Shown: positions 1-64,000 of the stretch, piece by piece
Layout: every line of letters begins with the position of its first letter
Numbering within the stretch: position 1 is the stretch's first letter
DNA from: an uncultured Chloroflexia bacterium
GTDB lineage: Bacteria > Chloroflexota > Limnocylindria > QHBO01
DNA length: 64,000 nt
Direction: 5' to 3'
Assembly (NCBI GenBank): GCA_963782015.1
Contig: CAWAHY010000004.1
Coordinates: 759,488 to 823,487, forward strand
Translations under genes and position numbers: made by a program
Notes under the pieces: model-generated
Told to the model about the DNA's origin: nothing
What the model saw: the letters and a program-made list of their open reading frames with translations, nothing else
Databases searched by the model: none

Positions 1-75
1 ACCGGGGCGTGCGGCGGGCGGTTGCGCCCGCGTGCGGGTCATGAGCGGGGGCGGTTCTCAACCGGGCGGCAGGAT

Positions 76-255
76 CGGTCCACAGCGAGGGCCCGTTTCG
101 AGGGCGGATTCCCACCGCCGGAGGCGGGTTATCGGCAGGGCCGGCGAGCACGGGTGAGCGCGGTGATCCACACCGTCCACACCCCTACGAGAGACGGCGA
201 CTGACACAGTATTCTTCGGGTAGTTACGTAGAGTCGAGCACAGGCCCGTGGAGAA
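76..255. promoter_or_regulatory. Probable edge of replication origin (oriC): degenerate DnaA boxes upstream of dnaN
   Basis: DnaA-box-like 9-mers CGGTCCACA (76-84), tandem TGATCCACA/CCGTCCACA (164-181) followed by CCCC-TAC and a less GC-rich stretch, and TTCTCCACG on the minus strand (247-255). The position upstream of dnaN is the usual oriC site. Confidence 0.5.
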
Positions 256-280
256 CTCGCGGGCGGTAGGTGAGGTCGGA

Positions 281-1406
281 ATGAACGTATCGGTCATGCA
301 GGAGAACCTGGCGCGCGGGCTGGGCGTGGTCGGGCGGGCCGTCAGCAGCCGGGCCACCCTGCCGGTGCTGGCCAACGTCCTGCTCAAGACCGAGAACGCC
401 GGGCTGAAGCTGACCGCCACCAACCTGGAGATCGGGATCAACTGCTGGGTCCCCGGCAAGGTCACCGACGAGGGCGAGATCACGGTGCCGGCCAAGCTCC
501 TCACCGAGCTGGTCAGCTCGCTCCCGAACCAGCGGATCGACCTCGTCTTCTCGGCCAAGGAGCGGACCCTGAAGGTCACCTGCGGCGGGAGCCGCTCCTC
601 GATCAAGGGGATCGAGGCGGACGAGTTCCCGGTGGTGGCGGCGATCGGCGACACCCCCATCACCAGCGCCGACTCACACGCCCTGCGCGAGGCCCTCGGC
701 GAGGTCGTCTTCGCGGCCGCCAGCGACGAGAGCCGCCCGATCCTGACCGGGGTGCTGACCCGCCTCGCCGGCGACCGGATGACGCTCGCCGCCGCCGACA
801 ACTACCGGATCGCGGTGCGACACCTGGCCCTGGCGAAGCCGGTGAGCGCCGGAGATCACGATCGTGGTGCCGGCGCGCTCGTACGCCGAGCTGATGCGGA
901 TCATGCCCGACGCCGAGGAGGCGGTCGAGATCACGGTCACGCCCAACAAGAGCCAGGTCCTCTTCCACGCGAACGGGATCGACCTGGTCAGCCGCCTGAT
1001 CGAGGGCCAGTTCCCGAACTACGAGCCGGTCATCCCGACCTCGCACACCAGCCGCGCGGTCGTCGACCGCGAGCTGTTCCTGGCGGGGGCTCGCCGCGCG
1101 AGCATCTTCGCGCGCGACAGCGCCAACATCGTGAAGATCGAGATCGGCGGGGAGGCGGCAGAGGGAGTCTCGATCACCGCGCACGCCGCCGACGTGGGCG
1201 ACAACGCCGACGCGCTCGAGGCCGCCGTCGAGGGGCAGCCGACCAGCATCGCCTTCAACGCGCGCTACCTGATCGACGTCCTGAGCAACCTCGGCGCCGA
1301 GCAGGCGGCGCTGGAGCTCTCCGGCCCGCTGGCGCCCGGGGTCATCCGCGGGGTCGGCAAGGACGACTACGTCCACGTCATCATGCCGGTCCGGACCGCC
1401 TCGTAG
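281..1406 (+). CDS. dnaN: DNA polymerase III beta sliding clamp (frameshift near 850)
   Basis: MNVSVMQENLARGL..LPVLANVLL..ATNLEIGI in ORF 248; C-terminal half SRLIEGQFPNYEPVIP..HVIMPVR in ORF 864-1406. Confidence 0.95.
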
Positions 1407-1466
1407 GAGCGACGGACCGATGACGGCGCGCCGGCTCGCCGTCGCGCCCGCCGGGAGAGCGGCCCC

Positions 1467-2645
1467 ATGCGGCTGACCCGACTCCAGCTCGAGGACTTCC
1501 GCAGCTACGCGGCCGCCGAGCTGCATCCCGAGCCCGGGCTGACGATCGTCGCCGGGCCGAACGGAGCCGGCAAGACGAACCTGCTCGAGGCGGTCTTCGT
1601 GGCGGTCACCGGCCGCTCGCACCGGGCGGGATCCGACGCCGAGCTGGTCCGCCACGGCCAGCCGTTCGCCAGGGTGCGGCTCGACCTGGCGGACGAGCGG
1701 GACGCCACCACGGCTCGGGTCGAGCTGCTGGTGCCGGCGGACGACGCCCCCGCGGAGTACCGCAAGCGGGTCACCGTCAACGGGGTGGCGCGGCGCGCCA
1801 CGACCCTCGGGGAGACGGTGCGAGCGGTCCTCTTCCGCCCCGAGGAGATGCTGCTCCTCGTCGGCGCCCCGTCCGAGCGACGCCGGTTCCTCGACGCGAT
1901 CCTCGCGCAGCGCCAGCGGGGGGCGGCGCGGGACCTGGCCGAGCTGGGTCGGGTCCTCGCCCAGCGCAACGCGCTGCTGCGCGCCATCCGCCGCGAGGAG
2001 GCCGAGGCGGAGAGCCTCGCCTTCTGGGACGAGCAGCTGGCAGAGGTGGGCGCGCGAGTGATGGCCGCCCGGCTGAGGCTGGTGGCCGACCTGGCGGAGC
2101 GGATTCCCGCGCTGCATGACGCGGTCGCGCCCGACGTCGAGCGCGGGGAGCAGGTCGCCCTGGGCTACGCCGACACCCTCAAGGACGCCTGGCCGGAGCG
2201 CGCGCTGGCGGCGGATGCCACGCCGTCGCACGAGCAGCTGGCCGAGGCCTATCGGCGCCGGATCCGGCAGGTGCGCGAGAAGGAGCTGTGGAATGGCGTC
2301 TCGCTGGTGGGGCCGCACCGCGACGACCTGCGCGTGGAGCTGGGCGGGCGCGCGGTGGCGGCGCACGCCAGCCGCGGCCAGCAGCGCACCATCATCCTGG
2401 CCCTCAAGCTGGCCGAGACGGACCTGCTCGGGGCCGATGACGCCCCGACCCCCATCGTGCTGCTCGACGACGTCTTCTCCGAGCTCGACGCCGAGCGCTC
2501 GGAGCGGTCGCTGGGGCTGCTCCTCGAGCGCGGGCAGGTGCTCGTCACGATGGCGGACCTCGCCTCGCTGCCCGCCGGCCGCCGGGGCGTCACGATCTGG
2601 CAGGTGGGGGAGGGGCGCCTCTCGCAGGCGCCGCGCGTCGCATGA
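1467..2645 (+). CDS. recF: DNA replication/repair protein RecF
   Basis: GPNGAGKTNLLEA Walker A, GPHRDDL, SRGQQR, LLDDVFSELD; follows dnaN. Confidence 0.95.
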   Translation: MRLTRLQLEDFRSYAAAELHPEPGLTIVAGPNGAGKTNLLEAVFVAVTGRSHRAGSDAELVRHGQPFARVRLDLADERDATTARVELLVPADDAPAEYRKRVTVNGVARRATTLGETVRAVLFRPEEMLLLVGAPSERRRFLDAILAQRQRGAARDLAELGRVLAQRNALLRAIRREEAEAESLAFWDEQLAEVGARVMAARLRLVADLAERIPALHDAVAPDVERGEQVALGYADTLKDAWPERALAADATPSHEQLAEAYRRRIRQVREKELWNGVSLVGPHRDDLRVELGGRAVAAHASRGQQRTIILALKLAETDLLGADDAPTPIVLLDDVFSELDAERSERSLGLLLERGQVLVTMADLASLPAGRRGVTIWQVGEGRLSQAPRVA

Positions 2646-2992
2646 GCCGCACCGAGGAGGCCGCCAGCGCGGTCCAGCGCGCCCTGCTGGCGTGCATGGG
2701 CCCCGGCGCTGCCGAGCAGATCGCCCTGGCCCAGGTTCGCCTCGCCTGGCAGGAGGTCGTCGAGGCGGCGGGCCTCGAGCGCGGCGGGATGTCGTCGCGG
2801 CTCACCGCCGTGGTCGGTGGCACGGCCCAGGTGGAGGCCTCGGAGCCGATCCTGGCCCAGGAGCTGAACCTGCGCGGCGAGGCACTGGTCTTCGCCGTCA
2901 ACCAGCGCATGGCGGGGCGGCCGGGGGCGACGATGGTCATCGGTCGAGTCGCCGTTTCGGTGGCTCGTGCCGGGGGTGGCCGCTCCCTATAA
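2642..2992 (+). CDS. DUF721/DciA-like protein
   Basis: 116 aa, W-x-x-VV motif and AQELNL; canonical position right after recF. Confidence 0.55.
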   Translation: MSRTEEAASAVQRALLACMGPGAAEQIALAQVRLAWQEVVEAAGLERGGMSSRLTAVVGGTAQVEASEPILAQELNLRGEALVFAVNQRMAGRPGATMVIGRVAVSVARAGGGRSL

Positions 2993-3035
2993 TCGGCCTC
3001 GTCGCCGTCCCTCGCTCGAGCCCCGCCGGATCCCG

Positions 3036-5265
3036 ATGAGCAGTCGCCTGGCCACCCGCATCGGTCTGTTGGCCCGCGAGGAGCGCGCCGCCGACGCGCA
3101 CGACCTGGTCCGCTTCCGGCAGCCGACGATGGGCGCCGAGGTGCGCACCAAGGGGAGCCTCTTCCTGCTCGCCCAGGTGACCGGCGGGGACGCCGCGCTG
3201 GGACGGGCCGCCGCCGAGGCGCTGGAGGGGATCGAGCGCGACTACTACTACGACCTCTCGGCCGGCGCGACCGGCTCGATCGCCAAGGCGCTGGCCGCGG
3301 CCAACCGCCTCATCTATCACCAGCGGGCCCGTCTCGGGCTGGCGAAGCGCGGCGCGATCAGCGTGGTGGCGCTCGTGGTGCGCGGGCGCGAGGGCCACGT
3401 GGCCAAGCTCGGCCCCGCCGCCGCGGTGATCGTCCGCGACGGCCGCATGTTCGAGCTGCCGCCGCCGCCCTCGGTCGAGGAGGAGGACCCCGGAGCCCGG
3501 GTTCGCCGCGTGGCCGACTCGCTCGGCGAGGCGCTGGAGATCCAGCCCTACACCTGGGAGGGGGAGCTGTCGCCCGACGACCGGCTGGCGCTGCTGTCGC
3601 GCAACGTGGCGCAGGTGGTCGGCACCGAGGAGGTGCAGAACGCCCTCTCCACCCTTCGCCCCTCCGCCGCGGTCGAGCATCTCCACCAGCTCTTCGGGAT
3701 CCGCGGCGGGGTCGGCTCGGACGGGATGCTGGCGATCGAGCTGGTGGAGGTGGCCGCCACCACGGCCACGCACCACCTCGAGCCGGTCCGCCCCCACGAG
3801 GAGCTGGCCGGCCTGCCGGACCGCAGCCCGGTGCCGCTGGCCGACGCGATCGGGCGCTTCCTGCATCGCTGTGGCGACGCCATCGACGCGGCCGCAGGCC
3901 GCCGCCGGGCGGGCGCTGCTGGTCGGCGTGAACATGCTGCTCGCCTTCGTGCCGCGCCGCCGCGCCCACTACCCGACCAGCATCCCGCGCACCGCCCTGC
4001 GCGAGGAGGGCCGTCGCCGGCGTCGCGGGCTGCTCGGGATGGGCGCCGTGGCCGCCATGCTGGCGGTGGGGGCCAGCGTCGCGAGCCTCCCGAACGCCGC
4101 GCCCCACCGATGCGATCCTGCGCGCCTCGGTGGCGCGCGCCGGCGATCAGCGACGCCCAGGAGCTGCTCGACACGGTGGAGGAGCGGGTCGGCGGGCGCG
4201 ACCTTGTCGACCGCGACCCCGCGCGGGCCGAGCGCCTCCTTGAACGGTCGCTGGAGGCCGTGGGCCGCGCCGCCGAGGCCGGGGTGCCCCGCTGCCGCGC
4301 TGGATCCGCTGCGGAGCCGCGTCGAGCGGGGGCTCGACACCGTGTTCGCGGTTGCGCGCCTGCACGAGGCGACGACCGTGGCCGACCTCGCGGCCGACTT
4401 CACCGGCGCCGACCCGGTCGACATGGTGCTCGCCAGCGACGGATCCCTGTGGGTCGCCGAGCTGGGCCGCGGACGCGTCATCCGGATCGACCCCGTCACG
4501 AACGAGGCGACCGTCCCGTATCGGTCCGGCCAGGAGCTCGACGGCGCGACGGCCGGCGCTCCGTGGATGATCGCCACCGCGGCCACCGACGTGGTGCTGA
4601 TCGACCGGGCAGCGGCAGGCGTGGCGCTTCGACCTCGTGCGAGCAGACGCCGCGTCGCCTGGGCCTCAGCGGCCTCGACGGCGTCGCGGCCGAGAGCCGG
4701 CTGCTCGCGGCCCTTCAGCACCGGCCACCGCTGGAGATCTTCAACCTGTACCTGGTCGAGCTGGGGAGCGACGACGTCATCAAGTGGTCGCCGGGAGACG
4801 TCATCCCGATCCGCTACCCCGATCCCCCCGAGCCGTTCCTGGTCGAGCGCCCCGACCTGCCGCCGGCGTCGGCCCGCGACCTCTTCGTTGACGCCAACCT
4901 GTGGCTGCTCCAGGCCCGCACCGTCACGCGCGTCAACTTCGGCGACGCCGCTCAACCAGGCGAACTACTCGCTCGACCCGCCGCCGGACGCCAGCCTGCG
5001 GCCGACCCTCGACTACCGGCTGCTCGACGGCGCCACCGTCGGGGAGCGGGAGATGTTCTACGTGTACGACGCGGCCAACGCGCGGATCGTCGCCTTCCAG
5101 CGCGCCGACGGCGCCTTCGTGCGCCAGTGGCTCGCGCCGCGCAGCGGCTCGACCGCCGGGCTGCTCGACGAGGTCCTGGCGCTCAGCGTCGCCTCGGTCG
5201 CAGACGGGCCGCCGGTCGCGTACCTCCTCACCCCGACCAGGGTCGTCCGCGTCGTGCTCGAGTAG
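3036..5265 (+). CDS. Membrane protein: degenerate PP2C-like domain, TM segment, extracellular beta-propeller (several frameshifts)
   Basis: Coding signal hops between ORFs 2967 and 3871; N-terminus follows the PP2C pattern (ALAAANRLIY, SLGEALEIQP, ELSPDDRLALLS); hydrophobic segment ~4030-4090; repeats such as DGSLWVAELGRGRVIRID and YVYDAANARIV. Confidence 0.6.
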
Positions 5266-5284
5266 CCTCGTCTAGAATCGGGCC

Positions 5285-5827
5285 GTGAATCCAGGGGTCC
5301 GGCTGATCGAGATGGTCGTGGAGAGCGTCCGCGTCCACATGCTCTCGAGCCAGCACGTGGTGATCCTCAAGGAGTCGGATCGCGAGCGGTATCTGCCGAT
5401 CTGGATCGGCCCGTCGGAGGCGAACGCCATCGCCATGCGGTTGCAGGGGCTGAGCGCCGAGCGGCCGCTCACCCACGACCTGCTGGTCAGCATCGTGGCC
5501 GCCCTGAATTCGAGCATCAGCCGCGTGGTCGTCACCCACGTCACCGACGGCACCTTCCACGCCCGCCTCTACCTCGAGACGGCCGATGGCGGCGAGACGG
5601 AGATCGACTCCCGCACGAGCGACGCGATCGCCGTGGCGGTGCGAACCGGCTCGACCATCTACGTCGACGAGCGGGTCCTTGACGAGGCCGGCGTGGAGCC
5701 CGACAAGGCGGGGCCCGGCGACGACCCGGACGAGCAGCTGGCGGTCTTCCGCGAGTTCGTCAACTCCCTCGACGTCGACCTGGGGGGTGGCGAGAAGGGT
5801 CCGCCCAGCGAAGAGCTCGGCGCCTGA
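5285..5827 (+). CDS. Bifunctional nuclease family (DUF151) protein
   Basis: LPIWIGPSEA, RPLTHDLL, DSRTSDAIAVA motifs. Confidence 0.9.
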   Translation: MNPGVRLIEMVVESVRVHMLSSQHVVILKESDRERYLPIWIGPSEANAIAMRLQGLSAERPLTHDLLVSIVAALNSSISRVVVTHVTDGTFHARLYLETADGGETEIDSRTSDAIAVAVRTGSTIYVDERVLDEAGVEPDKAGPGDDPDEQLAVFREFVNSLDVDLGGGEKGPPSEELGA

Positions 5828-5832
5828 ACGGC

Positions 5833-6585
5833 TCAGTCCCGGCGGCTGAGCACCTCGTCCCGGCGCGTCCAGAGGTCCCAGCGCAGGCGCGCCAGGTCCC
5901 GGAAGGTGCGCAGGATCTTGCCGAAGCTCGCCCCGGTGTTCGTGCCGGCCGCGCGCGGGTAGTGGTTCACCCCCACCTGCGCCATCCGCACGCCGCGCGC
6001 CCGCAGCTTGATCAGCGTCTCGGCCGACAGGAACGGGCCGTCGGCATCCAGCCGCAGGCCGTCGAAGACCTCGCGCCGGAAGAGCTTCATGGCGCAGTCG
6101 ATGTCGCGCACTCGCAGGCCAAAGGCGACCGATACGATCGCGTTGTAGGTCTTGGCGATGAAGATCCGATGAAACGGGTCGCGCCGCTTGATCCGGTAGC
6201 CGATCACGGCGTCGACCGGCTTGCGCTCGTCGGCGAGGCGATCCAGCAGGCGGCTCATCTCGCGCAGGTCGAACTGCAGGTCGCCGTCGGAGAAGCAGAT
6301 CAGCTCGCCCCGCGCATGCTCGAACCCCGCCTTGAGCGCGCCGCCGTAGCCACGGTTCGGCTGGTGGTGGACGCGCACGCGGGGATCGGCCGCGGCCAGG
6401 ACGTCGGCAAGCTGCGGCGTGCGGTCGGTGGAGCCGTCGTCGACGGCCAGGACCTCGATGGAGGGCACCAGTGGGCCGATCTCGGCCAGCGCCCGCTCGA
6501 CGGTCTGCTCGATGTTCTCCTGCTCGTTGTAGGCCGGGAAGAAGAAGGTCAGCCGCGGTCGGCTCGGGGCCTCGGGATCGGTCAC
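5833..6585 (-). CDS. GT2 polyprenol-phosphate glycosyltransferase (Ppm1/ArnC-like)
   Basis: FPAYNE, VDDGSTDRT, NRGYGGALKAG, DGDLQF, DIDCAMKLFRR; GTG start inferred at 6585. Confidence 0.88.
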   Translation of the reverse strand: MTDPEAPSRPRLTFFFPAYNEQENIEQTVERALAEIGPLVPSIEVLAVDDGSTDRTPQLADVLAAADPRVRVHHQPNRGYGGALKAGFEHARGELICFSDGDLQFDLREMSRLLDRLADERKPVDAVIGYRIKRRDPFHRIFIAKTYNAIVSVAFGLRVRDIDCAMKLFRREVFDGLRLDADGPFLSAETLIKLRARGVRMAQVGVNHYPRAAGTNTGASFGKILRTFRDLARLRWDLWTRRDEVLSRRD

Positions 6586-6701
6586 GGGCCGTACCCTAGC
6601 GCAACCGACCCGCCGTCGGGACCGTCCGGGAGCCGGATGTATACTCTCGGCCACCTTGCCGCACGACCCACGCCGGCGCGAATGACGAGGTGCCGCCACC
6701 G

Positions 6702-9700
6702 ATGACCCGCGACTCCGTCAGGGAGCGGGGCGCGAGGCCAGTCGAACGCGGCCTGCCCTTCGACCCCGCGACCCTGGTCGTCATCCTGATCTTCCTCGGC
6801 GTGCTCCTGCGCGCCTTCATCGGCGGCATCTACATGCCGGCCAGCGGCTTCCGGATCGACGTCGGCGACTTCAACGCGTGGGCCCAGCGCCTCGCCAGCG
6901 GCGGCCCCGGCAGCTTCTACGCGCCGGACTACTTCGGGGACTACCCGCCCGGCTACATGTACGTCCTGTGGCTGCTCGGCGCCATCGGCGAGTGGCTCAG
7001 GCCGGTGGTGGGCGTCCTGGTCACCGGCGGGCTGGTGAAGGTGCCCGGGATCCTGGCCGATGCCGGCGTCGCCTGGCTCCTCTTCGCCTATGCGCGGCGC
7101 TTCGGCAACGGCTGGCTCGGGATCGTGGAGCGGCGAGCGGATCGGCCTGGTGGCGGCCACCATCTACATCTTCAACCCCGGCACCATCTTCAACTCGTCG
7201 GTCTGGGGCCAGGTCGATTCGGTCGGGGCGCTGGCGGCGATGGGGACCATCTACCTCCTCGCCCGCGGCTGGACGGAGGCGGCCGCGGTCGGGGCGGTGA
7301 TCGCGCTGCTGGTGAAGTTCCAGTTCGGCTTCCTGACGCCGATCGTGGCGATCGTCGGCATCAAGCGCCACCTCCTCGGGCGCTCGTCGGACCCGACGCA
7401 TGACGGGCGGCGGGACCCCGTCCGCGTCATCAGCTCCCTGGCCGCCGGCCTCGGGTCGCTGGTGCTCCTGATCCTGCCGTTCGGCTTCAGCGTCTGGAAC
7501 CCGGGCAACCCGGCGCGCAGCCTGGTCGGCAAGTTCCTGGAGGCGGCGGACACCTACACGGGCCTGAGCATCAACGGCTTCAACCTGTGGCGCAACCCGT
7601 TCTCCGGGCTCGGCAACACGCTCCAGTGGGGCTGCGACGTCGCCCCGCCCAAGTGCGACGGCGGGGTTGCGGCCATGCTCGGGGCCACCCCGATCACCTG
7701 GCAGCTGATCGGGACGATGCTCTTCGCCGCGGCCGCCCTGGTCGCCTTCTGGCAGGTCGCCCGGCGCGATGATCCCCGGGGGCTGCTGGTCGGGGCGCTG
7801 GTGCTGGCGGTGGCCTTCTTCACCCTCCCGACCCGCGTCCACGAGCGCTACCTGTTCCCGGCGCTGGCGATCGGCGCCCTCCTCGTCGCACGCTCGTGGC
7901 GCTGGGCGACGCTCTACGCGGTCCTGACCGTCTCGTTCTTCGCCAACGTGTACTGGGTCTACACCGCCGACTGGTCGTTCGCCGGCGGGGCGGTGATGAA
8001 TCCCGGGCTGCTCGGCAGGCCGATGCCGCGCGACCCGCTGCTCTCCACGCTCCTCTTCAACGACACCGGGATCTACCTCCTCTCACTCCTGGTCGTGCTC
8101 GCCCTGGCGTGGCTGCTGACGCAGGCGCTGGTCATGGCGGTCGTCGATGAGCCGGTGCCGGCACCCGCGGCCTTGGCGCATGAGCCGATGCCCACCGCCG
8201 TGGCGCCGCTCCCCGACGAGGGGCCCGCGGTGCCCACCCGAATCGCCTCCTCCCGCCCCGCCGCTCCTGGGCCGACCGCCTGCCAGCCTGGCTGCGGCGT
8301 GACCCGGACGACCCCTACGCCAAGGAGCCCCCGCGGCGGCTCGACCGGCTCGACCTGGCGCTGCTGGTCGGCCTGGTGCTGGTCGCCTTCTTCTTCCGCC
8401 TGTGGCGCCTGGAACAGCCACGGCACACCCACTTCGACGAGGTCTACCACGCCCGCTCCGCCACCGAGTGGCTGGCCGACTGGCAGGAGGGCTGGACGCG
8501 CGACACCTACGAGTGGACCCACCCGCCGCTGGCCAAGTACCTGATCGCCGCCGGCATCGTCGTCGCCGATCCCAACAAGGTGGTGGGCGGGACCGATCTC
8601 GACGCCCCGGCCACCGTCCTCGCCGTCGCGCCCCAACGCACGGCGTTCACTCGCCTCTCCTCGATCGCCTTCACCTCGTCGGGCGACGCGCGGATCGAGG
8701 CGCGCGAGGTGCTCAGCGGCACGCTCGTGTCGGCGTGGGACGCGCCGGGCAACGTCGCCAGCATGGCCTACGACGAGGAAGGCGACCGGCTGCTGGTGGG
8801 CCTCGCTTCGAGCGGGGCGGTCTCCGCCTACGACCTCAACGCCTTCCTCGGGCAGCTCGGCGAGCGCGGGCCGCCACCGGGCGTGCTCCAGATCGAGACC
8901 GGCCTGGCGGGCGTGGACCAGATCCTCGTGCCCGACGCCTCGGTGATCCTCTTCCGCGGCCCCGACGGCATCGTCGAGGTGGAGCGCCAGACCGGCGCGC
9001 CGCTGGCGACCTCCACGCAGGTGGCGAGCGGGATCGGCTTCGTCCCCGCGACCGGCAGCGGCGACACGGCCGCCGGCCCGTACGTGGTGGCCGATCGACC
9101 CGGTGCGCGGCAGCCTGGTCGTGCTCGACAGCGCCTCGCTCCTCCCCGCCACCAAGCTGGTCGGCAGCGACGGCCAGATCCCGCTCGCCGCGACCCCGGT
9201 CGGGCCGGTCATGGTGCAGGGGAGCGGCAAGAACCTCCAGGTCTGGGTCCCGCTCGGCCCGCTGCCCGCGGACGAGGAGCACGGGGCGGTGGAGGGCGGC
9301 CTCTCCGTCTTCGACGAGAACGTGTCGCTGATCGACACCGTCCCGCTTCCCGGCCGGCCGGTCGCGATCGGCTGGCAGCAGGTCGCCAACATCGTCTACG
9401 TGGTCGGCAACGAGCACGGCAGCGGGGCGCCGGTGGCGTGGGCCGTCCAGCCGCTCGGCAACGGCGGGACGCAGAGCGCCGGCTTCGCGGCCTTCGACAC
9501 GCACCGCCCTGCCCGGCGACCCGCTGGCGATCGGCTTCGACATCTCCGACGAGTCGCAGAGCGACGACCACGCGCTCCTCCTCGTCTCGACCGAGGCTGG
9601 CAACGGCACCGCGGGACGGCTGGTCTCGATCGACGCGGGCAGCAACGCCTTTGCGTGGCGCCTGGCCGGCATCATCTTCGGCTCGCTCCTGGTCGGGATC

Positions 9701-11395
9701 ATCTACCTGTTCGCCGCCACGCTCTTCTCGCGGCGCCGGATCGCCGTGCTGGCGGCGGCGTTCGTGACCTTCGACGGGATGAGCTACGCGATGAGCCGGA
9801 TCGCCATGAACGACATCTTCGTGGCGACCTTCATCCTGGCCGCCTACGCGGTCTTCTGGCAGATCTGGTCGGGCCGATGGGGGCGCAGCGCGTGGTGGGC
9901 CCTGCCGCTGGTCGGCGTCCTGATCGGGCTCGCCGCCGCCAGCAAGTGGGTCGGCTGGTACGCGCTCATCGGCCTCTGGGTGCTGGTCCTGGCCCGATCG
10001 CACTTCGGCCGCTTCGCGCTGGTGGCCGGCATCGGCTTCATCGCGATCGTCTTCGGTATCGGCGCCCCGTGGCCGTTCCTGGTGATGTGCCTGCTCGCGC
10101 TGATCCTCGCGCTGGCGCTGGTCTGGTACAAGCCGATCCGCCTGGCGGTCGACGACCTGTGGGCGATGCCCGCCATCGCGGTGGTGGGCGTGGCCATCGG
10201 CCTGCCCTTCACCATGGCCTTCTTCAGCGTCGAGGGGCGCACCCCGCGCAGCGCGGTCGAGTACCTCTTCGCCTTCCTGGCGCGTGGCGCGCAGGCCGCC
10301 TGGCCGGCCTGGATCATGCTCGGGGTGGCCGGGCTCCTGATCGGGTTACGCGCCTGGCGCTCGTGGCGCGCCCCGACGAGCGACCGTCGCTGGTTCGCGC
10401 CGGGGGAGATGGCCGGCTTCGCCTGGCCGTGGGTCGCCGCCTGCCTGCTCGTGATCCCGCTGCTCATGTACTTCGTGGCCTACATCCCGTACCTGCAGCT
10501 CGGGCACGCCATCGCCACCGTCAACCAGGGGCCCGGCTACGGCTGGTCGCTGGACGAGCTCCAGTCGCAGATGTTCGGCTACCACTTCGGCCTGCAGGCG
10601 GGGCACCCCGCCTCGTCGCCGTGGTGGAGCTGGCCGCTCGACCTCAAGCCGGTCTGGTTCTACAGCCACTCGTACGACAACCGGCTGCTGGCGGTCATCT
10701 ACAACGGCGGCAACCCGATCCTCTTCTGGGCCGGCGTGCCCGCCGTCATCTGGTGCGGGATCCTGGCCTGGCGTCGCCGCTCGCTGGCGCTGGTGCTGCT
10801 GGTCGCCGCCTTCGCCTTCCAGTACCTGCCCTGGACCCGGATCGAGCGGGCCACCTTCCACTACCACTACTTCACCGCGGTGCTCTTCGCCATGATCGCG
10901 GTCGCGTACGTGGTCGACGAGGGGCTGCGGTCGTGGGTCTATCGGTCCCTGGCGATCGCCTTCCTCTTCGCCGCCGTGGTCGCGGGGCTGCTCATCTTCC
11001 CCTTGGGGTCGGCGCTGGCGATGCCGGACTGGTACATCAACGCCGCGCGCGCCCTGGCGCCCTGGAACTACGCGTTCCAGTTCCCCAACCCGCCGACCGG
11101 CGAGCGCGACCCGCTGATCAGCGCCAACGCGCTGAAGCTGGCGGCCGGCACCATGGTCTCGCTGGGCGCCGCCGCCTTTGGCCTCTTCGGTCGCGAGCTG
11201 CTCGGCGCTCGAGCGGCGGCAGCCCCGTCAGGCGGGGCGACGCCGCATGGCGACCAGGAGGAGCAGCACGCCGAGCGCGACGAGCCCGATTGGCCAGAGC
11301 CGGTCGAGATTGATGTCGGGGAAGTAGTCGCGGACGAGGAAGTAGGCTCCCAGGCCGATCAGGATCAGCCCGAAGACCCACGACCCGCCACCTGA
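6702..11395 (+). CDS. Very large polytopic glycosyltransferase: GT87/PIG-like domain plus PMT (GT39) domain with inserted soluble domain (frameshifts near 7125, 8265, 9095, 9505; 3' end uncertain)
   Basis: DYPPGY, NSSVWGQVDS, PTRVHERYLFP; then FDEVYH, EWTHPPLAK, SRIAMNDIF, HPASSPWWSWPL, GNPILFW, FHYHY. Confidence 0.8.
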
Positions 11396-11689
11396 GCCGC
11401 GCCGGTGCCGGCGCGGCGGCTGCGCTGACCAGGTGGACGGGGAGGCGTCACCGGGCTGCCCGGTGACCGGATCCGTCCCCTCGCCCGCGGCGTCGGCCGT
11501 CCAGGCTCCCTCCGGGACCACGATCCACATGACGATGTAGAGGACGAGGAAGACCCCGCCGGTGATGAGCGCCAGCAGCGCCCAGATCACCCGCACGATC
11601 GCCGGATCGGCGTCGAGGTACTCGGCAACGCCGCCGGCGACCCCGGCGATCACCCGCTCGGTGGGCGACTTGTACAGGCGGCGGTTCAT
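11228..11689 (-). CDS. pspC: PspC-domain membrane protein
   Basis: RRLYKSPTERVIAGVAGGVAEYLDADPAIVR..LYIVMWIVVP plus a C-terminal LiaI/DUF5668-like TM pair. Confidence 0.85.
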   Translation of the reverse strand: MNRRLYKSPTERVIAGVAGGVAEYLDADPAIVRVIWALLALITGGVFLVLYIVMWIVVPEGAWTADAAGEGTDPVTGQPGDASPSTWSAQPPRRHRRGSGGGSWVFGLILIGLGAYFLVRDYFPDINLDRLWPIGLVALGVLLLLVAMRRRPA

Positions 11690-20219: not shown

Positions 20220-21211
20220 CCGTCGAGCTGCCCTACGCTCCGGCGATCCCCGGGCTCCGCTTCCGGCGCCTGAGCCGCCCCGCCGACGACGCGGTGATCA
20301 GCGACCTCGTCAACGCCGCCGCCGTCGCGGACGGGACGCGGCATCGGCTCACGCCGGAGCAGGTCGCGTCGCTGGCTCGACCATCCGTCGCGGATGGACG
20401 TCAACGAGGACCTGCTGATCGCCGAGGTCGACGGGAAGGCGATCGGCTACGCCGAGGGCGGCTGGGAGCAGGACAACGACGGCGGCCGCAACTACTCGCT
20501 GCTGGGGGCAGGTGCACCCCGACTGGCGGCGCCAGGGACTCGGGACGGCGCTGCTGCGCTGGGTCGAGCGCCGCCAGGCGCAGGTGGCGGCCACGCAGCC
20601 GGCCGGCGTGGAGCGCCGCCTGGAGAGCTGGACGAGCGAATCGGAGGCCGGGCCGCATCGCCCTGCTGGAGGGGAACGGCTACCGGGTCGTTCGCTACGC
20701 CTACGAGATGGAGCGGCCGCACCTCGACAACATCCCGGACCTCCCGCTCCCCGACGGGATCGAGCTGCGGCCGGCGCGCGAGGAGGACCTGCGGCGCATC
20801 TGGGAGACCGAGGTGGAGGTCTTCCGCGACCACTGGGGCGCGATCGACGACAGCGAGGCGAGCTTCGAGCGCAAGCGGGCCGACCCGCGCCGCGACATGA
20901 GCCTGTGGGTGGTGGCCTGGCAGGGCGACGAGATCGTGGGCCAGGTCCTGAACCGGATCGACCGCGAGTCGAACGCGGAGCTGGGGCTGAAGGTCGGCTG
21001 GGTCAACTCGGTCGGCGTGCGACGCGCCTGGCGCCGTCGGGGCATCGCCCGCGCGCTGGTGGCCGAGAGCCTCCGCGTCCTGCGCGACGCCGGCATGACC
21101 TCCGCCGGGCTGGGGGTCGACGCCGAGAACGAGCTGGGGGCCATCCGGGTCTACACCTCGCTCGACTTCGCCGTGGTGCGAACCGAGCGGGTCTACCGCA
21201 AGCCGCTCTAG
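20216..21211 (+). CDS. Tandem-GNAT acetyltransferase 3 (frameshifts)
   Basis: HPDWRRQGLG, VGVRRAWRRRGIA, LGVDAENELGAIRVY. Confidence 0.8.
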   Translation: MTVELPYAPAIPGLRFRRLSRPADDAVISDLVNAAAVADGTRHRLTPEQVASLARPSVADGRQRGPADRRGRREGDRLRRGRLGAGQRRRPQLLAAGGRCTPTGGARDSGRRCCAGSSAARRRWRPRSRPAWSAAWRAGRANRRPGRIALLEGNGYRVVRYAYEMERPHLDNIPDLPLPDGIELRPAREEDLRRIWETEVEVFRDHWGAIDDSEASFERKRADPRRDMSLWVVAWQGDEIVGQVLNRIDRESNAELGLKVGWVNSVGVRRAWRRRGIARALVAESLRVLRDAGMTSAGLGVDAENELGAIRVYTSLDFAVVRTERVYRKPL

Positions 21212-22402
21212 CGGGCGATCGACCCGCTCTTCAGCGACCCGCTCACGGACCTCGCGGTAGAAGTCCACGATCCGCTCGGTGACCTTGTCCCACGAGTACT
21301 CCGGCGCCTTGGCGCGCCCCGCCTCGCCCATCCGGTGGCGCAGCTCCTCGTCATTCGCCAGGCGGTAGAGCGCCGCCGCCAGGGCGCGGTGGTTGCGCGG
21401 CTCGACCAGCAGCCCCTGGACGCCGCGCTGCACCACGTTCTTGTAGCCGTGGATGTCGGAGGCCACGATCGGGACGCCGGCGGCCATCGCCTCGAGTAGC
21501 ACGATCCCGAAGCTCTCCTGGCCGGTGGCGGGGGCGCAGAAGATGTCGGCGCTGGCGAAGTAGCGCGCCTTGGCGTCGTCGGAGACGCGGCCCAGGAACT
21601 CGACGTCGCGGATCTGGCGCAGCCCGACGTAGCGGCGGTACTCGCGCGCCTTTGGCCCGCTGCCGATCACCAGCAGCCGCGCGTCGACGTGTCGCTTGCG
21701 CAGGCGGTGGTAGGCGCGCAGCAGGTGGATCAGCCCCTTGCGCTCCTCGAAGCGGCCCACGAACAGGATGTTGATGGTGCCGTCGCGCAGCTCTTCGAAC
21801 GGCTCGGCATCGGCGAATCGGTCCAGGTCAACCCCGTTGGGGATGATCTGGTAGTCGCCGGGGAAGTAGCGGCCGATGAAGTGGCGCGCGGCCCCGCTGA
21901 CGGCGATCCGGCCGTGAAGCTTCGCGGAGAGCTGGCCCGCGAATCGGCTCCCGACCCAGTACGACGGCGAGAAGCCGCCGAACGCGTGAAAGGTGCCGAT
22001 GTTCACCGTCTCGGACTGGTCGAGGACGGTCGGCGACAGGAACGGCACGAACGGCTCGTGGAAGTGGAGGATGTCGAACCGATGCTCGGCCAGCAGCTCG
22101 CGCGCCCGCTCCTTGAAGCGCCAGCTGAGCGTCACGCGACCCATGCTGCCGTTGGCCGGGAAGGCGAAGCCGGTTCCCAGCCGGATCACGTGCCCCTCGG
22201 TGGTCCGCTCCTTGCCGTACTTGCTGGTGATGATCCAGACGTCGTGCCCCATCCGGCGCATCGCCTCGTAGGCGTGGCGGACGTGCTCATTCACGCCGCC
22301 GGGGTGCGGGTAGCCGTACGGGCTCACGATGCCGATCTTCAGGGGTGGACGGGCCGGGGTCGCGCCCGAGGCCGGGGCCGATGGGGCCAGCGTCTCAGTC
22401 AT
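21208..22402 (-). CDS. pimA: GT4 phosphatidylinositol mannosyltransferase, PimA-like (3' end inferred)
   Basis: KIGIVSPY..PGGV, LHFHEP, IIPNGVD, RKGL, GQESFGIVLLEAMAAG; clustered with ino1, pgsA-like and acyltransferase genes. Confidence 0.8.
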
Positions 22403-23161
22403 CGCCACTCTCCTGTGGGACGGAGAGTATGCCGCAGGTGCCGCGCCTTGGCGACGAGCTGCCGGCCGTAGACGCTCACGTTGTGCCAGTGGGTCCAGTA
22501 CTCCCCCTCGGCCTCGCGTGCTGCGCTCCACCACCGCGGCGCGGTACTGCTCGGCGCTCGAGCCGGGGAACCAGGTCCAGCCGGTCCCGACGTGCTCGAG
22601 CACGTGCGCGTCGGAGTTGCCGACCGCCGCGAGGCCCATCAGCTCGTTGAGGGCGGCGCGGTGCGGCCGGCGGGCGCGGCCGGCGACGCTGGGGTTGAGC
22701 ATCTCGATCGCGTCCAGCCGATGGCGCGCGTCGGGGTCGTGGTGCAGGCGCAGCAGGCTGCGGTGGCCGAGGCTCGGGGTGAGCGGCGCCAACGGGTGCG
22801 CCGCGATCGCGATCCCGCCCTGGTCGTGGATCCGCTCGATCGTCTCCTCCAGGGGACGCAGGGGCGGGATCCGCTCCTCCAGGAAGAGGGCCAGCACGTG
22901 GCCGCGCCGGGTCGTGATCTCCTCCCCGATGACGAGGCCGAAGTGGTAGTCGCCCGCCTCGTGCAGCTCGCGGGCGCGCAGCGCGCCGTCGATCCGCTCG
23001 TGGTCGGTGATGGCGACCAGGTCCAGGTCGGTCCGCTGCTCCACGTGGTCGAGCAGCGCCTGCACCTCCATCGTCCCGTCGGAGTAGAGGGTGTGCAGGT
23101 GCATGTCGGCGCGGCCACGCTCGCCGCCGCCCCGCGGTCGCCGCCCGCGCGCGTCAGCCAT
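22399..23161 (-). CDS. PHP-domain metallophosphoesterase (frameshift near 22515)
   Basis: DMHLHTLYSDG, AITDH, GEE, AHP, GNSDAH. Confidence 0.88.
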
Positions 23162-24051
23162 CGACCGGCGCTCGATCCGCGGGCCAGATCGGCTGGAATG
23201 CGCCGAACCACTGTTCCGGATTCGCCCCGATCGCCTCCTCGAAGCGCCTGCCGAGCGCCTCGGTCAGCGCGGCGGCGTCCGCGCGGCGGTCGCCGGTCAG
23301 CTCCACCTCGACCAGCCAGCCCCGCGCGTTGAAGCGCTCCGGCCCGATGCGCCAGCAGGCCGCCGCCATCAGCGGGCGACCGGTCAATAGCGCCAGGCTG
23401 GCTGGGCCGGTGGGGAGCGTGGTCGGCGCGCCGAAGAGGGTCACCGGGTGGCCGTCACCGGCGAAGTCGCGGTCCGCCGCGATGGCGACCACGCCGCCGG
23501 AGCGCAGCGCATCGACCATCGGCCGTCGCGCCCGGGAGACAGGGACCATCTCGACCCCGCGCCCGGTGCGCCCGGCGCTTGACGAGGTAGTCGAAGAGCG
23601 CCTTGGGCCGGATCTCCTCGATCGGGACCACCGCGTGCAGGCCGTGCGCCGCGAGGAACGAGCCGTAGGGCTCCGGGTTGCCGAAGTGGAGGGTGGCCAC
23701 CACCGCGCCCTGGCCCAGGACTGCCTTCCAGCGCTCCCACTCGTCGGCGCTGACCATGGCGCTCACCTGCTCGAGCGAGTCGTGGGGGATGCGAAGCACC
23801 TCGAGGTAATAGCGGGCGTGCTCCTGGAAGGCGCGCCGCACGAGCCGGCGAAAGGCGCGTCCCTGTGTCGGGCGCCCGGTGGCCGCGCAGACCCGCGCCA
23901 GGTTCGCGGCGACCACCGCGCGGCGCCCCGGAGCGAGCCGGTGCCAGGCGCGCCCGGCCAGGTCGGCCAGGGCATAGGCCGCGCCCCGCGGCAGCAGGTG
24001 GGCGACCAGGTCCGCGGCGCGCAGGCCCGCCCCCAGCAGCAGGCCTCCCAT
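23154..24051 (-). CDS. PIM/lipid A-type acyltransferase, PatA-like (frameshift near 23565)
   Basis: HFGNPE, ADRD, LFGAPTTLPTGPA, PEQW..FQPIW. Confidence 0.8.
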
Positions 24052-25052
24052 CACGCGGATCGCTTGGTCCAATCCTCGCCGCGGCGCGCCGCCTCGAGGG
24101 CCGCCCGCGCCCGGGCCCGATCCTCATCGGTCCCGGGCCAGACGCGGCGGAACATGTACCACTGGCCGGGGTCCTCGGCGATCACGCTGCCGAGGGCATC
24201 GGCGAGCGCCTGGGTGGCCCGGTAGATCTCCGCCGGCTCGTCGCTGGCCGCGGTGATGAGCGGCAGGCCGCGGGTCCGGAAGCGGTCGTCAGGGAGCCGC
24301 GTGCAGGCGACGGGGAGCATCGGCGCACCCGAGCGCGCGGAGAGCGCGGCGGGGCCGGCCGGGAAGGTGGTCGGCTCACCCAGGAACTCGACCGGCACGT
24401 CCCCCTCCTTGTAGCCGCCGTCGCAGAAGAGGACCATGTTGGACCCCTCCTTCAGCGCCTTGAAGAGGCCGCGCAGGCTGCGCCAGCCGATCAGGATGAG
24501 CCCGTGCCGGAGGCGGATCGCACGCAGGTGCTCGTACAGCCGCCCGTAGGTCGTGTCGTCGGCGATGACGTGCATCACGTGCCCGTGGCGGTGCAGGGCG
24601 GGGGCGATCAGGTCCATGCCGCCCACGTGGACGGTGCAGAGCAGCACGCCGCGCTCCCGCGCGCGGGCCTCGTCGAGCAGCTCCAGGTTGTCGATCTCGA
24701 CGAGCCGGGCGACGGCCTCCGAGTCGAGCGTCTCGAGGCGCATCACGTCGACGAGGTACTTGGCGTAGTTGCGGAACGCACGGCGCGCGGCACGACGCAC
24801 GCGGGGGTGATCCACCGGCAGGTGCAGGACGTGCGCCACGTTCTCGCGCACCAGCCCGCGCTTGTCGGCGGTGAGGTCGTGCGCCCCGTTGCCGGCCGCC
24901 GCCGCCAGCGGCAGCACCAGCCAGCGCGGCAGCAGGTTGATCACGCGCTCGCCGAGGCGGTAGGCCCAGTAGGTGAGCTGCTCCCGGCGACGCTCCTCCG
25001 ATGAGGCTTCGCGTGGCCGCTCGACGTCCGAGGCGCTGGCCGTGGTGGACAC
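24051..25052 (-). CDS. Second PatA-like acyltransferase
   Basis: AFRNYAKY, HVGGMD, VEFLGEPTTFPAGPA, PGQWYMFRRVW. Confidence 0.85.
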   Translation of the reverse strand: MSTTASASDVERPREASSEERRREQLTYWAYRLGERVINLLPRWLVLPLAAAAGNGAHDLTADKRGLVRENVAHVLHLPVDHPRVRRAARRAFRNYAKYLVDVMRLETLDSEAVARLVEIDNLELLDEARARERGVLLCTVHVGGMDLIAPALHRHGHVMHVIADDTTYGRLYEHLRAIRLRHGLILIGWRSLRGLFKALKEGSNMVLFCDGGYKEGDVPVEFLGEPTTFPAGPAALSARSGAPMLPVACTRLPDDRFRTRGLPLITAASDEPAEIYRATQALADALGSVIAEDPGQWYMFRRVWPGTDEDRARARAALEAARRGEDWTKRSA

Positions 25053-25056
25053 CGCG

Positions 25057-26259
25057 TCAGTCGGCGGTGACGGCGGCCCTGGCCCTGGCCGGCGCGAGCC
25101 GGCGCTGGGTGCTCTTGGGCGGCGTCTCGGTGCCGACCAGCGTCTCGTTGTCGTCGCCGCGGATGAAGGCCTCCACCCGCTCCCGGGCCACGTCGTCGTG
25201 GATCTGGCGCGGAGGGCTCTTCATGAAGTAGGACGACGGCGCGACGAGCGTGCCGACCAGGCCGCGATCCAGGCCCAGCTTCAGGCAGCGGATCGCATCG
25301 GTGATGACGCCGGCGCTGTTCGGCGAGTCCCAGACCTCGAGCTTGAGCTCCAGGTTGAGCGGCACGTCGCCGTAGGTGGTGCCCTCCATCCGGATGTGGC
25401 ACCACTTGCGGTCCTTCAGCCAGGGCACGTAGTCGGACGGGCCGACGTGCACGTTGTCCTCGTCGATCTCGTAGTCGAGCATCGAGGTCATGGCGTTCGT
25501 CTTGCTGATCTTCTTGGACTCGAGCCGCTCGCGCTCCAGCATGTTGAGGAAGTCGGTGTTGCCACCGAAGTTGAGCTGGTAGGTGCGGTCGATCCGCACG
25601 CCGCGGTCCATGAAGAGGCGGGTCAGGACCCGATGCGTGATGGTCGCGCCGACCTGGCTCTTGATGTCGTCACCGATGATCGGCAGGCCGCGCTCGGCGA
25701 AGCGCCGCTGCCAGTACGGCTCGCGGCCGATGAAGACCGGGATGGCGTTGATGAAGCCGACGCCCGCCTGCAGCGCCTGCTCGACGTACCACTTGGTCGC
25801 CTCCTCGCTGCCGACCGGCAGGTAGGAGACCATGACGTCGACCTTGCGCTCCTTGAGGATGCCGACCACGTCGGCGGTGGGGCCGGGCGCCTTCTCGATC
25901 ACCTCGGACAGGTACTTGCCGAGCCCGTCGTGGGTCATGCCGCGGTCCACCGTCACGCCGGTGTGCGGCACGTCGGAGAACTTGAAGGTGTTGTTCTGCC
26001 CGGCGAAGACCGCCTCGGAGAGATCCTTGCCGACCTTGGTCTTGTCGATGTCGAAGGCGGCCACGAACTCGATGTCGCGGATCCGGTAGCCGCCCAGGTT
26101 GACGTGCATCAGGCCGGGGACGTGGTCGGAGTCCTTCGTCTTCTCGTAGTAGTAGCGGCCCTGCACCAGGCTCGACGCGCAGTTGCCGACCCCCACGATC
26201 GCCACCCGGATCTTGCCATCGGCGGGCCGATGCCCGTTCTTGCCGTTGCTGCTCGCCAC
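25057..26259 (-). CDS. ino1: myo-Inositol-1-phosphate synthase
   Basis: [45 protein letters not shown]. Confidence 0.96.
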
Positions 26260-26264
26260 GATTG

Positions 26265-26927
26265 CTATCTCTCCTGTGTCGCTTCGACCTGCTGGCGGAC
26301 GTGCCAGATGCGTTGGACGGTGGTGGCCGCCGACAGGGCGGCGATGATCCCGATGGCGCCCAGGAGGCCGATCTCGAGGCCCATCCCGGCCAGGCCGATG
26401 CCGGCCACGATGAGGACGAGACGTTCCGTCCGGGGCGCGAGCCCGACCGAGGCGGTGAGGCCGATCGCCTCCGCCTTGGCGCGCGTGTAGCTGACCATGA
26501 ATGAGCCCGACAGGGCGGCCAGGGCGAGGAGCACCGGCCAGACCGGATCGACGGTGGCGCCGAGCAGGTAGGCGACGATGCCGAGGTAGAGGATCGCCTC
26601 CGCGGCGCGGTCCAGGGTCGAGTCGAGGAAGCCGCCGAAGGTCGTGCTGCCCCCGGTCGCGCGGGCCAGGGCGCCGTCCACGGCGTCCAGGAGCGAGCCG
26701 AAGACGAGCACCGCCGCGCCGACCAGGAGCTGCCCGATCGCAATCAGGCCGGCCGCCACGACCACGATGCAGAAGCCCGCCACGGTCACGCGGTTGGCGG
26801 TGATCCCAAGCCGCTGTGCGAGGCGCACGAGCGGCGCGAGGAAGGCGCGGCCCGCCTCCTTGAGCCGGTTCGAGAGGAGGGAGCTGCCGCGTGGCAGCTC
26901 GCCGGCGCTCGGATGGCTAGCCGACAT
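26265..26927 (-). CDS. CDP-alcohol phosphatidyltransferase (phosphatidylinositol-phosphate synthase-like)
   Basis: [19 protein letters not shown] signature, SYTRAKAE; adjacent to ino1. Confidence 0.9.
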
Positions 26928-27279
26928 CGGCCACCTCGGACGCGCCGCTGGGGCGCGCCATGCCGATCCCGGAGGTCCCGCCGATGAGACGCGCCTCGGC
27001 CTCGTGCAGCTCCTCGAACGCGGCGGTGCGCAGGCGACAGATCACCTCGCGGCCCTGGCGCTGCGTCTCGACCAGGTTGGCCAGGCGCAGGATGCGGAGG
27101 TGCCAGCTGATGAGCGGCTGCGACAGGACGACGCGCGCCGACAGCTCGTTGACGGGCATCGGGCCGAATTCGGCCAGCAGGCTGATGACGCGGAGGCGCG
27201 TCTCGTCGCCCAGTGCGCGATAGAAGGTCCTGAGGCGGCGCAGGTCCCGCTCGGCGCGGGTCTCGGGAGCAAGGGTCAT
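26917..27279 (-). CDS. ArsR/SmtB family regulator
   Basis: ALGDETRLRVI..SQPLISWHLRILR. Confidence 0.9.
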   Translation of the reverse strand: MTLAPETRAERDLRRLRTFYRALGDETRLRVISLLAEFGPMPVNELSARVVLSQPLISWHLRILRLANLVETQRQGREVICRLRTAAFEELHEAEARLIGGTSGIGMARPSGASEVADVG

Positions 27280-27294
27280 TGCGTAGCGCTTCTT

Positions 27295-27328
27295 TATCAA
27301 ATGCGGGTTGATATAAGCGGGGGCTTAT
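27295..27328. promoter_or_regulatory. Putative operator palindromes upstream of the ArsR gene
   Basis: TATCAA-N7-TTGATA (27295-27313) abutting ATAAGC..GCTTAT in an AT-rich patch. Confidence 0.55.
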
Positions 27329-27416
27329 GATATTGGGCGGTCGATGGGGCGTCAAGGGGTACATTTGGGCCGGTGCTAGACTGCCGCGCAGCGGGGCCCG
27401 CCGCGATCGAGGAGGT

Positions 27417-28229
27417 GTGACCCTGACGAGTTCGACGCCCGACGCGCTGTGGGCCTCCCAGTCGCTGCGCCTGCTCAGGCCGGCATCCGTCGTGTGCGAG
27501 GGCCTGACCCGCGGCTTCCGCGGCCATCGCCTGCTCGACGACCTCGCCCTGGTCGTCGGCGTCGGGGCGCGGCTGCTGGTCGTCTCGCGACCCGAGGAGT
27601 CGGCGCCGATGCTGCTCCGCATCCTGGCCGGCCTCGCCCACGCCCGCGCCGGAACGGTGCGGCTGGCCGGCGTCACGCTCGCCGACGACTCACCCGCGGG
27701 CTGGGCACGCCGCGTCGGGTACGTCGGCCCTGAGGCCGGCATCTACCCGTGGATGACGCCGCGCGAGGTGCTCGACCTGGCCGGGCGCCTGGCCGAGTAC
27801 GACACGGCCGAGCGCCACCACCGGATCGACATCATGGCCGAGCACTATCGGTTCGGCGTCCAGCTTGACGAGCCGGTGCGGCGTGGCGGCGTGCCGCTGG
27901 CCGAGAAGGTGGCCCTGGCGGCCGCGATGCTGACCGACCCCGAGGTGCTGCTCCTCAACGAACCGCTGCGCTCGGTCGATCCCGAGGAGCGGTCGCGCCT
28001 GCTGGCGATCCCCGGTCGGCGCCGCACGGTGCTCATCACCAGCCGCTTCCCGGCCAGCGAGGCGGGGCTGGTCAACCAGGTCGCCTTCCTGCGCGACGGG
28101 CGGCTGCTGGTGCATGCCCCCGTCCGCGAGCTCGACGAGCGCGGCCTGACCCTCTCGCAGCGGGGGATCGAGGCGCTCGCCGGCGTGATCACGATCAACC
28201 CCCAGAAGGCGGCGGCGCTGAGCCGATGA
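27417..28229 (+). CDS. Degenerate ABC ATPase-like protein
   Basis: ABC fold cues (LLRILAGL, RVGYV, IYPWMTPRE, DPEVLLLNEP) but no Walker A. Confidence 0.75.
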   Translation: MTLTSSTPDALWASQSLRLLRPASVVCEGLTRGFRGHRLLDDLALVVGVGARLLVVSRPEESAPMLLRILAGLAHARAGTVRLAGVTLADDSPAGWARRVGYVGPEAGIYPWMTPREVLDLAGRLAEYDTAERHHRIDIMAEHYRFGVQLDEPVRRGGVPLAEKVALAAAMLTDPEVLLLNEPLRSVDPEERSRLLAIPGRRRTVLITSRFPASEAGLVNQVAFLRDGRLLVHAPVRELDERGLTLSQRGIEALAGVITINPQKAAALSR

Positions 28230-28945
28230 ACCGGCTGCGCACGCTCACCTGGATGGCGCTTCACGAGATGTGGATCAGCTTCCGGCTGATCGGCGTGATC
28301 GGGCTGCCGCTGCTCGGCGGGCTGCTGGCGATCGTGGTGCCGCCCGACCTGGTGGGCGTCACGGCGGTGGGCAGCGCCGGGTTCTGGTACGGGGTGGGCG
28401 CGAGCGTCGCGATCGCCGTCTCGGCTGGCCTCGCGGCCGGCACCATGGCCCACGAGCGCGACCGCGGCACGGTGGCCTGGATGGCGGTCCGTGCCGTCCC
28501 GCGCTCCGCGATCCTCCTCTCCTGGTTCGTCGCGTTCGGCCTCCTGCTGGCCGTCGGCATCGTGCTCGGCTCGATGGGGGCATGGCTCGCGGCGCTTGGA
28601 CGCGCCGAGACGGTGCCGGACGCGATGCCATACGCCGCCGCGGTGGGGGCCACCATCGGCGCGGCGCTGGCGGCGGTGGCGACGGGGCTCCTGCTCGGTG
28701 CCTTCCTGCCGACCCTCCCCGCCACCCTGCTGGCCGTCGGGGTGGGCGGGGTGCTGCTCGCGGCGGCCCTGGCGACCGCGCCGGGAGGATTGCCGAGCCC
28801 GACCGGCGGGATCGGGTTGCTGGCACACCTCGATGGGACGGCCCGGCCGGTCGGCGACGCGCTCCGCTCGGGGGGAGCCGCGCTGGCGGCCACCGCGGTC
28901 CTGCTGGTCCTGGCGGTGGTGGGCCTTCAGCGCAGCGACCTGTGA
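28226..28945 (+). CDS. ABC-2-like permease
   Basis: Multiple TM segments, ERDRGT motif. Confidence 0.7.
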   Translation: MNRLRTLTWMALHEMWISFRLIGVIGLPLLGGLLAIVVPPDLVGVTAVGSAGFWYGVGASVAIAVSAGLAAGTMAHERDRGTVAWMAVRAVPRSAILLSWFVAFGLLLAVGIVLGSMGAWLAALGRAETVPDAMPYAAAVGATIGAALAAVATGLLLGAFLPTLPATLLAVGVGGVLLAAALATAPGGLPSPTGGIGLLAHLDGTARPVGDALRSGGAALAATAVLLVLAVVGLQRSDL

Positions 28946-30516
28946 CGGTGGCCGGCCTGGGGCGCTCCCCGGCGAGCGCCTGGGGGATCCTGGTGGTCGC
29001 CTCGCTCGGCGTCTTCCTCGGCGGCGCGGAGCTGATGGTGGTCGCCATCGCGCTGCCGTCGATCGTGGCCGACTTCGGCGGCTGGGGCGACCTCGCCCAC
29101 GCCAGCTGGATCGTCAACGCCTACCTGCTCGCCTATGTCGTGGCCATGCCCCTCGCCGGACGGGCCGCCGACCTGTGGGGCGCACGGCGCCTCTACCTCG
29201 TCGCGCTGGCGCTCTTCTGCCTGGGCAGCCTGGGAGCGGGCCTCTCGCCGATCGCCGGCCCCGAGGCCGGGCTCGACTGGCTGATCGCCGCTCGCGTGGT
29301 CCAGGGCTTCGGCGGCGGGGCGCTCGTCCCCCTCTCGATGGCGCTCGCCAGCCACCTCTTCGCCGGTCGAGCGCGCGCCACGGCGCTCGGGATCGAGGGG
29401 GCGGCCACGTTCGTGGGGATGGCCGTCGGACCGGCCTACGGGGCCTGGGTGCTCCTGAACGTGTCGCTCCCGATCCCCGGGCTCGACCTGAGCGGCTGGC
29501 AGTGGATCTTCTTCCTCAACGTGCCGGCCGGGATCCTCACCCTGCTGCTGCTGTACGTGGTGGCGGGCGGGGTCGAGACGCCGCGCGCGCGGGGCGGCAT
29601 CGACCTGGTCGGCGGGCTGCTGGTCGCGCTGACCCTGGTGGTCGGGGTCGGAGCGCTCTCGCTGGCCGGACAGCGTGGCTGGGGCGACCCGGCGATCCTG
29701 CTGGGGCTCGCCGCAGCGGTCCTGCTCGGGGTCGGCTTCGTCCTGCGCGAGCTGCGGCAGGCGACGCCGCTCATCAACCCGCGCCTCTTCCTCGACGCCC
29801 GCTTCGCGGCCTCGAACGGGGTGAGCCTGCTCACCGGCTACACCCTGGCGACCGCGATCATCGGCGGCCCGGTCTTCGTCAACCGGGTGCTGAACGCCGG
29901 CGCGGACCGATCGGCGGAGGCGCTCACCGCGCTGACCCTGGCGATCGCCGTGGGAGCCGTGGTGGGTGGCGTGGCGTCCGGCTGGATCGGCCAGCGGCTG
30001 ACGGCGGTGGCCGGCGTGGGGCTGACGGTGATCGGCCTGGCGCTGGCGTCCGGCTGGGGGGTCGACAGCGGCCTGTCGCGGCTCCAGCGCGACCTGGCCG
30101 TCTTCGGCGTGGGGTTCGGGCTCACCGTCTCGCCGCGCGCGACGGCGGCGGTGGAGGCGGCGGGGGCATCGGCCTATGGGGTGGCCAGCGCCATGCTGCA
30201 GGTGACCCGCACGGTGGGAATGAGCGTGGGCCTGGCGCTCCTGACGAGCATCGGCCAGAACCGGATCGACGAGCTGAACGCGCTGGTCAACGACCCGGTG
30301 CGGCGGGATGCGCTGGTGACCACCCTGGGACACCCCGAGTTCGTGGGGGTCGATCCACGGGGCAGCCTGGCGCTGGTCGACCTGCTCGAGGCCTGGTCAC
30401 GCGGCGAGGCGGCGGGGGTCCTGCGCCTGGTCCTCCAGATCGCGCTGGCGGTGGCGGCGCTCACGATCGTCCCCGCGCTCCTCGTCGAGGGAAGGCGGCG
30501 GACGCGGGCTAGCTGA
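28942..30516 (+). CDS. MFS transporter (DHA2/EmrB-like)
   Basis: VALPSI, WIVNAYLL, ARVVQGFGGG, WQWIFFLNVP. Confidence 0.9.
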   Translation: MTVAGLGRSPASAWGILVVASLGVFLGGAELMVVAIALPSIVADFGGWGDLAHASWIVNAYLLAYVVAMPLAGRAADLWGARRLYLVALALFCLGSLGAGLSPIAGPEAGLDWLIAARVVQGFGGGALVPLSMALASHLFAGRARATALGIEGAATFVGMAVGPAYGAWVLLNVSLPIPGLDLSGWQWIFFLNVPAGILTLLLLYVVAGGVETPRARGGIDLVGGLLVALTLVVGVGALSLAGQRGWGDPAILLGLAAAVLLGVGFVLRELRQATPLINPRLFLDARFAASNGVSLLTGYTLATAIIGGPVFVNRVLNAGADRSAEALTALTLAIAVGAVVGGVASGWIGQRLTAVAGVGLTVIGLALASGWGVDSGLSRLQRDLAVFGVGFGLTVSPRATAAVEAAGASAYGVASAMLQVTRTVGMSVGLALLTSIGQNRIDELNALVNDPVRRDALVTTLGHPEFVGVDPRGSLALVDLLEAWSRGEAAGVLRLVLQIALAVAALTIVPALLVEGRRRTRAS

Positions 30517-31186
30517 CCGGCTCGGCGACGATCACCAGCTCGCCCCAGTTGCGGTTGTAGCCCTGGCTGGTCTGGAGCGTGAGCCGCTCGTGGTCGGTGG
30601 CGTTGAGCCAGGCCGCGCCGGGGCAGCCGGCGCGCGCGTACTGGAGGGCCAGCGGCGGATTGGGCATCGGGTCGCTGCGCGAGTCTGGGCAGCTCACGTT
30701 GGGATGGACCTCGGTCACGACGTAGCGGAGCACGACCCCGTCCGACATCAGGATCCTGACCTCGGCGCCGAGCATCACGTTCCAGAGGCGCTTGAAGACG
30801 TGCTGCAACGCGTGCCCGGCGATGTACGAGTTGGAGCTGCGCCCCGGCTGCGTCGAGCCGCAGACCACGTACACCGCGTCGTCGTCCAGGTGGCCGCAGC
30901 CGATCTCCTCCTGGTGCCTGACCGCCACGTTGAGATCGACCGAGGGGATCTCGATCTGGACCGCCGCCCAGTCGTCGGGGATGGGGGTGGGCGAGGGCGT
31001 CGGCACCGCGGTCGCCCCCTGCGAGGGGGGAGCGCTGGGAGAGGCGACCGCCACCTGCGACGCGTCGATCGGCGGCAGGGACTCCCGCGGCCCGTCGACC
31101 TGGAGCTGCCCCACCACGATCAGCGCGACGCCCGCCACGGCGAGGAGCAGCGGCAGGAAGAGGCCGGGGGCGAAGAGGCGCTTCAT
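30509..31186 (-). CDS. Sortase-fold protein (class F-like) with Cys-to-Ser substitution
   Basis: N-terminal TM, IEIPSV, YIAGH, RYVV, LTLQTS. Confidence 0.75.
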   Translation of the reverse strand: MKRLFAPGLFLPLLLAVAGVALIVVGQLQVDGPRESLPPIDASQVAVASPSAPPSQGATAVPTPSPTPIPDDWAAVQIEIPSVDLNVAVRHQEEIGCGHLDDDAVYVVCGSTQPGRSSNSYIAGHALQHVFKRLWNVMLGAEVRILMSDGVVLRYVVTEVHPNVSCPDSRSDPMPNPPLALQYARAGCPGAAWLNATDHERLTLQTSQGYNRNWGELVIVAEPVS

Positions 31187-31247
31187 CGGCGGGAGTCTAG
31201 CAAGGGTGGCCGGTCAGGGCCCATCCCCCAACCGGCGCGCGGATCGG

Positions 31248-32705
31248 TCAGAAGAGGCTGGCGGCCGAGCTCCGCAGGAACTCGATGATCGGGTCGGGGA
31301 AGAGGCCGAGCGCCAGCACGCCGGCCACGGACAGGCCCAGGGCCAGCACGGTGAGCGGTGAGCGCTCGATCGGGGCGGGGTCGGCCTCCGGCTCGCGCAT
31401 GTACATGTAGACGATCACGCGCAGGTAGTAGAACGCGGCGAGGGCCGCGTTGAGGGCGATCGCCACCGCGAGCCAGGCGACCCCGGCGTCGACCGTGGCG
31501 ACCAGCACGTACAGCTTGGCGAAGAAGCCGACCGTGGGCGGGATGCCGGTCAGCGAGAGGAGCAGGATCGCCATCGCCGCGGCCAGCGCCGGGGCCCGCC
31601 CCGCCAGCCCGGCGAACGCGTTCAGCCCGCCGAAGCGGCGCGGGTCGCGCTGCAGCATGCCCACCACGCTGAAGGCGGCGATGTTCATCACCCCGTAGCC
31701 GAGGACGTAGAAGAGGATCGACTGGATCGTCTGCCCACGCGCGGCGAGGTCCGTGGTGTGCGCGAAGGCGGCCAGCGCGGCCAGGATGTAGCCGGTGTGG
31801 GCGATGCTCGAGTAGGCGAGCATCCGCTTCACGTTGGTCTGGGCCAGCGCCACGAGGTTGCCGCCGGTCATGGTGATCAGGGCCAGGACCGCCATCACGC
31901 CGTACCAGTCGGCGCCGCTCGCCCCCAGCCCGTCGGCGAAGAGGCGCACCAGCAGGGCGAAGGCGCCGAGCTTGGGACCGACCGACAGGAAGCCGGTGAT
32001 CGGGAGTCGGGCGCGCCCTGGTAGGCGTCGGGGGTCCAGAAGTGGAACGGCACCGCCGCCGCCTTGAAGGTGGAGCCGACGGTGAGCATCGCGATCGCGA
32101 TCAGCCCGGCCGGGCCGGCGCCGCTCACCAGCCCGCCGATCTCCGAGATGCGGGTCGAGCCGGTCAGGCCGTAGGTCCAGCTGATGCCGAAGAGGAGGAT
32201 GGCGCTGGCGAAGCTGCCGAGCAGGAAGTACTTGAGCCCGCCCTCGTTGCTGTAGCGATCGGTCTTGGCGAAGCCGGCGAGCAGGTAGGCCGGCATCACC
32301 ATCAGCTCGAGGCCGATGAAGAGCGTGATCAGGTCGCTCGCCGAGGCGAGCACGAACATGCCGATCAGGCTGAAGAGCAGGATCACGTTGAACTCGCCCA
32401 GCGGCAGGCGGCGCCCGACCAGGTAGCCCGGCGCGAAGAGCGCGGCCAGGATGCCGATCACCACGCTCGCCGCCTTGAAGGCGACCGACAGGTCGTCCAC
32501 GCGGTAGAAGCCGGAGAAGACGGTCTCGTTCACGCCCCACGCGCCGACGCAGCGTGACGCCGACCACGCCCAGGCCGATCACCGTCAGCGGCGTCAGCAG
32601 CCACTTCTGCCCGCGGCGCAGGAAGAGGTCGACGGTCAGCACGAGCAGCACCAGCACCGTCAGCGCCAGCTCCGGGAGGAGGGCGTTCAGGTCGTCGCCG
32701 GTCAT
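31248..32705 (-). CDS. nuoN: Complex I subunit N (frameshifts near 32010, 32545)
   Basis: EGGLKYFLLG, VPFHFWTPDAYQG, KRMLAYSSIAHTGY, GIPPTVGF. Confidence 0.92.
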   Translation of the reverse strand: MTGDDLNALLPELALTVLVLLVLTVDLFLRRGQKWLLTPLTVIGLGVVGVTLRRRVGRERDRLLRLLPRGRPVGRLQGGERGDRHPGRALRAGLPGRAPPAAGRVQRDPALQPDRHVRARLGERPDHALHRPRADGDAGLPARRLRQDRSLQQRGRAQVLPARQLRQRHPPLRHQLDLRPDRLDPHLGDRRAGERRRPGRADRDRDAHRRLHLQGGGGAVPLLDPRRLPGRARLPITGFLSVGPKLGAFALLVRLFADGLGASGADWYGVMAVLALITMTGGNLVALAQTNVKRMLAYSSIAHTGYILAALAAFAHTTDLAARGQTIQSILFYVLGYGVMNIAAFSVVGMLQRDPRRFGGLNAFAGLAGRAPALAAAMAILLLSLTGIPPTVGFFAKLYVLVATVDAGVAWLAVAIALNAALAAFYYLRVIVYMYMREPEADPAPIERSPLTVLALGLSVAGVLALGLFPDPIIEFLRSSAASLF

Positions 32706-32709
32706 CGCC

Positions 32710-34230
32710 CTACCACGGCAGGAAGCCGGTCAGCCCAGGCGAGGCGTTGACGGCGTCGAGGATGCGCGCCACCGGCCCGGCGATCGCGTCGAGGACAGGC
32801 CCGGGGAAGACGCCCAGCCCCACCACCAGCAGGATCAGCGGGGCGAGCGAGAGCCACTCGTTGCGGCTCATGTCGGTCAGCTTCGGCCAGGCCTGTCGCA
32901 TCCAGTCCGACGGGACCGCGAAGAAGACGCGCTGGAACATCCACAGCATGTAGACCGCGCTGATGATCACGACCAGCATCGTGGCGGCGGCGACCCAGGC
33001 GGAGTACTGGAACGAGCCGAGGACGACCAGGAACTCACCGATGAAGCCGCTCAAGCCGGGCAGCCCGATGCTGGCGAAGGTGAACAGCCCAAAGATCGCC
33101 GCGTAGCGCGGCAGGCGCCCGTTGAGGCCGCCCATGTGCGCGATCTGGCGGTCGTGGGTGCGCTCGTAGATCACGCCGACGAGCAGGAAGAGCGCCCCCG
33201 TGGTGACCCCGTGGCTGATCATCTGGAAGACGGCGCCCTGCAGCCCCTGGGTGTTGAAGACGAAGACGCCGAGCATCACGAAGCCCATGTGGCTGACCGA
33301 GGAGTAGGCGATCAGCTTCTTGAGGTCCGGCTGCACCATGCTGACCATGGCGCCGTACAGGATGGCGACCACCGCCAGGCCGATGACGATGGGGGCGAAC
33401 TCCTTGCTGGCGTCGGGCAGGAGCGGCAGCGAGTAGCGCAGGAAGCCGTAGCCGCCCAGCTTGAGGAGCACCCCGGCCAGGATGATGCTGCCCGCCGTCG
33501 GCGCCTCGACGTGGGCGTCGGGGAGCCAGGTGTGGAACGGCCACATCGGCACCTTGATGGCGAAGGCCAGGAAGAAGGCGACGAAGGCGAGGGCCTGGAG
33601 GCCATCGGCGTAGCCAAAGCCACGCAGCGTCTCGTAGCTGAAGGTGAACGGGTTGCCGGCCGAGGCATGCGCGATCGCCACGGCCAGGATGGCGACCAGC
33701 ATCAGCAGCGAGCCGACCAGGGTGTAGACCACGAACTTGACCGTGGCGTAGATCCGCCGCGGCCCGCCCCAGATCCCGATGATCAGGTACATCGGGATCA
33801 GGCTCAGCTCCCAGAACACGTAGAAGAGGAACAGGTCGAGGCTGACGAAGACGCCCAGCATGCCGACCATCAGCAGCAGCATCGTGGCGTAGTACTCCTT
33901 GACCCGCGTCTGGATCGGGTCCCAGGAGTAGAAGATGCTGACCACGCTGAGCACGGTGGTGAGCAGCACCAGCACGACCGACAGCCCGTCGACGCCCATC
34001 GTGTAGCGCATCCCGAAGGCGGCGATCCAGGAGACATCCTCGCGGTACTGGAACTCGGCGCCGGTCGTCTGGTAGCCGAGCAGCGTCACGCTGAAGGCGA
34101 GGCTGGCGAGCGAGGCGATCAGGGCGAGCCAGCGGATCAGGCGCGCCTTGTCGCGCGGCACGAAGAGTATCGCCAGGGCCCCGATCAGCGGCGTGAAGAC
34201 GACCAGGCTGAGCACCGGCAGGCCGCTCAT
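32710..34230 (-). CDS. nuoM: Complex I subunit M
   Basis: FWE, KVPMWPFHTWLPDAHVEAP, KLIAYSSVSHMG. Confidence 0.96.
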   Translation of the reverse strand: MSGLPVLSLVVFTPLIGALAILFVPRDKARLIRWLALIASLASLAFSVTLLGYQTTGAEFQYREDVSWIAAFGMRYTMGVDGLSVVLVLLTTVLSVVSIFYSWDPIQTRVKEYYATMLLLMVGMLGVFVSLDLFLFYVFWELSLIPMYLIIGIWGGPRRIYATVKFVVYTLVGSLLMLVAILAVAIAHASAGNPFTFSYETLRGFGYADGLQALAFVAFFLAFAIKVPMWPFHTWLPDAHVEAPTAGSIILAGVLLKLGGYGFLRYSLPLLPDASKEFAPIVIGLAVVAILYGAMVSMVQPDLKKLIAYSSVSHMGFVMLGVFVFNTQGLQGAVFQMISHGVTTGALFLLVGVIYERTHDRQIAHMGGLNGRLPRYAAIFGLFTFASIGLPGLSGFIGEFLVVLGSFQYSAWVAAATMLVVIISAVYMLWMFQRVFFAVPSDWMRQAWPKLTDMSRNEWLSLAPLILLVVGLGVFPGPVLDAIAGPVARILDAVNASPGLTGFLPW

Positions 34231-36458
34231 GAACGGAAGACCAGGTAGGCGACCAGCACGACCACCAGGCCGGCGGCCATGCCGAGGCCGTAGTTCTGGA
34301 CGCGCCCTGTCTGCGAGCGGCGCAGCACCGCGCCCAGGCGCTGGGCGATCCAGCCGGCGCCGTTCACGGCACCGTCGATCACCTTGGCGTCGAACCACCA
34401 CAGGGCGTTCGCGACCAGCACGCCGCCGCGGGCCCAGACGAGGCCGTAGAGGTCGTCCACGTAGTACTTGTTGAGGCTGGCGGCGTACATCCCGGGGCCG
34501 AGCCCGAACGGGATGCCGGCCACGAAGCGCGCCGGCGCCTCGGGGTCACGCACGTACCAGCGGTAGGCGAGCCAGATGCCCGCCGTGCCTGCCGCCGCAC
34601 CGAGCAGGAGCAGCAGCCCGCCGATCCCGAAGAGGGTGAAGCCCTCATGCCCCCCTGCCAGGATCGAGCCGGGCAGGATCCCCGCCCCGGCCTCCTCGGC
34701 GCCGTGGAAGACCTCCTCCAGCCAGCCGTGGATCAGGCCGCCCTCGGGCGGCAGCCCGAGCAGGAGGCCGACCAGGATGGTCGGGACGGCGAGGATGATG
34801 AGCGGCACGACCATGGTCGGCGCCGACTCGTGGACGTGCGCCCAGGCGTCGCGCGGCCCGCGCCACGTGTCATGGAAGGTGAGGTACACCATCCGGAACG
34901 TGTAGAAGGCGGTCATGAAGGCGACCACCAGCCCCACCGCCCAGAAGAGGTAGTAGCCGCGCCCGAAGGCCTCCCCCAGGATCTCGTCCTTGCTGAAGAA
35001 GCCGGCGAAGATGGGGATCCCCGCCAGGGCCAGCGAGCCGACGACCATGGTCCGATAGGTCCACTTCATGCGTGACCGCAGGCCGCCCATGAAGCGCATG
35101 TCCTGCTCGCCCGACGCCCCGTGGATGACGGAGCCGGAGCCCATGAAGAGGAGCCCCTTGAAGAAGCCGTGGCTGACCAGGTGGAAGATGGCGGCCACCC
35201 AGGCCCCGATCCCCAGCGCGAAGAACATGTAGGCCAGCTGGCTCACCGTCGAGTAGGCGAGCACCTTCTTGATGTCGTTCTGGGTCAGCGCGATCGCCGC
35301 GGCGAAGATGGCGGTGAAGACGCCGATGCTGGCCACCACCCACATGGCGGTGGGGCTCTCCGCGAAGATCGGGTTGGAGCGGGCGACCAGGTAGACCCCG
35401 GCGTTGACCATGGTCGCGGCGTGGATCAGCGCGCTGACCGGGGTGGGGCCCTCCATCGCGTCGGGGAGCCAGACGTGGAGCGGGAACTGGGCGCTCTTGC
35501 CGACCGCGCCGGCGAAGAGGAGCAGCGCGATGAGGGTGATCAGCCCAGGATCCAGCGTCCCGATCGTCTCGAAGACCTGGTCGAACTGGAGCGTCCCGAG
35601 CGCCGTCCAGATCGCCATGATGCCGAGCCCGAAGCCGAAGTCGCCGACCCGGTTGACGATGAACGCCTTCTTGGCGGCTCCCGCCGCCGAGGGCTTCTTG
35701 TACCAGAAGCCGATGAGCGCGTAGCTGCACAGGCCGACCGCCTCCCAGCCGACGTACAGCATCAGGAAGTTGTCGCCCAGGATGAGGAGCAGCATGCTGA
35801 ACATGAAGAGGTTCAGGTAGGCGAAGAAGCGCCACAGGCCCCGATCGCCGTTCATGTAGCCGATCGAATAGACGTGGACCAGCAGGCCCACCGTGCTGAC
35901 GACGAGCAGCAGCATCGCGGTCAGGCCGTCCACCAGGAACGCGATCTGGATGTGGAAGCTGCCTGAGCCGATCCACTCGTAGAGCGAGACGTGGTACGTG
36001 TTGCCGCCGAAGACGACGTTGGCGAAGACCACCATGGAGAAGGCCCAGCCGATGGCCACCAGCGCGGTCGGCACCCACCACGACCGGTAGCGCGGCTGCG
36101 CCCCGCCCTCGACCACGTGGCCGACCTGCCCGAGCCCGTCGTTCAGGTCGTCGGGAATGACCCCATCGGCGCCGTTGCTGTTGGCCAGGTCGTCGGCGTG
36201 GCCGGCGTGCGGCGAGGTGGCCCGCTGCTCCTCTTCCGACGGGATGGGACGGAACGACGACTCGTCGACCTCGGCATGGGCATCGTGGGACTCGCCACCG
36301 TGCCCGGAGTGCCCCGCGTGGTCGTCGGCGTGATCGGCCCCGTGCGCGTCATGGCCGTGCGCCGGCATGCGGTCGATCCGCGGGCCGACCAGCACGGCGA
36401 ACAGGAAGCCGGCCAGCGGCAGCGCCGGGATGAGCACGATCAGGGTCTCGATCGTCAT
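34227..36458 (-). CDS. nuoL: Complex I subunit L with His-rich insertion
   Basis: GKSAQFPLHVWLPDAMEGPTPVSALIHAATMV, KKVLAYST. Confidence 0.96.
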   Translation of the reverse strand: MTIETLIVLIPALPLAGFLFAVLVGPRIDRMPAHGHDAHGADHADDHAGHSGHGGESHDAHAEVDESSFRPIPSEEEQRATSPHAGHADDLANSNGADGVIPDDLNDGLGQVGHVVEGGAQPRYRSWWVPTALVAIGWAFSMVVFANVVFGGNTYHVSLYEWIGSGSFHIQIAFLVDGLTAMLLLVVSTVGLLVHVYSIGYMNGDRGLWRFFAYLNLFMFSMLLLILGDNFLMLYVGWEAVGLCSYALIGFWYKKPSAAGAAKKAFIVNRVGDFGFGLGIMAIWTALGTLQFDQVFETIGTLDPGLITLIALLLFAGAVGKSAQFPLHVWLPDAMEGPTPVSALIHAATMVNAGVYLVARSNPIFAESPTAMWVVASIGVFTAIFAAAIALTQNDIKKVLAYSTVSQLAYMFFALGIGAWVAAIFHLVSHGFFKGLLFMGSGSVIHGASGEQDMRFMGGLRSRMKWTYRTMVVGSLALAGIPIFAGFFSKDEILGEAFGRGYYLFWAVGLVVAFMTAFYTFRMVYLTFHDTWRGPRDAWAHVHESAPTMVVPLIILAVPTILVGLLLGLPPEGGLIHGWLEEVFHGAEEAGAGILPGSILAGGHEGFTLFGIGGLLLLLGAAAGTAGIWLAYRWYVRDPEAPARFVAGIPFGLGPGMYAASLNKYYVDDLYGLVWARGGVLVANALWWFDAKVIDGAVNGAGWIAQRLGAVLRRSQTGRVQNYGLGMAAGLVVVLVAYLVFRS

Positions 36459-36462
36459 CGGC

Positions 36463-36771
36463 TCATTCCCGCAGGTCCGAGTACTCGTCCACCTCGGGGG
36501 TCTGGCGGGTGCGGATGATGGCGATCACCAGCGCCAGCCCCACCGTCGCCTCGGCCGCGGCCACGGCCATCACCAGCAGCGCGAAGATCGCGCCGGTGTC
36601 GTCGGGGGCGTAGTAGGCGTACGCGTTGAAGGCGACCAGGGAGAGGTTCACGGCGTTGAGCATCAGCTCGATGCTGATCAGCATCAGGATCGCGTTGCGC
36701 CGCGCCAGGAAGCCGAACATCCCGATCGCGAAGAGGAGCGCGGAGACGAGCAGGAAGCCCTGGAGGCCCAT
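36463..36771 (-). CDS. nuoK: Complex I subunit K
   Basis: RRNAILMLISIELMLNA, AAAEATVGLAL. Confidence 0.95.
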   Translation of the reverse strand: MGLQGFLLVSALLFAIGMFGFLARRNAILMLISIELMLNAVNLSLVAFNAYAYYAPDDTGAIFALLVMAVAAAEATVGLALVIAIIRTRQTPEVDEYSDLRE

Positions 36772-37283
36772 CAGTCGTTCGCCTTCTCGTCGTCTTCGGG
36801 GCGCCGCGCCAGGTAGATGGCCCCGATGATCGCGGCCAGCAGGAGCAGGCTCAGGATCTCGAACGGCAGCGCGTAATCGGTGAAGAGCGACTTCGAGAGG
36901 GCGTCGAGCGCGATGGCGAGGATCACGGTGGCGTTGCCCCAATCGGTCTGGACGACCGCCCAGCCGATCAGCCCCACCACCACGAAGGCGGCCACCGCGG
37001 CCAGGATCGCCTGGCGGTGGAACGGCGAGGGCAGGTTCGCGTCGCCGGCCTGGGTCAGCATGATCGCGAACAGGATCAGGACGCTGATCGCGCCGAGGTA
37101 GATGAGCACCTGCGCCGCCGCCACGATCGGGGCCCCCAGGAGCGCGTACATCCCCGCCAGCGAGCCGAAGCAGACCATCATCGCGATCGCGCTGTGGATG
37201 ATGTTGCGCAGCGTGACGACCAGCAGTCCGCCGCCGATGACGCCGACGGCGAGCAGGATGAAGAGGACGCCTGAGAGGTCCAG
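36771..37283 (-). CDS. nuoJ: Complex I subunit J (CTG start inferred)
   Basis: QVLIYLGAISVLILFAIML, PFEILSLLLL; AGGAG 8 nt before CTG. Confidence 0.9.
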   Translation of the reverse strand: MDLSGVLFILLAVGVIGGGLLVVTLRNIIHSAIAMMVCFGSLAGMYALLGAPIVAAAQVLIYLGAISVLILFAIMLTQAGDANLPSPFHRQAILAAVAAFVVVGLIGWAVVQTDWGNATVILAIALDALSKSLFTDYALPFEILSLLLLAAIIGAIYLARRPEDDEKAND

Positions 37284-37424
37284 GGCTACGGCTCCTGACG
37301 GAGTGTTCGGGCGCTCAAACGGCCTCGCCGATCTGCAGATCCGAGGCCGCGTCCGATTCTAGCGCAGCCGCTCCGGACGATCGGTCAATGGCAGGAATCG
37401 CGGCGCCCTGTCAATGTGCGCCCG

Positions 37425-37847
37425 ATGCGCGCGATTGCCGGCCTCCTCCTGGGCCTCTGGCTGGTCGGCGGCCTGTGGCTCACCCTCCAGCCGGCGCACC
37501 CGCTCCCCAGCCAGGTGGTCGACGACAACCTCGTCCCCTTCCACACCCTCGCCATCTACTGGCGCAACCTCGACTCGGACTTCTGGCTGCGCAACCTCTT
37601 CGGCAATCTCTTCCTGCTCCTCCCCCTCGGCCTGCTCGGCCCCATCGCCCTGCCCGTCCTGCGCCGATGGTGGCTGGTCCTCCCGCTGGCGCTGCTGATC
37701 TCCGCCTCGATCGAGCTCGCCCAGTTCCGGATCCCCGACCGTTCCGCCGACATCGACGACGTGATCGTCAACGTCACCGGCGCCCTGCTGGGCTATCTCA
37801 CCCTCAGCACCCTGCGCCTCTTCCGGAGACCCACCCAGGCGGCGTAG
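37425..37847 (+). CDS. VanZ family membrane protein
   Basis: NLVPFHT, GNLFLLLPLG, IELAQ, RSADIDDVIVNVTG. Confidence 0.88.
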   Translation: MRAIAGLLLGLWLVGGLWLTLQPAHPLPSQVVDDNLVPFHTLAIYWRNLDSDFWLRNLFGNLFLLLPLGLLGPIALPVLRRWWLVLPLALLISASIELAQFRIPDRSADIDDVIVNVTGALLGYLTLSTLRLFRRPTQAA

Positions 37848-37856
37848 CATCCGACT

Positions 37857-39617
37857 GTGCGCCGATGGTGGGGAGGTCGCGGCTATGCGGTCCTTGCCGC
37901 CGCCTCGCTCCTGACAGCCGGCTGCACCACGCCAGCTCCGAGCATCGAGCCCGCCTCCGTGCCTCCAACGGCATCGGTCGAGGCGTCTCCCGCGGTCGGA
38001 AGCAGCTGGGTCGAGCTGCCGTTGCAGCCGCGGGGAGGTCCCGGTGACCTATGGGTGCAGGGAGCTTACCGAGGTCCACAGGGCATCGCGGTTACCGGTC
38101 AGCTCGCCGGACCACTTGCGGAGGAGTCGTACGGCGTTCGACCAGTGGCCTGGTACTCGCCGGATGGGTCGTCGTGGCAGCCCGGGGTCGTCACGGTATT
38201 CAGTGACGGCTCGCAATTCGGGGCCGACAGGTTTGGGTCAATCTTTGAAAGCGATGGCCAGCTTTTGGCATTCCTGACCGGGAGCCGGAACGGCGTGGAC
38301 GATGCAACGACCGTGATGCTATCCGAGGATGGCGGGCAGAGTTGGCAGCCGGCCAACGTTGACGCATCGCTCGACGCCGTAGTCACGGACGTAGCCCGTG
38401 GTGGGCCGGGCTTTGTCGCCGTCGGATATACAACGGACCCGATTCGCCGCCGTGCAACAGTTCTGGTTTCCGAGAACGGCGTCGACTGGGCGTCCGAAGG
38501 GGAGGGACTCAGGACTACGCGAGGCCGTCCATTTGGCGCACTGAATGCGATCGCCTCCAATGGCGAAATCCTGGTCGCCGTGGGGTCCACTCGAGACACG
38601 CTGGACGAGCCTGGTCATGGTCGGGTATGGATATCGTTGGATGGCCTGGAGTGGACCCAACAACTCGAGCCAGACGACATGGGCGCGGAGATGAGCGATG
38701 TCACCGCGTATGCCGACGGCTTTGTCGCGGTCGGGAGTGTCCTCGGTGCGCCCGCCGCATGGTGGAGCCCCGACGGTGCGGCATGGACTCGAGCCGACCT
38801 TCCGGCGATCGGCGGTGCAAGATACGTCGCATCGCTGGCAATGATCGGGGACGGTCTTGTTGCGGTTGGCGATGCAACCGATCACGCTGTGGCGTGGCGC
38901 TCGTCCGATGGGCAGCACTGGGAGGCGGCGGGGCGGCTGACAAGCGAGGCAGCGTCGGCGCGGTTCGTTCTGTCTGTCGACTCAGGCGTCTTGGTTCTGG
39001 GCAACTCGCCGAAGCCTGCAGAGCCCCTGGCATGGCTCTCGCCTCCATCAATCGCCCGTCCACCCGAGCCCACAGCGTCGCTGCCGCTCGAGTCCTCGCC
39101 CGCACCGATCGCCGGGGAGACGCCCGGTCCGGACGCGACCCCTTGGCCGGGTGGAGCCTCACTTCCCGGCATCACCTTGACCGATCTAGCACGGCTTGCA
39201 GGGACGCTGGGCATGACCTGCCAATCTGGCGAAGGCACGATCCCAGACTCCTCGCAGACCCATTGGGTGCTGTTCTGCGAAGGCAGCCAGCACAACACCG
39301 ATCTGCGCCTCGAAGTGCAGTACTTCAACCCGCTCTCGATCTGGGAGATTTCCCTCAGCACGTCTCCCATCGACACTCAGCCCGGCGACGCAGCCTGGAT
39401 CGAAGCCGTCGCCAGCGCCGTGGTGAACCTACCCTACGCGGGCAACCACTATCCCGCTGACCCGGTCGGGTGGATCCGGGCGAATCTCCACCGCGCCGAA
39501 TGCTTCGGGACCTTCTCGTGCTCGCTTGACGACGGCACCGTGCAGATCGTGCTCCAACTCGGCTACCCGGGATGGGTGACGGTCCGCCTCGACCCGAGCC
39601 CCCAGCAGTATCGGTAG
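37857..39617 (+). CDS. Lipoprotein with Asp-box (SxDGxxW) beta-propeller and extra C-terminal domain
   Basis: Lipobox LTAGC; SPDGSSW, SEDGGQSW, SENGVDW, SLDGLEW, SPDGAAW, SSDGQHW. Confidence 0.8.
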   Translation: MRRWWGGRGYAVLAAASLLTAGCTTPAPSIEPASVPPTASVEASPAVGSSWVELPLQPRGGPGDLWVQGAYRGPQGIAVTGQLAGPLAEESYGVRPVAWYSPDGSSWQPGVVTVFSDGSQFGADRFGSIFESDGQLLAFLTGSRNGVDDATTVMLSEDGGQSWQPANVDASLDAVVTDVARGGPGFVAVGYTTDPIRRRATVLVSENGVDWASEGEGLRTTRGRPFGALNAIASNGEILVAVGSTRDTLDEPGHGRVWISLDGLEWTQQLEPDDMGAEMSDVTAYADGFVAVGSVLGAPAAWWSPDGAAWTRADLPAIGGARYVASLAMIGDGLVAVGDATDHAVAWRSSDGQHWEAAGRLTSEAASARFVLSVDSGVLVLGNSPKPAEPLAWLSPPSIARPPEPTASLPLESSPAPIAGETPGPDATPWPGGASLPGITLTDLARLAGTLGMTCQSGEGTIPDSSQTHWVLFCEGSQHNTDLRLEVQYFNPLSIWEISLSTSPIDTQPGDAAWIEAVASAVVNLPYAGNHYPADPVGWIRANLHRAECFGTFSCSLDDGTVQIVLQLGYPGWVTVRLDPSPQQYR

Positions 39618-39661
39618 TGAGCCTCTTGAGGAGAGTTCCCTCCGAGGCGCAGCATCGGCGC

Positions 39662-40108
39662 ATGCGTCGGAGGGGAGTCGGAGCGTCGCGAATCACGGTT
39701 TGGGCCGCGGCCCTGGTGGTGATCCTCGCGTTGTCAGCCTGCGGGCAGGGAGGGAGCCCGAGTGACGCAAACCAGGCCGCAGACGCGTTTTTCAATGCCC
39801 TGGTCCGCCGCGACGCCGACGAGGCCTGGTCTCACCTCCACCCTGACAGCCAGCACGACGTCTACGGCGATGACAAGGCGGCGTTTGCTCGGGACGTGAA
39901 CGAGGCCGACTGGGGTCAGTTGTCTTGGGAGGTTGGCCCCGTCGTCAATTTCGACTATGCCTGGGAGGTCCATCTGACCTTGGACGAGGCGACCGTTCCA
40001 GACTTTCTGTTCGAGCGTCGCCTTGCCGGATATTCCACGTACCTTGTCATGCAGGTCCAGTTCCCCGGCAAGCTCGACGACTACCTGATTATTGCCTGGG
40101 CTAGGTGA
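39662..40108 (+). CDS. Hypothetical lipoprotein
   Basis: Lipobox LSAC after a basic/hydrophobic signal. Confidence 0.65.
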   Translation: MRRRGVGASRITVWAAALVVILALSACGQGGSPSDANQAADAFFNALVRRDADEAWSHLHPDSQHDVYGDDKAAFARDVNEADWGQLSWEVGPVVNFDYAWEVHLTLDEATVPDFLFERRLAGYSTYLVMQVQFPGKLDDYLIIAWAR

Positions 40109-40260
40109 CGCTCAAAGGATTCCACGCGGCCTGCCTCACTCCGACCTGCACGTGGAAGCTGCGCGAGCCGCCATCGGAACGAAGAAGAAGGGGTGGGCAG
40201 CCGGCTCCGAAGGCTGTTGCGATAGCCAGCCGAGGAGTTGGCTGGCCGCCCCATCAACTC

Positions 40261-42643
40261 CTACCTGGTGGGCCGCTCCCGGTCGCTCATCTCCAGGATG
40301 TCGAGCATCGGCAGATCGCGCTGGTACTCGCTGAACTCGAACTCCGGCCCGCAGCGCAGGGCGTCGTACGGGCAGGCATCGGCGCAGATGCCGCAGAAGA
40401 TGCATCGGCTCATGTCGAGCTGGTAGGTCTCCAGGGTGCGTGGTCGCGGCATGAGCGCGCCGACCGGGCAGGTCTCCGCGCAGCGGCCGCATGACACGCA
40501 CGGCGTCTCATTGAGGGACACGAAGTCGGCCGTGGTGACGAGCGAGTCGAAGCCCTTGCCGATGAAGTCGTAGCAGCCGGCGCCCACGATCTCCTTGCAG
40601 ACCTGTGCGCAGCGGCCGCAGTCGATGCAACGGGAGTAGTCGCGCAGGATGAAGGAGTGCGTCTCGTCGCGGCCGTAGCCGTGGTTGACGCCCACGTACG
40701 GGTTGTCCTGGATCGAGCGCTCGTCGATCGCCATGTTGAGCGTCGTCTCGTACTCGATCGCCGCCTCCCGCAGGTCGCAGTGGCCGATCGCCTCGCAGGT
40801 GCACTGCAGGCAGCGCCCCGCCTCGGCCATGGCCTGGTCGCCGGTGTAGCCGTGCTCGTACTCGCCGAAGCTGCGGTTTCGCTCCTCGGCGCCGAGCTTG
40901 CCCATCACCGCCTTTGGTTCCTTCACGTCGTCGGTGAAGGGCACGATCGTGAGGAACGAGGGCTGTGGCTCGCTCACGATGCGGCGCACCTGTGGGTCGT
41001 CGAGATCGTGGCCGCGCAGCCAGTAGTCGATCGCGTAGGAGGCGCGCCGCCCCTCGCCGATCGCCTCGACCACGGTGGTGGCGCCGGCGCGCACGTCACC
41101 CGAGGCGAAGACCTTCGGCAGGCCGGTGCGGAAGATGTCGTCCTCGCTGACCAGCGTGCCGCGGCGGCTCGTCTCGAGCTGCGAGCGGATCTCCTCGGGC
41201 TCGCTCTCGATCCAGGAGAGCTCGGGTCCCTGGCCGATGGCGCCCAGCACGGTGTCGCAACTCACGATGAACTCGGTGCCGGGCATCGGCTCCGGACGGC
41301 GGCGGCCCTTCTCATCGGGCTCGCCCAGGTGCATGCGCTGGAACTCGACCCCCGTTACCTTGTTGCGCTTGTCGGTCACGATGCGGACCGGCGCCGCCTG
41401 GAAGATGACCCGCGCCCCTTCCTCGATCGCCTCGTGCACCTCGTCCTGCGCCGGCATGTCTTTCAGGTCGCGCCGGTAGACGAGGGTCACCTCGGCAGCG
41501 GACTGGCGGATGCTGGTCCGCGTGCAGTCGATGGCGGTGAACCCGCCGCCGATCACGACGACCCTCGCCCCCTTCAGCGCCGGGATGGGGACGCCACGCG
41601 AGCTGTTGTAGAGGTTCTCGAGGGCGTTGACCACGCCGTCGGCGTCCTCGCCGGGGATCCCCATCTCGTTGGAGCGGTAGCAGCCGGTGCCGATGTAGAC
41701 CGCGTCGTAGCCCTGCTCCAGCAGGTCGGCGATGTGGAAGTCGCGGCCGAGCCGCATGTTCGGGCGGAAGGTGGCGCCCAGCTCCCAGACGTGGTTCAGC
41801 TCGCGGTCCATCCACTCCTTCGGAAGCCGATAGGCGGGGATCCCGTAGCGGAGCATGCCGCCCTGCTCCGGATCGGCCTCGTAGACGTCGCAGTGATGGC
41901 CCCGCAGCTGGAGGTAGTAGGCGGCTGACATGCCGGCCGGGCCCGAGCCGATGACCGCCACGCGGCGCCCGGAGTCAGGCTCCTTGGGCCATGGGGTGGG
42001 GGCCGGGGCATCGACCTCGAGGACGCGGTCGGCGCAGTAGCGGTGCGAGTCGCGGATGGCGATGGCGGTGTCGACCTCCTCGCGCCGGCAGTGCGTCTCG
42101 CACGGCGCGGGGCAGACGCGGCCGAGGATGGCCGGGAACGGCAGCGAGCGCTTGAGGATGCGCGTCGCCTCCTCCCAGTTGCCCAGCGTGTTCTGCTTGA
42201 GGTAGCCGGGGATGTCGACCCGCGTCGGGCACTTGAACTGGCAGGGCGGCAGGCAGTAGGCATCGTGGTCGCTGAAGATCAGCTCCAGCACCATCCGGCG
42301 GTTCTCGACCAGCCGATCGGAGTGGGTGGTGATGACCATCCCCTCTTCGATCTGCGTCCCGCAGCGAGATGGGGGTGTTCGCCTGCCCCTCGACCTCGAC
42401 CACGCAGATCCGGCAGGCACCATAGGGCGCCAGCTTCGGCTCGTAGCAGAGCGTCGGGACATCGATGCCGAGCACGCGGCAGGCCTGGAGGATGGTCTGC
42501 CCCTCCTCGGCCTCGACCAGCGCGCCGTTGATGGTGACGGCGAGCTTGCGGGTGCCCGGCACCATCGGCCAGATGGGGGTGTAGTCCTCCGGGCGCAGCG
42601 GCGCCCCCTTGCCGTTCCCGTTGCCGTTGGTGACGAAGCTCAT
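40261..42643 (-). CDS. NuoG-N-like Fe-S module with inserted GltD/SfrB-like FAD/NAD(P)H domain and C-terminal half-NuoI (frameshift near 42365)
   Basis: PTLC..GACRICVVEV [2Fe-2S]; PPCQFKCP, GRVCPAPCE, IGSGPAG, GGMLRYGIP, IGGGFTAID, YRR; CIDCGRCAQVC, CVSCGRCAETCP, CIFCGICADACP. Confidence 0.88.
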
Positions 42644-42655
42644 GGCCGGTGCATC

Positions 42656-44008
42656 TTAGAGGTGTGCCAGCGGGGCGATGAGGGGAGCGACCGGCGTCGT
42701 GCGGCACGCGCCGGCGAGGCACTCGCCCCGCTCGGCGTGGGCCCGGTACTCGTCGGCGAAGCGGTCGAGGGTGGTGAGCATCGGCCCCGGGGCGCGGGAC
42801 TCGAGGTGGCAGAGCGCCGTGTCGTGCATCTTGCGGGCCAGGTCGCGCATCAGCTGCGGGTCGCTCGGGCGGGGGCTGGCGGCCAGGACCCGGTCGAGCG
42901 CCTCGACCAGCCGCTTGGTGCCGATCCGGCAGGGGACCGCCTTGCCGCACGCCTCGCGGGCGGAGTAGTCGAGGAAGAAGCGGGCCGTGTCGACCATGCA
43001 GGTGTCGGTGTCGGTGACGAGCACCTGTCCGAGGCCGATGCCGGCTCCGGCCGCATGGAGCGCGTCGAAGTCATAGGGCGTGTCCAGCTCCTTCGCGGCG
43101 ATGGCCCCACCCCCCGGCCCGCCGACGAAGACCGCCTTGGTGGTCCCGGTCCCGCCGCCGGCGAGCGCGACGATCTTCGAGACCGGGGTCCCCAGCGCCA
43201 CCTCGGCCAGGCCCGGCTGCGCCACGCGGCCGTAGATGCTCACCAGCTTCGTGCCGGGAGCCTCCTTGCTGCCGACCGCGGCGAACTTCTTCGCGCCGTG
43301 CCGCGCGATCCACGCGACGTGCGCCAGCGTCTCGCCGTTCTGGACGACGGTCGGCGCGCCGCGCAGCCCGCGCTCGGTCGGGTACGGCGGCCGGATGACC
43401 GGCATGCCGCGATCGCCGGCCAGCGCGGCCAGCAGGGCGGTCTCCTCCCCGGCGACGAGCGCCGGCGCTCCCTCCCAGACCGAGACCACGCACGAGAAGT
43501 CGGTGCCCATCACCAGGTAGCCGGCGAGGTGCGCCGCATCGGCCTCGGCGACGGCGGCCCGCAGCCGCTCGATCGCCACGCTCCAGTCGCGGCGGACGGC
43601 GATGACCGCCTCCGACGCGCCGATCGCGAAGGCGGCGACCAGCAGCCCCTCGAGGACCAGGTGCGGATTCCCCTCGGCCAGCGCCCGGTCTCCGAGGGCG
43701 GTGGGATCGGCCCCGATCAGGTTGGCGACGACCTTGCGCTCGCCCTCGACCGCACGGGCGGCGCGCCACTTGTCGGCGGTGGGATAGCCACCGCCCCCGC
43801 GGCCGCGCAGGCCGGCGGCGGCGATCTCGTCGACGGTCCCCTCCGCGCCGAGCTTCGCGACGGCGCGCTTCAGGCCGTCGTAGCCGCCCGCCTTGCGGTA
43901 GCTGGCCAGGCTGGTCGGGTCGACGGAGCCGATCTCGGCCAGCAGGCGCTGCTCGCCGCCGGGCAGGATGCGGATCTGCGGGGAGAGGCCGGTGGAGCGG
44001 TCGGTCAC
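42656..44008 (-). CDS. nuoF: NuoF-like flavoprotein, degenerate
   Basis: GLRGRGGGGYPT..KW, GEETALL, PPYPTERGL, VGGPGG, EACGKAVPCRIG. Confidence 0.85.
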   Translation of the reverse strand: MTDRSTGLSPQIRILPGGEQRLLAEIGSVDPTSLASYRKAGGYDGLKRAVAKLGAEGTVDEIAAAGLRGRGGGGYPTADKWRAARAVEGERKVVANLIGADPTALGDRALAEGNPHLVLEGLLVAAFAIGASEAVIAVRRDWSVAIERLRAAVAEADAAHLAGYLVMGTDFSCVVSVWEGAPALVAGEETALLAALAGDRGMPVIRPPYPTERGLRGAPTVVQNGETLAHVAWIARHGAKKFAAVGSKEAPGTKLVSIYGRVAQPGLAEVALGTPVSKIVALAGGGTGTTKAVFVGGPGGGAIAAKELDTPYDFDALHAAGAGIGLGQVLVTDTDTCMVDTARFFLDYSAREACGKAVPCRIGTKRLVEALDRVLAASPRPSDPQLMRDLARKMHDTALCHLESRAPGPMLTTLDRFADEYRAHAERGECLAGACRTTPVAPLIAPLAHL

Positions 44009-44847
44009 GAGATGGACGCCCCCGCCGGCTTGCGGGCCGGGCCCTTGCGCCGCTCGGCCACGACATGGCGGCCATCCGCCACGGAGAGCGGGCCGTAGAC
44101 CAGGGTGTCGACGCGCAGCGCCGGGGAGAGCGCACCGGCCGCAATGTCGTCCCGCGTCTCGAGGCTGACCGAGCCGTCCGCCGTCGTCTCGCCGGGCGAG
44201 ATGCCCAGGTCGGCGCAGATGGCGGCCAGCAGGGCGTCGCCGCCGGCGAAGCGGCAGGCGGCGCAGGTGCAGACGCTGACCAGGTGCCCGTCGGTGGGGA
44301 GGAGACGGAAGCCGCCCAGCCCGGCGGCGCCGAAGACCTGGGCCCAGTGGATCGACATCGTGTCGCTCACCTGGCGCAGGGCCAGCTCGGGCAGGTAGCC
44401 GTAGCGCGACTCCACCGCGGAGAAGATGGCGACCAGCGCCTCGGGGCGCCCGCCGAAGCCGTCGATCACGCCGCGCAGCCACGGGGCGTCGATCGCCTCG
44501 TCCCAGCGCGCCGCGTTGCGCATCGGCTCCGCCGGCAGGCCAGCTCGCCGGAAGGCGTTGGGGTCCTTGCGCTCGTCGTAGATCTCCGGCATGCCGTAGC
44601 GGATCCGGTTCCCCTGCGAGTCGAAGCCGCTCATGTCGATCGCCTCCACCGGGCAGACCTGCGCGCACTGGAAGCAGACCTCGCACTTGTGCTCGCCGAA
44701 CGGGTCGTAGATCAGGTCGAGGCGACCACGCCAGCGGTCCGGCATGGTCGGGCGCGACTCGGGGTACTGGTTCGTGACCTTGGGCGCCCAGTAGTTGCGC
44801 CCCGTCTGGCGCAGCCCCTTGAGGATGCCGAAGCCGGGGATCCTCAC
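44005..44847 (-). CDS. Fusion of N-terminal half of NuoI with a NuoE-like domain
   Basis: VTNQYPE..RWRG..KCEVCFQCAQVCP, then YGYLP..VSVCTCAAC..LGISPGETTADG. Confidence 0.85.
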   Translation of the reverse strand: MRIPGFGILKGLRQTGRNYWAPKVTNQYPESRPTMPDRWRGRLDLIYDPFGEHKCEVCFQCAQVCPVEAIDMSGFDSQGNRIRYGMPEIYDERKDPNAFRRAGLPAEPMRNAARWDEAIDAPWLRGVIDGFGGRPEALVAIFSAVESRYGYLPELALRQVSDTMSIHWAQVFGAAGLGGFRLLPTDGHLVSVCTCAACRFAGGDALLAAICADLGISPGETTADGSVSLETRDDIAAGALSPALRVDTLVYGPLSVADGRHVVAERRKGPARKPAGASIS

Positions 44848-45854
44848 AGCTTGAAGGCCACCACCGCCGCGGCGGTGACGAGCAGGTTGACCATGGCCAG
44901 CGGCAGCAGGACCTTCCAGGCGGCGCTCATCAGCTGGTCGATCCGGACGCGCACCAGCGTCACGCGCAGGAGGACCGCGAGCGCCACGAACAGGTACGTC
45001 TTGAGGAAGAACCAGAGGACGCCATACAGCGTGCCGGCGAAGCCGTCGAGCTGCGCGGGGAACGGCCAGGGAGCCAGCCAGCCGCCGAAGAAGAGGGCGG
45101 CCATGATCCCGCTCATGATGAAGAGGGCCACGTACTCGGCGAAGAAGAAGAAGCCAAAGCGCATGCCGGAGTACTCGGTGAAGGGCCCGGCCACCAGCTC
45201 GCTATCGGCCTCGACCATGTCGAACGGGGTGCGGTTGATCTCCGCCAGCGAGGCGATGTAGAAGATCCCCAGGCCGACCGGCTGCCAGATCAGCATCCAG
45301 CCGTGGGCCAGCTGCCATTCGATCAGCTCGCGGAAGTTGAGCGTCCCGGCCAGGACCACCGCCCCGACCACCGACAGGGTCAGCGGGATCTCGTAGCTGA
45401 CCATCTGCGCGGCGCTGCGCAGCCCGCCCAGCAGCGAGTACTTGTTGTAGCTGGCCCAGCCGGCGACCAGCAGCCCGACCACGGAGAGGCCGATCACCGC
45501 GAAGAAGTAGACGATCCCGATGTTGAAGTCCGCGGCGATGGCGCCCGGCGCGAAGGGGATCACCAGCATGCTCATGGCCGCCGCCATGTAGACCATCCAC
45601 GGCGCCAGGGTGAACGTGGCGCGATCGGCCTGGTCGGGGATGTGGTCCTCCTTGGCGAGGACCTTGAAGCCGTGGATCGTGCTCTGGAACATGCCCCACG
45701 GGCCGATCCGGTTCGGCCCGTAGCGGAGCTGCGCGCCGGCGATGATCTTGAGCTCCATCTGGATCACCACGAACGCGGTCGGCACCGTCAGCAGCAGGAT
45801 CAGGGTGGTGGCCAGCAGGAAGCGCAGGACGCCGAGGACGACGCTCCAGTCCAT
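44844..45854 (-). CDS. nuoH: Complex I subunit H
   Basis: RYGPNRIGP, KYSLLGGLRSAAQMVSYE, NRTPFD..ESE-like, TEYSG. Confidence 0.96.
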   Translation of the reverse strand: MDWSVVLGVLRFLLATTLILLLTVPTAFVVIQMELKIIAGAQLRYGPNRIGPWGMFQSTIHGFKVLAKEDHIPDQADRATFTLAPWMVYMAAAMSMLVIPFAPGAIAADFNIGIVYFFAVIGLSVVGLLVAGWASYNKYSLLGGLRSAAQMVSYEIPLTLSVVGAVVLAGTLNFRELIEWQLAHGWMLIWQPVGLGIFYIASLAEINRTPFDMVEADSELVAGPFTEYSGMRFGFFFFAEYVALFIMSGIMAALFFGGWLAPWPFPAQLDGFAGTLYGVLWFFLKTYLFVALAVLLRVTLVRVRIDQLMSAAWKVLLPLAMVNLLVTAAAVVAFKL

Positions 45855-47105
45855 CTACTTGTCCACCCCGCCCATCACCGGGTCGAAGCTGGCCATCACC
45901 GCCATGGTGTCGGCGATGAGGCGCCCCGGCATCAGCTTCGGGATCGCCTGGAGGCTGACGAAGCTCGGGTCGCGCATGCGGAACCGATACGGGTTGGGGC
46001 CGCCGTCGCTGATGGCGTAGACGCTGTACAGGCCGCGCGGCGACTCGACTGCGGCGTAGGCGCGCCCCGGCTTGGGGCGGATGATCCCCGGCACCTGCGC
46101 CTGCACGGGGCCGTGCGGCATCTTGTCGACGATCTGGTCGATCAGGTGGATGCTCTGCTTGATCTCGGCCACGCGCTGCAGGTAGCGGGCGTTCGAGTCG
46201 CCGCCGGGCTGGGTGATCACCTCGAACTCGAGCTCGGGGTAGATCGAGTAGGGATGCGCCTTCCGCACGTCGAACGGCACGCCCGAGGCGCGCAGGTTCG
46301 GACCGGAGACGCCCAGCGCGATCGCGTCCTTGCCCGACAGGACCCCCATCCCGATCGTCCGCGCCCGGAAGATCTCGTTGTCGGTGATCACCCGCTCGCT
46401 CATCTCGACGTTCTTCAGCACGTTGGCCCGCCAGCTGCCGAGGCGCGAGAGGAACTCGTCGTTGGTGTCGAAGTTGACGCCGCCGACCCGGAAGAAGTTG
46501 AAGAGCATCCGCTGGCCGCTGATCGCCGAGAGCATGTCGACGATCTCGTCGCGGTTGATGAAGCCGTACAGGATGGGGGTGATGCCGCCCATGTCGAGCG
46601 CCAGGAAGCCCATCATCAGGCTGTGGCTGAAGACCCGGTTCAGCTCCACCACCAGCGCCCGGATGTACTCCGCGCGCCTCGGGGCCGCGACCCCGAACAG
46701 CTTCTCGAAGGCGATCGCGGGGGCGTGCTCGTTGTGCATCCCCGACAGGTAGTCCATCGGGTCGACGTAGGTCATCACGGTGGTGTAGGTGGCGTTCTCG
46801 CACAGCTTCTCGATGCCGCGGTGCAGGTAGCCCAGCACCGGGTCGACATCGGTCACCACCTCGCCACGGACCTTGACCACGAGGCGCATGACGCCGTGGG
46901 TGGAGGGGTGCTGCGGGCCCATGTTGACCAGCATCTCGCCCTCTTCGAGGGAGTAGATCTCGCGCTCGCGCTCGGTCTGCGGCGGCCGATCCGGCAGCCC
47001 CACCGACTCGAAGCCCGCGTAGTCGCCAACGGGGCCTCGCGCGGGGGGCAGCCCGGCGACCGTGCGCAGGCGCGCCTCCTCGTCGCGCTCCAGGTCGACC
47101 GTCAC
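45855..47105 (-). CDS. nuoD: Complex I subunit D
   Basis: NMGPQHPSTHGVMRL, GYLHRGIEK, ESPRG; no [NiFe] CxxC motifs. Confidence 0.95.
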   Translation of the reverse strand: MTVDLERDEEARLRTVAGLPPARGPVGDYAGFESVGLPDRPPQTEREREIYSLEEGEMLVNMGPQHPSTHGVMRLVVKVRGEVVTDVDPVLGYLHRGIEKLCENATYTTVMTYVDPMDYLSGMHNEHAPAIAFEKLFGVAAPRRAEYIRALVVELNRVFSHSLMMGFLALDMGGITPILYGFINRDEIVDMLSAISGQRMLFNFFRVGGVNFDTNDEFLSRLGSWRANVLKNVEMSERVITDNEIFRARTIGMGVLSGKDAIALGVSGPNLRASGVPFDVRKAHPYSIYPELEFEVITQPGGDSNARYLQRVAEIKQSIHLIDQIVDKMPHGPVQAQVPGIIRPKPGRAYAAVESPRGLYSVYAISDGGPNPYRFRMRDPSFVSLQAIPKLMPGRLIADTMAVMASFDPVMGGVDK

Positions 47106-47686
47106 GACTCGCCCTCCGCGTGGGCGATGACGCCCGGGGCCAGCTCCTCGGAGAGGCGTGAGAGGTCCCACGTCTCGGGGCGCTCGAGCGGCCGCACGCC
47201 GGCCGCAGGGGAGTCGGCCGCGTCGTCGGGGAGGAGGAAGTCGCGGCGCTGCGGGAAGCTGCGATAGTCGGGCGACATGTAGATCCGGCGCAGGTCGCGG
47301 TTCCCGTCGAAGACGATCCCCATCATGTCGTACATCTCGCGCTCGTGGAACATCGCCCCCTCCCACAGGCCGGTGATGGTGGGGATATGGGGATCGGCGC
47401 GGTTCACGTGGGCGCGGACGCGGAGCCAGGCGGGGTGACGATCGGAGTAGAGGTGGTAGACCACCTCGAAGTGCTCGGTGGGGCCGTAGTCGACCGCGGC
47501 GGCATCGGCGAGGTAGAAGAAGTTCAGCTCGGGCTCGTCGCGCAGCGGCCGCAGGACCTCCACCACGCGGCTGCCGTCGATCGAGACCTCGACGCTGTCC
47601 TCATCGGTCCACAGGCTGGCGGCCAGCTCCGGGAATCGGTCGAGCAGGAGCCGGACCAGGGCGCCCGCCTTGGCCGGGGCGCTCAG
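47102..47686 (-). CDS. nuoC: Complex I subunit C (CTG start inferred)
   Basis: [26 protein letters not shown]. Confidence 0.92.
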
Positions 47687-48339
47687 CGCACGTCTCCTTC
47701 CCAGTCCTGCCGCTGGACGCCGCGGTCGACGAACGTCGACCATTCGCCGCGCCGCTGCTTGACCAGCTCCTGGAGCCGCATCATCCCGTAGATCAGGCCC
47801 TCCGGTCGGGGCGGGCAGCCGGGCACGTAGACGTCGACCGGCATCACCCGGTCGACCCCCTGCACCACGCTGTAGGACCGCTTGAAGCGACCGCCCGAGG
47901 TGGTGCAGGTGCCCATCGCCACGCACCACTTGGGCTCGGGCATCTGCTCCCAGAGGCGGACCAGCGGGCCGGCCATCTTGGTCGTCAGGGTGCCGGCCAC
48001 GATCAGCACGTCCGCCTGCCGAGGCGAGGCGCGGAACGGGAACATCCCGAAGCGGTCGATGTCGTTCTTGGAGGTGGCGGTGCTCATCATCTCGATGGCG
48101 CAGCAGCTGAGGCCGGAGAGGAGCGGCCAGAGCGAGTTGGCGCGGATCAGGTCGAGGACGATGTCGGCCCGGGTGGGGATCACCTCCAGCAGGCCGTGGA
48201 AGCCGCCCTGCGGATGCTCCTCCATGCCGAACTCGCGGAGCAGCTCGTCATCGGCCTGGTCGGCGACGACGATGCGCCCGTCCGCGGAGAGCGACGCGGT
48301 GACCTTGCCCTCGGCGCGGGGCGGGGTCTCTAGCGCCAC
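47683..48339 (-). CDS. nuoB: Complex I subunit B
   Basis: [25 protein letters not shown]. Confidence 0.96.
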
Positions 48340-48689
48340 TTGAGGTCACCCTTCTTCCAGGCGTACAGCTCGCCGAAGAGGAGGATCCCCAGGAAGACGC
48401 CGATCAGCACGATCCCCTGCACCGCGATCGCCCGCACCGCCACCGCCCACAGGTAGACGAAGACGATCTCGACGTCGAAGGCCACGAAGAGCAGCGCGTA
48501 GAGGTAGAAGGCGAGGCCGAAGCGCGACCAGGTGTCGCCGATGGTGTCGATCCCGCACTCGTACGGCAGGCCCTTCTGCGGGGTCCGCCGGCGGTGGGTG
48601 ATCAGCCACGAGAAGAGGATCGTGCCGAACACGAAGATCGATGCGGCGATCCCGAATCCGATGACGTAGAGCAGTCCGGTCTGATCCAT
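48330..48689 (-). CDS. nuoA: Complex I subunit A
   Basis: PYECG, FVAFDVE, AWKKG. Confidence 0.95.
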
Positions 48690-48822
48690 GCCAGCTCCGC
48701 GGTTGCTCGGGCGCAGGACCGATGGTTCCCGCGCGGTTGATGCTCGGTTGCCGCGGCCCAGCCCGATCGGCCGGCCGCCTCACGAACAGTCTAGCAGTCC
48801 GATGCGGACCGATCGGGTGGGG

Positions 48823-49989
48823 CTACCGACCCAGCCAGGCGGCGTCGACCAGGATCCGCAGGCCGTCGCTGACGAGCGCGTGGCCGCCGAGCAGGAACGG
48901 CACCTCGGACTCGGCGGCGGCGGCCGTGAGCTCCGCCAGCCACTCCGTGGCGACCGGCGTCGGGTCCAGGAAATCGGAGGCGAAGCGCTCCTCGGCCGGC
49001 GGCCAGGCGGCACCGTCCGACGACCCGGCGCGCGCCGCCATGACGACCCGCGAGTCGAGGATCACCGCGTCGCCGAGCGAGGCCAGCTCCTTCACCAGGT
49101 CGGCCGCGCCGAGCCGCTCGCTCCAGTCGGCGAGGAGCGAATGGGGCACGGCGTCGCGGGCGGAGCGCATCCCGCGCTCCTCGATGAAGCAGCGCACCCG
49201 GCAGGCGCTCTCCGTCTCGAGGTAGCTCCACGCGGCCGACGGGATCCTGCCGGCCACCACCAGCTGCGCCTCCGGGTCGCGCAGCACGGCGCCGACCCGT
49301 TCCAGGCGCGGCAGCTCGAGCGCTCGCCCACCGGGCAGGCTCGCCATCTCGAGGAAGGCGGACACCAGGCCGTCGGGGCGACGCGTGCCGGGCAGCCGGA
49401 TCGCCAGGCGCAGCAGCGCCAGGTCGAGCGGGGTGTCCACGTCGAAGCGGGCCCACGACGAGCCGGCCAGGTCGCGGGACGTGAAGCCGGCCGCCTCGAG
49501 GCAGCGGATCGCGGCGTTGTCGGTCGAGCACGACTCGAGGGCGGCGAGGGCGCCCTCCATGCTCCGCGGCCCCGACGGCTCGGTGCCGACCAGGAAGGCG
49601 TCGGTCGAGAAGCGGTTGTTCCCCACCGCTTCGCCGGGGATCGCCGAGGCGAGCGCCTCGAGCAGCGGGTCGTCGGCGAGGGCCAGCGCCCCGGCGCCGG
49701 CATAGCCGATGGCGTCGAGCGGCCGCCCCTCGGATCGCACCCGGGCGAGCACCGCACGGGCCGCGGCGGTGAACCAGCGCCCCCAGTGGAATGCCTCGCC
49801 GGCCGGCGGCCGCGCGGGGTGCAGCGAGGCCACTCCGGCGCCGAGCGATCCGAGCCGTCGGGAGAGCTCGATCGCGAGCCGGCGGCGCCCCGCCTCGCCG
49901 ACGGCGGCGTACGAGCCGGGAGGCAGGCCTGGGTCCGGCGACGCCCCCGGGTCGACCACCAGGAAGAGCGGCGCCGGCCGCTCAGGCAT
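48823..49989 (-). CDS. Conserved hypothetical protein, CofC/nucleotidyltransferase-like fold
   Basis: NNRFSTD, FDVDTPLDL, EERGMR, GGHALVS; family assignment tentative. Confidence 0.55.
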   Translation of the reverse strand: MPERPAPLFLVVDPGASPDPGLPPGSYAAVGEAGRRRLAIELSRRLGSLGAGVASLHPARPPAGEAFHWGRWFTAAARAVLARVRSEGRPLDAIGYAGAGALALADDPLLEALASAIPGEAVGNNRFSTDAFLVGTEPSGPRSMEGALAALESCSTDNAAIRCLEAAGFTSRDLAGSSWARFDVDTPLDLALLRLAIRLPGTRRPDGLVSAFLEMASLPGGRALELPRLERVGAVLRDPEAQLVVAGRIPSAAWSYLETESACRVRCFIEERGMRSARDAVPHSLLADWSERLGAADLVKELASLGDAVILDSRVVMAARAGSSDGAAWPPAEERFASDFLDPTPVATEWLAELTAAAAESEVPFLLGGHALVSDGLRILVDAAWLGR

Positions 49990-50587
49990 CTCGCGAGGCC
50001 GCCGCCAGCAGGCCATGCAGCTGGCGGAGGTGCATCAGGTCGTGGACGCCGGCGAAGAGGAGCCACTCCCCGCAGCGCAGGTGGCCCACCAGGGGGTGGT
50101 CGAGGGGACACGGCTCGGCCTCGTGCCCGGCGATCGCCTCGGCCGAGGCGGCGAGCGAGCGCCGGCTCTTGGCGAGCAGGGTGAGCAGCGTGTCGAGGGA
50201 AGCGTCTGCTGGGCCGGGCACGCCCGGGATCACGCGTGGGGCCTCCGCCGGCCACTCGCCGCGGGCGGCCAGGGCACCGGCGTGCGCCAGACCCCGCCGC
50301 GCCCCGGTGGTATGGGCAAAGGCCTGCGCCACATTCCAGTCGCCCTCGCCGCCGGGGGCGCGCAGGAGCGCCTCCGGCATCTCCGTCAGGACGGCTTCCA
50401 GCGCGTCGGCGATCGCTTCGTGCTGGGCGAGGATCGTGGCCGCGGACCCGGGGCCCGCGCGTCGCCGGATCTCGCGTCGAAAGGCGATGCCGCGGATCTT
50501 CGGCCCCTCGTCGTCGATCGCCTGCCACACCGCCACCACGTCCGGCGCGAGCGGCTCAAGGGCGGCAAGCCAGGCCGGCGCCGCCAT
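49982..50587 (-). CDS. DinB-family protein
   Basis: WNVAQAFAH, HPLVG, HDLMHLRQL. Confidence 0.75.
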   Translation of the reverse strand: MAAPAWLAALEPLAPDVVAVWQAIDDEGPKIRGIAFRREIRRRAGPGSAATILAQHEAIADALEAVLTEMPEALLRAPGGEGDWNVAQAFAHTTGARRGLAHAGALAARGEWPAEAPRVIPGVPGPADASLDTLLTLLAKSRRSLAASAEAIAGHEAEPCPLDHPLVGHLRCGEWLLFAGVHDLMHLRQLHGLLAAASRDA

Positions 50588-50598
50588 CGGTATCGGTC

Positions 50599-50928
50599 CT
50601 AGAGGCGCTCGAAGCGCTCGACGGGCATCACGAAGACGGTGGCCCCGCCGACCTCCACCTCGACCGGGTAGGGCATGTAGAACTCGCCCGGCTCCATGAT
50701 CGGGGGCATCGGGTTGACGAACTGTCTCCGCGAGTGGCAGTTGGCGCTCACGATCTCGAGCACCGCGTCGACCTGGTCGTCCTCGACCCCCACCAGGATG
50801 GTGGCGTTCCCCTGCTTGAGGAAGCCGCCCGACGACTGCAGGCGGGTCGCGCGGAACTCCTTCTCGAGGAGGGCGTCGACCAGGTTGCCGGCATCCTCGC
50901 TGTGGACGATCGCGGTCACGAGCTTCAT
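50599..50928 (-). CDS. darA: Cyclic-di-AMP receptor DarA/PstA (PII-like)
   Basis: MKLVTAIV..D, ATRLQSSGGFLKQGNAT, VEVGGATVFV. Confidence 0.92.
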   Translation of the reverse strand: MKLVTAIVHSEDAGNLVDALLEKEFRATRLQSSGGFLKQGNATILVGVEDDQVDAVLEIVSANCHSRRQFVNPMPPIMEPGEFYMPYPVEVEVGGATVFVMPVERFERL

Positions 50929-51048
50929 GCGGGCTGATTATGGCAGGCGATCGGACCATTGCCACCCCCTGGAGGTGCCATCCGGCAGGTGCGCCGGGTG
51001 GGCGGTGGGATGATGCTGCTGGCAACGGGAGAAGCGGAGGGTTGCTCC

Positions 51049-52035
51049 ATGTCGGCTCGCGGTGATTTCGGCGCGCGCTCCGGCGCGATCGTGGCGGCGG
51101 TCTGGCTGATCGGGCTCGGGATCGTCTTCCTCCTCCAGCAGACGCTCGACTGGAGCTGGGGCCAGGCGTGGCCCCTCTTCCTGATCCTGGCGGGGATCGG
51201 GAGCATCACCTCGGTCTTCGTCACCCTGCGGCCTCGCGGTCGGTGGATGGTCGCGCTGACCTGGCCGGTGGCGCTGGTCGTGGTCGGGGTCATCTTCCTG
51301 CTGAGCACGACCGGCGCGCTCGGAACGGACCTGGGCGACCTGGTGCGCTGGTGGCCGGTGGCGCTGATCGTGCTCGGCGGCTGGTACCTGGTGGTGGCCT
51401 TCATGCCACGGGCGCGGGCAGGGACCGATCGGATGACGATCCCGCTCGACGGCGCGACGTCCGCCTCGGTCCGTCTCCAGTTCGGTGGCGGCGAGGTGAC
51501 GGTCGAGGCCGGCCCCCCCGACCAGCTGTTGGTCGGCGAGTTCGCGAACGGCGGCGCCGTGCAGCGCCTGCGCGGCCCCGGCAGCGTCGAGCTGTCGCCC
51601 GACGGCCCGGCGGTCTGGCCGTGGTTCGATCGACCGCTCAACTGGAAGATCGGGGTGACGACGGGCGTGCCGCTCGACCTCGACATCCAGAGCGGCGCCG
51701 CCAAGGTCCGGATGGACCTGACCGGCGTGGCGCTGCGCCGGCTCAAGATCCAGACCGGGGCGAGCGACACGCGCGTCCGGCTGCCGCGATCGGCGGGCTC
51801 CTCGACGGTGAAGGCGGAGGGCGGGGCCGCCTCGCTGAGCTTCGAGGTGCCTGTCGGCGTGGCGGCGCGGATTCACAGCCTGATGGTGATCGGCAGCACG
51901 AGCGTCGACGAGTCGCGCTTCCCGAAGACCGCCAGCGGCCGATGGGAGTCGCCTGACTACGCCACGGCTCCCAACAAGGTGGAGCTGGAGGTCTCCGGTG
52001 GCGTCGGCTCGGTGCGGGTGACCGGCGTCGCCTAG
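51049..52035 (+). CDS. LiaF/DUF5668-type membrane protein
   Basis: WPLFLIL and WWPVALIV TM repeats, C-terminal solenoid, WESPDY. Confidence 0.75.
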   Translation: MSARGDFGARSGAIVAAVWLIGLGIVFLLQQTLDWSWGQAWPLFLILAGIGSITSVFVTLRPRGRWMVALTWPVALVVVGVIFLLSTTGALGTDLGDLVRWWPVALIVLGGWYLVVAFMPRARAGTDRMTIPLDGATSASVRLQFGGGEVTVEAGPPDQLLVGEFANGGAVQRLRGPGSVELSPDGPAVWPWFDRPLNWKIGVTTGVPLDLDIQSGAAKVRMDLTGVALRRLKIQTGASDTRVRLPRSAGSSTVKAEGGAASLSFEVPVGVAARIHSLMVIGSTSVDESRFPKTASGRWESPDYATAPNKVELEVSGGVGSVRVTGVA

Positions 52036-52676
52036 GCTCCGAAGATGACCGGCTCGACCACGGCTCGGATGGCGGCGTCAGTGGCGTCCACGCTGCCCGA
52101 GCCGTCAACCACCCGGTACCGCTCCGGCTCGGCGGCGGCGAAGCCCAGGTAGGCGTTGCGGACCGTCTCGAAGAAGCGAGCGCCCTCGGTGTCCTCGAAG
52201 CGATTCCAGGCGCCGTGCCGCTTGCGCGCCAGCCCGACCTCGACCGGTACGTCGACCAGGATGGTGAGGTCGGGGAGCAGGTCGAAGGTCGCGAAGCGCT
52301 GGAGGCGGCGAATCTCGTCGGCGTCGATCCCGTAGGCCGCGCCCTGGTAGGCGAGCGACGAGTCGAGGTAGCGGGCGCAGACCACGTTCTCGCCCTTCGC
52401 CAGGGCGGGGAGGATCAGGCGCGACGTGTGCTGGGCGCGGGCCGCGGCGAAGAGGAGGGCGTCGGCCCGCGGGTCGAGGTCGTCGGAGACATCGCGCAGG
52501 TGGAGCACGAGGCGGCGCACCTCCTCGCCCAGCGGCGTGCCGCCCGGCTCCCCGGTCAGCACCGTGGGCTCGCCCCGTGAGCGGAGCCACTCGGCGAGGT
52601 GCCGGGCGGCGGTCGTCTTGCCGCTCCCGTCGGGCCCCTCCAGGGTGATGAAGCGGCCGCGACGGGCGGCGCTCAC
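52032..52676 (-). CDS. tmk: Thymidylate kinase
   Basis: FITLEGPDGSGKTT, EPGGT, SSLAYQG, PDLT. Confidence 0.95.
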   Translation of the reverse strand: MSAARRGRFITLEGPDGSGKTTAARHLAEWLRSRGEPTVLTGEPGGTPLGEEVRRLVLHLRDVSDDLDPRADALLFAAARAQHTSRLILPALAKGENVVCARYLDSSLAYQGAAYGIDADEIRRLQRFATFDLLPDLTILVDVPVEVGLARKRHGAWNRFEDTEGARFFETVRNAYLGFAAAEPERYRVVDGSGSVDATDAAIRAVVEPVIFGA

Positions 52677-52680
52677 CGGC

Positions 52681-54435
52681 TCACCGCCACGCGCGCCCCT
52701 CGTCGGGCAGCAGCTCGACGCGCCGGTTCGGCTCGCTTCCGCGCGAGCGGCTCATCAGGTTGTTGCGCTCCGCCATCTGGTGCTGGAGCCGTCGCACGTA
52801 GGCGTTCTGCGGGGCCAGCTCGACCGGGTTGCCGGCGGCCTGCACCAGGCCGATCGCCTCGACCGTCTCGCGCAGGGCGGCCTCCGATGGATCGGCCTCC
52901 AGGTCGAAGAGGCTCGCCAGCAGGTTCTCCATCTGGATGATGGTGTTCGACTTGAGGACATAGATGGGGATCCCGCCCGACTCCGCGTCGCGCAGCGAGG
53001 ACGGCTTGCGGCGGTAGTAGTTGCGCAGGGTGACGACCGCATCGGCCTCGTCGAGCTCGCGGGCCACGTTGACCGGCACGCCCAGCTCGCGGACCGCCTG
53101 CTCCAGGTGCTTGCGGCTGACGCCGAAGCCGAACAGGCTCAGGGGCCGATGCGACCGGGTCGGCACGGCACCGGTCTCGCCGCTCGACGACTCGCGCAGC
53201 GCGACCTCGAGGTGGCGGCGCGGGTCGGAGGCGACCGACGGCTCGAACCGATCGCCGGCGAGGCGCTCGCCGGGCATCGCGCGGCCGCGGCCGGCGGCGC
53301 CACGCCCGGGGAGCGGGCGCAGTCCGGTCGCCCCACCCGCGGCGCGGCCGCGCCCGAACGCGCCGAAGCCGCCGAGCGGGTCGAGCGCGGCAAAGGCGGG
53401 GGTGCCGGTCGGCGACTCGGCGATCTTGTAGTCGTACTTCGTCGCGGCCCGCAGCTCGCCGCCCTCGCGCCAGCGCGACTCGGGCGGGACCATGTGGCCG
53501 CGCAGGATGGCGTCCACCGTCTCGGCCGTGTTGCGGTGGACGATCACGCTGTCGCGCTCGACGATCTCGACCACCACGTCGAAGGTGGGCGGGGCCTTGC
53601 GCTCGAGGACCGTCTTCTGCGTGCCGCGGCGGCGCGCCTCCTCGTCGCCGAGGGTGACCGTCTGGATGCCGCCGACCAGGTCCGAGAGGGTCGGGTTGAG
53701 CATCAGGTTGTCGAGCGTGTTGCCGTGGGCGGTGCCGACCAGCTGCACGCCGCGCTCGGCGATCGTGCGGGCGGCGGCGGCCTCCAGCTCGGTGCCGATC
53801 TCGTCGATGACGATCACCTCGGGCATGTGGTTCTCGACCGCCTCGATCATCACCGCGTGCTGCTCGGCGGGGATGCGCACCTGCATCCGCCGCGCGTCGC
53901 CGATGCCGGGGTGCGGGATGTCGCCGTCGCCGGCGATCTCGTTGCTGGTGTCGACCACGATCACGCGCTTGCCGAGGTCGTCGGCCAGCACGCGGGCCAC
54001 CTCGCGCAGCATCGTCGTCTTGCCGACGCCGGGGCGCCCCAGCAGCAGGACGCTCTGCCCGCCCTCGACGATGTCGCGGATGATGTCGATGGTGCCGAAG
54101 ACGGCCCGCCCGATGCGGCAGGTCAGCCCCACCACCTTGCCGGCTCGGTTGCGGATGGCGCAGATCCGATGCAGGGTGCGCTCGATGCCGGCGCGGTTGT
54201 CGCCGCCGAAGGCGCCGATGTGCTCGATGACGTGGGCGATATCGGCCTCGACGATCTCGCGGTCGAGCAGCGCCTCCTCGCCGTGCGTGAAGCGTGCCTC
54301 GGGCCGGCGCCCGAGGTCGAGCACCACCTCCAGCAGGTCGGCCCGGTTGGCGAAGGTGCGCAGGCGCGCCACGATCTCCGGCGGCAGGGCCGCCAGCAGC
54401 GCGTCGAGGTCGTCGGTGGTCGCCTGTCGGGTCAT
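52681..54435 (-). CDS. SpoIIIAA/Ycf45-like AAA ATPase with C-terminal R3H domain
   Basis: [30 protein letters not shown]. Confidence 0.9.
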
Positions 54436-54462
54436 CGGGTCTCGCAGTCTGTGTCGGTTGGC

Positions 54463-55465
54463 TTAGACGGCCGGCACCATGGCCGGCTGGCGGAGCGTGG
54501 CACGCACCTCGCGCACGAGCATGCTCACCTGCCCGACCGGCTCGAAGCCGGTCGCCTCGGCCGCCTGGCGCCCCGTCGACTCATATGTTCGCACCGGAGC
54601 GACGATCCCTGCTGCCAGCGCCTCTGCGCCGGCCGCCGTCAGCACCCCGGCGAGGAAGGCCGCGCCGTCCGCGCCGTCGCGGACCAGGAAGCGCAGGTAG
54701 TGCGGCCCGGCCCGGCAGGCGCCGTGCTGCGCGAAGCCGGCGACCCGCTGCCCGTCGGGCAGGAGCCAGCCGCGCACGTCGCTGAAGTGGAGCAGCGGGT
54801 TGAGGCTGCTGCGCGGGACCACTCCCTCGTGGCCGACCGGCTCCCAGTCGGCGGCGCCATAGCCCTCGATGCGCGCGATCGCCGGGGGCGTGGCATGGGT
54901 CCACAGGTCGAACAGGTGCCAGGCATCGTGCGGCGTCGCCTGGACCATCGGCTCGCTGAGGGCGGCGTGGGCACCGGCGAGGCCGCCCGGCGCGCGATAC
55001 CAGATCTCCTCGTGCGCGTAGGCCATGAACCTGAGCTGGCCGAAGAGCTCCATGTTCTCGGGCACGTCCGCGCAGGCCGCGTGGTACCGCGCCACGTTGC
55101 GCTGGGCGCCCTCCTCGATCACGCGCCTGGAGCAGCGCGTAGCGGACCTCGGCCGCCATCGGCGAGTCCGCCGCGTCGAGCTCGGTGATGACCCAGTCGT
55201 CGCGATGCGGCTCCTCGATCGCCCGGCAGCTGCCGACCAGGTGCCCCTCCCACTCGGCCACGAGGTGCACCGACGGGGAGCGGAGCGGGAGCCATGACGG
55301 CATCAGGGCGGCGAGGCTGATCCTGGGCGGGGCGGCCGAGCTGGCCGGGACGCCGAGCGAGCGGCGGAAGCCCTCCGCCCCCTCGTGCACCTGGCGCGAG
55401 AGCGTGACGAGCGCCTGGCGGTCGGTGAGGCGGGCCGCGCGGATCGAGCCGGCAGCGTCGGTCAC
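54463..55465 (-). CDS. Hypothetical GNAT-like protein (frameshift near 55125)
   Basis: IRAARLTD, LVAEWEGHLVG; tight operon with pdxT. Confidence 0.55.
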
Positions 55466-56088
55466 GTCCCGATCAGGTCCAGCAGGAGCCGATGCAGGCG
55501 TCGATCCGGCGTCAGCTCGGGATGGAAGGCGGTGGCCAGCACGCGCCCCTGGCGCACGGCGATCGGCCGGCCGTCGGGATCGCGGGCCAGCACCTCCACA
55601 TCGGGGCCGACCTCGCTGACGACCGGAGCCCGGATGAAGACCCCGTGCATCGGCGCCTCGCCCAGGGCTGGAATGGCGATCTCGGCCTCGAACGAGTCGA
55701 GCTGGCGCCCGTAGGCGTTGCGCTGGACGGTGACGTCGAGGAGGGAGAGGACCGGCTCGTCGCCATCGGCGATCCGGTTCGCGAGCAGGATCATGCCGGC
55801 GCAGGTGCCGTAGACCGGCGCGCCGCCGCTCACCAGCGCCACGATCGGGTCGCGCAGGCCGTAGCGGTCGATCAGCTTGCGCATGGCGGTCGACTCGCCG
55901 CCGGGCAGGATCAGCCCGTCGAGCCCGACCAGGTCCCGGGGCAGCCGCACCTCGACCGGCTCGGCGCCGATATCCGCCAGCGCCCGCGCGTGCTCGCGGA
56001 CGTCACCCTGGACCGCCAGGATGCCGATCCGGCGTCGTCGGGGAGCTCCCGCCGCCGACGTGGTCGGGGCAGGCGCGGTCTGCGCCAT
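55462..56088 (-). CDS. pdxT: PLP synthase glutaminase subunit
   Basis: GILAVQG, PGGEST, GTCAG, RNAYGRQ, FHPE. Confidence 0.96.
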   Translation of the reverse strand: MAQTAPAPTTSAAGAPRRRRIGILAVQGDVREHARALADIGAEPVEVRLPRDLVGLDGLILPGGESTAMRKLIDRYGLRDPIVALVSGGAPVYGTCAGMILLANRIADGDEPVLSLLDVTVQRNAYGRQLDSFEAEIAIPALGEAPMHGVFIRAPVVSEVGPDVEVLARDPDGRPIAVRQGRVLATAFHPELTPDRRLHRLLLDLIGT

Positions 56089-56105
56089 CGGTCCTTGCCC
56101 TCCGC

Positions 56106-56996
56106 CTACCAGCCGCGGACGGCCAGGCGTTCCTCCGCCGGGATCTCGGAGAGCTCCAGCCCGTGCATCGGCTCGCCCAGCCCGGTGCTCACCTCGGCCA
56201 GGATCTCGGCGTTGTCCCAGTGGGTGGTGGCCATCACGATCGCTCGCGCCACGCGCTCGGGCTGCTCGGCCTTGAAGATGCCGCTCCCCACGAAGACCGC
56301 CTGCGCGCCGAGCTGGCGCATCAGGCTCGCGTCGGCGGGGGTGGCCACGCCACCGGCGCTGAAGTTCGGAACGGGGAGCTCGCCGAGGGTCGCGGTCTGG
56401 CGCACCACGTCGAGGGGCGCGCGCAGCTCCTTGGCGGCCGCGTACAGCTCGTCCTCGCGCATCCCGGCCAGCTCGCGGATCCCCTTCTGCACGGCGCGCA
56501 TGTGGCGCACCGCCTCGACGATGTTGCCGGTCCCCGCCTCGCCCTTGGTGCGGATCATGGCCGCCCCCTCGCCGATCCGCCGCAGCGCCTCGCCGAGGTC
56601 GCGGCAGCCGCACACGAATGGCACCCGGAACTCGTGCTTGTCGATGTGGTGCTCCTCGTCGGCCGGGGTGAGCACCTCGGACTCGTCGATGAAGTCGACC
56701 TCGAGCTGCTGGAGGATCTGCGCCTCGGCGATGTGCCCGATCCGGCACTTGGCCATGACCGGGATGGTGACCGCGGCCTTGATCTCCTCGATCAGCCTGG
56801 GGTCGGACATGCGCGCCACGCCGCCGAACTTGCGGATGTCGGACGGGACGCGCTCGAGCGCCATCACCGCCACGGCGCCCGCCTCCTGCGCGATCCGGGC
56901 GTGATCGGCGGTGACGACGTCCATGATCACGCCGCCGGAGAGCATGCGGGCGAGCCCGACCTTCGTCGCCCAGGTGCTGGTTTCGATGGTTGTCAT
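56106..56996 (-). CDS. pdxS: PLP synthase lyase subunit
   Basis: [32 protein letters not shown]. Confidence 0.97.
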
Positions 56997-57156
56997 GCAA
57001 CCCCTGTCGGTGCGATTTCGTGCGTGAACCGATGGCGCGGCCGCCTCGCCGCGCTCAGGGCTGCATTGTACTCGTGGGCGTGGGCGGCTCCCAGAGGGGT
57101 GCCCTGAAGGTCGATCGCCGCGCGGTTGCTATCATCCGCCCCACGGAGGCGCCGCT

Positions 57157-57690
57157 TTGCTCAACGCACCGGTCCTGGTCCTCAACCAGAATTACGAACC
57201 GCTCAACGTCTGCGACATCAGGCGGGCCTTCAACCTGCTCGGCGCCGAGAAGGCGGAGCTGCTGGAGCGGAACCACCAGGTGATCCACACGCCGACCCTG
57301 GCGATTCCCGCCCCGTCGGTGATCCGGCTCGTCTACCTCGTCCGCCGGCCGCGCCCGCGCGTCAAGCTGAGCCGCCGCGAGGTCTTCGCCCGCGACGCCC
57401 ATGCCTGCCAGTACTGCGGGGCCGCGACCCGCGACCTGACGATCGACCACGTCATGCCCAAGCACCGCGGCGGCCGCCACGAGTGGGAGAACCTGGTCAC
57501 CGCCTGTCGCGCCTGCAACCACCGCAAGGGGAGCAAGACGCTGGCCGAGGCGCGCATGGCGCTGCGCCGCGAGCCGCGCGCTCCGCGCGCCGACGTGCGC
57601 TACCTGTACGGCACCTACCTGGCCGATGAGCAGAACGACGCCTGGCGAACGTACCTCTTCCTGAGCGACGCCCCCGGCCAGCGCGCCTAG
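57157..57690 (+). CDS. HNH endonuclease (McrA-like)
   Basis: VLVLNQNYEPL, RD..CQYCG, TIDHV.P, WENLVTACRACN. Confidence 0.92.
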   Translation: MLNAPVLVLNQNYEPLNVCDIRRAFNLLGAEKAELLERNHQVIHTPTLAIPAPSVIRLVYLVRRPRPRVKLSRREVFARDAHACQYCGAATRDLTIDHVMPKHRGGRHEWENLVTACRACNHRKGSKTLAEARMALRREPRAPRADVRYLYGTYLADEQNDAWRTYLFLSDAPGQRA

Positions 57691-57716
57691 GCGCGCACTC
57701 CCCCGCAGGAGGACCG

Positions 57717-59081
57717 ATGCGCGACGGAGACCCCCTTGCCATCGAGCTGCCCGCGGCGGTCGGCGACGTGCTCGCGGTGCTCCGCCGGGAGGGCCACGAA
57801 GCGGTCCTGGTCGGCGGCTGCGTGCGCGACGTCGTGCGGGGCGAGGTGCCGTTCGACTGGGATATCGCCACCTCCGCGCCGCCGGAGACGGTCGCCGGGC
57901 TCTTCCCACGCTCGACCTGGGAGAACGCCTTCGGCACGGTCACCGTGATCCATCCCGGCGGCGAGCCGGGGATCGAGGTGACCACCTACCGGGTCGAGGC
58001 CGGCTATCGGGACCGTCGCCGCCCCGACGCGGTGCGCTGGGGCAGCTCCCTGCACGAGGACCTGGCACGGCGTGACTTCACCATCAACGCCATGGCCTGG
58101 CTCCCCGATGACGCGGCCCCCGGCGGCGGCCGGCTGGTGGATCCGTTCGGCGGCGCCGCCGACCTCGAGGACGCCATGCTGCGGGCGGTGGGGGACGCCG
58201 ACGCGCGCTTCAACGAGGATGCACTGCGGCTCGTCCGCGGGGTCCGCCTCGCCAGCCGCCTGGAGCTGCAGCTCGATCCGCCGACGGAGGAGGCGATGCG
58301 GCGCCACGCGCCCGACGCGGCCGCGCTCTCCGGTGAGCGGTTCCGAGATGAGCTGATGCGCATCCTGGGCGGGGCCGTCCCGCCCTCGCGCGCCTTCGCG
58401 CTGATGGAGCAGCTGGGGCTGCTGACTGTCCTGCTCCCCGAGCTGGCAGCCCTGCGCGGCGTTCCGCAGGCCAAGCCGCTGGCCGGGGACGCGCTCGACC
58501 ACTCGCTGCGCGCCGCCGACGCCCTGCCGGCATCCGACCCGGTGCTGCGGCTGGCAGGGCTGCTGCACGACCTGGGCAAGGCCACGACCCTGGGCGAAGG
58601 GCACTTCCTGGGGCACGAGCAGTCAGGTGAGCGGCTGGCCGGCCAGGTGATGCTGCGCCTCCGCGCGCCGCGGGCCGAGATGACGCGCGTCGGCCGGCTG
58701 GTGCTGCACCACATGTTCACCTACTCCCCGGACTGGACCGATGCCGCCGTGCGCCGCTTCGTGCGCCGGGTCGGCGCCGATCTGCTGACGGACCTCTTCG
58801 CGCTGCGGGCGGCGGACGACGCCGCGTCGGGAGTGCGCGACCCCGCGGTCGGCGGCTGGGGGGAGCTGCGCCGTCGCGCGGCGGCCGCCGTCGCCGGCGA
58901 TCCGCTCGAGGCGAAGCAGCTGGCGGTCAGCGGCGACGACCTCGTGGCGGAGCTGGGGATCGGCCCCGGGCCGCTCGTCGGGCAGCTCCTCGCCGCGCTG
59001 CTCGAGGAGGTCCTCGAGGACCCGACGCGCAACTCGCGGGATGAGCTGCTGGCCCTTGCCCGCTCGATGGCGAGCGGATAG
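57717..59081 (+). CDS. cca: tRNA nucleotidyltransferase (CCA-adding/PAP family) with HD domain
   Basis: VGGCVRD, DWDIAT, DLARRDFTINAMA, EDALR, LLHDLGK. Confidence 0.9.
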   Translation: MRDGDPLAIELPAAVGDVLAVLRREGHEAVLVGGCVRDVVRGEVPFDWDIATSAPPETVAGLFPRSTWENAFGTVTVIHPGGEPGIEVTTYRVEAGYRDRRRPDAVRWGSSLHEDLARRDFTINAMAWLPDDAAPGGGRLVDPFGGAADLEDAMLRAVGDADARFNEDALRLVRGVRLASRLELQLDPPTEEAMRRHAPDAAALSGERFRDELMRILGGAVPPSRAFALMEQLGLLTVLLPELAALRGVPQAKPLAGDALDHSLRAADALPASDPVLRLAGLLHDLGKATTLGEGHFLGHEQSGERLAGQVMLRLRAPRAEMTRVGRLVLHHMFTYSPDWTDAAVRRFVRRVGADLLTDLFALRAADDAASGVRDPAVGGWGELRRRAAAAVAGDPLEAKQLAVSGDDLVAELGIGPGPLVGQLLAALLEEVLEDPTRNSRDELLALARSMASG

Positions 59082-59153
59082 GGCACTGCTACAATCGGCG
59101 ATCCGGAGCGCGTGCCCACGCGCCCATGACCTGAGCGGAGGCCCGATCCCGCG

Positions 59154-59883
59154 ATGACCGCCCCTCGCCGCACCGCGCGGCTTGAGCATCGGCTGACCCG
59201 GCCGAATGCCTCGCTGGCGGAGCTCGACGCAGCCATCGGGCTCGTCGGTGAGCACGGGTTGGCGTCCCTCTCGGTGAGCCCGTGGCTGGTCAGGACCGCG
59301 GCTCGGGGGCTCGCCCGGAGCCCCATCCGGGTCGCGACGGTGATCGGCTTCCCGCACGGCGGCCAGGTGCCGGCGGTGAAGGCCTTCGAGGCATCGCGGG
59401 CGCTCGAGGACGGCGCCACGCAGCTCGACTTCGTCCTCAACGCCGGTGCGCTCGTCTCCGGCGACGACGCCGCGGTCCTCGCCGACATGCTGGCGGTGGT
59501 CGAGATGGCGCACTCGGCGGTCGCCGTCGCCGGCGTGATCGTGCAGGCCGGCGCACTCGACGAGGAGCTGATCCGCCGCGCCTGCCGCCTGGCGGCCCGG
59601 GCGGGGGTGGACCACGTCGTCACCTCGACCGGTGACGAGTCGGCTGCCGCCACGGCGCTCTGGGCGAGCTTCCTGCGCCGCGTGGTCGGCGATCAGCTCG
59701 AGGTGAAGGCCGCCGGCGAGCTCGGCGACCTCGCCGCCATCGCGGCCGTCGTGGCGGCCGGCGCCGATCGCATCTCGACCTCGTTCAGCGCCGGAGCTTG
59801 CCGCGGCTGCGGCTGCCTGGCTGCGCGAGCCGGCCCCGGCGGATCAGCCCTCGCTCGCCGACGTCGGCGCCGCGGTCGGCTGA
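59154..59883 (+). CDS. DeoC-like aldolase fold lacking catalytic Lys (3' end inferred past a frameshift near 59797)
   Basis: ATVIGFPHG, GATQLDFVLN, VVTSTG, VKAAG, GADRI. Confidence 0.75.
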
Positions 59884-59911
59884 AGCGGATCGGGCGAGGA
59901 GGCAGGGAGCG

Positions 59912-60991
59912 GTGCGAATCCTGGTGGTTGGCGGCGCCGGCTACGTGGGCTCGACCAGCGTCGAGACCTTCGTCGACGCCGGCCACGAGGTGACCGTCTA
60001 CGACGACCTGTCGACCGGCCACGCCTCGGCGGTGGTCAGGCCCGCGCGGCTGGTGCGTGGCCAGATCGAGGACCGGGCCCACCTCGAGCACGTCATGCGC
60101 GAGGGTCGGATCGAGGCGGTCCTGCACTGCGCCGCCAAGTCGCTGGTCGGCGAGAGCCTGGCGAACCCCGGCCTCTACTACCGCAACAACGTCGGCGGTG
60201 GGGTGACCCTGCTCGACGCCATGCACGCGGCCGGGGTCACTCGGCTCGTCTACTCGTCGACCGCCGCGGTCTACGGCGAGCCCCGGCGCGTGCCGATCGC
60301 CGAGGCCGACCGCACGGAGCCGATCAACCCGTACGGCGCCACCAAGCTCGCCTTCGAGGGGGCGATGCGCTGGTTCGCCGCCAGCCACGACTTCCAGGCG
60401 ATCAGCCTGCGCTACTTCAACGTGGCGGGCGCCACCGAGCGCAACGGCGAGGACCACGAGCCGGAGACGCACCTGATGCCGCTCGTGCTGCGCGTGGCGG
60501 CCGGCGAGTCGACCCACGTCCAGATCTTCGGCCAGGACTACCCGACCCCCGACGGCACCTGCATCCGCGACTTCATCCACGTCCGCGACCTGGCGGCCGC
60601 GCACCTGCTCGCGCTCGAGGCGACCGGGGAAGGCGACTCGTCGTTCGAGGTCTACAACCTCGGCTCGGCCGCCGGGTTCAGCGTGCGCGAGGTGGTGGAG
60701 GCGGCCCGCAAGGTGACCGGCCGCGCCATCCCGGCCCGCGTCGTCAAGCGACGCAGCGGGGACCCGCCGGTGCTGGTCGCGTCGTCGCGCCGGGCGCGCC
60801 GCGAGCTCGGCTGGCAGCCGCAGCACTCCAAGCTGGAGCAGATGCTGGCCGATGCGTGGGCCTGGCGCCTGACCCACCCGGCCGGCTACCTGCCACCCGT
60901 GCGCGCCGATGGAGCCCCGCTGGACCGCTCGGCGTCGGACGGACGCGGGGAGCGGCAGCTCCCTCGGCCGGGGGCCACCGCCTCGGTCTAG
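59912..60991 (+). CDS. galE: UDP-glucose 4-epimerase
   Basis: GGAGYVGS, SSTAAVYG, YGATK, LRYFN, DGTCIRDFIHV. Confidence 0.95.
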   Translation: MRILVVGGAGYVGSTSVETFVDAGHEVTVYDDLSTGHASAVVRPARLVRGQIEDRAHLEHVMREGRIEAVLHCAAKSLVGESLANPGLYYRNNVGGGVTLLDAMHAAGVTRLVYSSTAAVYGEPRRVPIAEADRTEPINPYGATKLAFEGAMRWFAASHDFQAISLRYFNVAGATERNGEDHEPETHLMPLVLRVAAGESTHVQIFGQDYPTPDGTCIRDFIHVRDLAAAHLLALEATGEGDSSFEVYNLGSAAGFSVREVVEAARKVTGRAIPARVVKRRSGDPPVLVASSRRARRELGWQPQHSKLEQMLADAWAWRLTHPAGYLPPVRADGAPLDRSASDGRGERQLPRPGATASV

Positions 60992-61042
60992 GCGGCCGCG
61001 TGGTACGATCGCGACCCAGCCCACCTCCCTCGGAGCCCCCGT

Positions 61043-62320
61043 TTGCCTGAGACCGAATCCCCCGCCGCCCCCCGGCGCGCCCGCGCGCCGCGACGAGCGA
61101 CCCCGCCGCCCACGCCAGCCGCCAACGGCAATCCCCCAGCCGACGATCCCGAAGCCTCACCCCTGATGGCCGCCGTCCTGGCGGCGCAGCGTTCCCATCG
61201 CTTCGGCGAGATCGAGCTCCCCGTCACCATCGCGCGGGCCATCGAGAAGATGGGCTTCACCCAGCCGACCGAGGTGCAGGCGCGCGCCATCGGCCCGCTG
61301 CGGGCGGGGAAGGACCTCATCGGCCAGGCGCAGACGGGGACCGGCAAGACCGCGGCGTTCGGGATCCCGATCATCGAGAAGGTCGACCCCAACGCCCACC
61401 ACGTCCAGGCGCTCGTCCTCACCCCGACCCGCGAGCTGTGCGTGCAGGTGACCGAGGAGATCCGCCGGATCGGCGTCTTCCGCAACGTCACCGCGGTCGC
61501 CATCTACGGCGGCTCGAGCATGGATCGCCAGGTGACCGCCTTGAAGCGCGGTGCGCAGGTCGTGGTGGGGACGCCGGGGCGCGTGCTGGACCTGATCCGC
61601 CGCGGCGAGCTGCGGCTCGACCGGGTCAACACCGTCATCCTCGACGAGGCCGACCGGATGCTCGACATGGGATTCATCGTGGACGTCGAGACGATCCTGT
61701 CGCGCTGCCCGCGCAGCCGCCAGACGGCGCTCTTCTCCGCCACCATGCCGTACGCCATCCTGCGCATCTGCGATCGGTTCATGGACAAGGGGGCGGAGCA
61801 CATCATCGTGCGGCCGGAGATGCGCACGGTCGAGACGGTCCGGCAGCTCGTCTACTTCGTCGCCGAGCAGGACAAGGTGGCCGCGCTCACCGAGCTGACG
61901 GATGAGTTCGGGTTCGATCGGCTCCTCGTCTTCCGGCACACCCAGATCGGGGTCGACCGCCTGACCGCCACCCTCTCCCGCAAGGGCAGGAACGTGGCCG
62001 CCCTCCACGGCGGCCTGTCGCAGCGCGAGCGGGACCGGACCCTGGCCGACTTCCGCTCCGGCAAGATCCAGTTCCTGATCGCCACCAACGTCGCCTCGCG
62101 CGGGCTCGACATCACCGACCTGCCGTTCGTCCTCAACTACGACATCCCCGAGGACGCCGACACGTACGTGCATCGCGTCGGCCGCACCGCCCGGGCGGGA
62201 CGCGAGGGGACCGCCATCACCCTCGTCGGGGAGTGGGACCTGGCCGCCTGGGACCAGATCCGCAAGGAGGTCGGGGTCGAGGTCGAAGAGGGCGAGCTCA
62301 AGCTCTACCACCGGACCTGA
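61043..62320 (+). CDS. DEAD-box RNA helicase (start uncertain; alternative ATG at 61166)
   Basis: AQTGTGKT, PTREL, DEAD, SAT, HRVGRTAR. Confidence 0.95.
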   Translation: MPETESPAAPRRARAPRRATPPPTPAANGNPPADDPEASPLMAAVLAAQRSHRFGEIELPVTIARAIEKMGFTQPTEVQARAIGPLRAGKDLIGQAQTGTGKTAAFGIPIIEKVDPNAHHVQALVLTPTRELCVQVTEEIRRIGVFRNVTAVAIYGGSSMDRQVTALKRGAQVVVGTPGRVLDLIRRGELRLDRVNTVILDEADRMLDMGFIVDVETILSRCPRSRQTALFSATMPYAILRICDRFMDKGAEHIIVRPEMRTVETVRQLVYFVAEQDKVAALTELTDEFGFDRLLVFRHTQIGVDRLTATLSRKGRNVAALHGGLSQRERDRTLADFRSGKIQFLIATNVASRGLDITDLPFVLNYDIPEDADTYVHRVGRTARAGREGTAITLVGEWDLAAWDQIRKEVGVEVEEGELKLYHRT

Positions 62321-62360
62321 GCTGAACCCGATCTCCGGCGGCGCGGTACCCTTGGCGCGC

Positions 62361-63047
62361 ATGTCCAACCCCGAGCCGATCCTCCCCCAGCACGCGACCC
62401 CCGCCGAGGTGATCATCACCAGCGTGGACTGGCTCTTCGAGCCGTACTGGTTCGGCGACCGCCTGATGGCGCGGCTCCACGACGGCAGGGTGACCCTCAC
62501 CGATATCGCCGGCGAGCCGGCCGACCCAGATTGCGCCGAGGCGGGCGACGAGCTGCTGGCCGCCATCGATGCCGATTCGGCGGTGATCGACGGGATCTGG
62601 ACCGCGCAGCCGTTCGTGGGCAGCGGGAGCGGCGCTCGCAAGTGGGCCGAGACGCTCGCCGAGGAGGGCGTGGTCGATGAGCCGCCTGACCCGCTCTCGC
62701 TCGAGACCCGGCGCGCCTTCGTGGCAATCGACCTGGTCGAGCTCGAGGGCCAGTCGCTGACCGAGGTGCCGTACCAGGAGCGCCGCCGCCTGCTCGCCTC
62801 CGTGCTGGCCGAGAACGTGCGGGTCCGCATCTCGCCGGCCGTGAAGCAGCCGGTCCGCGCGTGGCTGCTGGCGTGGCGCGGCAACGGCTTCACCCATTAC
62901 GTGGCCAAGCACATGAACTCGCGCTACCTCACCGGGGAGCAGACCGAGGAGTGGCTGATCGTCTCGTCCGAGCCGGAGAAGTTCCCGTCGATCGCCGGTC
63001 GCCTGGTGGGCCAGCGTCCCAAGAAGCTCCGCCGCATCGAGGACTGA
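62361..63047 (+). CDS. ATP-dependent DNA ligase adenylation-domain-like protein, degenerate
   Basis: WLFEPYWFGDR, IDG, FVAIDL, PYQERRRLL, VAKHMNSRY..G. Confidence 0.7.
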   Translation: MSNPEPILPQHATPAEVIITSVDWLFEPYWFGDRLMARLHDGRVTLTDIAGEPADPDCAEAGDELLAAIDADSAVIDGIWTAQPFVGSGSGARKWAETLAEEGVVDEPPDPLSLETRRAFVAIDLVELEGQSLTEVPYQERRRLLASVLAENVRVRISPAVKQPVRAWLLAWRGNGFTHYVAKHMNSRYLTGEQTEEWLIVSSEPEKFPSIAGRLVGQRPKKLRRIED

Positions 63048-64000
63048 TGCCGTCTGCCGGGCTCGACGCCAAGGGGCTCGCCGAGGTCCGGCGCGTGGGC
63101 CAGGCCGACCTGATGGTCGGCATCCCCAGCTACGGCAACGCGGAGACGATCGGTTTCGTGGTGCGCGCCGCCACGGCCGGCATGGTCCAGTACTTCCCGG
63201 ACCTCAAGCCGATCCTGGTCAACTCTGACGGGGGCTCGCCCGACAACACGCCGCGGGTCGCGATCAGCACCGAGAGCCCCGAGTACATCGAGAAGATCAT
63301 CCTGGTCAGCCCGCGCCACCGGCTGCAGCGGATCAGCTTCACCTACCAGGGGCTGAGCGGGAAGGGGACCGCGGTGCGGGCCCTCTTCGAGGTCGCGCGC
63401 GAGCTCGAGGTGAAGGCGATGGTGATGGTCGACTCGGACCTGCGCAGCATCGCCCCGGAGTGGATCGAGCTGCTCGCCGGCCCCATCCTCAAGGGCGGCT
63501 ACGATTTCGTGGCCCCCCTCTACGCCCGCCACAAGTACGACGGCACCATCACCAACGCGATCGCCTATCCGCTCACCCGCGCGCTCTACGGGGCGCGCAT
63601 CCGGCAGCCGATCGGCGGGGAGTTCGCGATCAGCGGCGACCTGGTGCAGCGCTACCTGGAGCTCGACTCGTTCGACGACCTGACGGCGCGCTTCGGGATC
63701 GACGTGTGGATGACGCACTCCGCCATCAACGAGGGCTTCGCGGTCTGCCAGACGCGCCTGGGCGCCAAGATCCACGACGCCAAGGACCCCGCCTCGGACC
63801 TGGGACCCATGTTCCGGCAGGTGGTCGGCACGCTCTTTGGGCTGGCCGGCCGCTACCAGGACCGATGGCTCAAGGTGCGTGGCTCGCATCCCATCCCCGA
63901 GTACGGCTTCGAGCGGGTGATCGCGCCGGAGGTGGTGGAGGTCAGCCACGCCAAGCTGATCGATGGCTTCGAGACGGCCCGGCTCTCGCAGGGCGGCGCG
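63047..64000 (+). CDS. Glucosylglycerate/mannosylglycerate synthase-like glycosyltransferase (runs off window; not in ORF track)
   Basis: Translated by hand: VGIPSYGNAETI, NSDGGSPD, GKG, DSDLRSI, RHKYDGTITN, RQPIGGEF, FGIDVWMT. Confidence 0.85.
   Translation, partial: MPSAGLDAKGLAEVRRVGQADLMVGIPSYGNAETIGFVVRAATAGMVQYFPDLKPILVNSDGGSPDNTPRVAISTESPEYIEKIILVSPRHRLQRISFTYQGLSGKGTAVRALFEVARELEVKAMVMVDSDLRSIAPEWIELLAGPILKGGYDFVAPLYARHKYDGTITNAIAYPLTRALYGARIRQPIGGEFAISGDLVQRYLELDSFDDLTARFGIDVWMTHSAINEGFAVCQTRLGAKIHDAKDPASDLGPMFRQVVGTLFGLAGRYQDRWLKVRGSHPIPEYGFERVIAPEVVEVSHAKLIDGFETARLSQGGA

What the first reader, a model, noticed from the sequence alone, without database searches (positions are those of the whole stretch)
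40261..44847. Split NuoI: the electron-input module sits between the two halves of nuoI
Seen: the gene after nuoH begins as NuoI (VTNQYPE..RWRG..CEVCFQCAQVCP) but has only one ferredoxin motif and continues into a NuoE-like domain. The missing second half (YQLDMSRCIFCGICADACPYDAL..PEFEFSEYQR) is the C-terminus of the NuoG/GltD-like protein two genes later, which thus has three such motifs. Established: NuoI clusters N6a/N6b each take three Cys from one motif and one from the other. Inference: nuoE-F-G-like genes were inserted into nuoI of an 11-subunit complex, and the clusters would be ligated across two polypeptides, tethering the input module to the Q-module. I do not know of a described complex I with this architecture.
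Basis: partly seen in the sequence, partly recalled or inferred. Interest (0 to 1): 0.88.

Follow-up and report, generated by a model that had tools for sequence, protein, structure and literature searches.

The report
Split NuoI in respiratory complex I
In this bacterium's only respiratory complex I the iron-sulfur subunit NuoI is cut in two, each half is fused to a subunit of an NADPH/NADH-oxidising module whose three genes lie inside the old nuoI gene, and this layout is conserved in two bacterial classes and seems undescribed.

Summary
After nuoH comes a 280-aa protein made of the N-terminal half of NuoI (one CxxCxxCxxxCP motif) plus a NuoE-like domain. Next come a NuoF-like gene and a 2Fe-2S/GltD/HoxU-like protein that ends in the C-terminal half of NuoI. 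The NuoI model TIGR01971 is covered at positions 4-73 by one protein and 71-112 by the other. No intact nuoI was found in this genome or in five relatives, and each of the five genomes checked has a single nuoH.

The layout nuoABCDH-[I(N)-E]-F-[GltD-I(C)]-JKLMN recurs in 15 of 15 loci from three Limnocylindria families and in 9 of 9 Thermoleophilia (Actinomycetota) loci. The three inserted genes are closest to solved NfnABC/StnABC transhydrogenases, more than to NuoEFG.

In this lineage the NuoE/NuoF-like parts have lost cluster ligands and extra domains, while the GltD protein is highly conserved. NADPH is therefore the likeliest donor; this is inferred. The window's own GltD gene has a 1-nt frameshift that related contigs lack. 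Reassembly of the two halves is not shown. I found no description in nine literature searches. Verdict: a new variant of complex I, of high interest.

The parts
48330..48689 (-). nuoA
   Evidence: PF00507, E 2.5e-31
47683..48339 (-). nuoB (the CC...C...CP ligands of cluster N2 are visible in the translation)
   Evidence: PF01058, E 8.6e-28; translation
47102..47929 (-). nuoC (longest ORF; the true start is probably near 47680, after nuoB)
   Evidence: PF00329, residues 116-234
45855..47366 (-). nuoD (longest ORF; the true start lies inside it)
   Evidence: PF00346, E 1.2e-81
44844..45854 (-). nuoH, the only nuoH found in the genome
   Evidence: PF00146, E 1.7e-106; one match in G000
44005..44847 (-). 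P1: fusion protein of the NuoI N-half and a NuoE-like domain (280 aa)
44593..44847 (-). I(N): NuoI N-terminal helix, YPE and RxRG motifs, and a single CxxCxxCxxxCP motif (P1 residues 1-85)
   Evidence: TIGR01971 positions 4-73. E. coli NuoI residues 9-85. The motif is invariant in 16 of 16 and 30 of 30 aligned sequences.
44059..44466 (-). NuoE/HydC-like thioredoxin-fold domain. It keeps the CxxxxC pair but has lost the second Cys pair.
   Evidence: PF01257. Alignment. Foldseek top hits are HydC, StnA and NfnC.
42656..44008 (-). P2: short NuoF/BfuB-like flavoprotein (450 aa). The FMN loop is kept, the second Cys of the N3 motif is Ala, and it has no N- or C-terminal Bfu domains.
40261..42643 (-). 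P3: 2Fe-2S + GltD-like FAD/NAD(P)H + HoxU-like FeS + NuoI C-half. It is read in two frames in this assembly.
42364..42367 (-). One extra base that breaks the P3 frame between ...TPIS and CGTQ...
   Evidence: In related contigs, 9 of 9 that bridge the site leave out one base here.
42374..42550 (-). N-terminal 2Fe-2S ferredoxin domain of P3 (NuoG N1b / BfuA A1 type)
   Evidence: PF13510, E 9.5e-15
41008..42300 (-). GltD/NfnB-like part: two [4Fe-4S] motifs, an FAD domain and an NAD(P)H domain
   Evidence: PF14691, PF07992, PF00070; TIGR01318
40450..40800 (-). HoxU/HydA-like FeS region: a Cys/His cluster motif plus a 2x[4Fe-4S] domain
   Evidence: NF005745 HoxU and PF22117
40264..40449 (-). I(C): NuoI C-half, Y.LD.SRCIFCGICADACPYDAL plus a tail
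   Evidence: TIGR01971 positions 71-112. E. coli NuoI residues 90-128 and Nqo9 residues 86-126. 97-100% identical in 6 of 6 loci of the same family.
36771..37181 (-). nuoJ
   Evidence: PF00499
36463..36771 (-). nuoK (start chosen inside the longest ORF, 36463-36942)
   Evidence: PF00420
34227..36458 (-). nuoL
   Evidence: PF00361, PF00662
32710..34230 (-). nuoM (start chosen inside the longest ORF, 32710-34401)
   Evidence: PF00361
31248..32705 (-). nuoN
   Evidence: PF00361

Best explanation
This is the organism's single, working type of respiratory complex I. Its electron-input module is an NfnABC/StnABC-like three-gene cassette (NuoE-like, NuoF-like, 2Fe-2S/GltD/HoxU-like) that lies inside nuoI.

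The cassette interrupts nuoI in the hairpin between the two [4Fe-4S] motifs. The N-half of NuoI (membrane-proximal helix, YPE/RxRG, motif 1) is therefore made as the N-terminus of the NuoE-like protein. The C-half (motif 2 plus tail) is made as the C-terminus of the GltD protein.

Inferred: the two halves pair on the NuoB/D/H platform to rebuild the two-cluster ferredoxin domain (N6a/N6b). Each cluster would take Cys ligands from both polypeptides, which anchors the input module covalently on both sides.

Inferred electron path in this lineage: NAD(P)H to the FAD of the GltD part, then through the GltD and HoxU-like clusters, the rebuilt N6a/N6b and N2 of NuoB, to quinone, with proton pumping by NuoLMN.

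The NuoF/NuoE-like arm has lost Bfu-type domains and some ligands. It is probably non-bifurcating and may be only a second (NADH) entry or a scaffold.
For: Shown:
- The two NuoI halves are complementary (TIGR01971 positions 4-73 and 71-112; E. coli NuoI residues 9-85 and 90-128).
- All other core subunits (A, B, C, D, H, J, K, L, M, N) are present with Pfam matches.
- No match reaches the NuoI cut-off in G000 or in 5 of 5 relatives that are 84-99% complete.
- There is one nuoH per genome in 5 of 5 genomes.
- Full-length P1 occurs in 49 of 50 genomes of the same family. Matches occur in 146 of 151 genomes of the class.
- The same operon order is seen in 15 of 15 f1/f3/f4 loci and in 9 of 9 Thermoleophilia nuo-type loci.
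- I(C) is the most conserved stretch of the operon, 97-100% identical in 6 of 6 family loci. For comparison, P2 is 59-86% by aligned piece and the NuoE-like part is 64-77%.
- Motif 1 and motif 2 cysteines are invariant in 30 of 30 and 21 of 21 aligned sequences.
- The closest solved relatives are NfnABC/StnABC: P2 matches 9bov_B at 5e-115 against about 1e-70 for NuoF. The P3 ortholog matches 9bov_A, 8oh5_C and 9n5u_A over about 700 residues. P1's fold matches HydC, StnA and NfnC.
- StnC oxidises NADPH (PMC7483475, passages read).

Degeneration of the E/F arm:
- The second Cys of the N3 motif is replaced in 12 of 16 Limnocylindria sequences.
- The second NuoE Cys pair is incomplete in 16 of 16.
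- P2 is 450 aa here, against about 640 aa with extra 2Fe-2S and 2x[4Fe-4S] domains in Thermoleophilia.
Against: - No structure, proteomics or enzymology exists. Pairing of the halves is inferred from the ferredoxin fold, from co-occurrence, and from the lack of any intact nuoI.
- Each half scores below the NuoI family cut-off (47 and 58 bits against 113).
- In this assembly P3 is frameshifted. If that is real, this strain's enzyme would be broken.
- G000 is only 82.7% complete, so a nuoI in the missing part cannot be excluded for this genome by itself.
- The donor assignment is by homology only. The FMN loop, the GEETAL motif and P3's 2Fe-2S domain remain conserved. That argues the flavoprotein arm may still carry electrons, so 'NADPH only' is uncertain.
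- The direction of electron flow in vivo is unknown.
Confidence: 0.75

Rival explanations
1. The enzyme is an electron-bifurcating or confurcating 'Nuo-Nfn-Bfu' complex in this organism too. It would couple NADH, NADPH and ferredoxin to quinone reduction through the NuoF/NuoE-like core.
For: The cassette is homologous to the bifurcating NfnABC/StnABC enzymes. The Thermoleophilia version keeps the whole BfuB/BfuC cofactor set: an N-terminal 2Fe-2S domain, a C-terminal 2x[4Fe-4S] domain, an intact N3 motif and intact NuoE cysteines. Membrane-bound Nuo-Bfu enzymes have been predicted (PMC9304861, passages read).
Against: The window's P2 lacks both extra domains (450 aa). One N3 Cys is Ala in 5 of 5 family sequences. 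The NuoE-like part lacks two cluster ligands. According to PMC9304861 (passages read), homologues that lack the extra B clusters do not bifurcate.
Confidence: 0.08
2. The architecture is the same, but the physiological direction is reversed. Proton-motive force drives electrons from quinol up to NADP+, so the enzyme supplies NADPH.
For: Complex I is reversible (established knowledge). The GltD/NfnA-type site handles NADP(H) in Nfn/Stn enzymes (PMC7483475 and PMC9304861, passages read). It is the only complex I in these genomes.
Against: No evidence on the organism's energy metabolism was gathered here. A heterotrophic aerobe would normally need a forward NAD(P)H dehydrogenase. Nothing in the sequence sets the direction.
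Confidence: 0.1
3. The halves do not reassemble. The third motif of P3 would be a leftover of the next cluster of NfnA/StnC, or would act on its own. P1's motif would be a lone cluster. The complex would then use another small ferredoxin as NuoI, or be inactive.
For: The phmmer alignment of the P3 ortholog to NfnA/StnC runs on to residue 753-758, into the I(C) motif. The genome holds small 4Fe-4S ferredoxin ORFs of 100-131 aa. This assembly's P3 is frameshifted.
Against: I(C) has the ferredoxin-type CxxCxxCxxxCP spacing and flanks that match NuoI/TYKY second halves at about 1e-13. P1 carries the NuoI-specific N-terminal region. The two halves always co-occur: 15 of 15, 2 of 2 and 9 of 9 loci. 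I(C) is 97-100% conserved within the family. The two upstream motifs of P3 already form a complete pair with each other, which leaves I(C) without an internal partner.
Confidence: 0.05
4. The split is an assembly or gene-calling artefact, or a decaying pseudogene cluster.
For: There is one frameshift in P3. The genome appears to be an error-prone assembly of 4 contigs, 82.7% complete. Related few-contig assemblies show many frame jumps (L021 and L023).
Against: The same fusions appear in hundreds of independent protein clusters and genomes and in two phyla. The frames are intact in L022 and L024-L035. Related contigs lack the extra base in 9 of 9 cases.
Confidence: 0.01

Closest known systems
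NuoI / Nqo9 / TYKY (NDUFS8), the N6a/N6b subunit of complex I
   Same: P1 residues 5-80 match E. coli NuoI residues 9-85, and P3's tail matches residues 90-128. The gene position is the same, between nuoH and nuoJ. The N-terminal helix, YPE and RxRG motifs, and both Cys motifs are present.
   Different: The protein is not one polypeptide. It is cut in the inter-motif hairpin and each half is fused to an input-module subunit. Each half scores below the family cut-off.
NfnABC / StnABC (Nfn-Bfu) electron-bifurcating transhydrogenases (PDB 9bov/9bp5, 8oh5, 9n5u; PMC7483475, PMC9304861)
   Same: The three genes are in the same order (NuoE-like, NuoF-like, 2Fe-2S/GltD/FeS). These enzymes are the best solved matches for all three proteins.
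   Different: The known enzymes are soluble, and their A subunit continues into a molybdopterin-oxidoreductase-like domain. Here that domain is replaced by the NuoI C-half, the C subunit carries the NuoI N-half, and the genes sit in a nuo operon. In the window's lineage the B and C subunits have lost the Bfu-specific domains and ligands.
Predicted Nuo-Bfu complex I (Schut et al. 2022, PMC9304861; passages read)
   Same: It is a Bfu-type module attached to a Nuo membrane complex, with the module genes in the middle of the operon.
   Different: As described there, BfuABC replaces NuoEFG in a 14-subunit layout, in Deferribacteres, Proteobacteria, Planctomycetes and Nitrospirae. The main text mentions no GltD domain and no split NuoI ('NuoI' and 'GltD' occur 0 times). 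The supplementary tables could not be seen.
Mbx-like clusters of Thermotoga and proteobacteria in which a GltD-related flavoprotein takes the place of NuoI (Degli Esposti 2015, PMC4758237; passage read)
   Same: A GltD-type NAD(P)H flavoprotein is wired directly to a NuoB/D-type module.
   Different: There NuoI is said to be substituted. Here both NuoI halves are kept and fused, in a full complex I operon with NuoH and NuoJ-N.
11-subunit complex I relatives with other input parts (cyanobacterial NDH-1 with ferredoxin; Fpo with FpoF). Recalled knowledge, plus PMC3144371 passages.
   Same: The A-B-C-D-H-I-J-K-L-M-N core order is the same, with an input module that is not NuoEFG.
   Different: Those enzymes keep an intact NuoI/FpoI, and their input subunits are separate proteins.

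Membership tests
Respiratory complex I (Nuo/NDH-1) | Core subunits NuoA, B, C, D, H, J, K, L, M and N are encoded together | tested here: met
   Pfam matches for all ten. There is one operon, interrupted by three + strand ORFs between P3 and nuoJ.
Respiratory complex I (Nuo/NDH-1) | A single NuoI polypeptide with two CxxCxxCxxxCP motifs | tested here: not met
   Motif 1 is on P1 and motif 2 is on P3. No intact nuoI in 6 of 6 genomes.
Respiratory complex I (Nuo/NDH-1) | N2 cluster ligands in NuoB | tested here: met
   The translation shows ...SCCAIEMM......GTCTTSGG......VPGCPPRPE.... That these are the N2 ligands is recalled knowledge.
Respiratory complex I (Nuo/NDH-1) | NADH-oxidising N-module NuoEFG (14-subunit type), with genes between nuoD and nuoH | tested here: not met
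   nuoD is followed directly by nuoH. The E/F/G-like genes lie between the nuoI halves. No NuoG molybdopterin-like domain is present.
Respiratory complex I (Nuo/NDH-1) | Quinone reduction coupled to proton pumping | not testable with these tools
   Needs biochemistry.
NuoI family TIGR01971 | Whole-protein score above the curated cut-off (113.05 bits) | tested here: not met
   P1 scores 47.4 bits and P3 57.6 bits. The halves together cover model positions 4-112.
Nfn-Bfu (NfnABC/StnABC) | A subunit with 2Fe-2S, a GltD-like FAD/NADP(H) insert and HydA-type FeS clusters | tested here: met
   The P3 ortholog aligns in one stretch to 9bov_A, 8oh5_C and 9n5u_A (E 1e-141 to 1e-162). Pfam and NCBIfam domains.
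Nfn-Bfu (NfnABC/StnABC) | BfuB with an extra N-terminal 2Fe-2S domain and a C-terminal 2x[4Fe-4S] domain, plus a complete N3-type cluster | tested here: not met
   The window's P2 is 450 aa with no extra domains, and its N3 motif reads CGKAVPC. The feature is met in Thermoleophilia L050.
Nfn-Bfu (NfnABC/StnABC) | BfuC (NuoE-like) with four Cys for a 2Fe-2S cluster | tested here: not met
   The second Cys pair is missing or incomplete in 16 of 16 Limnocylindria sequences. It is present in P0149, P0151, P0168 and P0172.
Nfn-Bfu (NfnABC/StnABC) | [quoted passage not shown] | not testable with these tools
   The gene context argues for a membrane-bound complex instead.
NF009454 (PRK12814, putative NADPH-dependent glutamate synthase small subunit; 2Fe-2S + GltD + FeS) | Score above the curated cut-off (916 bits) | tested here: not met
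   485 bits for frame B of P3 and 637 bits for L050. It is a relative, not a member.

The most novel reading that the evidence does not exclude
This would be a second, independent invention of a pyridine-nucleotide input module for complex I. A whole NfnABC-type operon was spliced into nuoI of an 11-subunit enzyme, so that a two-cluster ferredoxin domain is assembled from two different polypeptides and serves as the plug for the module.

The same split plug is reused on a 2-oxoacid:ferredoxin oxidoreductase in Thermoleophilia.

In Thermoleophilia, where all Bfu cofactor sites are intact, the result would be a proton-pumping respiratory complex that couples NADH, NADPH, ferredoxin and quinone (bifurcation or confurcation on complex I). 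In Limnocylindria it has decayed into an NADPH-driven complex I.
Probability: 0.35. Interest if true: 0.92.

Novelty: new variant of a known kind. Interest (0 to 1): 0.82.

Why it matters
Complex I is among the best-studied enzymes of bioenergetics, and its 11 or 14 core subunits are treated as fixed building blocks. This finding bears on that picture in four ways.

1. A core iron-sulfur subunit is split inside its cluster-binding fold and rebuilt from two fusion proteins. That gives a natural test of how the N6a/N6b domain folds and assembles.
2. The input module was acquired at a different place (inside nuoI) and from a different source (Nfn/Stn-type) than NuoEFG. Acquisition of an NAD(P)H module would then have happened more than once.
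3. The likely donor is NADPH, or NADH plus NADPH, and perhaps ferredoxin in Thermoleophilia. That would change how redox balance is modelled for Limnocylindria and Thermoleophilia. That these two groups are abundant in soil and freshwater is recalled, not tested here.
4. Current annotation calls P1 only 'NAD(P)H-dependent oxidoreductase subunit E'. Pipelines will therefore score these genomes as lacking NuoI.

Tried and rejected
Complex prediction. I sent I(N) (P1 residues 1-100, alignment A2), I(C) (alignment A3, residues 28-92) and two 4Fe-4S clusters. The scores were 0.28 and 0.27 against a mark of 0.32. The verdict was 'no answer' and the controls were not run. This is no evidence either way.

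AF2 of P1 alone. The NuoE-like part is confident (block means 71-95). The I(N) part is poor (41-74). That fits a half-domain without its partner, but it could also come from the shallow alignment, so I do not count it.

Reads.
- No run holds more than 0.28 of the sampled words, so the source sample was not found. What was laid are contigs of relatives.
- These contigs show the missing base at 42364-42367: X1 1 of 1, X4 4 of 4, X5 4 of 4 bridging contigs.
- They cannot say whether this strain really carries the extra base.
- The RNA-library contigs of X15 cover parts of P3 and P2, but none bridges the site, and contigs do not prove transcription.

Distribution.
- The fused form was not found outside Limnocylindria among the 301 sampled Chloroflexota. 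There, only the NuoE part of P0149 matched.
- P0151 represents a rare third lineage with no taxon name (2 clusters).
- I first took the family-f2 locus (B-D-I(N)-F-P3 without H or J-N nearby) for a separate soluble complex. I dropped this because f2 genomes have one nuoH elsewhere and no other NuoI-like gene.

Considered and rejected.
- Programmed frameshift in P3: relatives have a plain open frame.
- Long open frames of 690-790 aa in f3 taken as E-F fusions: these are spurious high-GC read-through.
- I did not build a phylogeny to decide between a single origin plus transfer and independent insertions, because I had no canonical Actinomycetota outgroup.

Literature. I ran nine full-text searches and read passages of PMC4758237, PMC7483475, PMC9304861, PMC3578206, bioRxiv 10.1101/2024.07.04.601786, PMC4453560 and PMC3144371. 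None describes a split NuoI. Subscription-only papers were not searched.

Unpublished genomes. The counts include G096, G123 and G087 (family f1) and G091, G067 and G112 (f2). Without them f1 is 46 of 47. Those include G281, G185, G393, G354 and G306. No locus that I fetched, aligned or folded comes from these genomes.

Full report
**Anatomy**

The finding lies in a minus-strand nuo operon. In reading order it contains:
- nuoA (48330-48689), nuoB (47683-48339), nuoC, nuoD and nuoH (44844-45854).
- P1 (44005-44847, 280 aa), P2 (42656-44008, 450 aa) and P3 (40261-42643).
- Three + strand ORFs (37416-40108).
- nuoJ, K, L, M and N (31248-37181).

All ten ordinary core subunits have Pfam matches. 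P1 starts on a GTGA overlap with the nuoH stop, and P2 starts on a GTGA overlap with the P1 stop. This suggests translational coupling.

P1 carries a weak single-motif 4Fe-4S signal at residues 52-77 and PF01257 (NuoE-type) at residues 128-263. NCBIfam places P1 residues 14-84 on positions 4-73 of the 121-position NuoI model TIGR01971. It places P3 residues 675-716 on positions 71-112.

Solved structures give the same picture:
- P1 residues 5-80 match E. coli NuoI residues 9-85 (E 9.7e-13) and Nqo9 residues 15-71.
- The P3 tail matches E. coli NuoI residues 90-128 (E 2.4e-13) and Nqo9 residues 86-126.

The cut therefore lies in the hairpin between the two cluster motifs. One strand of the hairpin stays on each protein.

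P3 also holds an N-terminal 2Fe-2S domain, a GltD-like part (two [4Fe-4S] motifs, FAD and NAD(P)H domains) and a HoxU/HydA-like FeS region. The two motifs of that region pair with each other, which leaves the third motif, I(C), without an internal partner.

In this assembly P3 is in two frames. Frame A ends ...VEVEGQANTPIS and frame B continues CGTQIEEGM.... Relatives read ...TPISCGTQ... in one frame. One extra base at 42364-42367 causes this.

In contigs of related populations from three DNA runs, every contig that bridges the site leaves out one base: X1 1 of 1, X4 4 of 4, X5 4 of 4. The source sample itself was not found.

The genome has 4 contigs and is only 82.7% complete. Two related few-contig assemblies show many frame jumps in the same operon (L021 and L023). 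An assembly indel is thus the likeliest cause, but a strain-specific mutation is not excluded.

**No other NuoI, and only one complex I**

- The NuoI family search of the whole genome finds nothing above the cut-off, and its two best matches are the two halves.
- The same is true in 5 of 5 relatives that are 84-99% complete (G015, G016, G049, G023, G011).
- Each of the 5 genomes tested has exactly one nuoH. In G000, G015 and G023 it is the one in this operon.

**Conservation**

- P1 has 540 relatives in the word-indexed protein search. The best 120 are all 270-290 aa, cover 94-100% of P1 and are 73-100% identical. The named ones are Limnocylindria or Chloroflexota MAGs annotated only as 'NAD(P)H-dependent oxidoreductase subunit E'.
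- In 151 genomes of the class, 146 have a match.
- In the window's family, 49 of 50 genomes have a match at 70-87% identity. All but one of these matches are full-length (G123 starts at residue 21). The count is 46 of 47 without the three genomes flagged unpublished.
- Families f3 and f4 match at 35-43% identity from residue 2-3 onward.
- Seventeen fetched loci were mapped by tblastn. All 15 from f1, f3 and f4 show nuoA-B-C-D-H-[I(N)]-P2-[P3 with I(C)]-J-K-L(-M). The NuoE-like part was detected in 13 of these 15.
- The two f2 loci hold nuoB-nuoD-[I(N) plus extension]-P2-[P3 with I(C)]. Their single nuoH lies elsewhere, and they too lack any intact nuoI.
- Within the family, I(C) is 97-100% identical in 6 of 6 loci. 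It is the most conserved piece of the operon. For comparison, NuoD is 83-94% identical, P2 59-86% by aligned piece, and the NuoE-like part 64-77%.

**Beyond the class**

A full HMMER pass over 1.84 billion representatives gave 3347 hits, but only 20 at E<=1e-30. Among the full-length fused hits are distant ones (P0149, P0151, P0168, P0170, P0172; 29-35% identity). Apart from P0170, which lacks one, these keep all four NuoE cysteines.

The P0149 family has 1201 members at E<=1e-10. The best 120 are almost all about 253 aa (range 236-340 aa), and one is named Thermoleophilia.

Genome loci found with P0381 are mostly Thermoleophilia or Actinomycetes MAGs. In 9 of the 9 nuo-type loci examined, the order is again nuoA-B-C-D-H-[I(N)-NuoE]-NuoF-like-[2Fe-2S-GltD-HoxU-I(C)]-J-K-L-M-N. 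In L072, NuoC fell below my threshold. NCBIfam shows the same complementary NuoI halves there, at positions 3-66 and 69-114.

Among 301 sampled Chloroflexota, only Limnocylindria show the fused form. P0151 stands for a rare third lineage without a name.

**What the inserted genes are**

- P2's best solved matches are the B subunits of Nfn-ABC (9bov_B, 5e-115), StnABC (8oh5_B) and T. sibiricus NfnABC (9n5u_B). These rank well above true NuoF (about 1e-70).
- The intact P3 ortholog of L022 (95% identical to the window's) aligns in one stretch of about 700 residues to NfnA/StnC: 9bov_A 3.5e-162, 8oh5_C 3.1e-147, 9n5u_A 6.6e-141.
- The modelled NuoE-like domain of P1 is closest to HydC, StnA and NfnC.
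- The gene order E-like, F-like, GltD/G-like equals stnA-B-C (PMC7483475, passages read).

So an Nfn/Stn-type (Bfu-family) operon sits inside nuoI. The molybdopterin-like C-terminal domain of NfnA/StnC is replaced by I(C).

**State of the cofactor sites**

In Thermoleophilia (L050):
- The F-like protein is a full BfuB, with an N-terminal thioredoxin-like 2Fe-2S domain, intact NADEGDPGAF and ESCGKCVPC motifs, and a C-terminal 2x[4Fe-4S] domain.
- The NuoE part passes a NuoE equivalog cut-off.

In Limnocylindria:
- P2 is short, at 450 aa.
- The second Cys of the N3 motif is replaced in 12 of 16 sequences: Ala in 5 of 5 from the window's family, Thr or Ser in 7. It is kept in L027, L030 and the two f2 loci.
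- The NADEGDPG loop reads NLIGADPT in the window's family.
- The second Cys pair of the NuoE-like domain is incomplete in 16 of 16.
- By contrast, the FMN loop GRGGxG(F/Y)P, the GEETAL motif, P3's 2Fe-2S domain and every Cys motif of P3 are conserved.

**Mechanism: shown and inferred**

Shown:
- The two fusions and their complementarity to NuoI.
- The absence of an intact nuoI, and the single complex I.
- Strong conservation in two phyla.
- The Nfn/Stn ancestry of the cassette.

Inferred from the established two-cluster ferredoxin fold, in which each cluster takes three Cys from one motif and the fourth from the other (recalled knowledge):
- I(N) and I(C) pair to rebuild N6a/N6b.
- This tethers P1 and P3, and through them P2, to NuoB/D/H.

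Inferred by homology to StnC/NfnA, which handle NADP(H) (PMC7483475 and PMC9304861, passages read), and from the relative conservation of P3 against P1/P2:
- In this lineage electrons enter mainly from NADPH at the GltD-type FAD.
- They then pass through P3's clusters to N6a/N6b, to N2 and to quinone.

The conserved FMN loop and 2Fe-2S domain leave open a second, NADH-fed entry through P2. The direction in vivo and the coupling stoichiometry are unknown.

I put about 0.75 on the architecture-plus-function statement as a whole. The split architecture being real and functional is above 0.9. NADPH as the main donor is about 0.5.

**Origin**

One complication is that Thermoleophilia MAGs also carry a paralogous cluster. 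It contains:
- a PorA-like gene;
- a [half-ferredoxin + NuoE] gene of 263-285 aa;
- a HydB-like gene;
- a gene of about 1060 aa with 2Fe-2S, GltD, HoxU-like, a second half-ferredoxin motif and PorB.

The split adaptor is therefore used with a second partner enzyme. Its N-half keeps only a vestige of the NuoI-specific region (NuoI model positions 34-64). I read this as derivation from the nuo version, but that needs a phylogeny.

**Comparison with what is known**

The closest described systems are:
- NuoI itself.
- Soluble NfnABC/StnABC.
- The predicted 14-subunit Nuo-Bfu, in which BfuABC replaces NuoEFG (PMC9304861).
- Mbx-like clusters in which a GltD flavoprotein is said to replace NuoI (PMC4758237).

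None has a NuoI split across two fusion proteins. Nine full-text searches and the passages I read gave no description. Supplements and subscription-only papers could not be checked.

- The complex prediction gave no verdict (see Tried and rejected).

**Verdict**

This is a new variant of complex I, widespread in two uncultured-rich classes. It is of high interest both for the structure and assembly of the enzyme and for the evolution of its input modules.

Noticed in passing
window 42364-42367: One extra base puts P3 into two frames in this assembly. Related contigs (9 of 9 that bridge the site) and the intact orthologues lack it. It is probably an assembly indel, possibly a strain mutation.
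   Followed up: yes
window 37416-40108 (+ strand): Three opposite-strand ORFs separate P3 from nuoJ: VanZ-like PF04892, a 586-aa protein and a 178-aa protein, the last two without a Pfam family. GC is 0.654 here against about 0.70 around. In f3/f4 and Thermoleophilia loci, nuoJ follows P3 within about 0.3-0.4 kb.
   Followed up: partly
window about 36110-36370 (within nuoL, 34227-36458): NuoL carries a His/Asp-rich insert of about 100 aa after its first helix. tblastn to f3/f4 and Thermoleophilia NuoL mostly starts only at residue 119-153 (a few Thermoleophilia hits start at residue 43-70). Loci of the same family align from residue 1-3.
   Followed up: no
L066, L068, L069, L071 (Thermoleophilia/Actinomycetes MAGs), about 8650-15800: A paralogous cluster: a PorA-like gene, then [half-ferredoxin motif + NuoE], then a HydB-like gene, then a fusion of about 1060 aa (2Fe-2S, GltD, HoxU-like, a second half-ferredoxin motif, PorB). 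The same split adaptor is attached to a 2-oxoacid:ferredoxin oxidoreductase.
   Followed up: partly
L036, L037 (family f2, G016 and G049): The nuo genes are dispersed. nuoB-nuoD-[I(N) + about 150-aa extension with no Pfam match]-P2-P3 lie at one locus, preceded by two ORFs (286 and 448 aa) with no Pfam family. The only nuoH is on another contig.
   Followed up: partly
L021 (G003) and L023 (G006): Several frame jumps within nuoH, P2 and P3 in these few-contig assemblies of the same genus. This suggests indel-rich long-read assemblies in this genus.
   Followed up: no
L027-L035 (families f3 and f4), 3' end of P3: P3 carries an extra C-terminal tail of about 35-70 aa after I(C). It has a conserved ...Y(I/V)RRERDW... 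stretch in f3 and then a Gly/His/Asn-rich end. The window's family lacks it.
   Followed up: no
window 50599-50928 (-) and 52681-54435 (-): A cyclic-di-AMP receptor protein (PF06153, E 1.4e-41). Also a 584-aa protein that combines a SpoIIIAA-like AAA ATPase, a PTPase-like domain (PF25516) and an R3H domain.
   Followed up: no
window 44844-44847 and 44005-44008: GTGA start/stop overlaps join nuoH to P1 and P1 to P2. This fits translational coupling of the fusion protein with the membrane subunit.
   Followed up: no
L058 (3.8-kb contig titled Deltaproteobacteria bacterium): A full-length Thermoleophilia-type I(N)-NuoE gene (69% identical to P0381) sits on a short contig binned as Deltaproteobacteria. 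It may be a binning error.
   Followed up: no

Follow-up and report, generated by a model that had tools for sequence, protein, structure and literature searches.

Complex I is textbook NADH-specific, with ferredoxin, F420H2 and flavodoxin known as natural alternatives to NADH. The window analysed here, a stretch of 64,000 nucleotides from an uncultured Candidatus Limnocylindria (Chloroflexota) bacterium, raises the question of which donor feeds a complex I whose NuoE- and NuoF-like proteins depart from the usual cofactor motifs and whose NuoG-like protein carries a GltD-like flavin domain. A sequence-only reading had proposed an NADPH:quinone proton-pumping (or reverse) enzyme in which NuoEF are mainly structural; the motifs it quoted from the three proteins were all found, on the minus strand, where all nuo and module genes of the window described below lie. 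The present analysis points, with a probability of about 0.6, to an NADPH:quinone proton pump with its input module placed inside NuoI and its E- and F-like proteins serving mostly as scaffold.

The genome contains one complex I. NuoA, B, C, D, H, J, K, L, M, and N are all encoded once and in operon order, and a genome search found each nuo gene a single time. The upstream part comprises nuoA (48330..48689), an ORF in the orthologous position in every operon-type relative, nuoB (47683..48339; TIGR01957, 222.3 bits versus a cut-off of 142.7; start codon uncertain), nuoC (47102..47791), an ORF whose position between nuoB and nuoD is conserved in relatives, nuoD (45855..47066; NF004739, 414.8 bits versus a cut-off of 360), with the NuoD-type sequence GPQHPSTHG, and nuoH (44844..45854), a 336-aa ORF with 93–94% identity in genus relatives. 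NuoB and NuoD thus exceed their NCBIfam cut-offs in the model search. The downstream block (31248..37181) consists of the single-copy ORFs nuoJ (36771–37181), nuoK (36463–36780), nuoL (34227–36458), nuoM (32710–34248) and nuoN (31248–32705), arranged as in relatives. The operon is of the 11-subunit type nuoABCDH-I-JKLMN, with a three-gene module lying inside nuoI.

NuoI as a single polypeptide with two CxxCxxCxxxCP motifs is missing; its halves are complementary pieces carried by two proteins. The N-terminal half, with the first motif (44563..44847), runs in frame into the NuoE-like domain, the two forming one fusion protein encoded at 44005–44847. It matches positions 4–74 of TIGR01971 (47.4–48.7 bits) and residues 9–85 of E. 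coli NuoI (E 3.6e-11), and its four Cys and the Pro are retained in 42/42 class sequences. The C-terminal half, with the second motif and the tail (40264..40446), forms the final ~60 residues of the NuoG-like protein, matches positions 71–112 of TIGR01971 (49.6–57.6 bits), and shows 95–100% identity among family-level relatives with dN/dS of 0.05–0.12. Each half scores below the TIGR01971 cut-off of 113.05, and a search of the genome with the NuoI model found no second NuoI. The E/F/G-like module is wired into complex I through this splitting of NuoI, which the sequence-only reading missed; its upper limit at 44470 cut off the N-terminal half.

For each of the three module proteins, the closest solved relatives are 9bov, 8oh5 (StnABC of Sporomusa ovata) and 9n5u (NfnABC of Thermococcus sibiricus), with best E values of 1.1e-145 for the large subunit, 5.3e-115 for the NuoF-like protein and 3.2e-21 for the NuoE-like domain, the last closest to 8oh5_A. 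The large subunit aligns over residues 61–698 of 9bov_A and 62–700 of 8oh5_C, as expected for the Bfu type, and Pfam agrees. The NuoF-like protein matches the Stn/NfnABC type at E values of about 1e-115, versus about 1e-71 for true NuoF, and an origin as a degenerate complex-I NuoEFG was rejected on this basis. Judged by these alignments, the module is a truncated NADPH transhydrogenase of the Stn/NfnABC (Bfu) type rather than a worn-out complex I NuoEFG. The losses that the earlier description of "degenerate" NuoE and NuoF rested on, namely those of the NADH/FMN segment, an N3 Cys and the 2Fe-2S site, were confirmed, while its assignment of type was not.

The gene for the large, NuoG/StnC-like subunit starts at 42643, upstream of the frame 40261–42462 considered before. 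Its 5' part (42366..42643) encodes a 2Fe-2S domain (PF13510, E 3.4e-15) with 87–91% identity to relatives in which the gene is in a single frame; it is separated from the remainder by one extra base at 42364..42365, falling after the third and before the fourth Cys ligand of this 2Fe-2S domain. In genus relatives the frame is open (796–797 aa), and five contigs of relatives, from two DNA runs, are one base shorter at 42364/42365; contigs of the RNA library of run X15 give no deletion row at the site (depth 27.8). The rpoB gene of the same assembly is likewise split over two frames, and since this gene is essential, indel errors in the assembly are indicated. The frameshift is therefore probably an assembly error, given the broken rpoB and the open frame of relatives.

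Downstream of the break, SDH, GSGPAG, GGGFTAID, YRR and CLQCTC...C are all present in the 40261–42462 frame. The GltD/NfnB-like domain (41008..42264), with matches to Fer4_20 (PF14691) and Pyr_redox_2 (PF07992), is inserted between the His and Cys ligands of an N5-type cluster and contains the GxGxxG and GGGxxA..D motifs, Y-R-R and two 4Fe-4S Cys sets; its E values are 1.9e-86 against 4ylf_B and 1.1e-145 against 9bov_A. It is followed by the Cys part of the His-ligated cluster and a HydA/NuoG-type 2x[4Fe-4S] domain (40447..40812), delimited by alignment to StnC/NfnA, with all Cys invariant. In agreement with the earlier reading, Pfam detects no molybdopterin or H-cluster domain but does give Fer4_20 and Pyr_redox_2, and the protein stops about 60 residues past the ferredoxin domain, without an FdhF/molybdopterin-like C-terminal domain. 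GxGPAG, GGGxT..D, YRR and, with these FAD and NADPH motifs, all Fe-S Cys are invariant in the 10/10 class members aligned.

The Y-R-R motif, which presumably contacts the 2'-phosphate of NADPH, is that of the NADPH-using E. coli GltD, StnC and NfnA, whereas the NAD-dependent PreT has A-R-E. The Stn paper (PMC10482914) places NADPH and FAD in the GltD-like domain of StnC. At the flavin-proximal 4Fe-4S cluster, StnC has a Lys ligand (K170), described as conserved throughout the NfnABC enzymes (PMC12018979); in the aligned position the NuoG-like protein has His140, invariant in 10/10 class sequences. The comparison supports an intact FAD/NADPH site of NADPH type, as had been proposed for this domain, and the motif and the homologues suggest that NADPH is probably the donor.

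The NuoF/StnB-like gene (42656..44008) begins with a GTG overlapping the stop of the upstream gene (GTGA). Its product scores 308.5 bits with TIGR01959 (cut-off 558.65) and represents the core alone: it aligns only to residues 106–525 of a 584-aa B subunit, and the two flanking domains of Bfu B subunits, 2Fe-2S at the N-terminus and ferredoxin at the C-terminus, are missing. Residue-by-residue alignment of the NuoF- and NuoE-like proteins to solved FMN/NAD-binding relatives revealed that NADEGDPGAF is replaced by NLIGADPTAL (NADE by NLIG) within NLIGADPTALGDR (residues 96–108), GAGAFVCGEE by GAPALVAGEE (residues 180–189), NNVET by QNGET, and CGKCxYC of the N3 site by CGKAVPC (residues 354–360), where the second Cys is Ala and CxxCxxC becomes CxxAxxC. 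The Pro of GAPALVAGEE occurs in this genome alone among 9 family sequences. The NuoE/StnA-like domain (44005..44502; PF01257, E 6.9e-20) scores 46.9 bits with TIGR01958 (cut-off 142.4) and has an incomplete 2Fe-2S (N1a) site: in the fusion protein CTCAAC is present at residues 193–198, while CLGCC is changed to DIAAG within ETRDDIAAG (residues 230–238), so that the second Cys pair is absent. None of the 42 class sequences has the complete four-Cys set.

These features bear on a second reading, which we regard as possible at rather long odds, that FMN is still bound by the F-like protein, which would oxidize NADH or carry out hydride exchange with NAD+. In that case the complex would accept NADH as well as NADPH, or work as a transhydrogenase linked to quinone. 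Across the class, G71 and G74 of the glycine-rich FMN loop and Lys80 occur in 41/41 scored sequences, G-E-E in 42/42, and PT and GGPGGG are invariant or nearly so. The loop is named as FMN holder in the Stn paper, which also describes FMN in StnB as only loosely held, even in the active enzyme (PMC10482914). All four N3 Cys, including the second, are kept in 11/42 sequences, and the aromatic residue of GAGAY in 32/42. With the FMN loop, Lys80 and G-E-E (near-)invariant, the F-like protein may still bind some flavin or nucleotide, above all in families with four N3 Cys. Against NADH use stands the replacement of the FMN-position Asp in 41/41 scored sequences; the corresponding residue of T. sibiricus NfnB, Asp-195, is the proposed stabilizer of the FMN semiquinone (PMC12018979). 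The NADH-site segment Cys91–Arg109, termed highly conserved (PMC6560083), is rewritten, and the host's family lacks the second N3 Cys in 9/9 sequences and the aromatic residue in 6/9. A flavin in the F-like protein would also lack a good electron exit, because the 2Fe-2S site of the E-like domain is gone and N3 is impaired.

Orthologues were found in 285/301 class genomes, in 166/168 of those of high quality and in 60/60 genera. The same E/F losses recur in five families of the class, and dN/dS is 0.20–0.44 for the NuoF-like protein, 0.23–0.59 for the NuoE-like domain (0.20–0.59 over the two) and 0.07–0.23 for the large subunit. By these sequence comparisons, the substitutions are class-wide and the genes are under purifying selection, not in decay; conservation of the losses in orthologues, put forward earlier as a check, was confirmed. 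A structural role for the E- and F-like proteins is reasonable for the same reason, though the F-like protein may still carry flavin.

As the NADH/FMN machinery is mostly lost and the NADPH/FAD site intact, the pump probably runs on NADPH. In the proposed NADPH:quinone proton pump, the FAD in the GltD-like domain would accept hydride from NADPH. The electrons would then cross the two 4Fe-4S clusters of this domain, followed by the His-ligated cluster and those of HydA type, before entering the two NuoI clusters, each probably assembled from both polypeptides. From there they would reach N2 in NuoB and finally quinone, powering proton pumping in the usual way. The E- and F-like proteins have lost the cofactors of bifurcation (the 2Fe-2S cluster of E, both extra domains of B and the FMN-contacting Asp) and, in the host's family, one N3 Cys as well, and would likely act as a scaffold that ties the NuoI N-terminal half to the large subunit at its N-terminus. 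PntAB might pass electrons from NADH on to the NADPH pool; PntB of this membrane transhydrogenase is present in 79/81 class genomes.

Complex I is reversible in principle, and direction is not readable from sequence, so that the same structure could function as a quinol:NADP+ reductase driven by proton-motive force and supplying NADPH for biosynthesis, a mode the earlier reading also allowed. We consider this unlikely, and less probable than dual input. This is the sole complex I of the genome, and no NDH-2 turned up with a weak probe for that enzyme, so respiration seems to require the forward direction; moreover, the near-universal PntAB already yields NADPH by spending proton-motive force. 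A dying operon or sequencing artefact, for which the frameshift and the Pro of GAPALVAGEE could be cited, is highly improbable and as an explanation of the E/F substitutions largely refuted, given the same losses in five families, dN/dS well below 1, near-universal orthologues, the split rpoB and relatives without the extra base. Sequencing error, named earlier among what would refute the proposal, applies only to the frameshift, then unnoticed, and not to the substitutions.

Whether an entire class of bacteria abundant in soil and fresh water relies for respiration on a natural, proton-pumping complex I specific for NADPH, an 11-subunit complex having captured a soluble bifurcating transhydrogenase by splitting NuoI around it and reduced the E/F core to a cofactor-poor scaffold, is to us an evenly balanced proposition. 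If true, this would be an independent second invention of a complex I input module, and redox-balance and energy-yield models of Limnocylindria, common in soil and lakes, would change with a natural NADPH-driven proton pump. It would also represent a new docking of an input module, with a two-cluster ferredoxin subunit divided over two fusion proteins, and a natural experiment in the decay of a bifurcating flavoprotein core to a scaffold. Standard annotation as NuoE, NuoF, NuoG/glutamate synthase and NuoI would conceal the architecture.

In the literature, no paper was found on an NADPH-type module inside a split nuoI of complex I. With StnABC and NfnABC the module shares the order of its three genes (E-like, F-like, large subunit), a large subunit combining the 2Fe-2S domain, a GltD-like FAD/NADPH insert in the His-cluster motif and 2x[4Fe-4S], and the Y-R-R NADPH motif with an Arg near the FAD. 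It differs in having a NuoI half in place of the FdhF-like C-terminal domain, a B-like subunit in which the FMN Asp and the two additional Fe-S domains of the bifurcation site are missing, a NuoE-like protein that bears a NuoI half and no complete 2Fe-2S site, and His where the flavin-proximal cluster otherwise has its Lys ligand. It is, moreover, encoded within a membrane complex I operon, and therefore bifurcation to ferredoxin would not be expected.

The canonical N-module (NuoE, NuoF, NuoG) has homologous folds and likewise serves to bring electrons into a NuoB/D/H/I proton pump. Its genes, however, lie between nuoD and nuoH, rather than after nuoH and within nuoI; the NuoF and NuoE models fall below cut-off here, the molybdopterin-like domain is absent, and the site in use is probably the large-subunit FAD/NADPH site instead of FMN/NADH in NuoF. 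The engineered E. coli complex I of Morina et al. (2011), with a NuoF variant reportedly oxidizing NADPH, is said to be likewise an energy-converting NADPH:quinone oxidoreductase on a complex I base, but it was made in the laboratory as a point variant with a changed NADH site, while the present case would be natural and involve another domain and flavin. In Thermotoga and some proteobacteria, Mbx-like operons, as outlined by Degli Esposti (2015; PMC4758237), also combine a GltD-type NAD(P)H flavoprotein with a complex-I-like membrane module; in that account the gltD-related flavoprotein stands in for NuoI in a complex of Mrp/Mbx type, whereas here NuoI is kept, though split, together with E/F remnants, in an otherwise true Nuo operon that includes NuoD and NuoH.

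The nuo operon of the window probably encodes a natural NADPH:quinone proton-pumping complex I, in which a module of the soluble Stn/NfnABC electron-bifurcating transhydrogenase (Bfu) type is spliced into NuoI. The operon lies on the minus strand of a genome of about 70% G+C and starts with nuoA (48330-48689), followed by nuoB, nuoC, nuoD and nuoH (44844-45854). Next come genes for a 280-aa protein (44005-44847), in which Pfam recognizes a single N-terminal 4Fe-4S motif and a thioredoxin-like 2Fe-2S domain of the NuoE type (E-like), and for a 450-aa NuoF/StnB-like protein (F-like; 42656-44008) with Complex1_51K, SLBB and NADH_4Fe-4S domains, whose GTG start overlaps the stop of the upstream gene. 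The NuoG/StnC-like large subunit, encoded from 42643 to 40261, comprises Fer4_20, Pyr_redox_2 and 4Fe-4S domains. Pfam detected no molybdopterin or H-cluster domain in it, as the sequence-only reading had stated, and all motif strings quoted in that reading are present in the sequence of the window. Each nuo gene occurs once in the genome, as does the Complex1_51K gene; five other genomes of the class Candidatus Limnocylindria yielded one Complex1_51K match each, four of the five above the cut-off.

The genes nuoJ, K, L, M and N (37181 down to 31248, minus strand) follow beyond 2.9 kb of plus-strand ORFs. Three such ORFs (37416-40108) separate the large-subunit gene from nuoJ: a VanZ-like protein (PF04892, 37416-37847), a 586-aa ORF without Pfam match (37857-39617) and a 178-aa ORF (39572-40108). 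The VanZ gene is found in two genus relatives and the 178-aa ORF in one of them (45% identity), while the 586-aa ORF was found in neither relative. Behind its first helix, NuoL (34227-36458, minus strand) has a His/Asp-rich segment some 100 residues long (HGHDAHGADHADDHAGHSGHGG...); the alignment with family relatives begins at residue 1, that with other families only at about residue 119-157.

The NCBIfam model of NuoI (121 positions) is matched in two pieces on two proteins, positions 4-74 by the N-terminus of the 280-aa protein and positions 71-112 by the C-terminus of the large subunit, and thus the three-gene module sits inside nuoI. The halves score 47.4 and 57.6 bits against a cut-off of 113.05, and no further NuoI was found in the genome. 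When residues 1-100 of the N-half and the last 134 residues of the large subunit were submitted together to structure prediction, without controls, the median score was 0.30, with the mark at 0.32.

All three proteins have their nearest solved relatives among the Stn/NfnABC-type transhydrogenases: 9bov_B (5.3e-115) and 8oh5_B (6.2e-114) for the F-like protein, with NuoF only at about 1e-71; 9bov_A (1.1e-145), 8oh5_C (1.3e-129) and 9n5u_A (1.5e-127) for the large subunit, each over the relatives' residues ~61-700 only; and 8oh5_A (3.2e-21) for the E-like protein. The module is therefore not a worn-out NuoEFG, contrary to the earlier view of a degenerate NuoE/NuoF. Of the 584-aa Bfu B subunit, the F-like protein matches no more than residues 106-525, indicating loss of the N-terminal 2Fe-2S and C-terminal 2x[4Fe-4S] domains, which serve bifurcation according to part of the Stn paper (PMC10482914). 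The best loci outside the class (13 of 15 inspected) have the usual Bfu-type arrangement E-F-(GltD)-G and carry neither NuoI halves nor NuoB/D.

Of 301 class genomes at least 80% complete, ten unpublished ones included, 285 yielded a large-subunit orthologue (E <= 1e-120); it was detected in 166 of the 168 high-quality genomes and in 60 of 60 genera. The full operon A-B-C-D-H-[I'E]-F-[G'I'']-J-K-L-M, the brackets marking fusions with NuoI halves, occurs in families f1, f3 and f4. In families f2 and f5 (L022-L029, L054, L057) the genes B-D-[I'E']-F-[G'I''] stand together but next to none of nuoA, nuoC, nuoH and nuoJ-N, and nuoH is located on another contig.

In an alignment of 10 large subunits from five families, all four Cys of the 2Fe-2S cluster, the SDH His and C-x2-C-x-C-x5-C motif of the His-ligated cluster, both HydA-type motifs, the NuoI-type motif and the FAD/NADPH motifs GxGPAG, GGGxT..D and Y-R-R are invariant. 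StnC has the GltD-like domain inserted at exactly the same place, between the His and the Cys of the His-ligated cluster. Nucleotide preference was assessed by alignment with two E. coli proteins of the family whose preference is annotated in RefSeq: the second Rossmann strand ends in A-Y-R-R-D in NADPH-dependent GltD and in V-A-R-E-E in NAD+-dependent PreT. The window, like two distantly related members of the class, has V-Y-R-R, which supports the NADP(H)-type GltD domain proposed from the sequence. The arginines of Y-R-R contact the 2'-phosphate. StnC and 9bov_A share Y-R-R with the window, and NADPH was seen bound at this domain of StnC (PMC10482914, in part). One ligand differs: in all NfnABC enzymes a Lys (StnC K170) ligates the flavin-proximal 4Fe-4S cluster, whereas the class has an invariant His at the aligned position (His140, 42043-42045, in the frame 40261-42462), which is taken by Glu in E. 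coli GltD and by Gln in PreT.

Compared with relatives that bind FMN and NAD, the F-like protein has NLIGADPTAL in place of NADEGDPGAF, GAPALVAGEE in place of GAGAFVCGEE, QNGET in place of NNVET, and CGKAVPC in place of CGKCxYC of the 4Fe-4S cluster N3; the E-like domain has DIAAG in place of CLGCC of the 2Fe-2S site. Orthologues were taken from 47 class loci by scripted ORF calling on tblastn hits, which gave 42 different sequences each for F and for I/E. The Asp at the FMN position is present in 0 of 41 scored F sequences, replaced by Tyr (26), Ile (7), Met (4) or Phe (4). The second N3 Cys is kept in 11 of 42, with Thr (18), Ala (9) or Ser (4) in the others, and the remaining three in 42/42; in the family of the window it is kept in 0/9, all nine reading CGKAVPC. 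The first NuoE Cys pair occurs in 24 of 42 I/E sequences and the complete four-Cys set in none (0/42), the thioredoxin-like half of NuoE being lost entirely in some class members. The losses are thus class-wide and deepest in the family of the window. In f2 and f5 (L022-L029, L054, L057) the E domain is reduced to its helical part, yet F has all four N3 Cys.

The counterpart of the missing Asp in T. sibiricus NfnB is Asp-195, for which part of PMC12018979 proposes a role in stabilizing the FMN semiquinone; the rewritten segment corresponds to the NADH-site segment Cys91-Arg109, described as highly conserved in a section of PMC6560083. These two changes make it likely that the F-like protein in the family of the window has no catalytic flavin. 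The glycine-rich loop retains G71 and G74, and Lys80 is likewise kept (each 41/41 scored class sequences), as are G-E-E (42/42), PT and GGPGGG; the aromatic residue of GAGAY occurs in 32 of 42. A conservation count on 18 F sequences excluded the partial L026 sequence, at a contig edge. Excerpts of the Stn paper (PMC10482914) report that the same glycine loop holds FMN in StnB, HydB and Nqo1, and that FMN binding is loose even in active StnB. The proposal of the sequence-only reading that NuoEF are mainly structural is favored by the lost FMN Asp, second N3 Cys and NuoE four-Cys set, and the retained glycine loop, Lys80 and G-E-E speak against it.

In comparisons of the window with 7-8 relatives from its family, dN/dS was 0.20-0.44 for the F-like protein and 0.23-0.59 for the E-like domain, 0.07-0.23 for the large subunit, 0.05-0.12 for the NuoI tail, 0.09-0.34 for nuoH and 0.19-0.36 for nuoL; the nuoM and nuoN rows, mostly paralogue cross-hits with values >1, were dropped. 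Constraint on E and F is some two to three times weaker, yet both are clearly maintained. Strain-specific decay is refuted by this retention and by the class-wide occurrence of the losses.

Owing to an additional base at 42364/42365, the 2Fe-2S domain at the start of the large-subunit gene is read in another frame than the remainder; the break lies between Cys 3 and Cys 4 of this cluster. A programmed frameshift was set aside because relatives use one frame: nine same-genus genomes have a single frame of 796-797 aa, with an internal TAG in one. The base is probably an assembly indel. Relatives' contigs lack one base at this site (1/1 in sequencing run X1, four in X4), and in the few-contig assemblies G004, G011 and G022 the gene is broken at other positions. 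In the assembly of the window the essential gene rpoB, outside the window, is also split between two frames (G000:C2:43135-43738, break near C2:43331-43347), rpoC being intact, which suggests indel errors; completeness is 82.7% for a 4-contig, 2.1-Mb genome. No sequencing run with this strain was found, the best share of words being 0.21, from relatives. At a depth of 27.8 over the site, the RNA-library contigs from run X15 show no deletion row; they end nearby, which makes this hard to interpret. Run X16 gave no cover there. Metatranscriptome contigs of these two runs (ice, soil), 85-99% alike, cover parts of 41900-42900 and come from relatives, with possible DNA carry-over.

In the proposed complex, NADPH would reduce the FAD, and electrons would pass through the two 4Fe-4S clusters of the GltD-like domain, then the His-ligated cluster, then the HydA-type ones, and arrive at the two NuoI clusters. 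Each of these would draw its Cys from both fusion proteins, in keeping with the general build of the 2x[4Fe-4S] ferredoxin fold. The path would continue via N2 to the quinone, coupled to proton pumping. Subunit B of Stn makes contact with A and with the N-terminal part of C (PMC10482914, in part). Arranged here as I-N~E, F, G'~I-C, the subunits would form a ring closed at NuoI, suggesting a scaffold role for E and F. The genome encodes the membrane transhydrogenase PntB (G000:C4:1060504-1061874), present in 79 of 81 class genomes versus 4 of 14 control genomes, a circumstantial fit to a cell moving reducing power into NADPH. The NDH2_C probe for NDH-2 had no match in the genome, a weak indication, as it is positive in only 3 of 14 control genomes.

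No description of such a system was found in the literature searched, without supplements, for Limnocylindria NADH/complex I, NuoG+GltD+NADPH complex I and engineered NADPH complex I. Of the two nearest printed ideas, one is an engineered E. coli complex I, which reportedly uses NADPH. The accessible portions of PMC10482914, PMC12018979, PMC6560083, PMC4758237, bioRxiv 2021.08.23.457424 and bioRxiv 366732 do not describe the system; the other nearest idea, in a section of PMC4758237, is a gltD-like protein replacing NuoI in Mbx-like operons.
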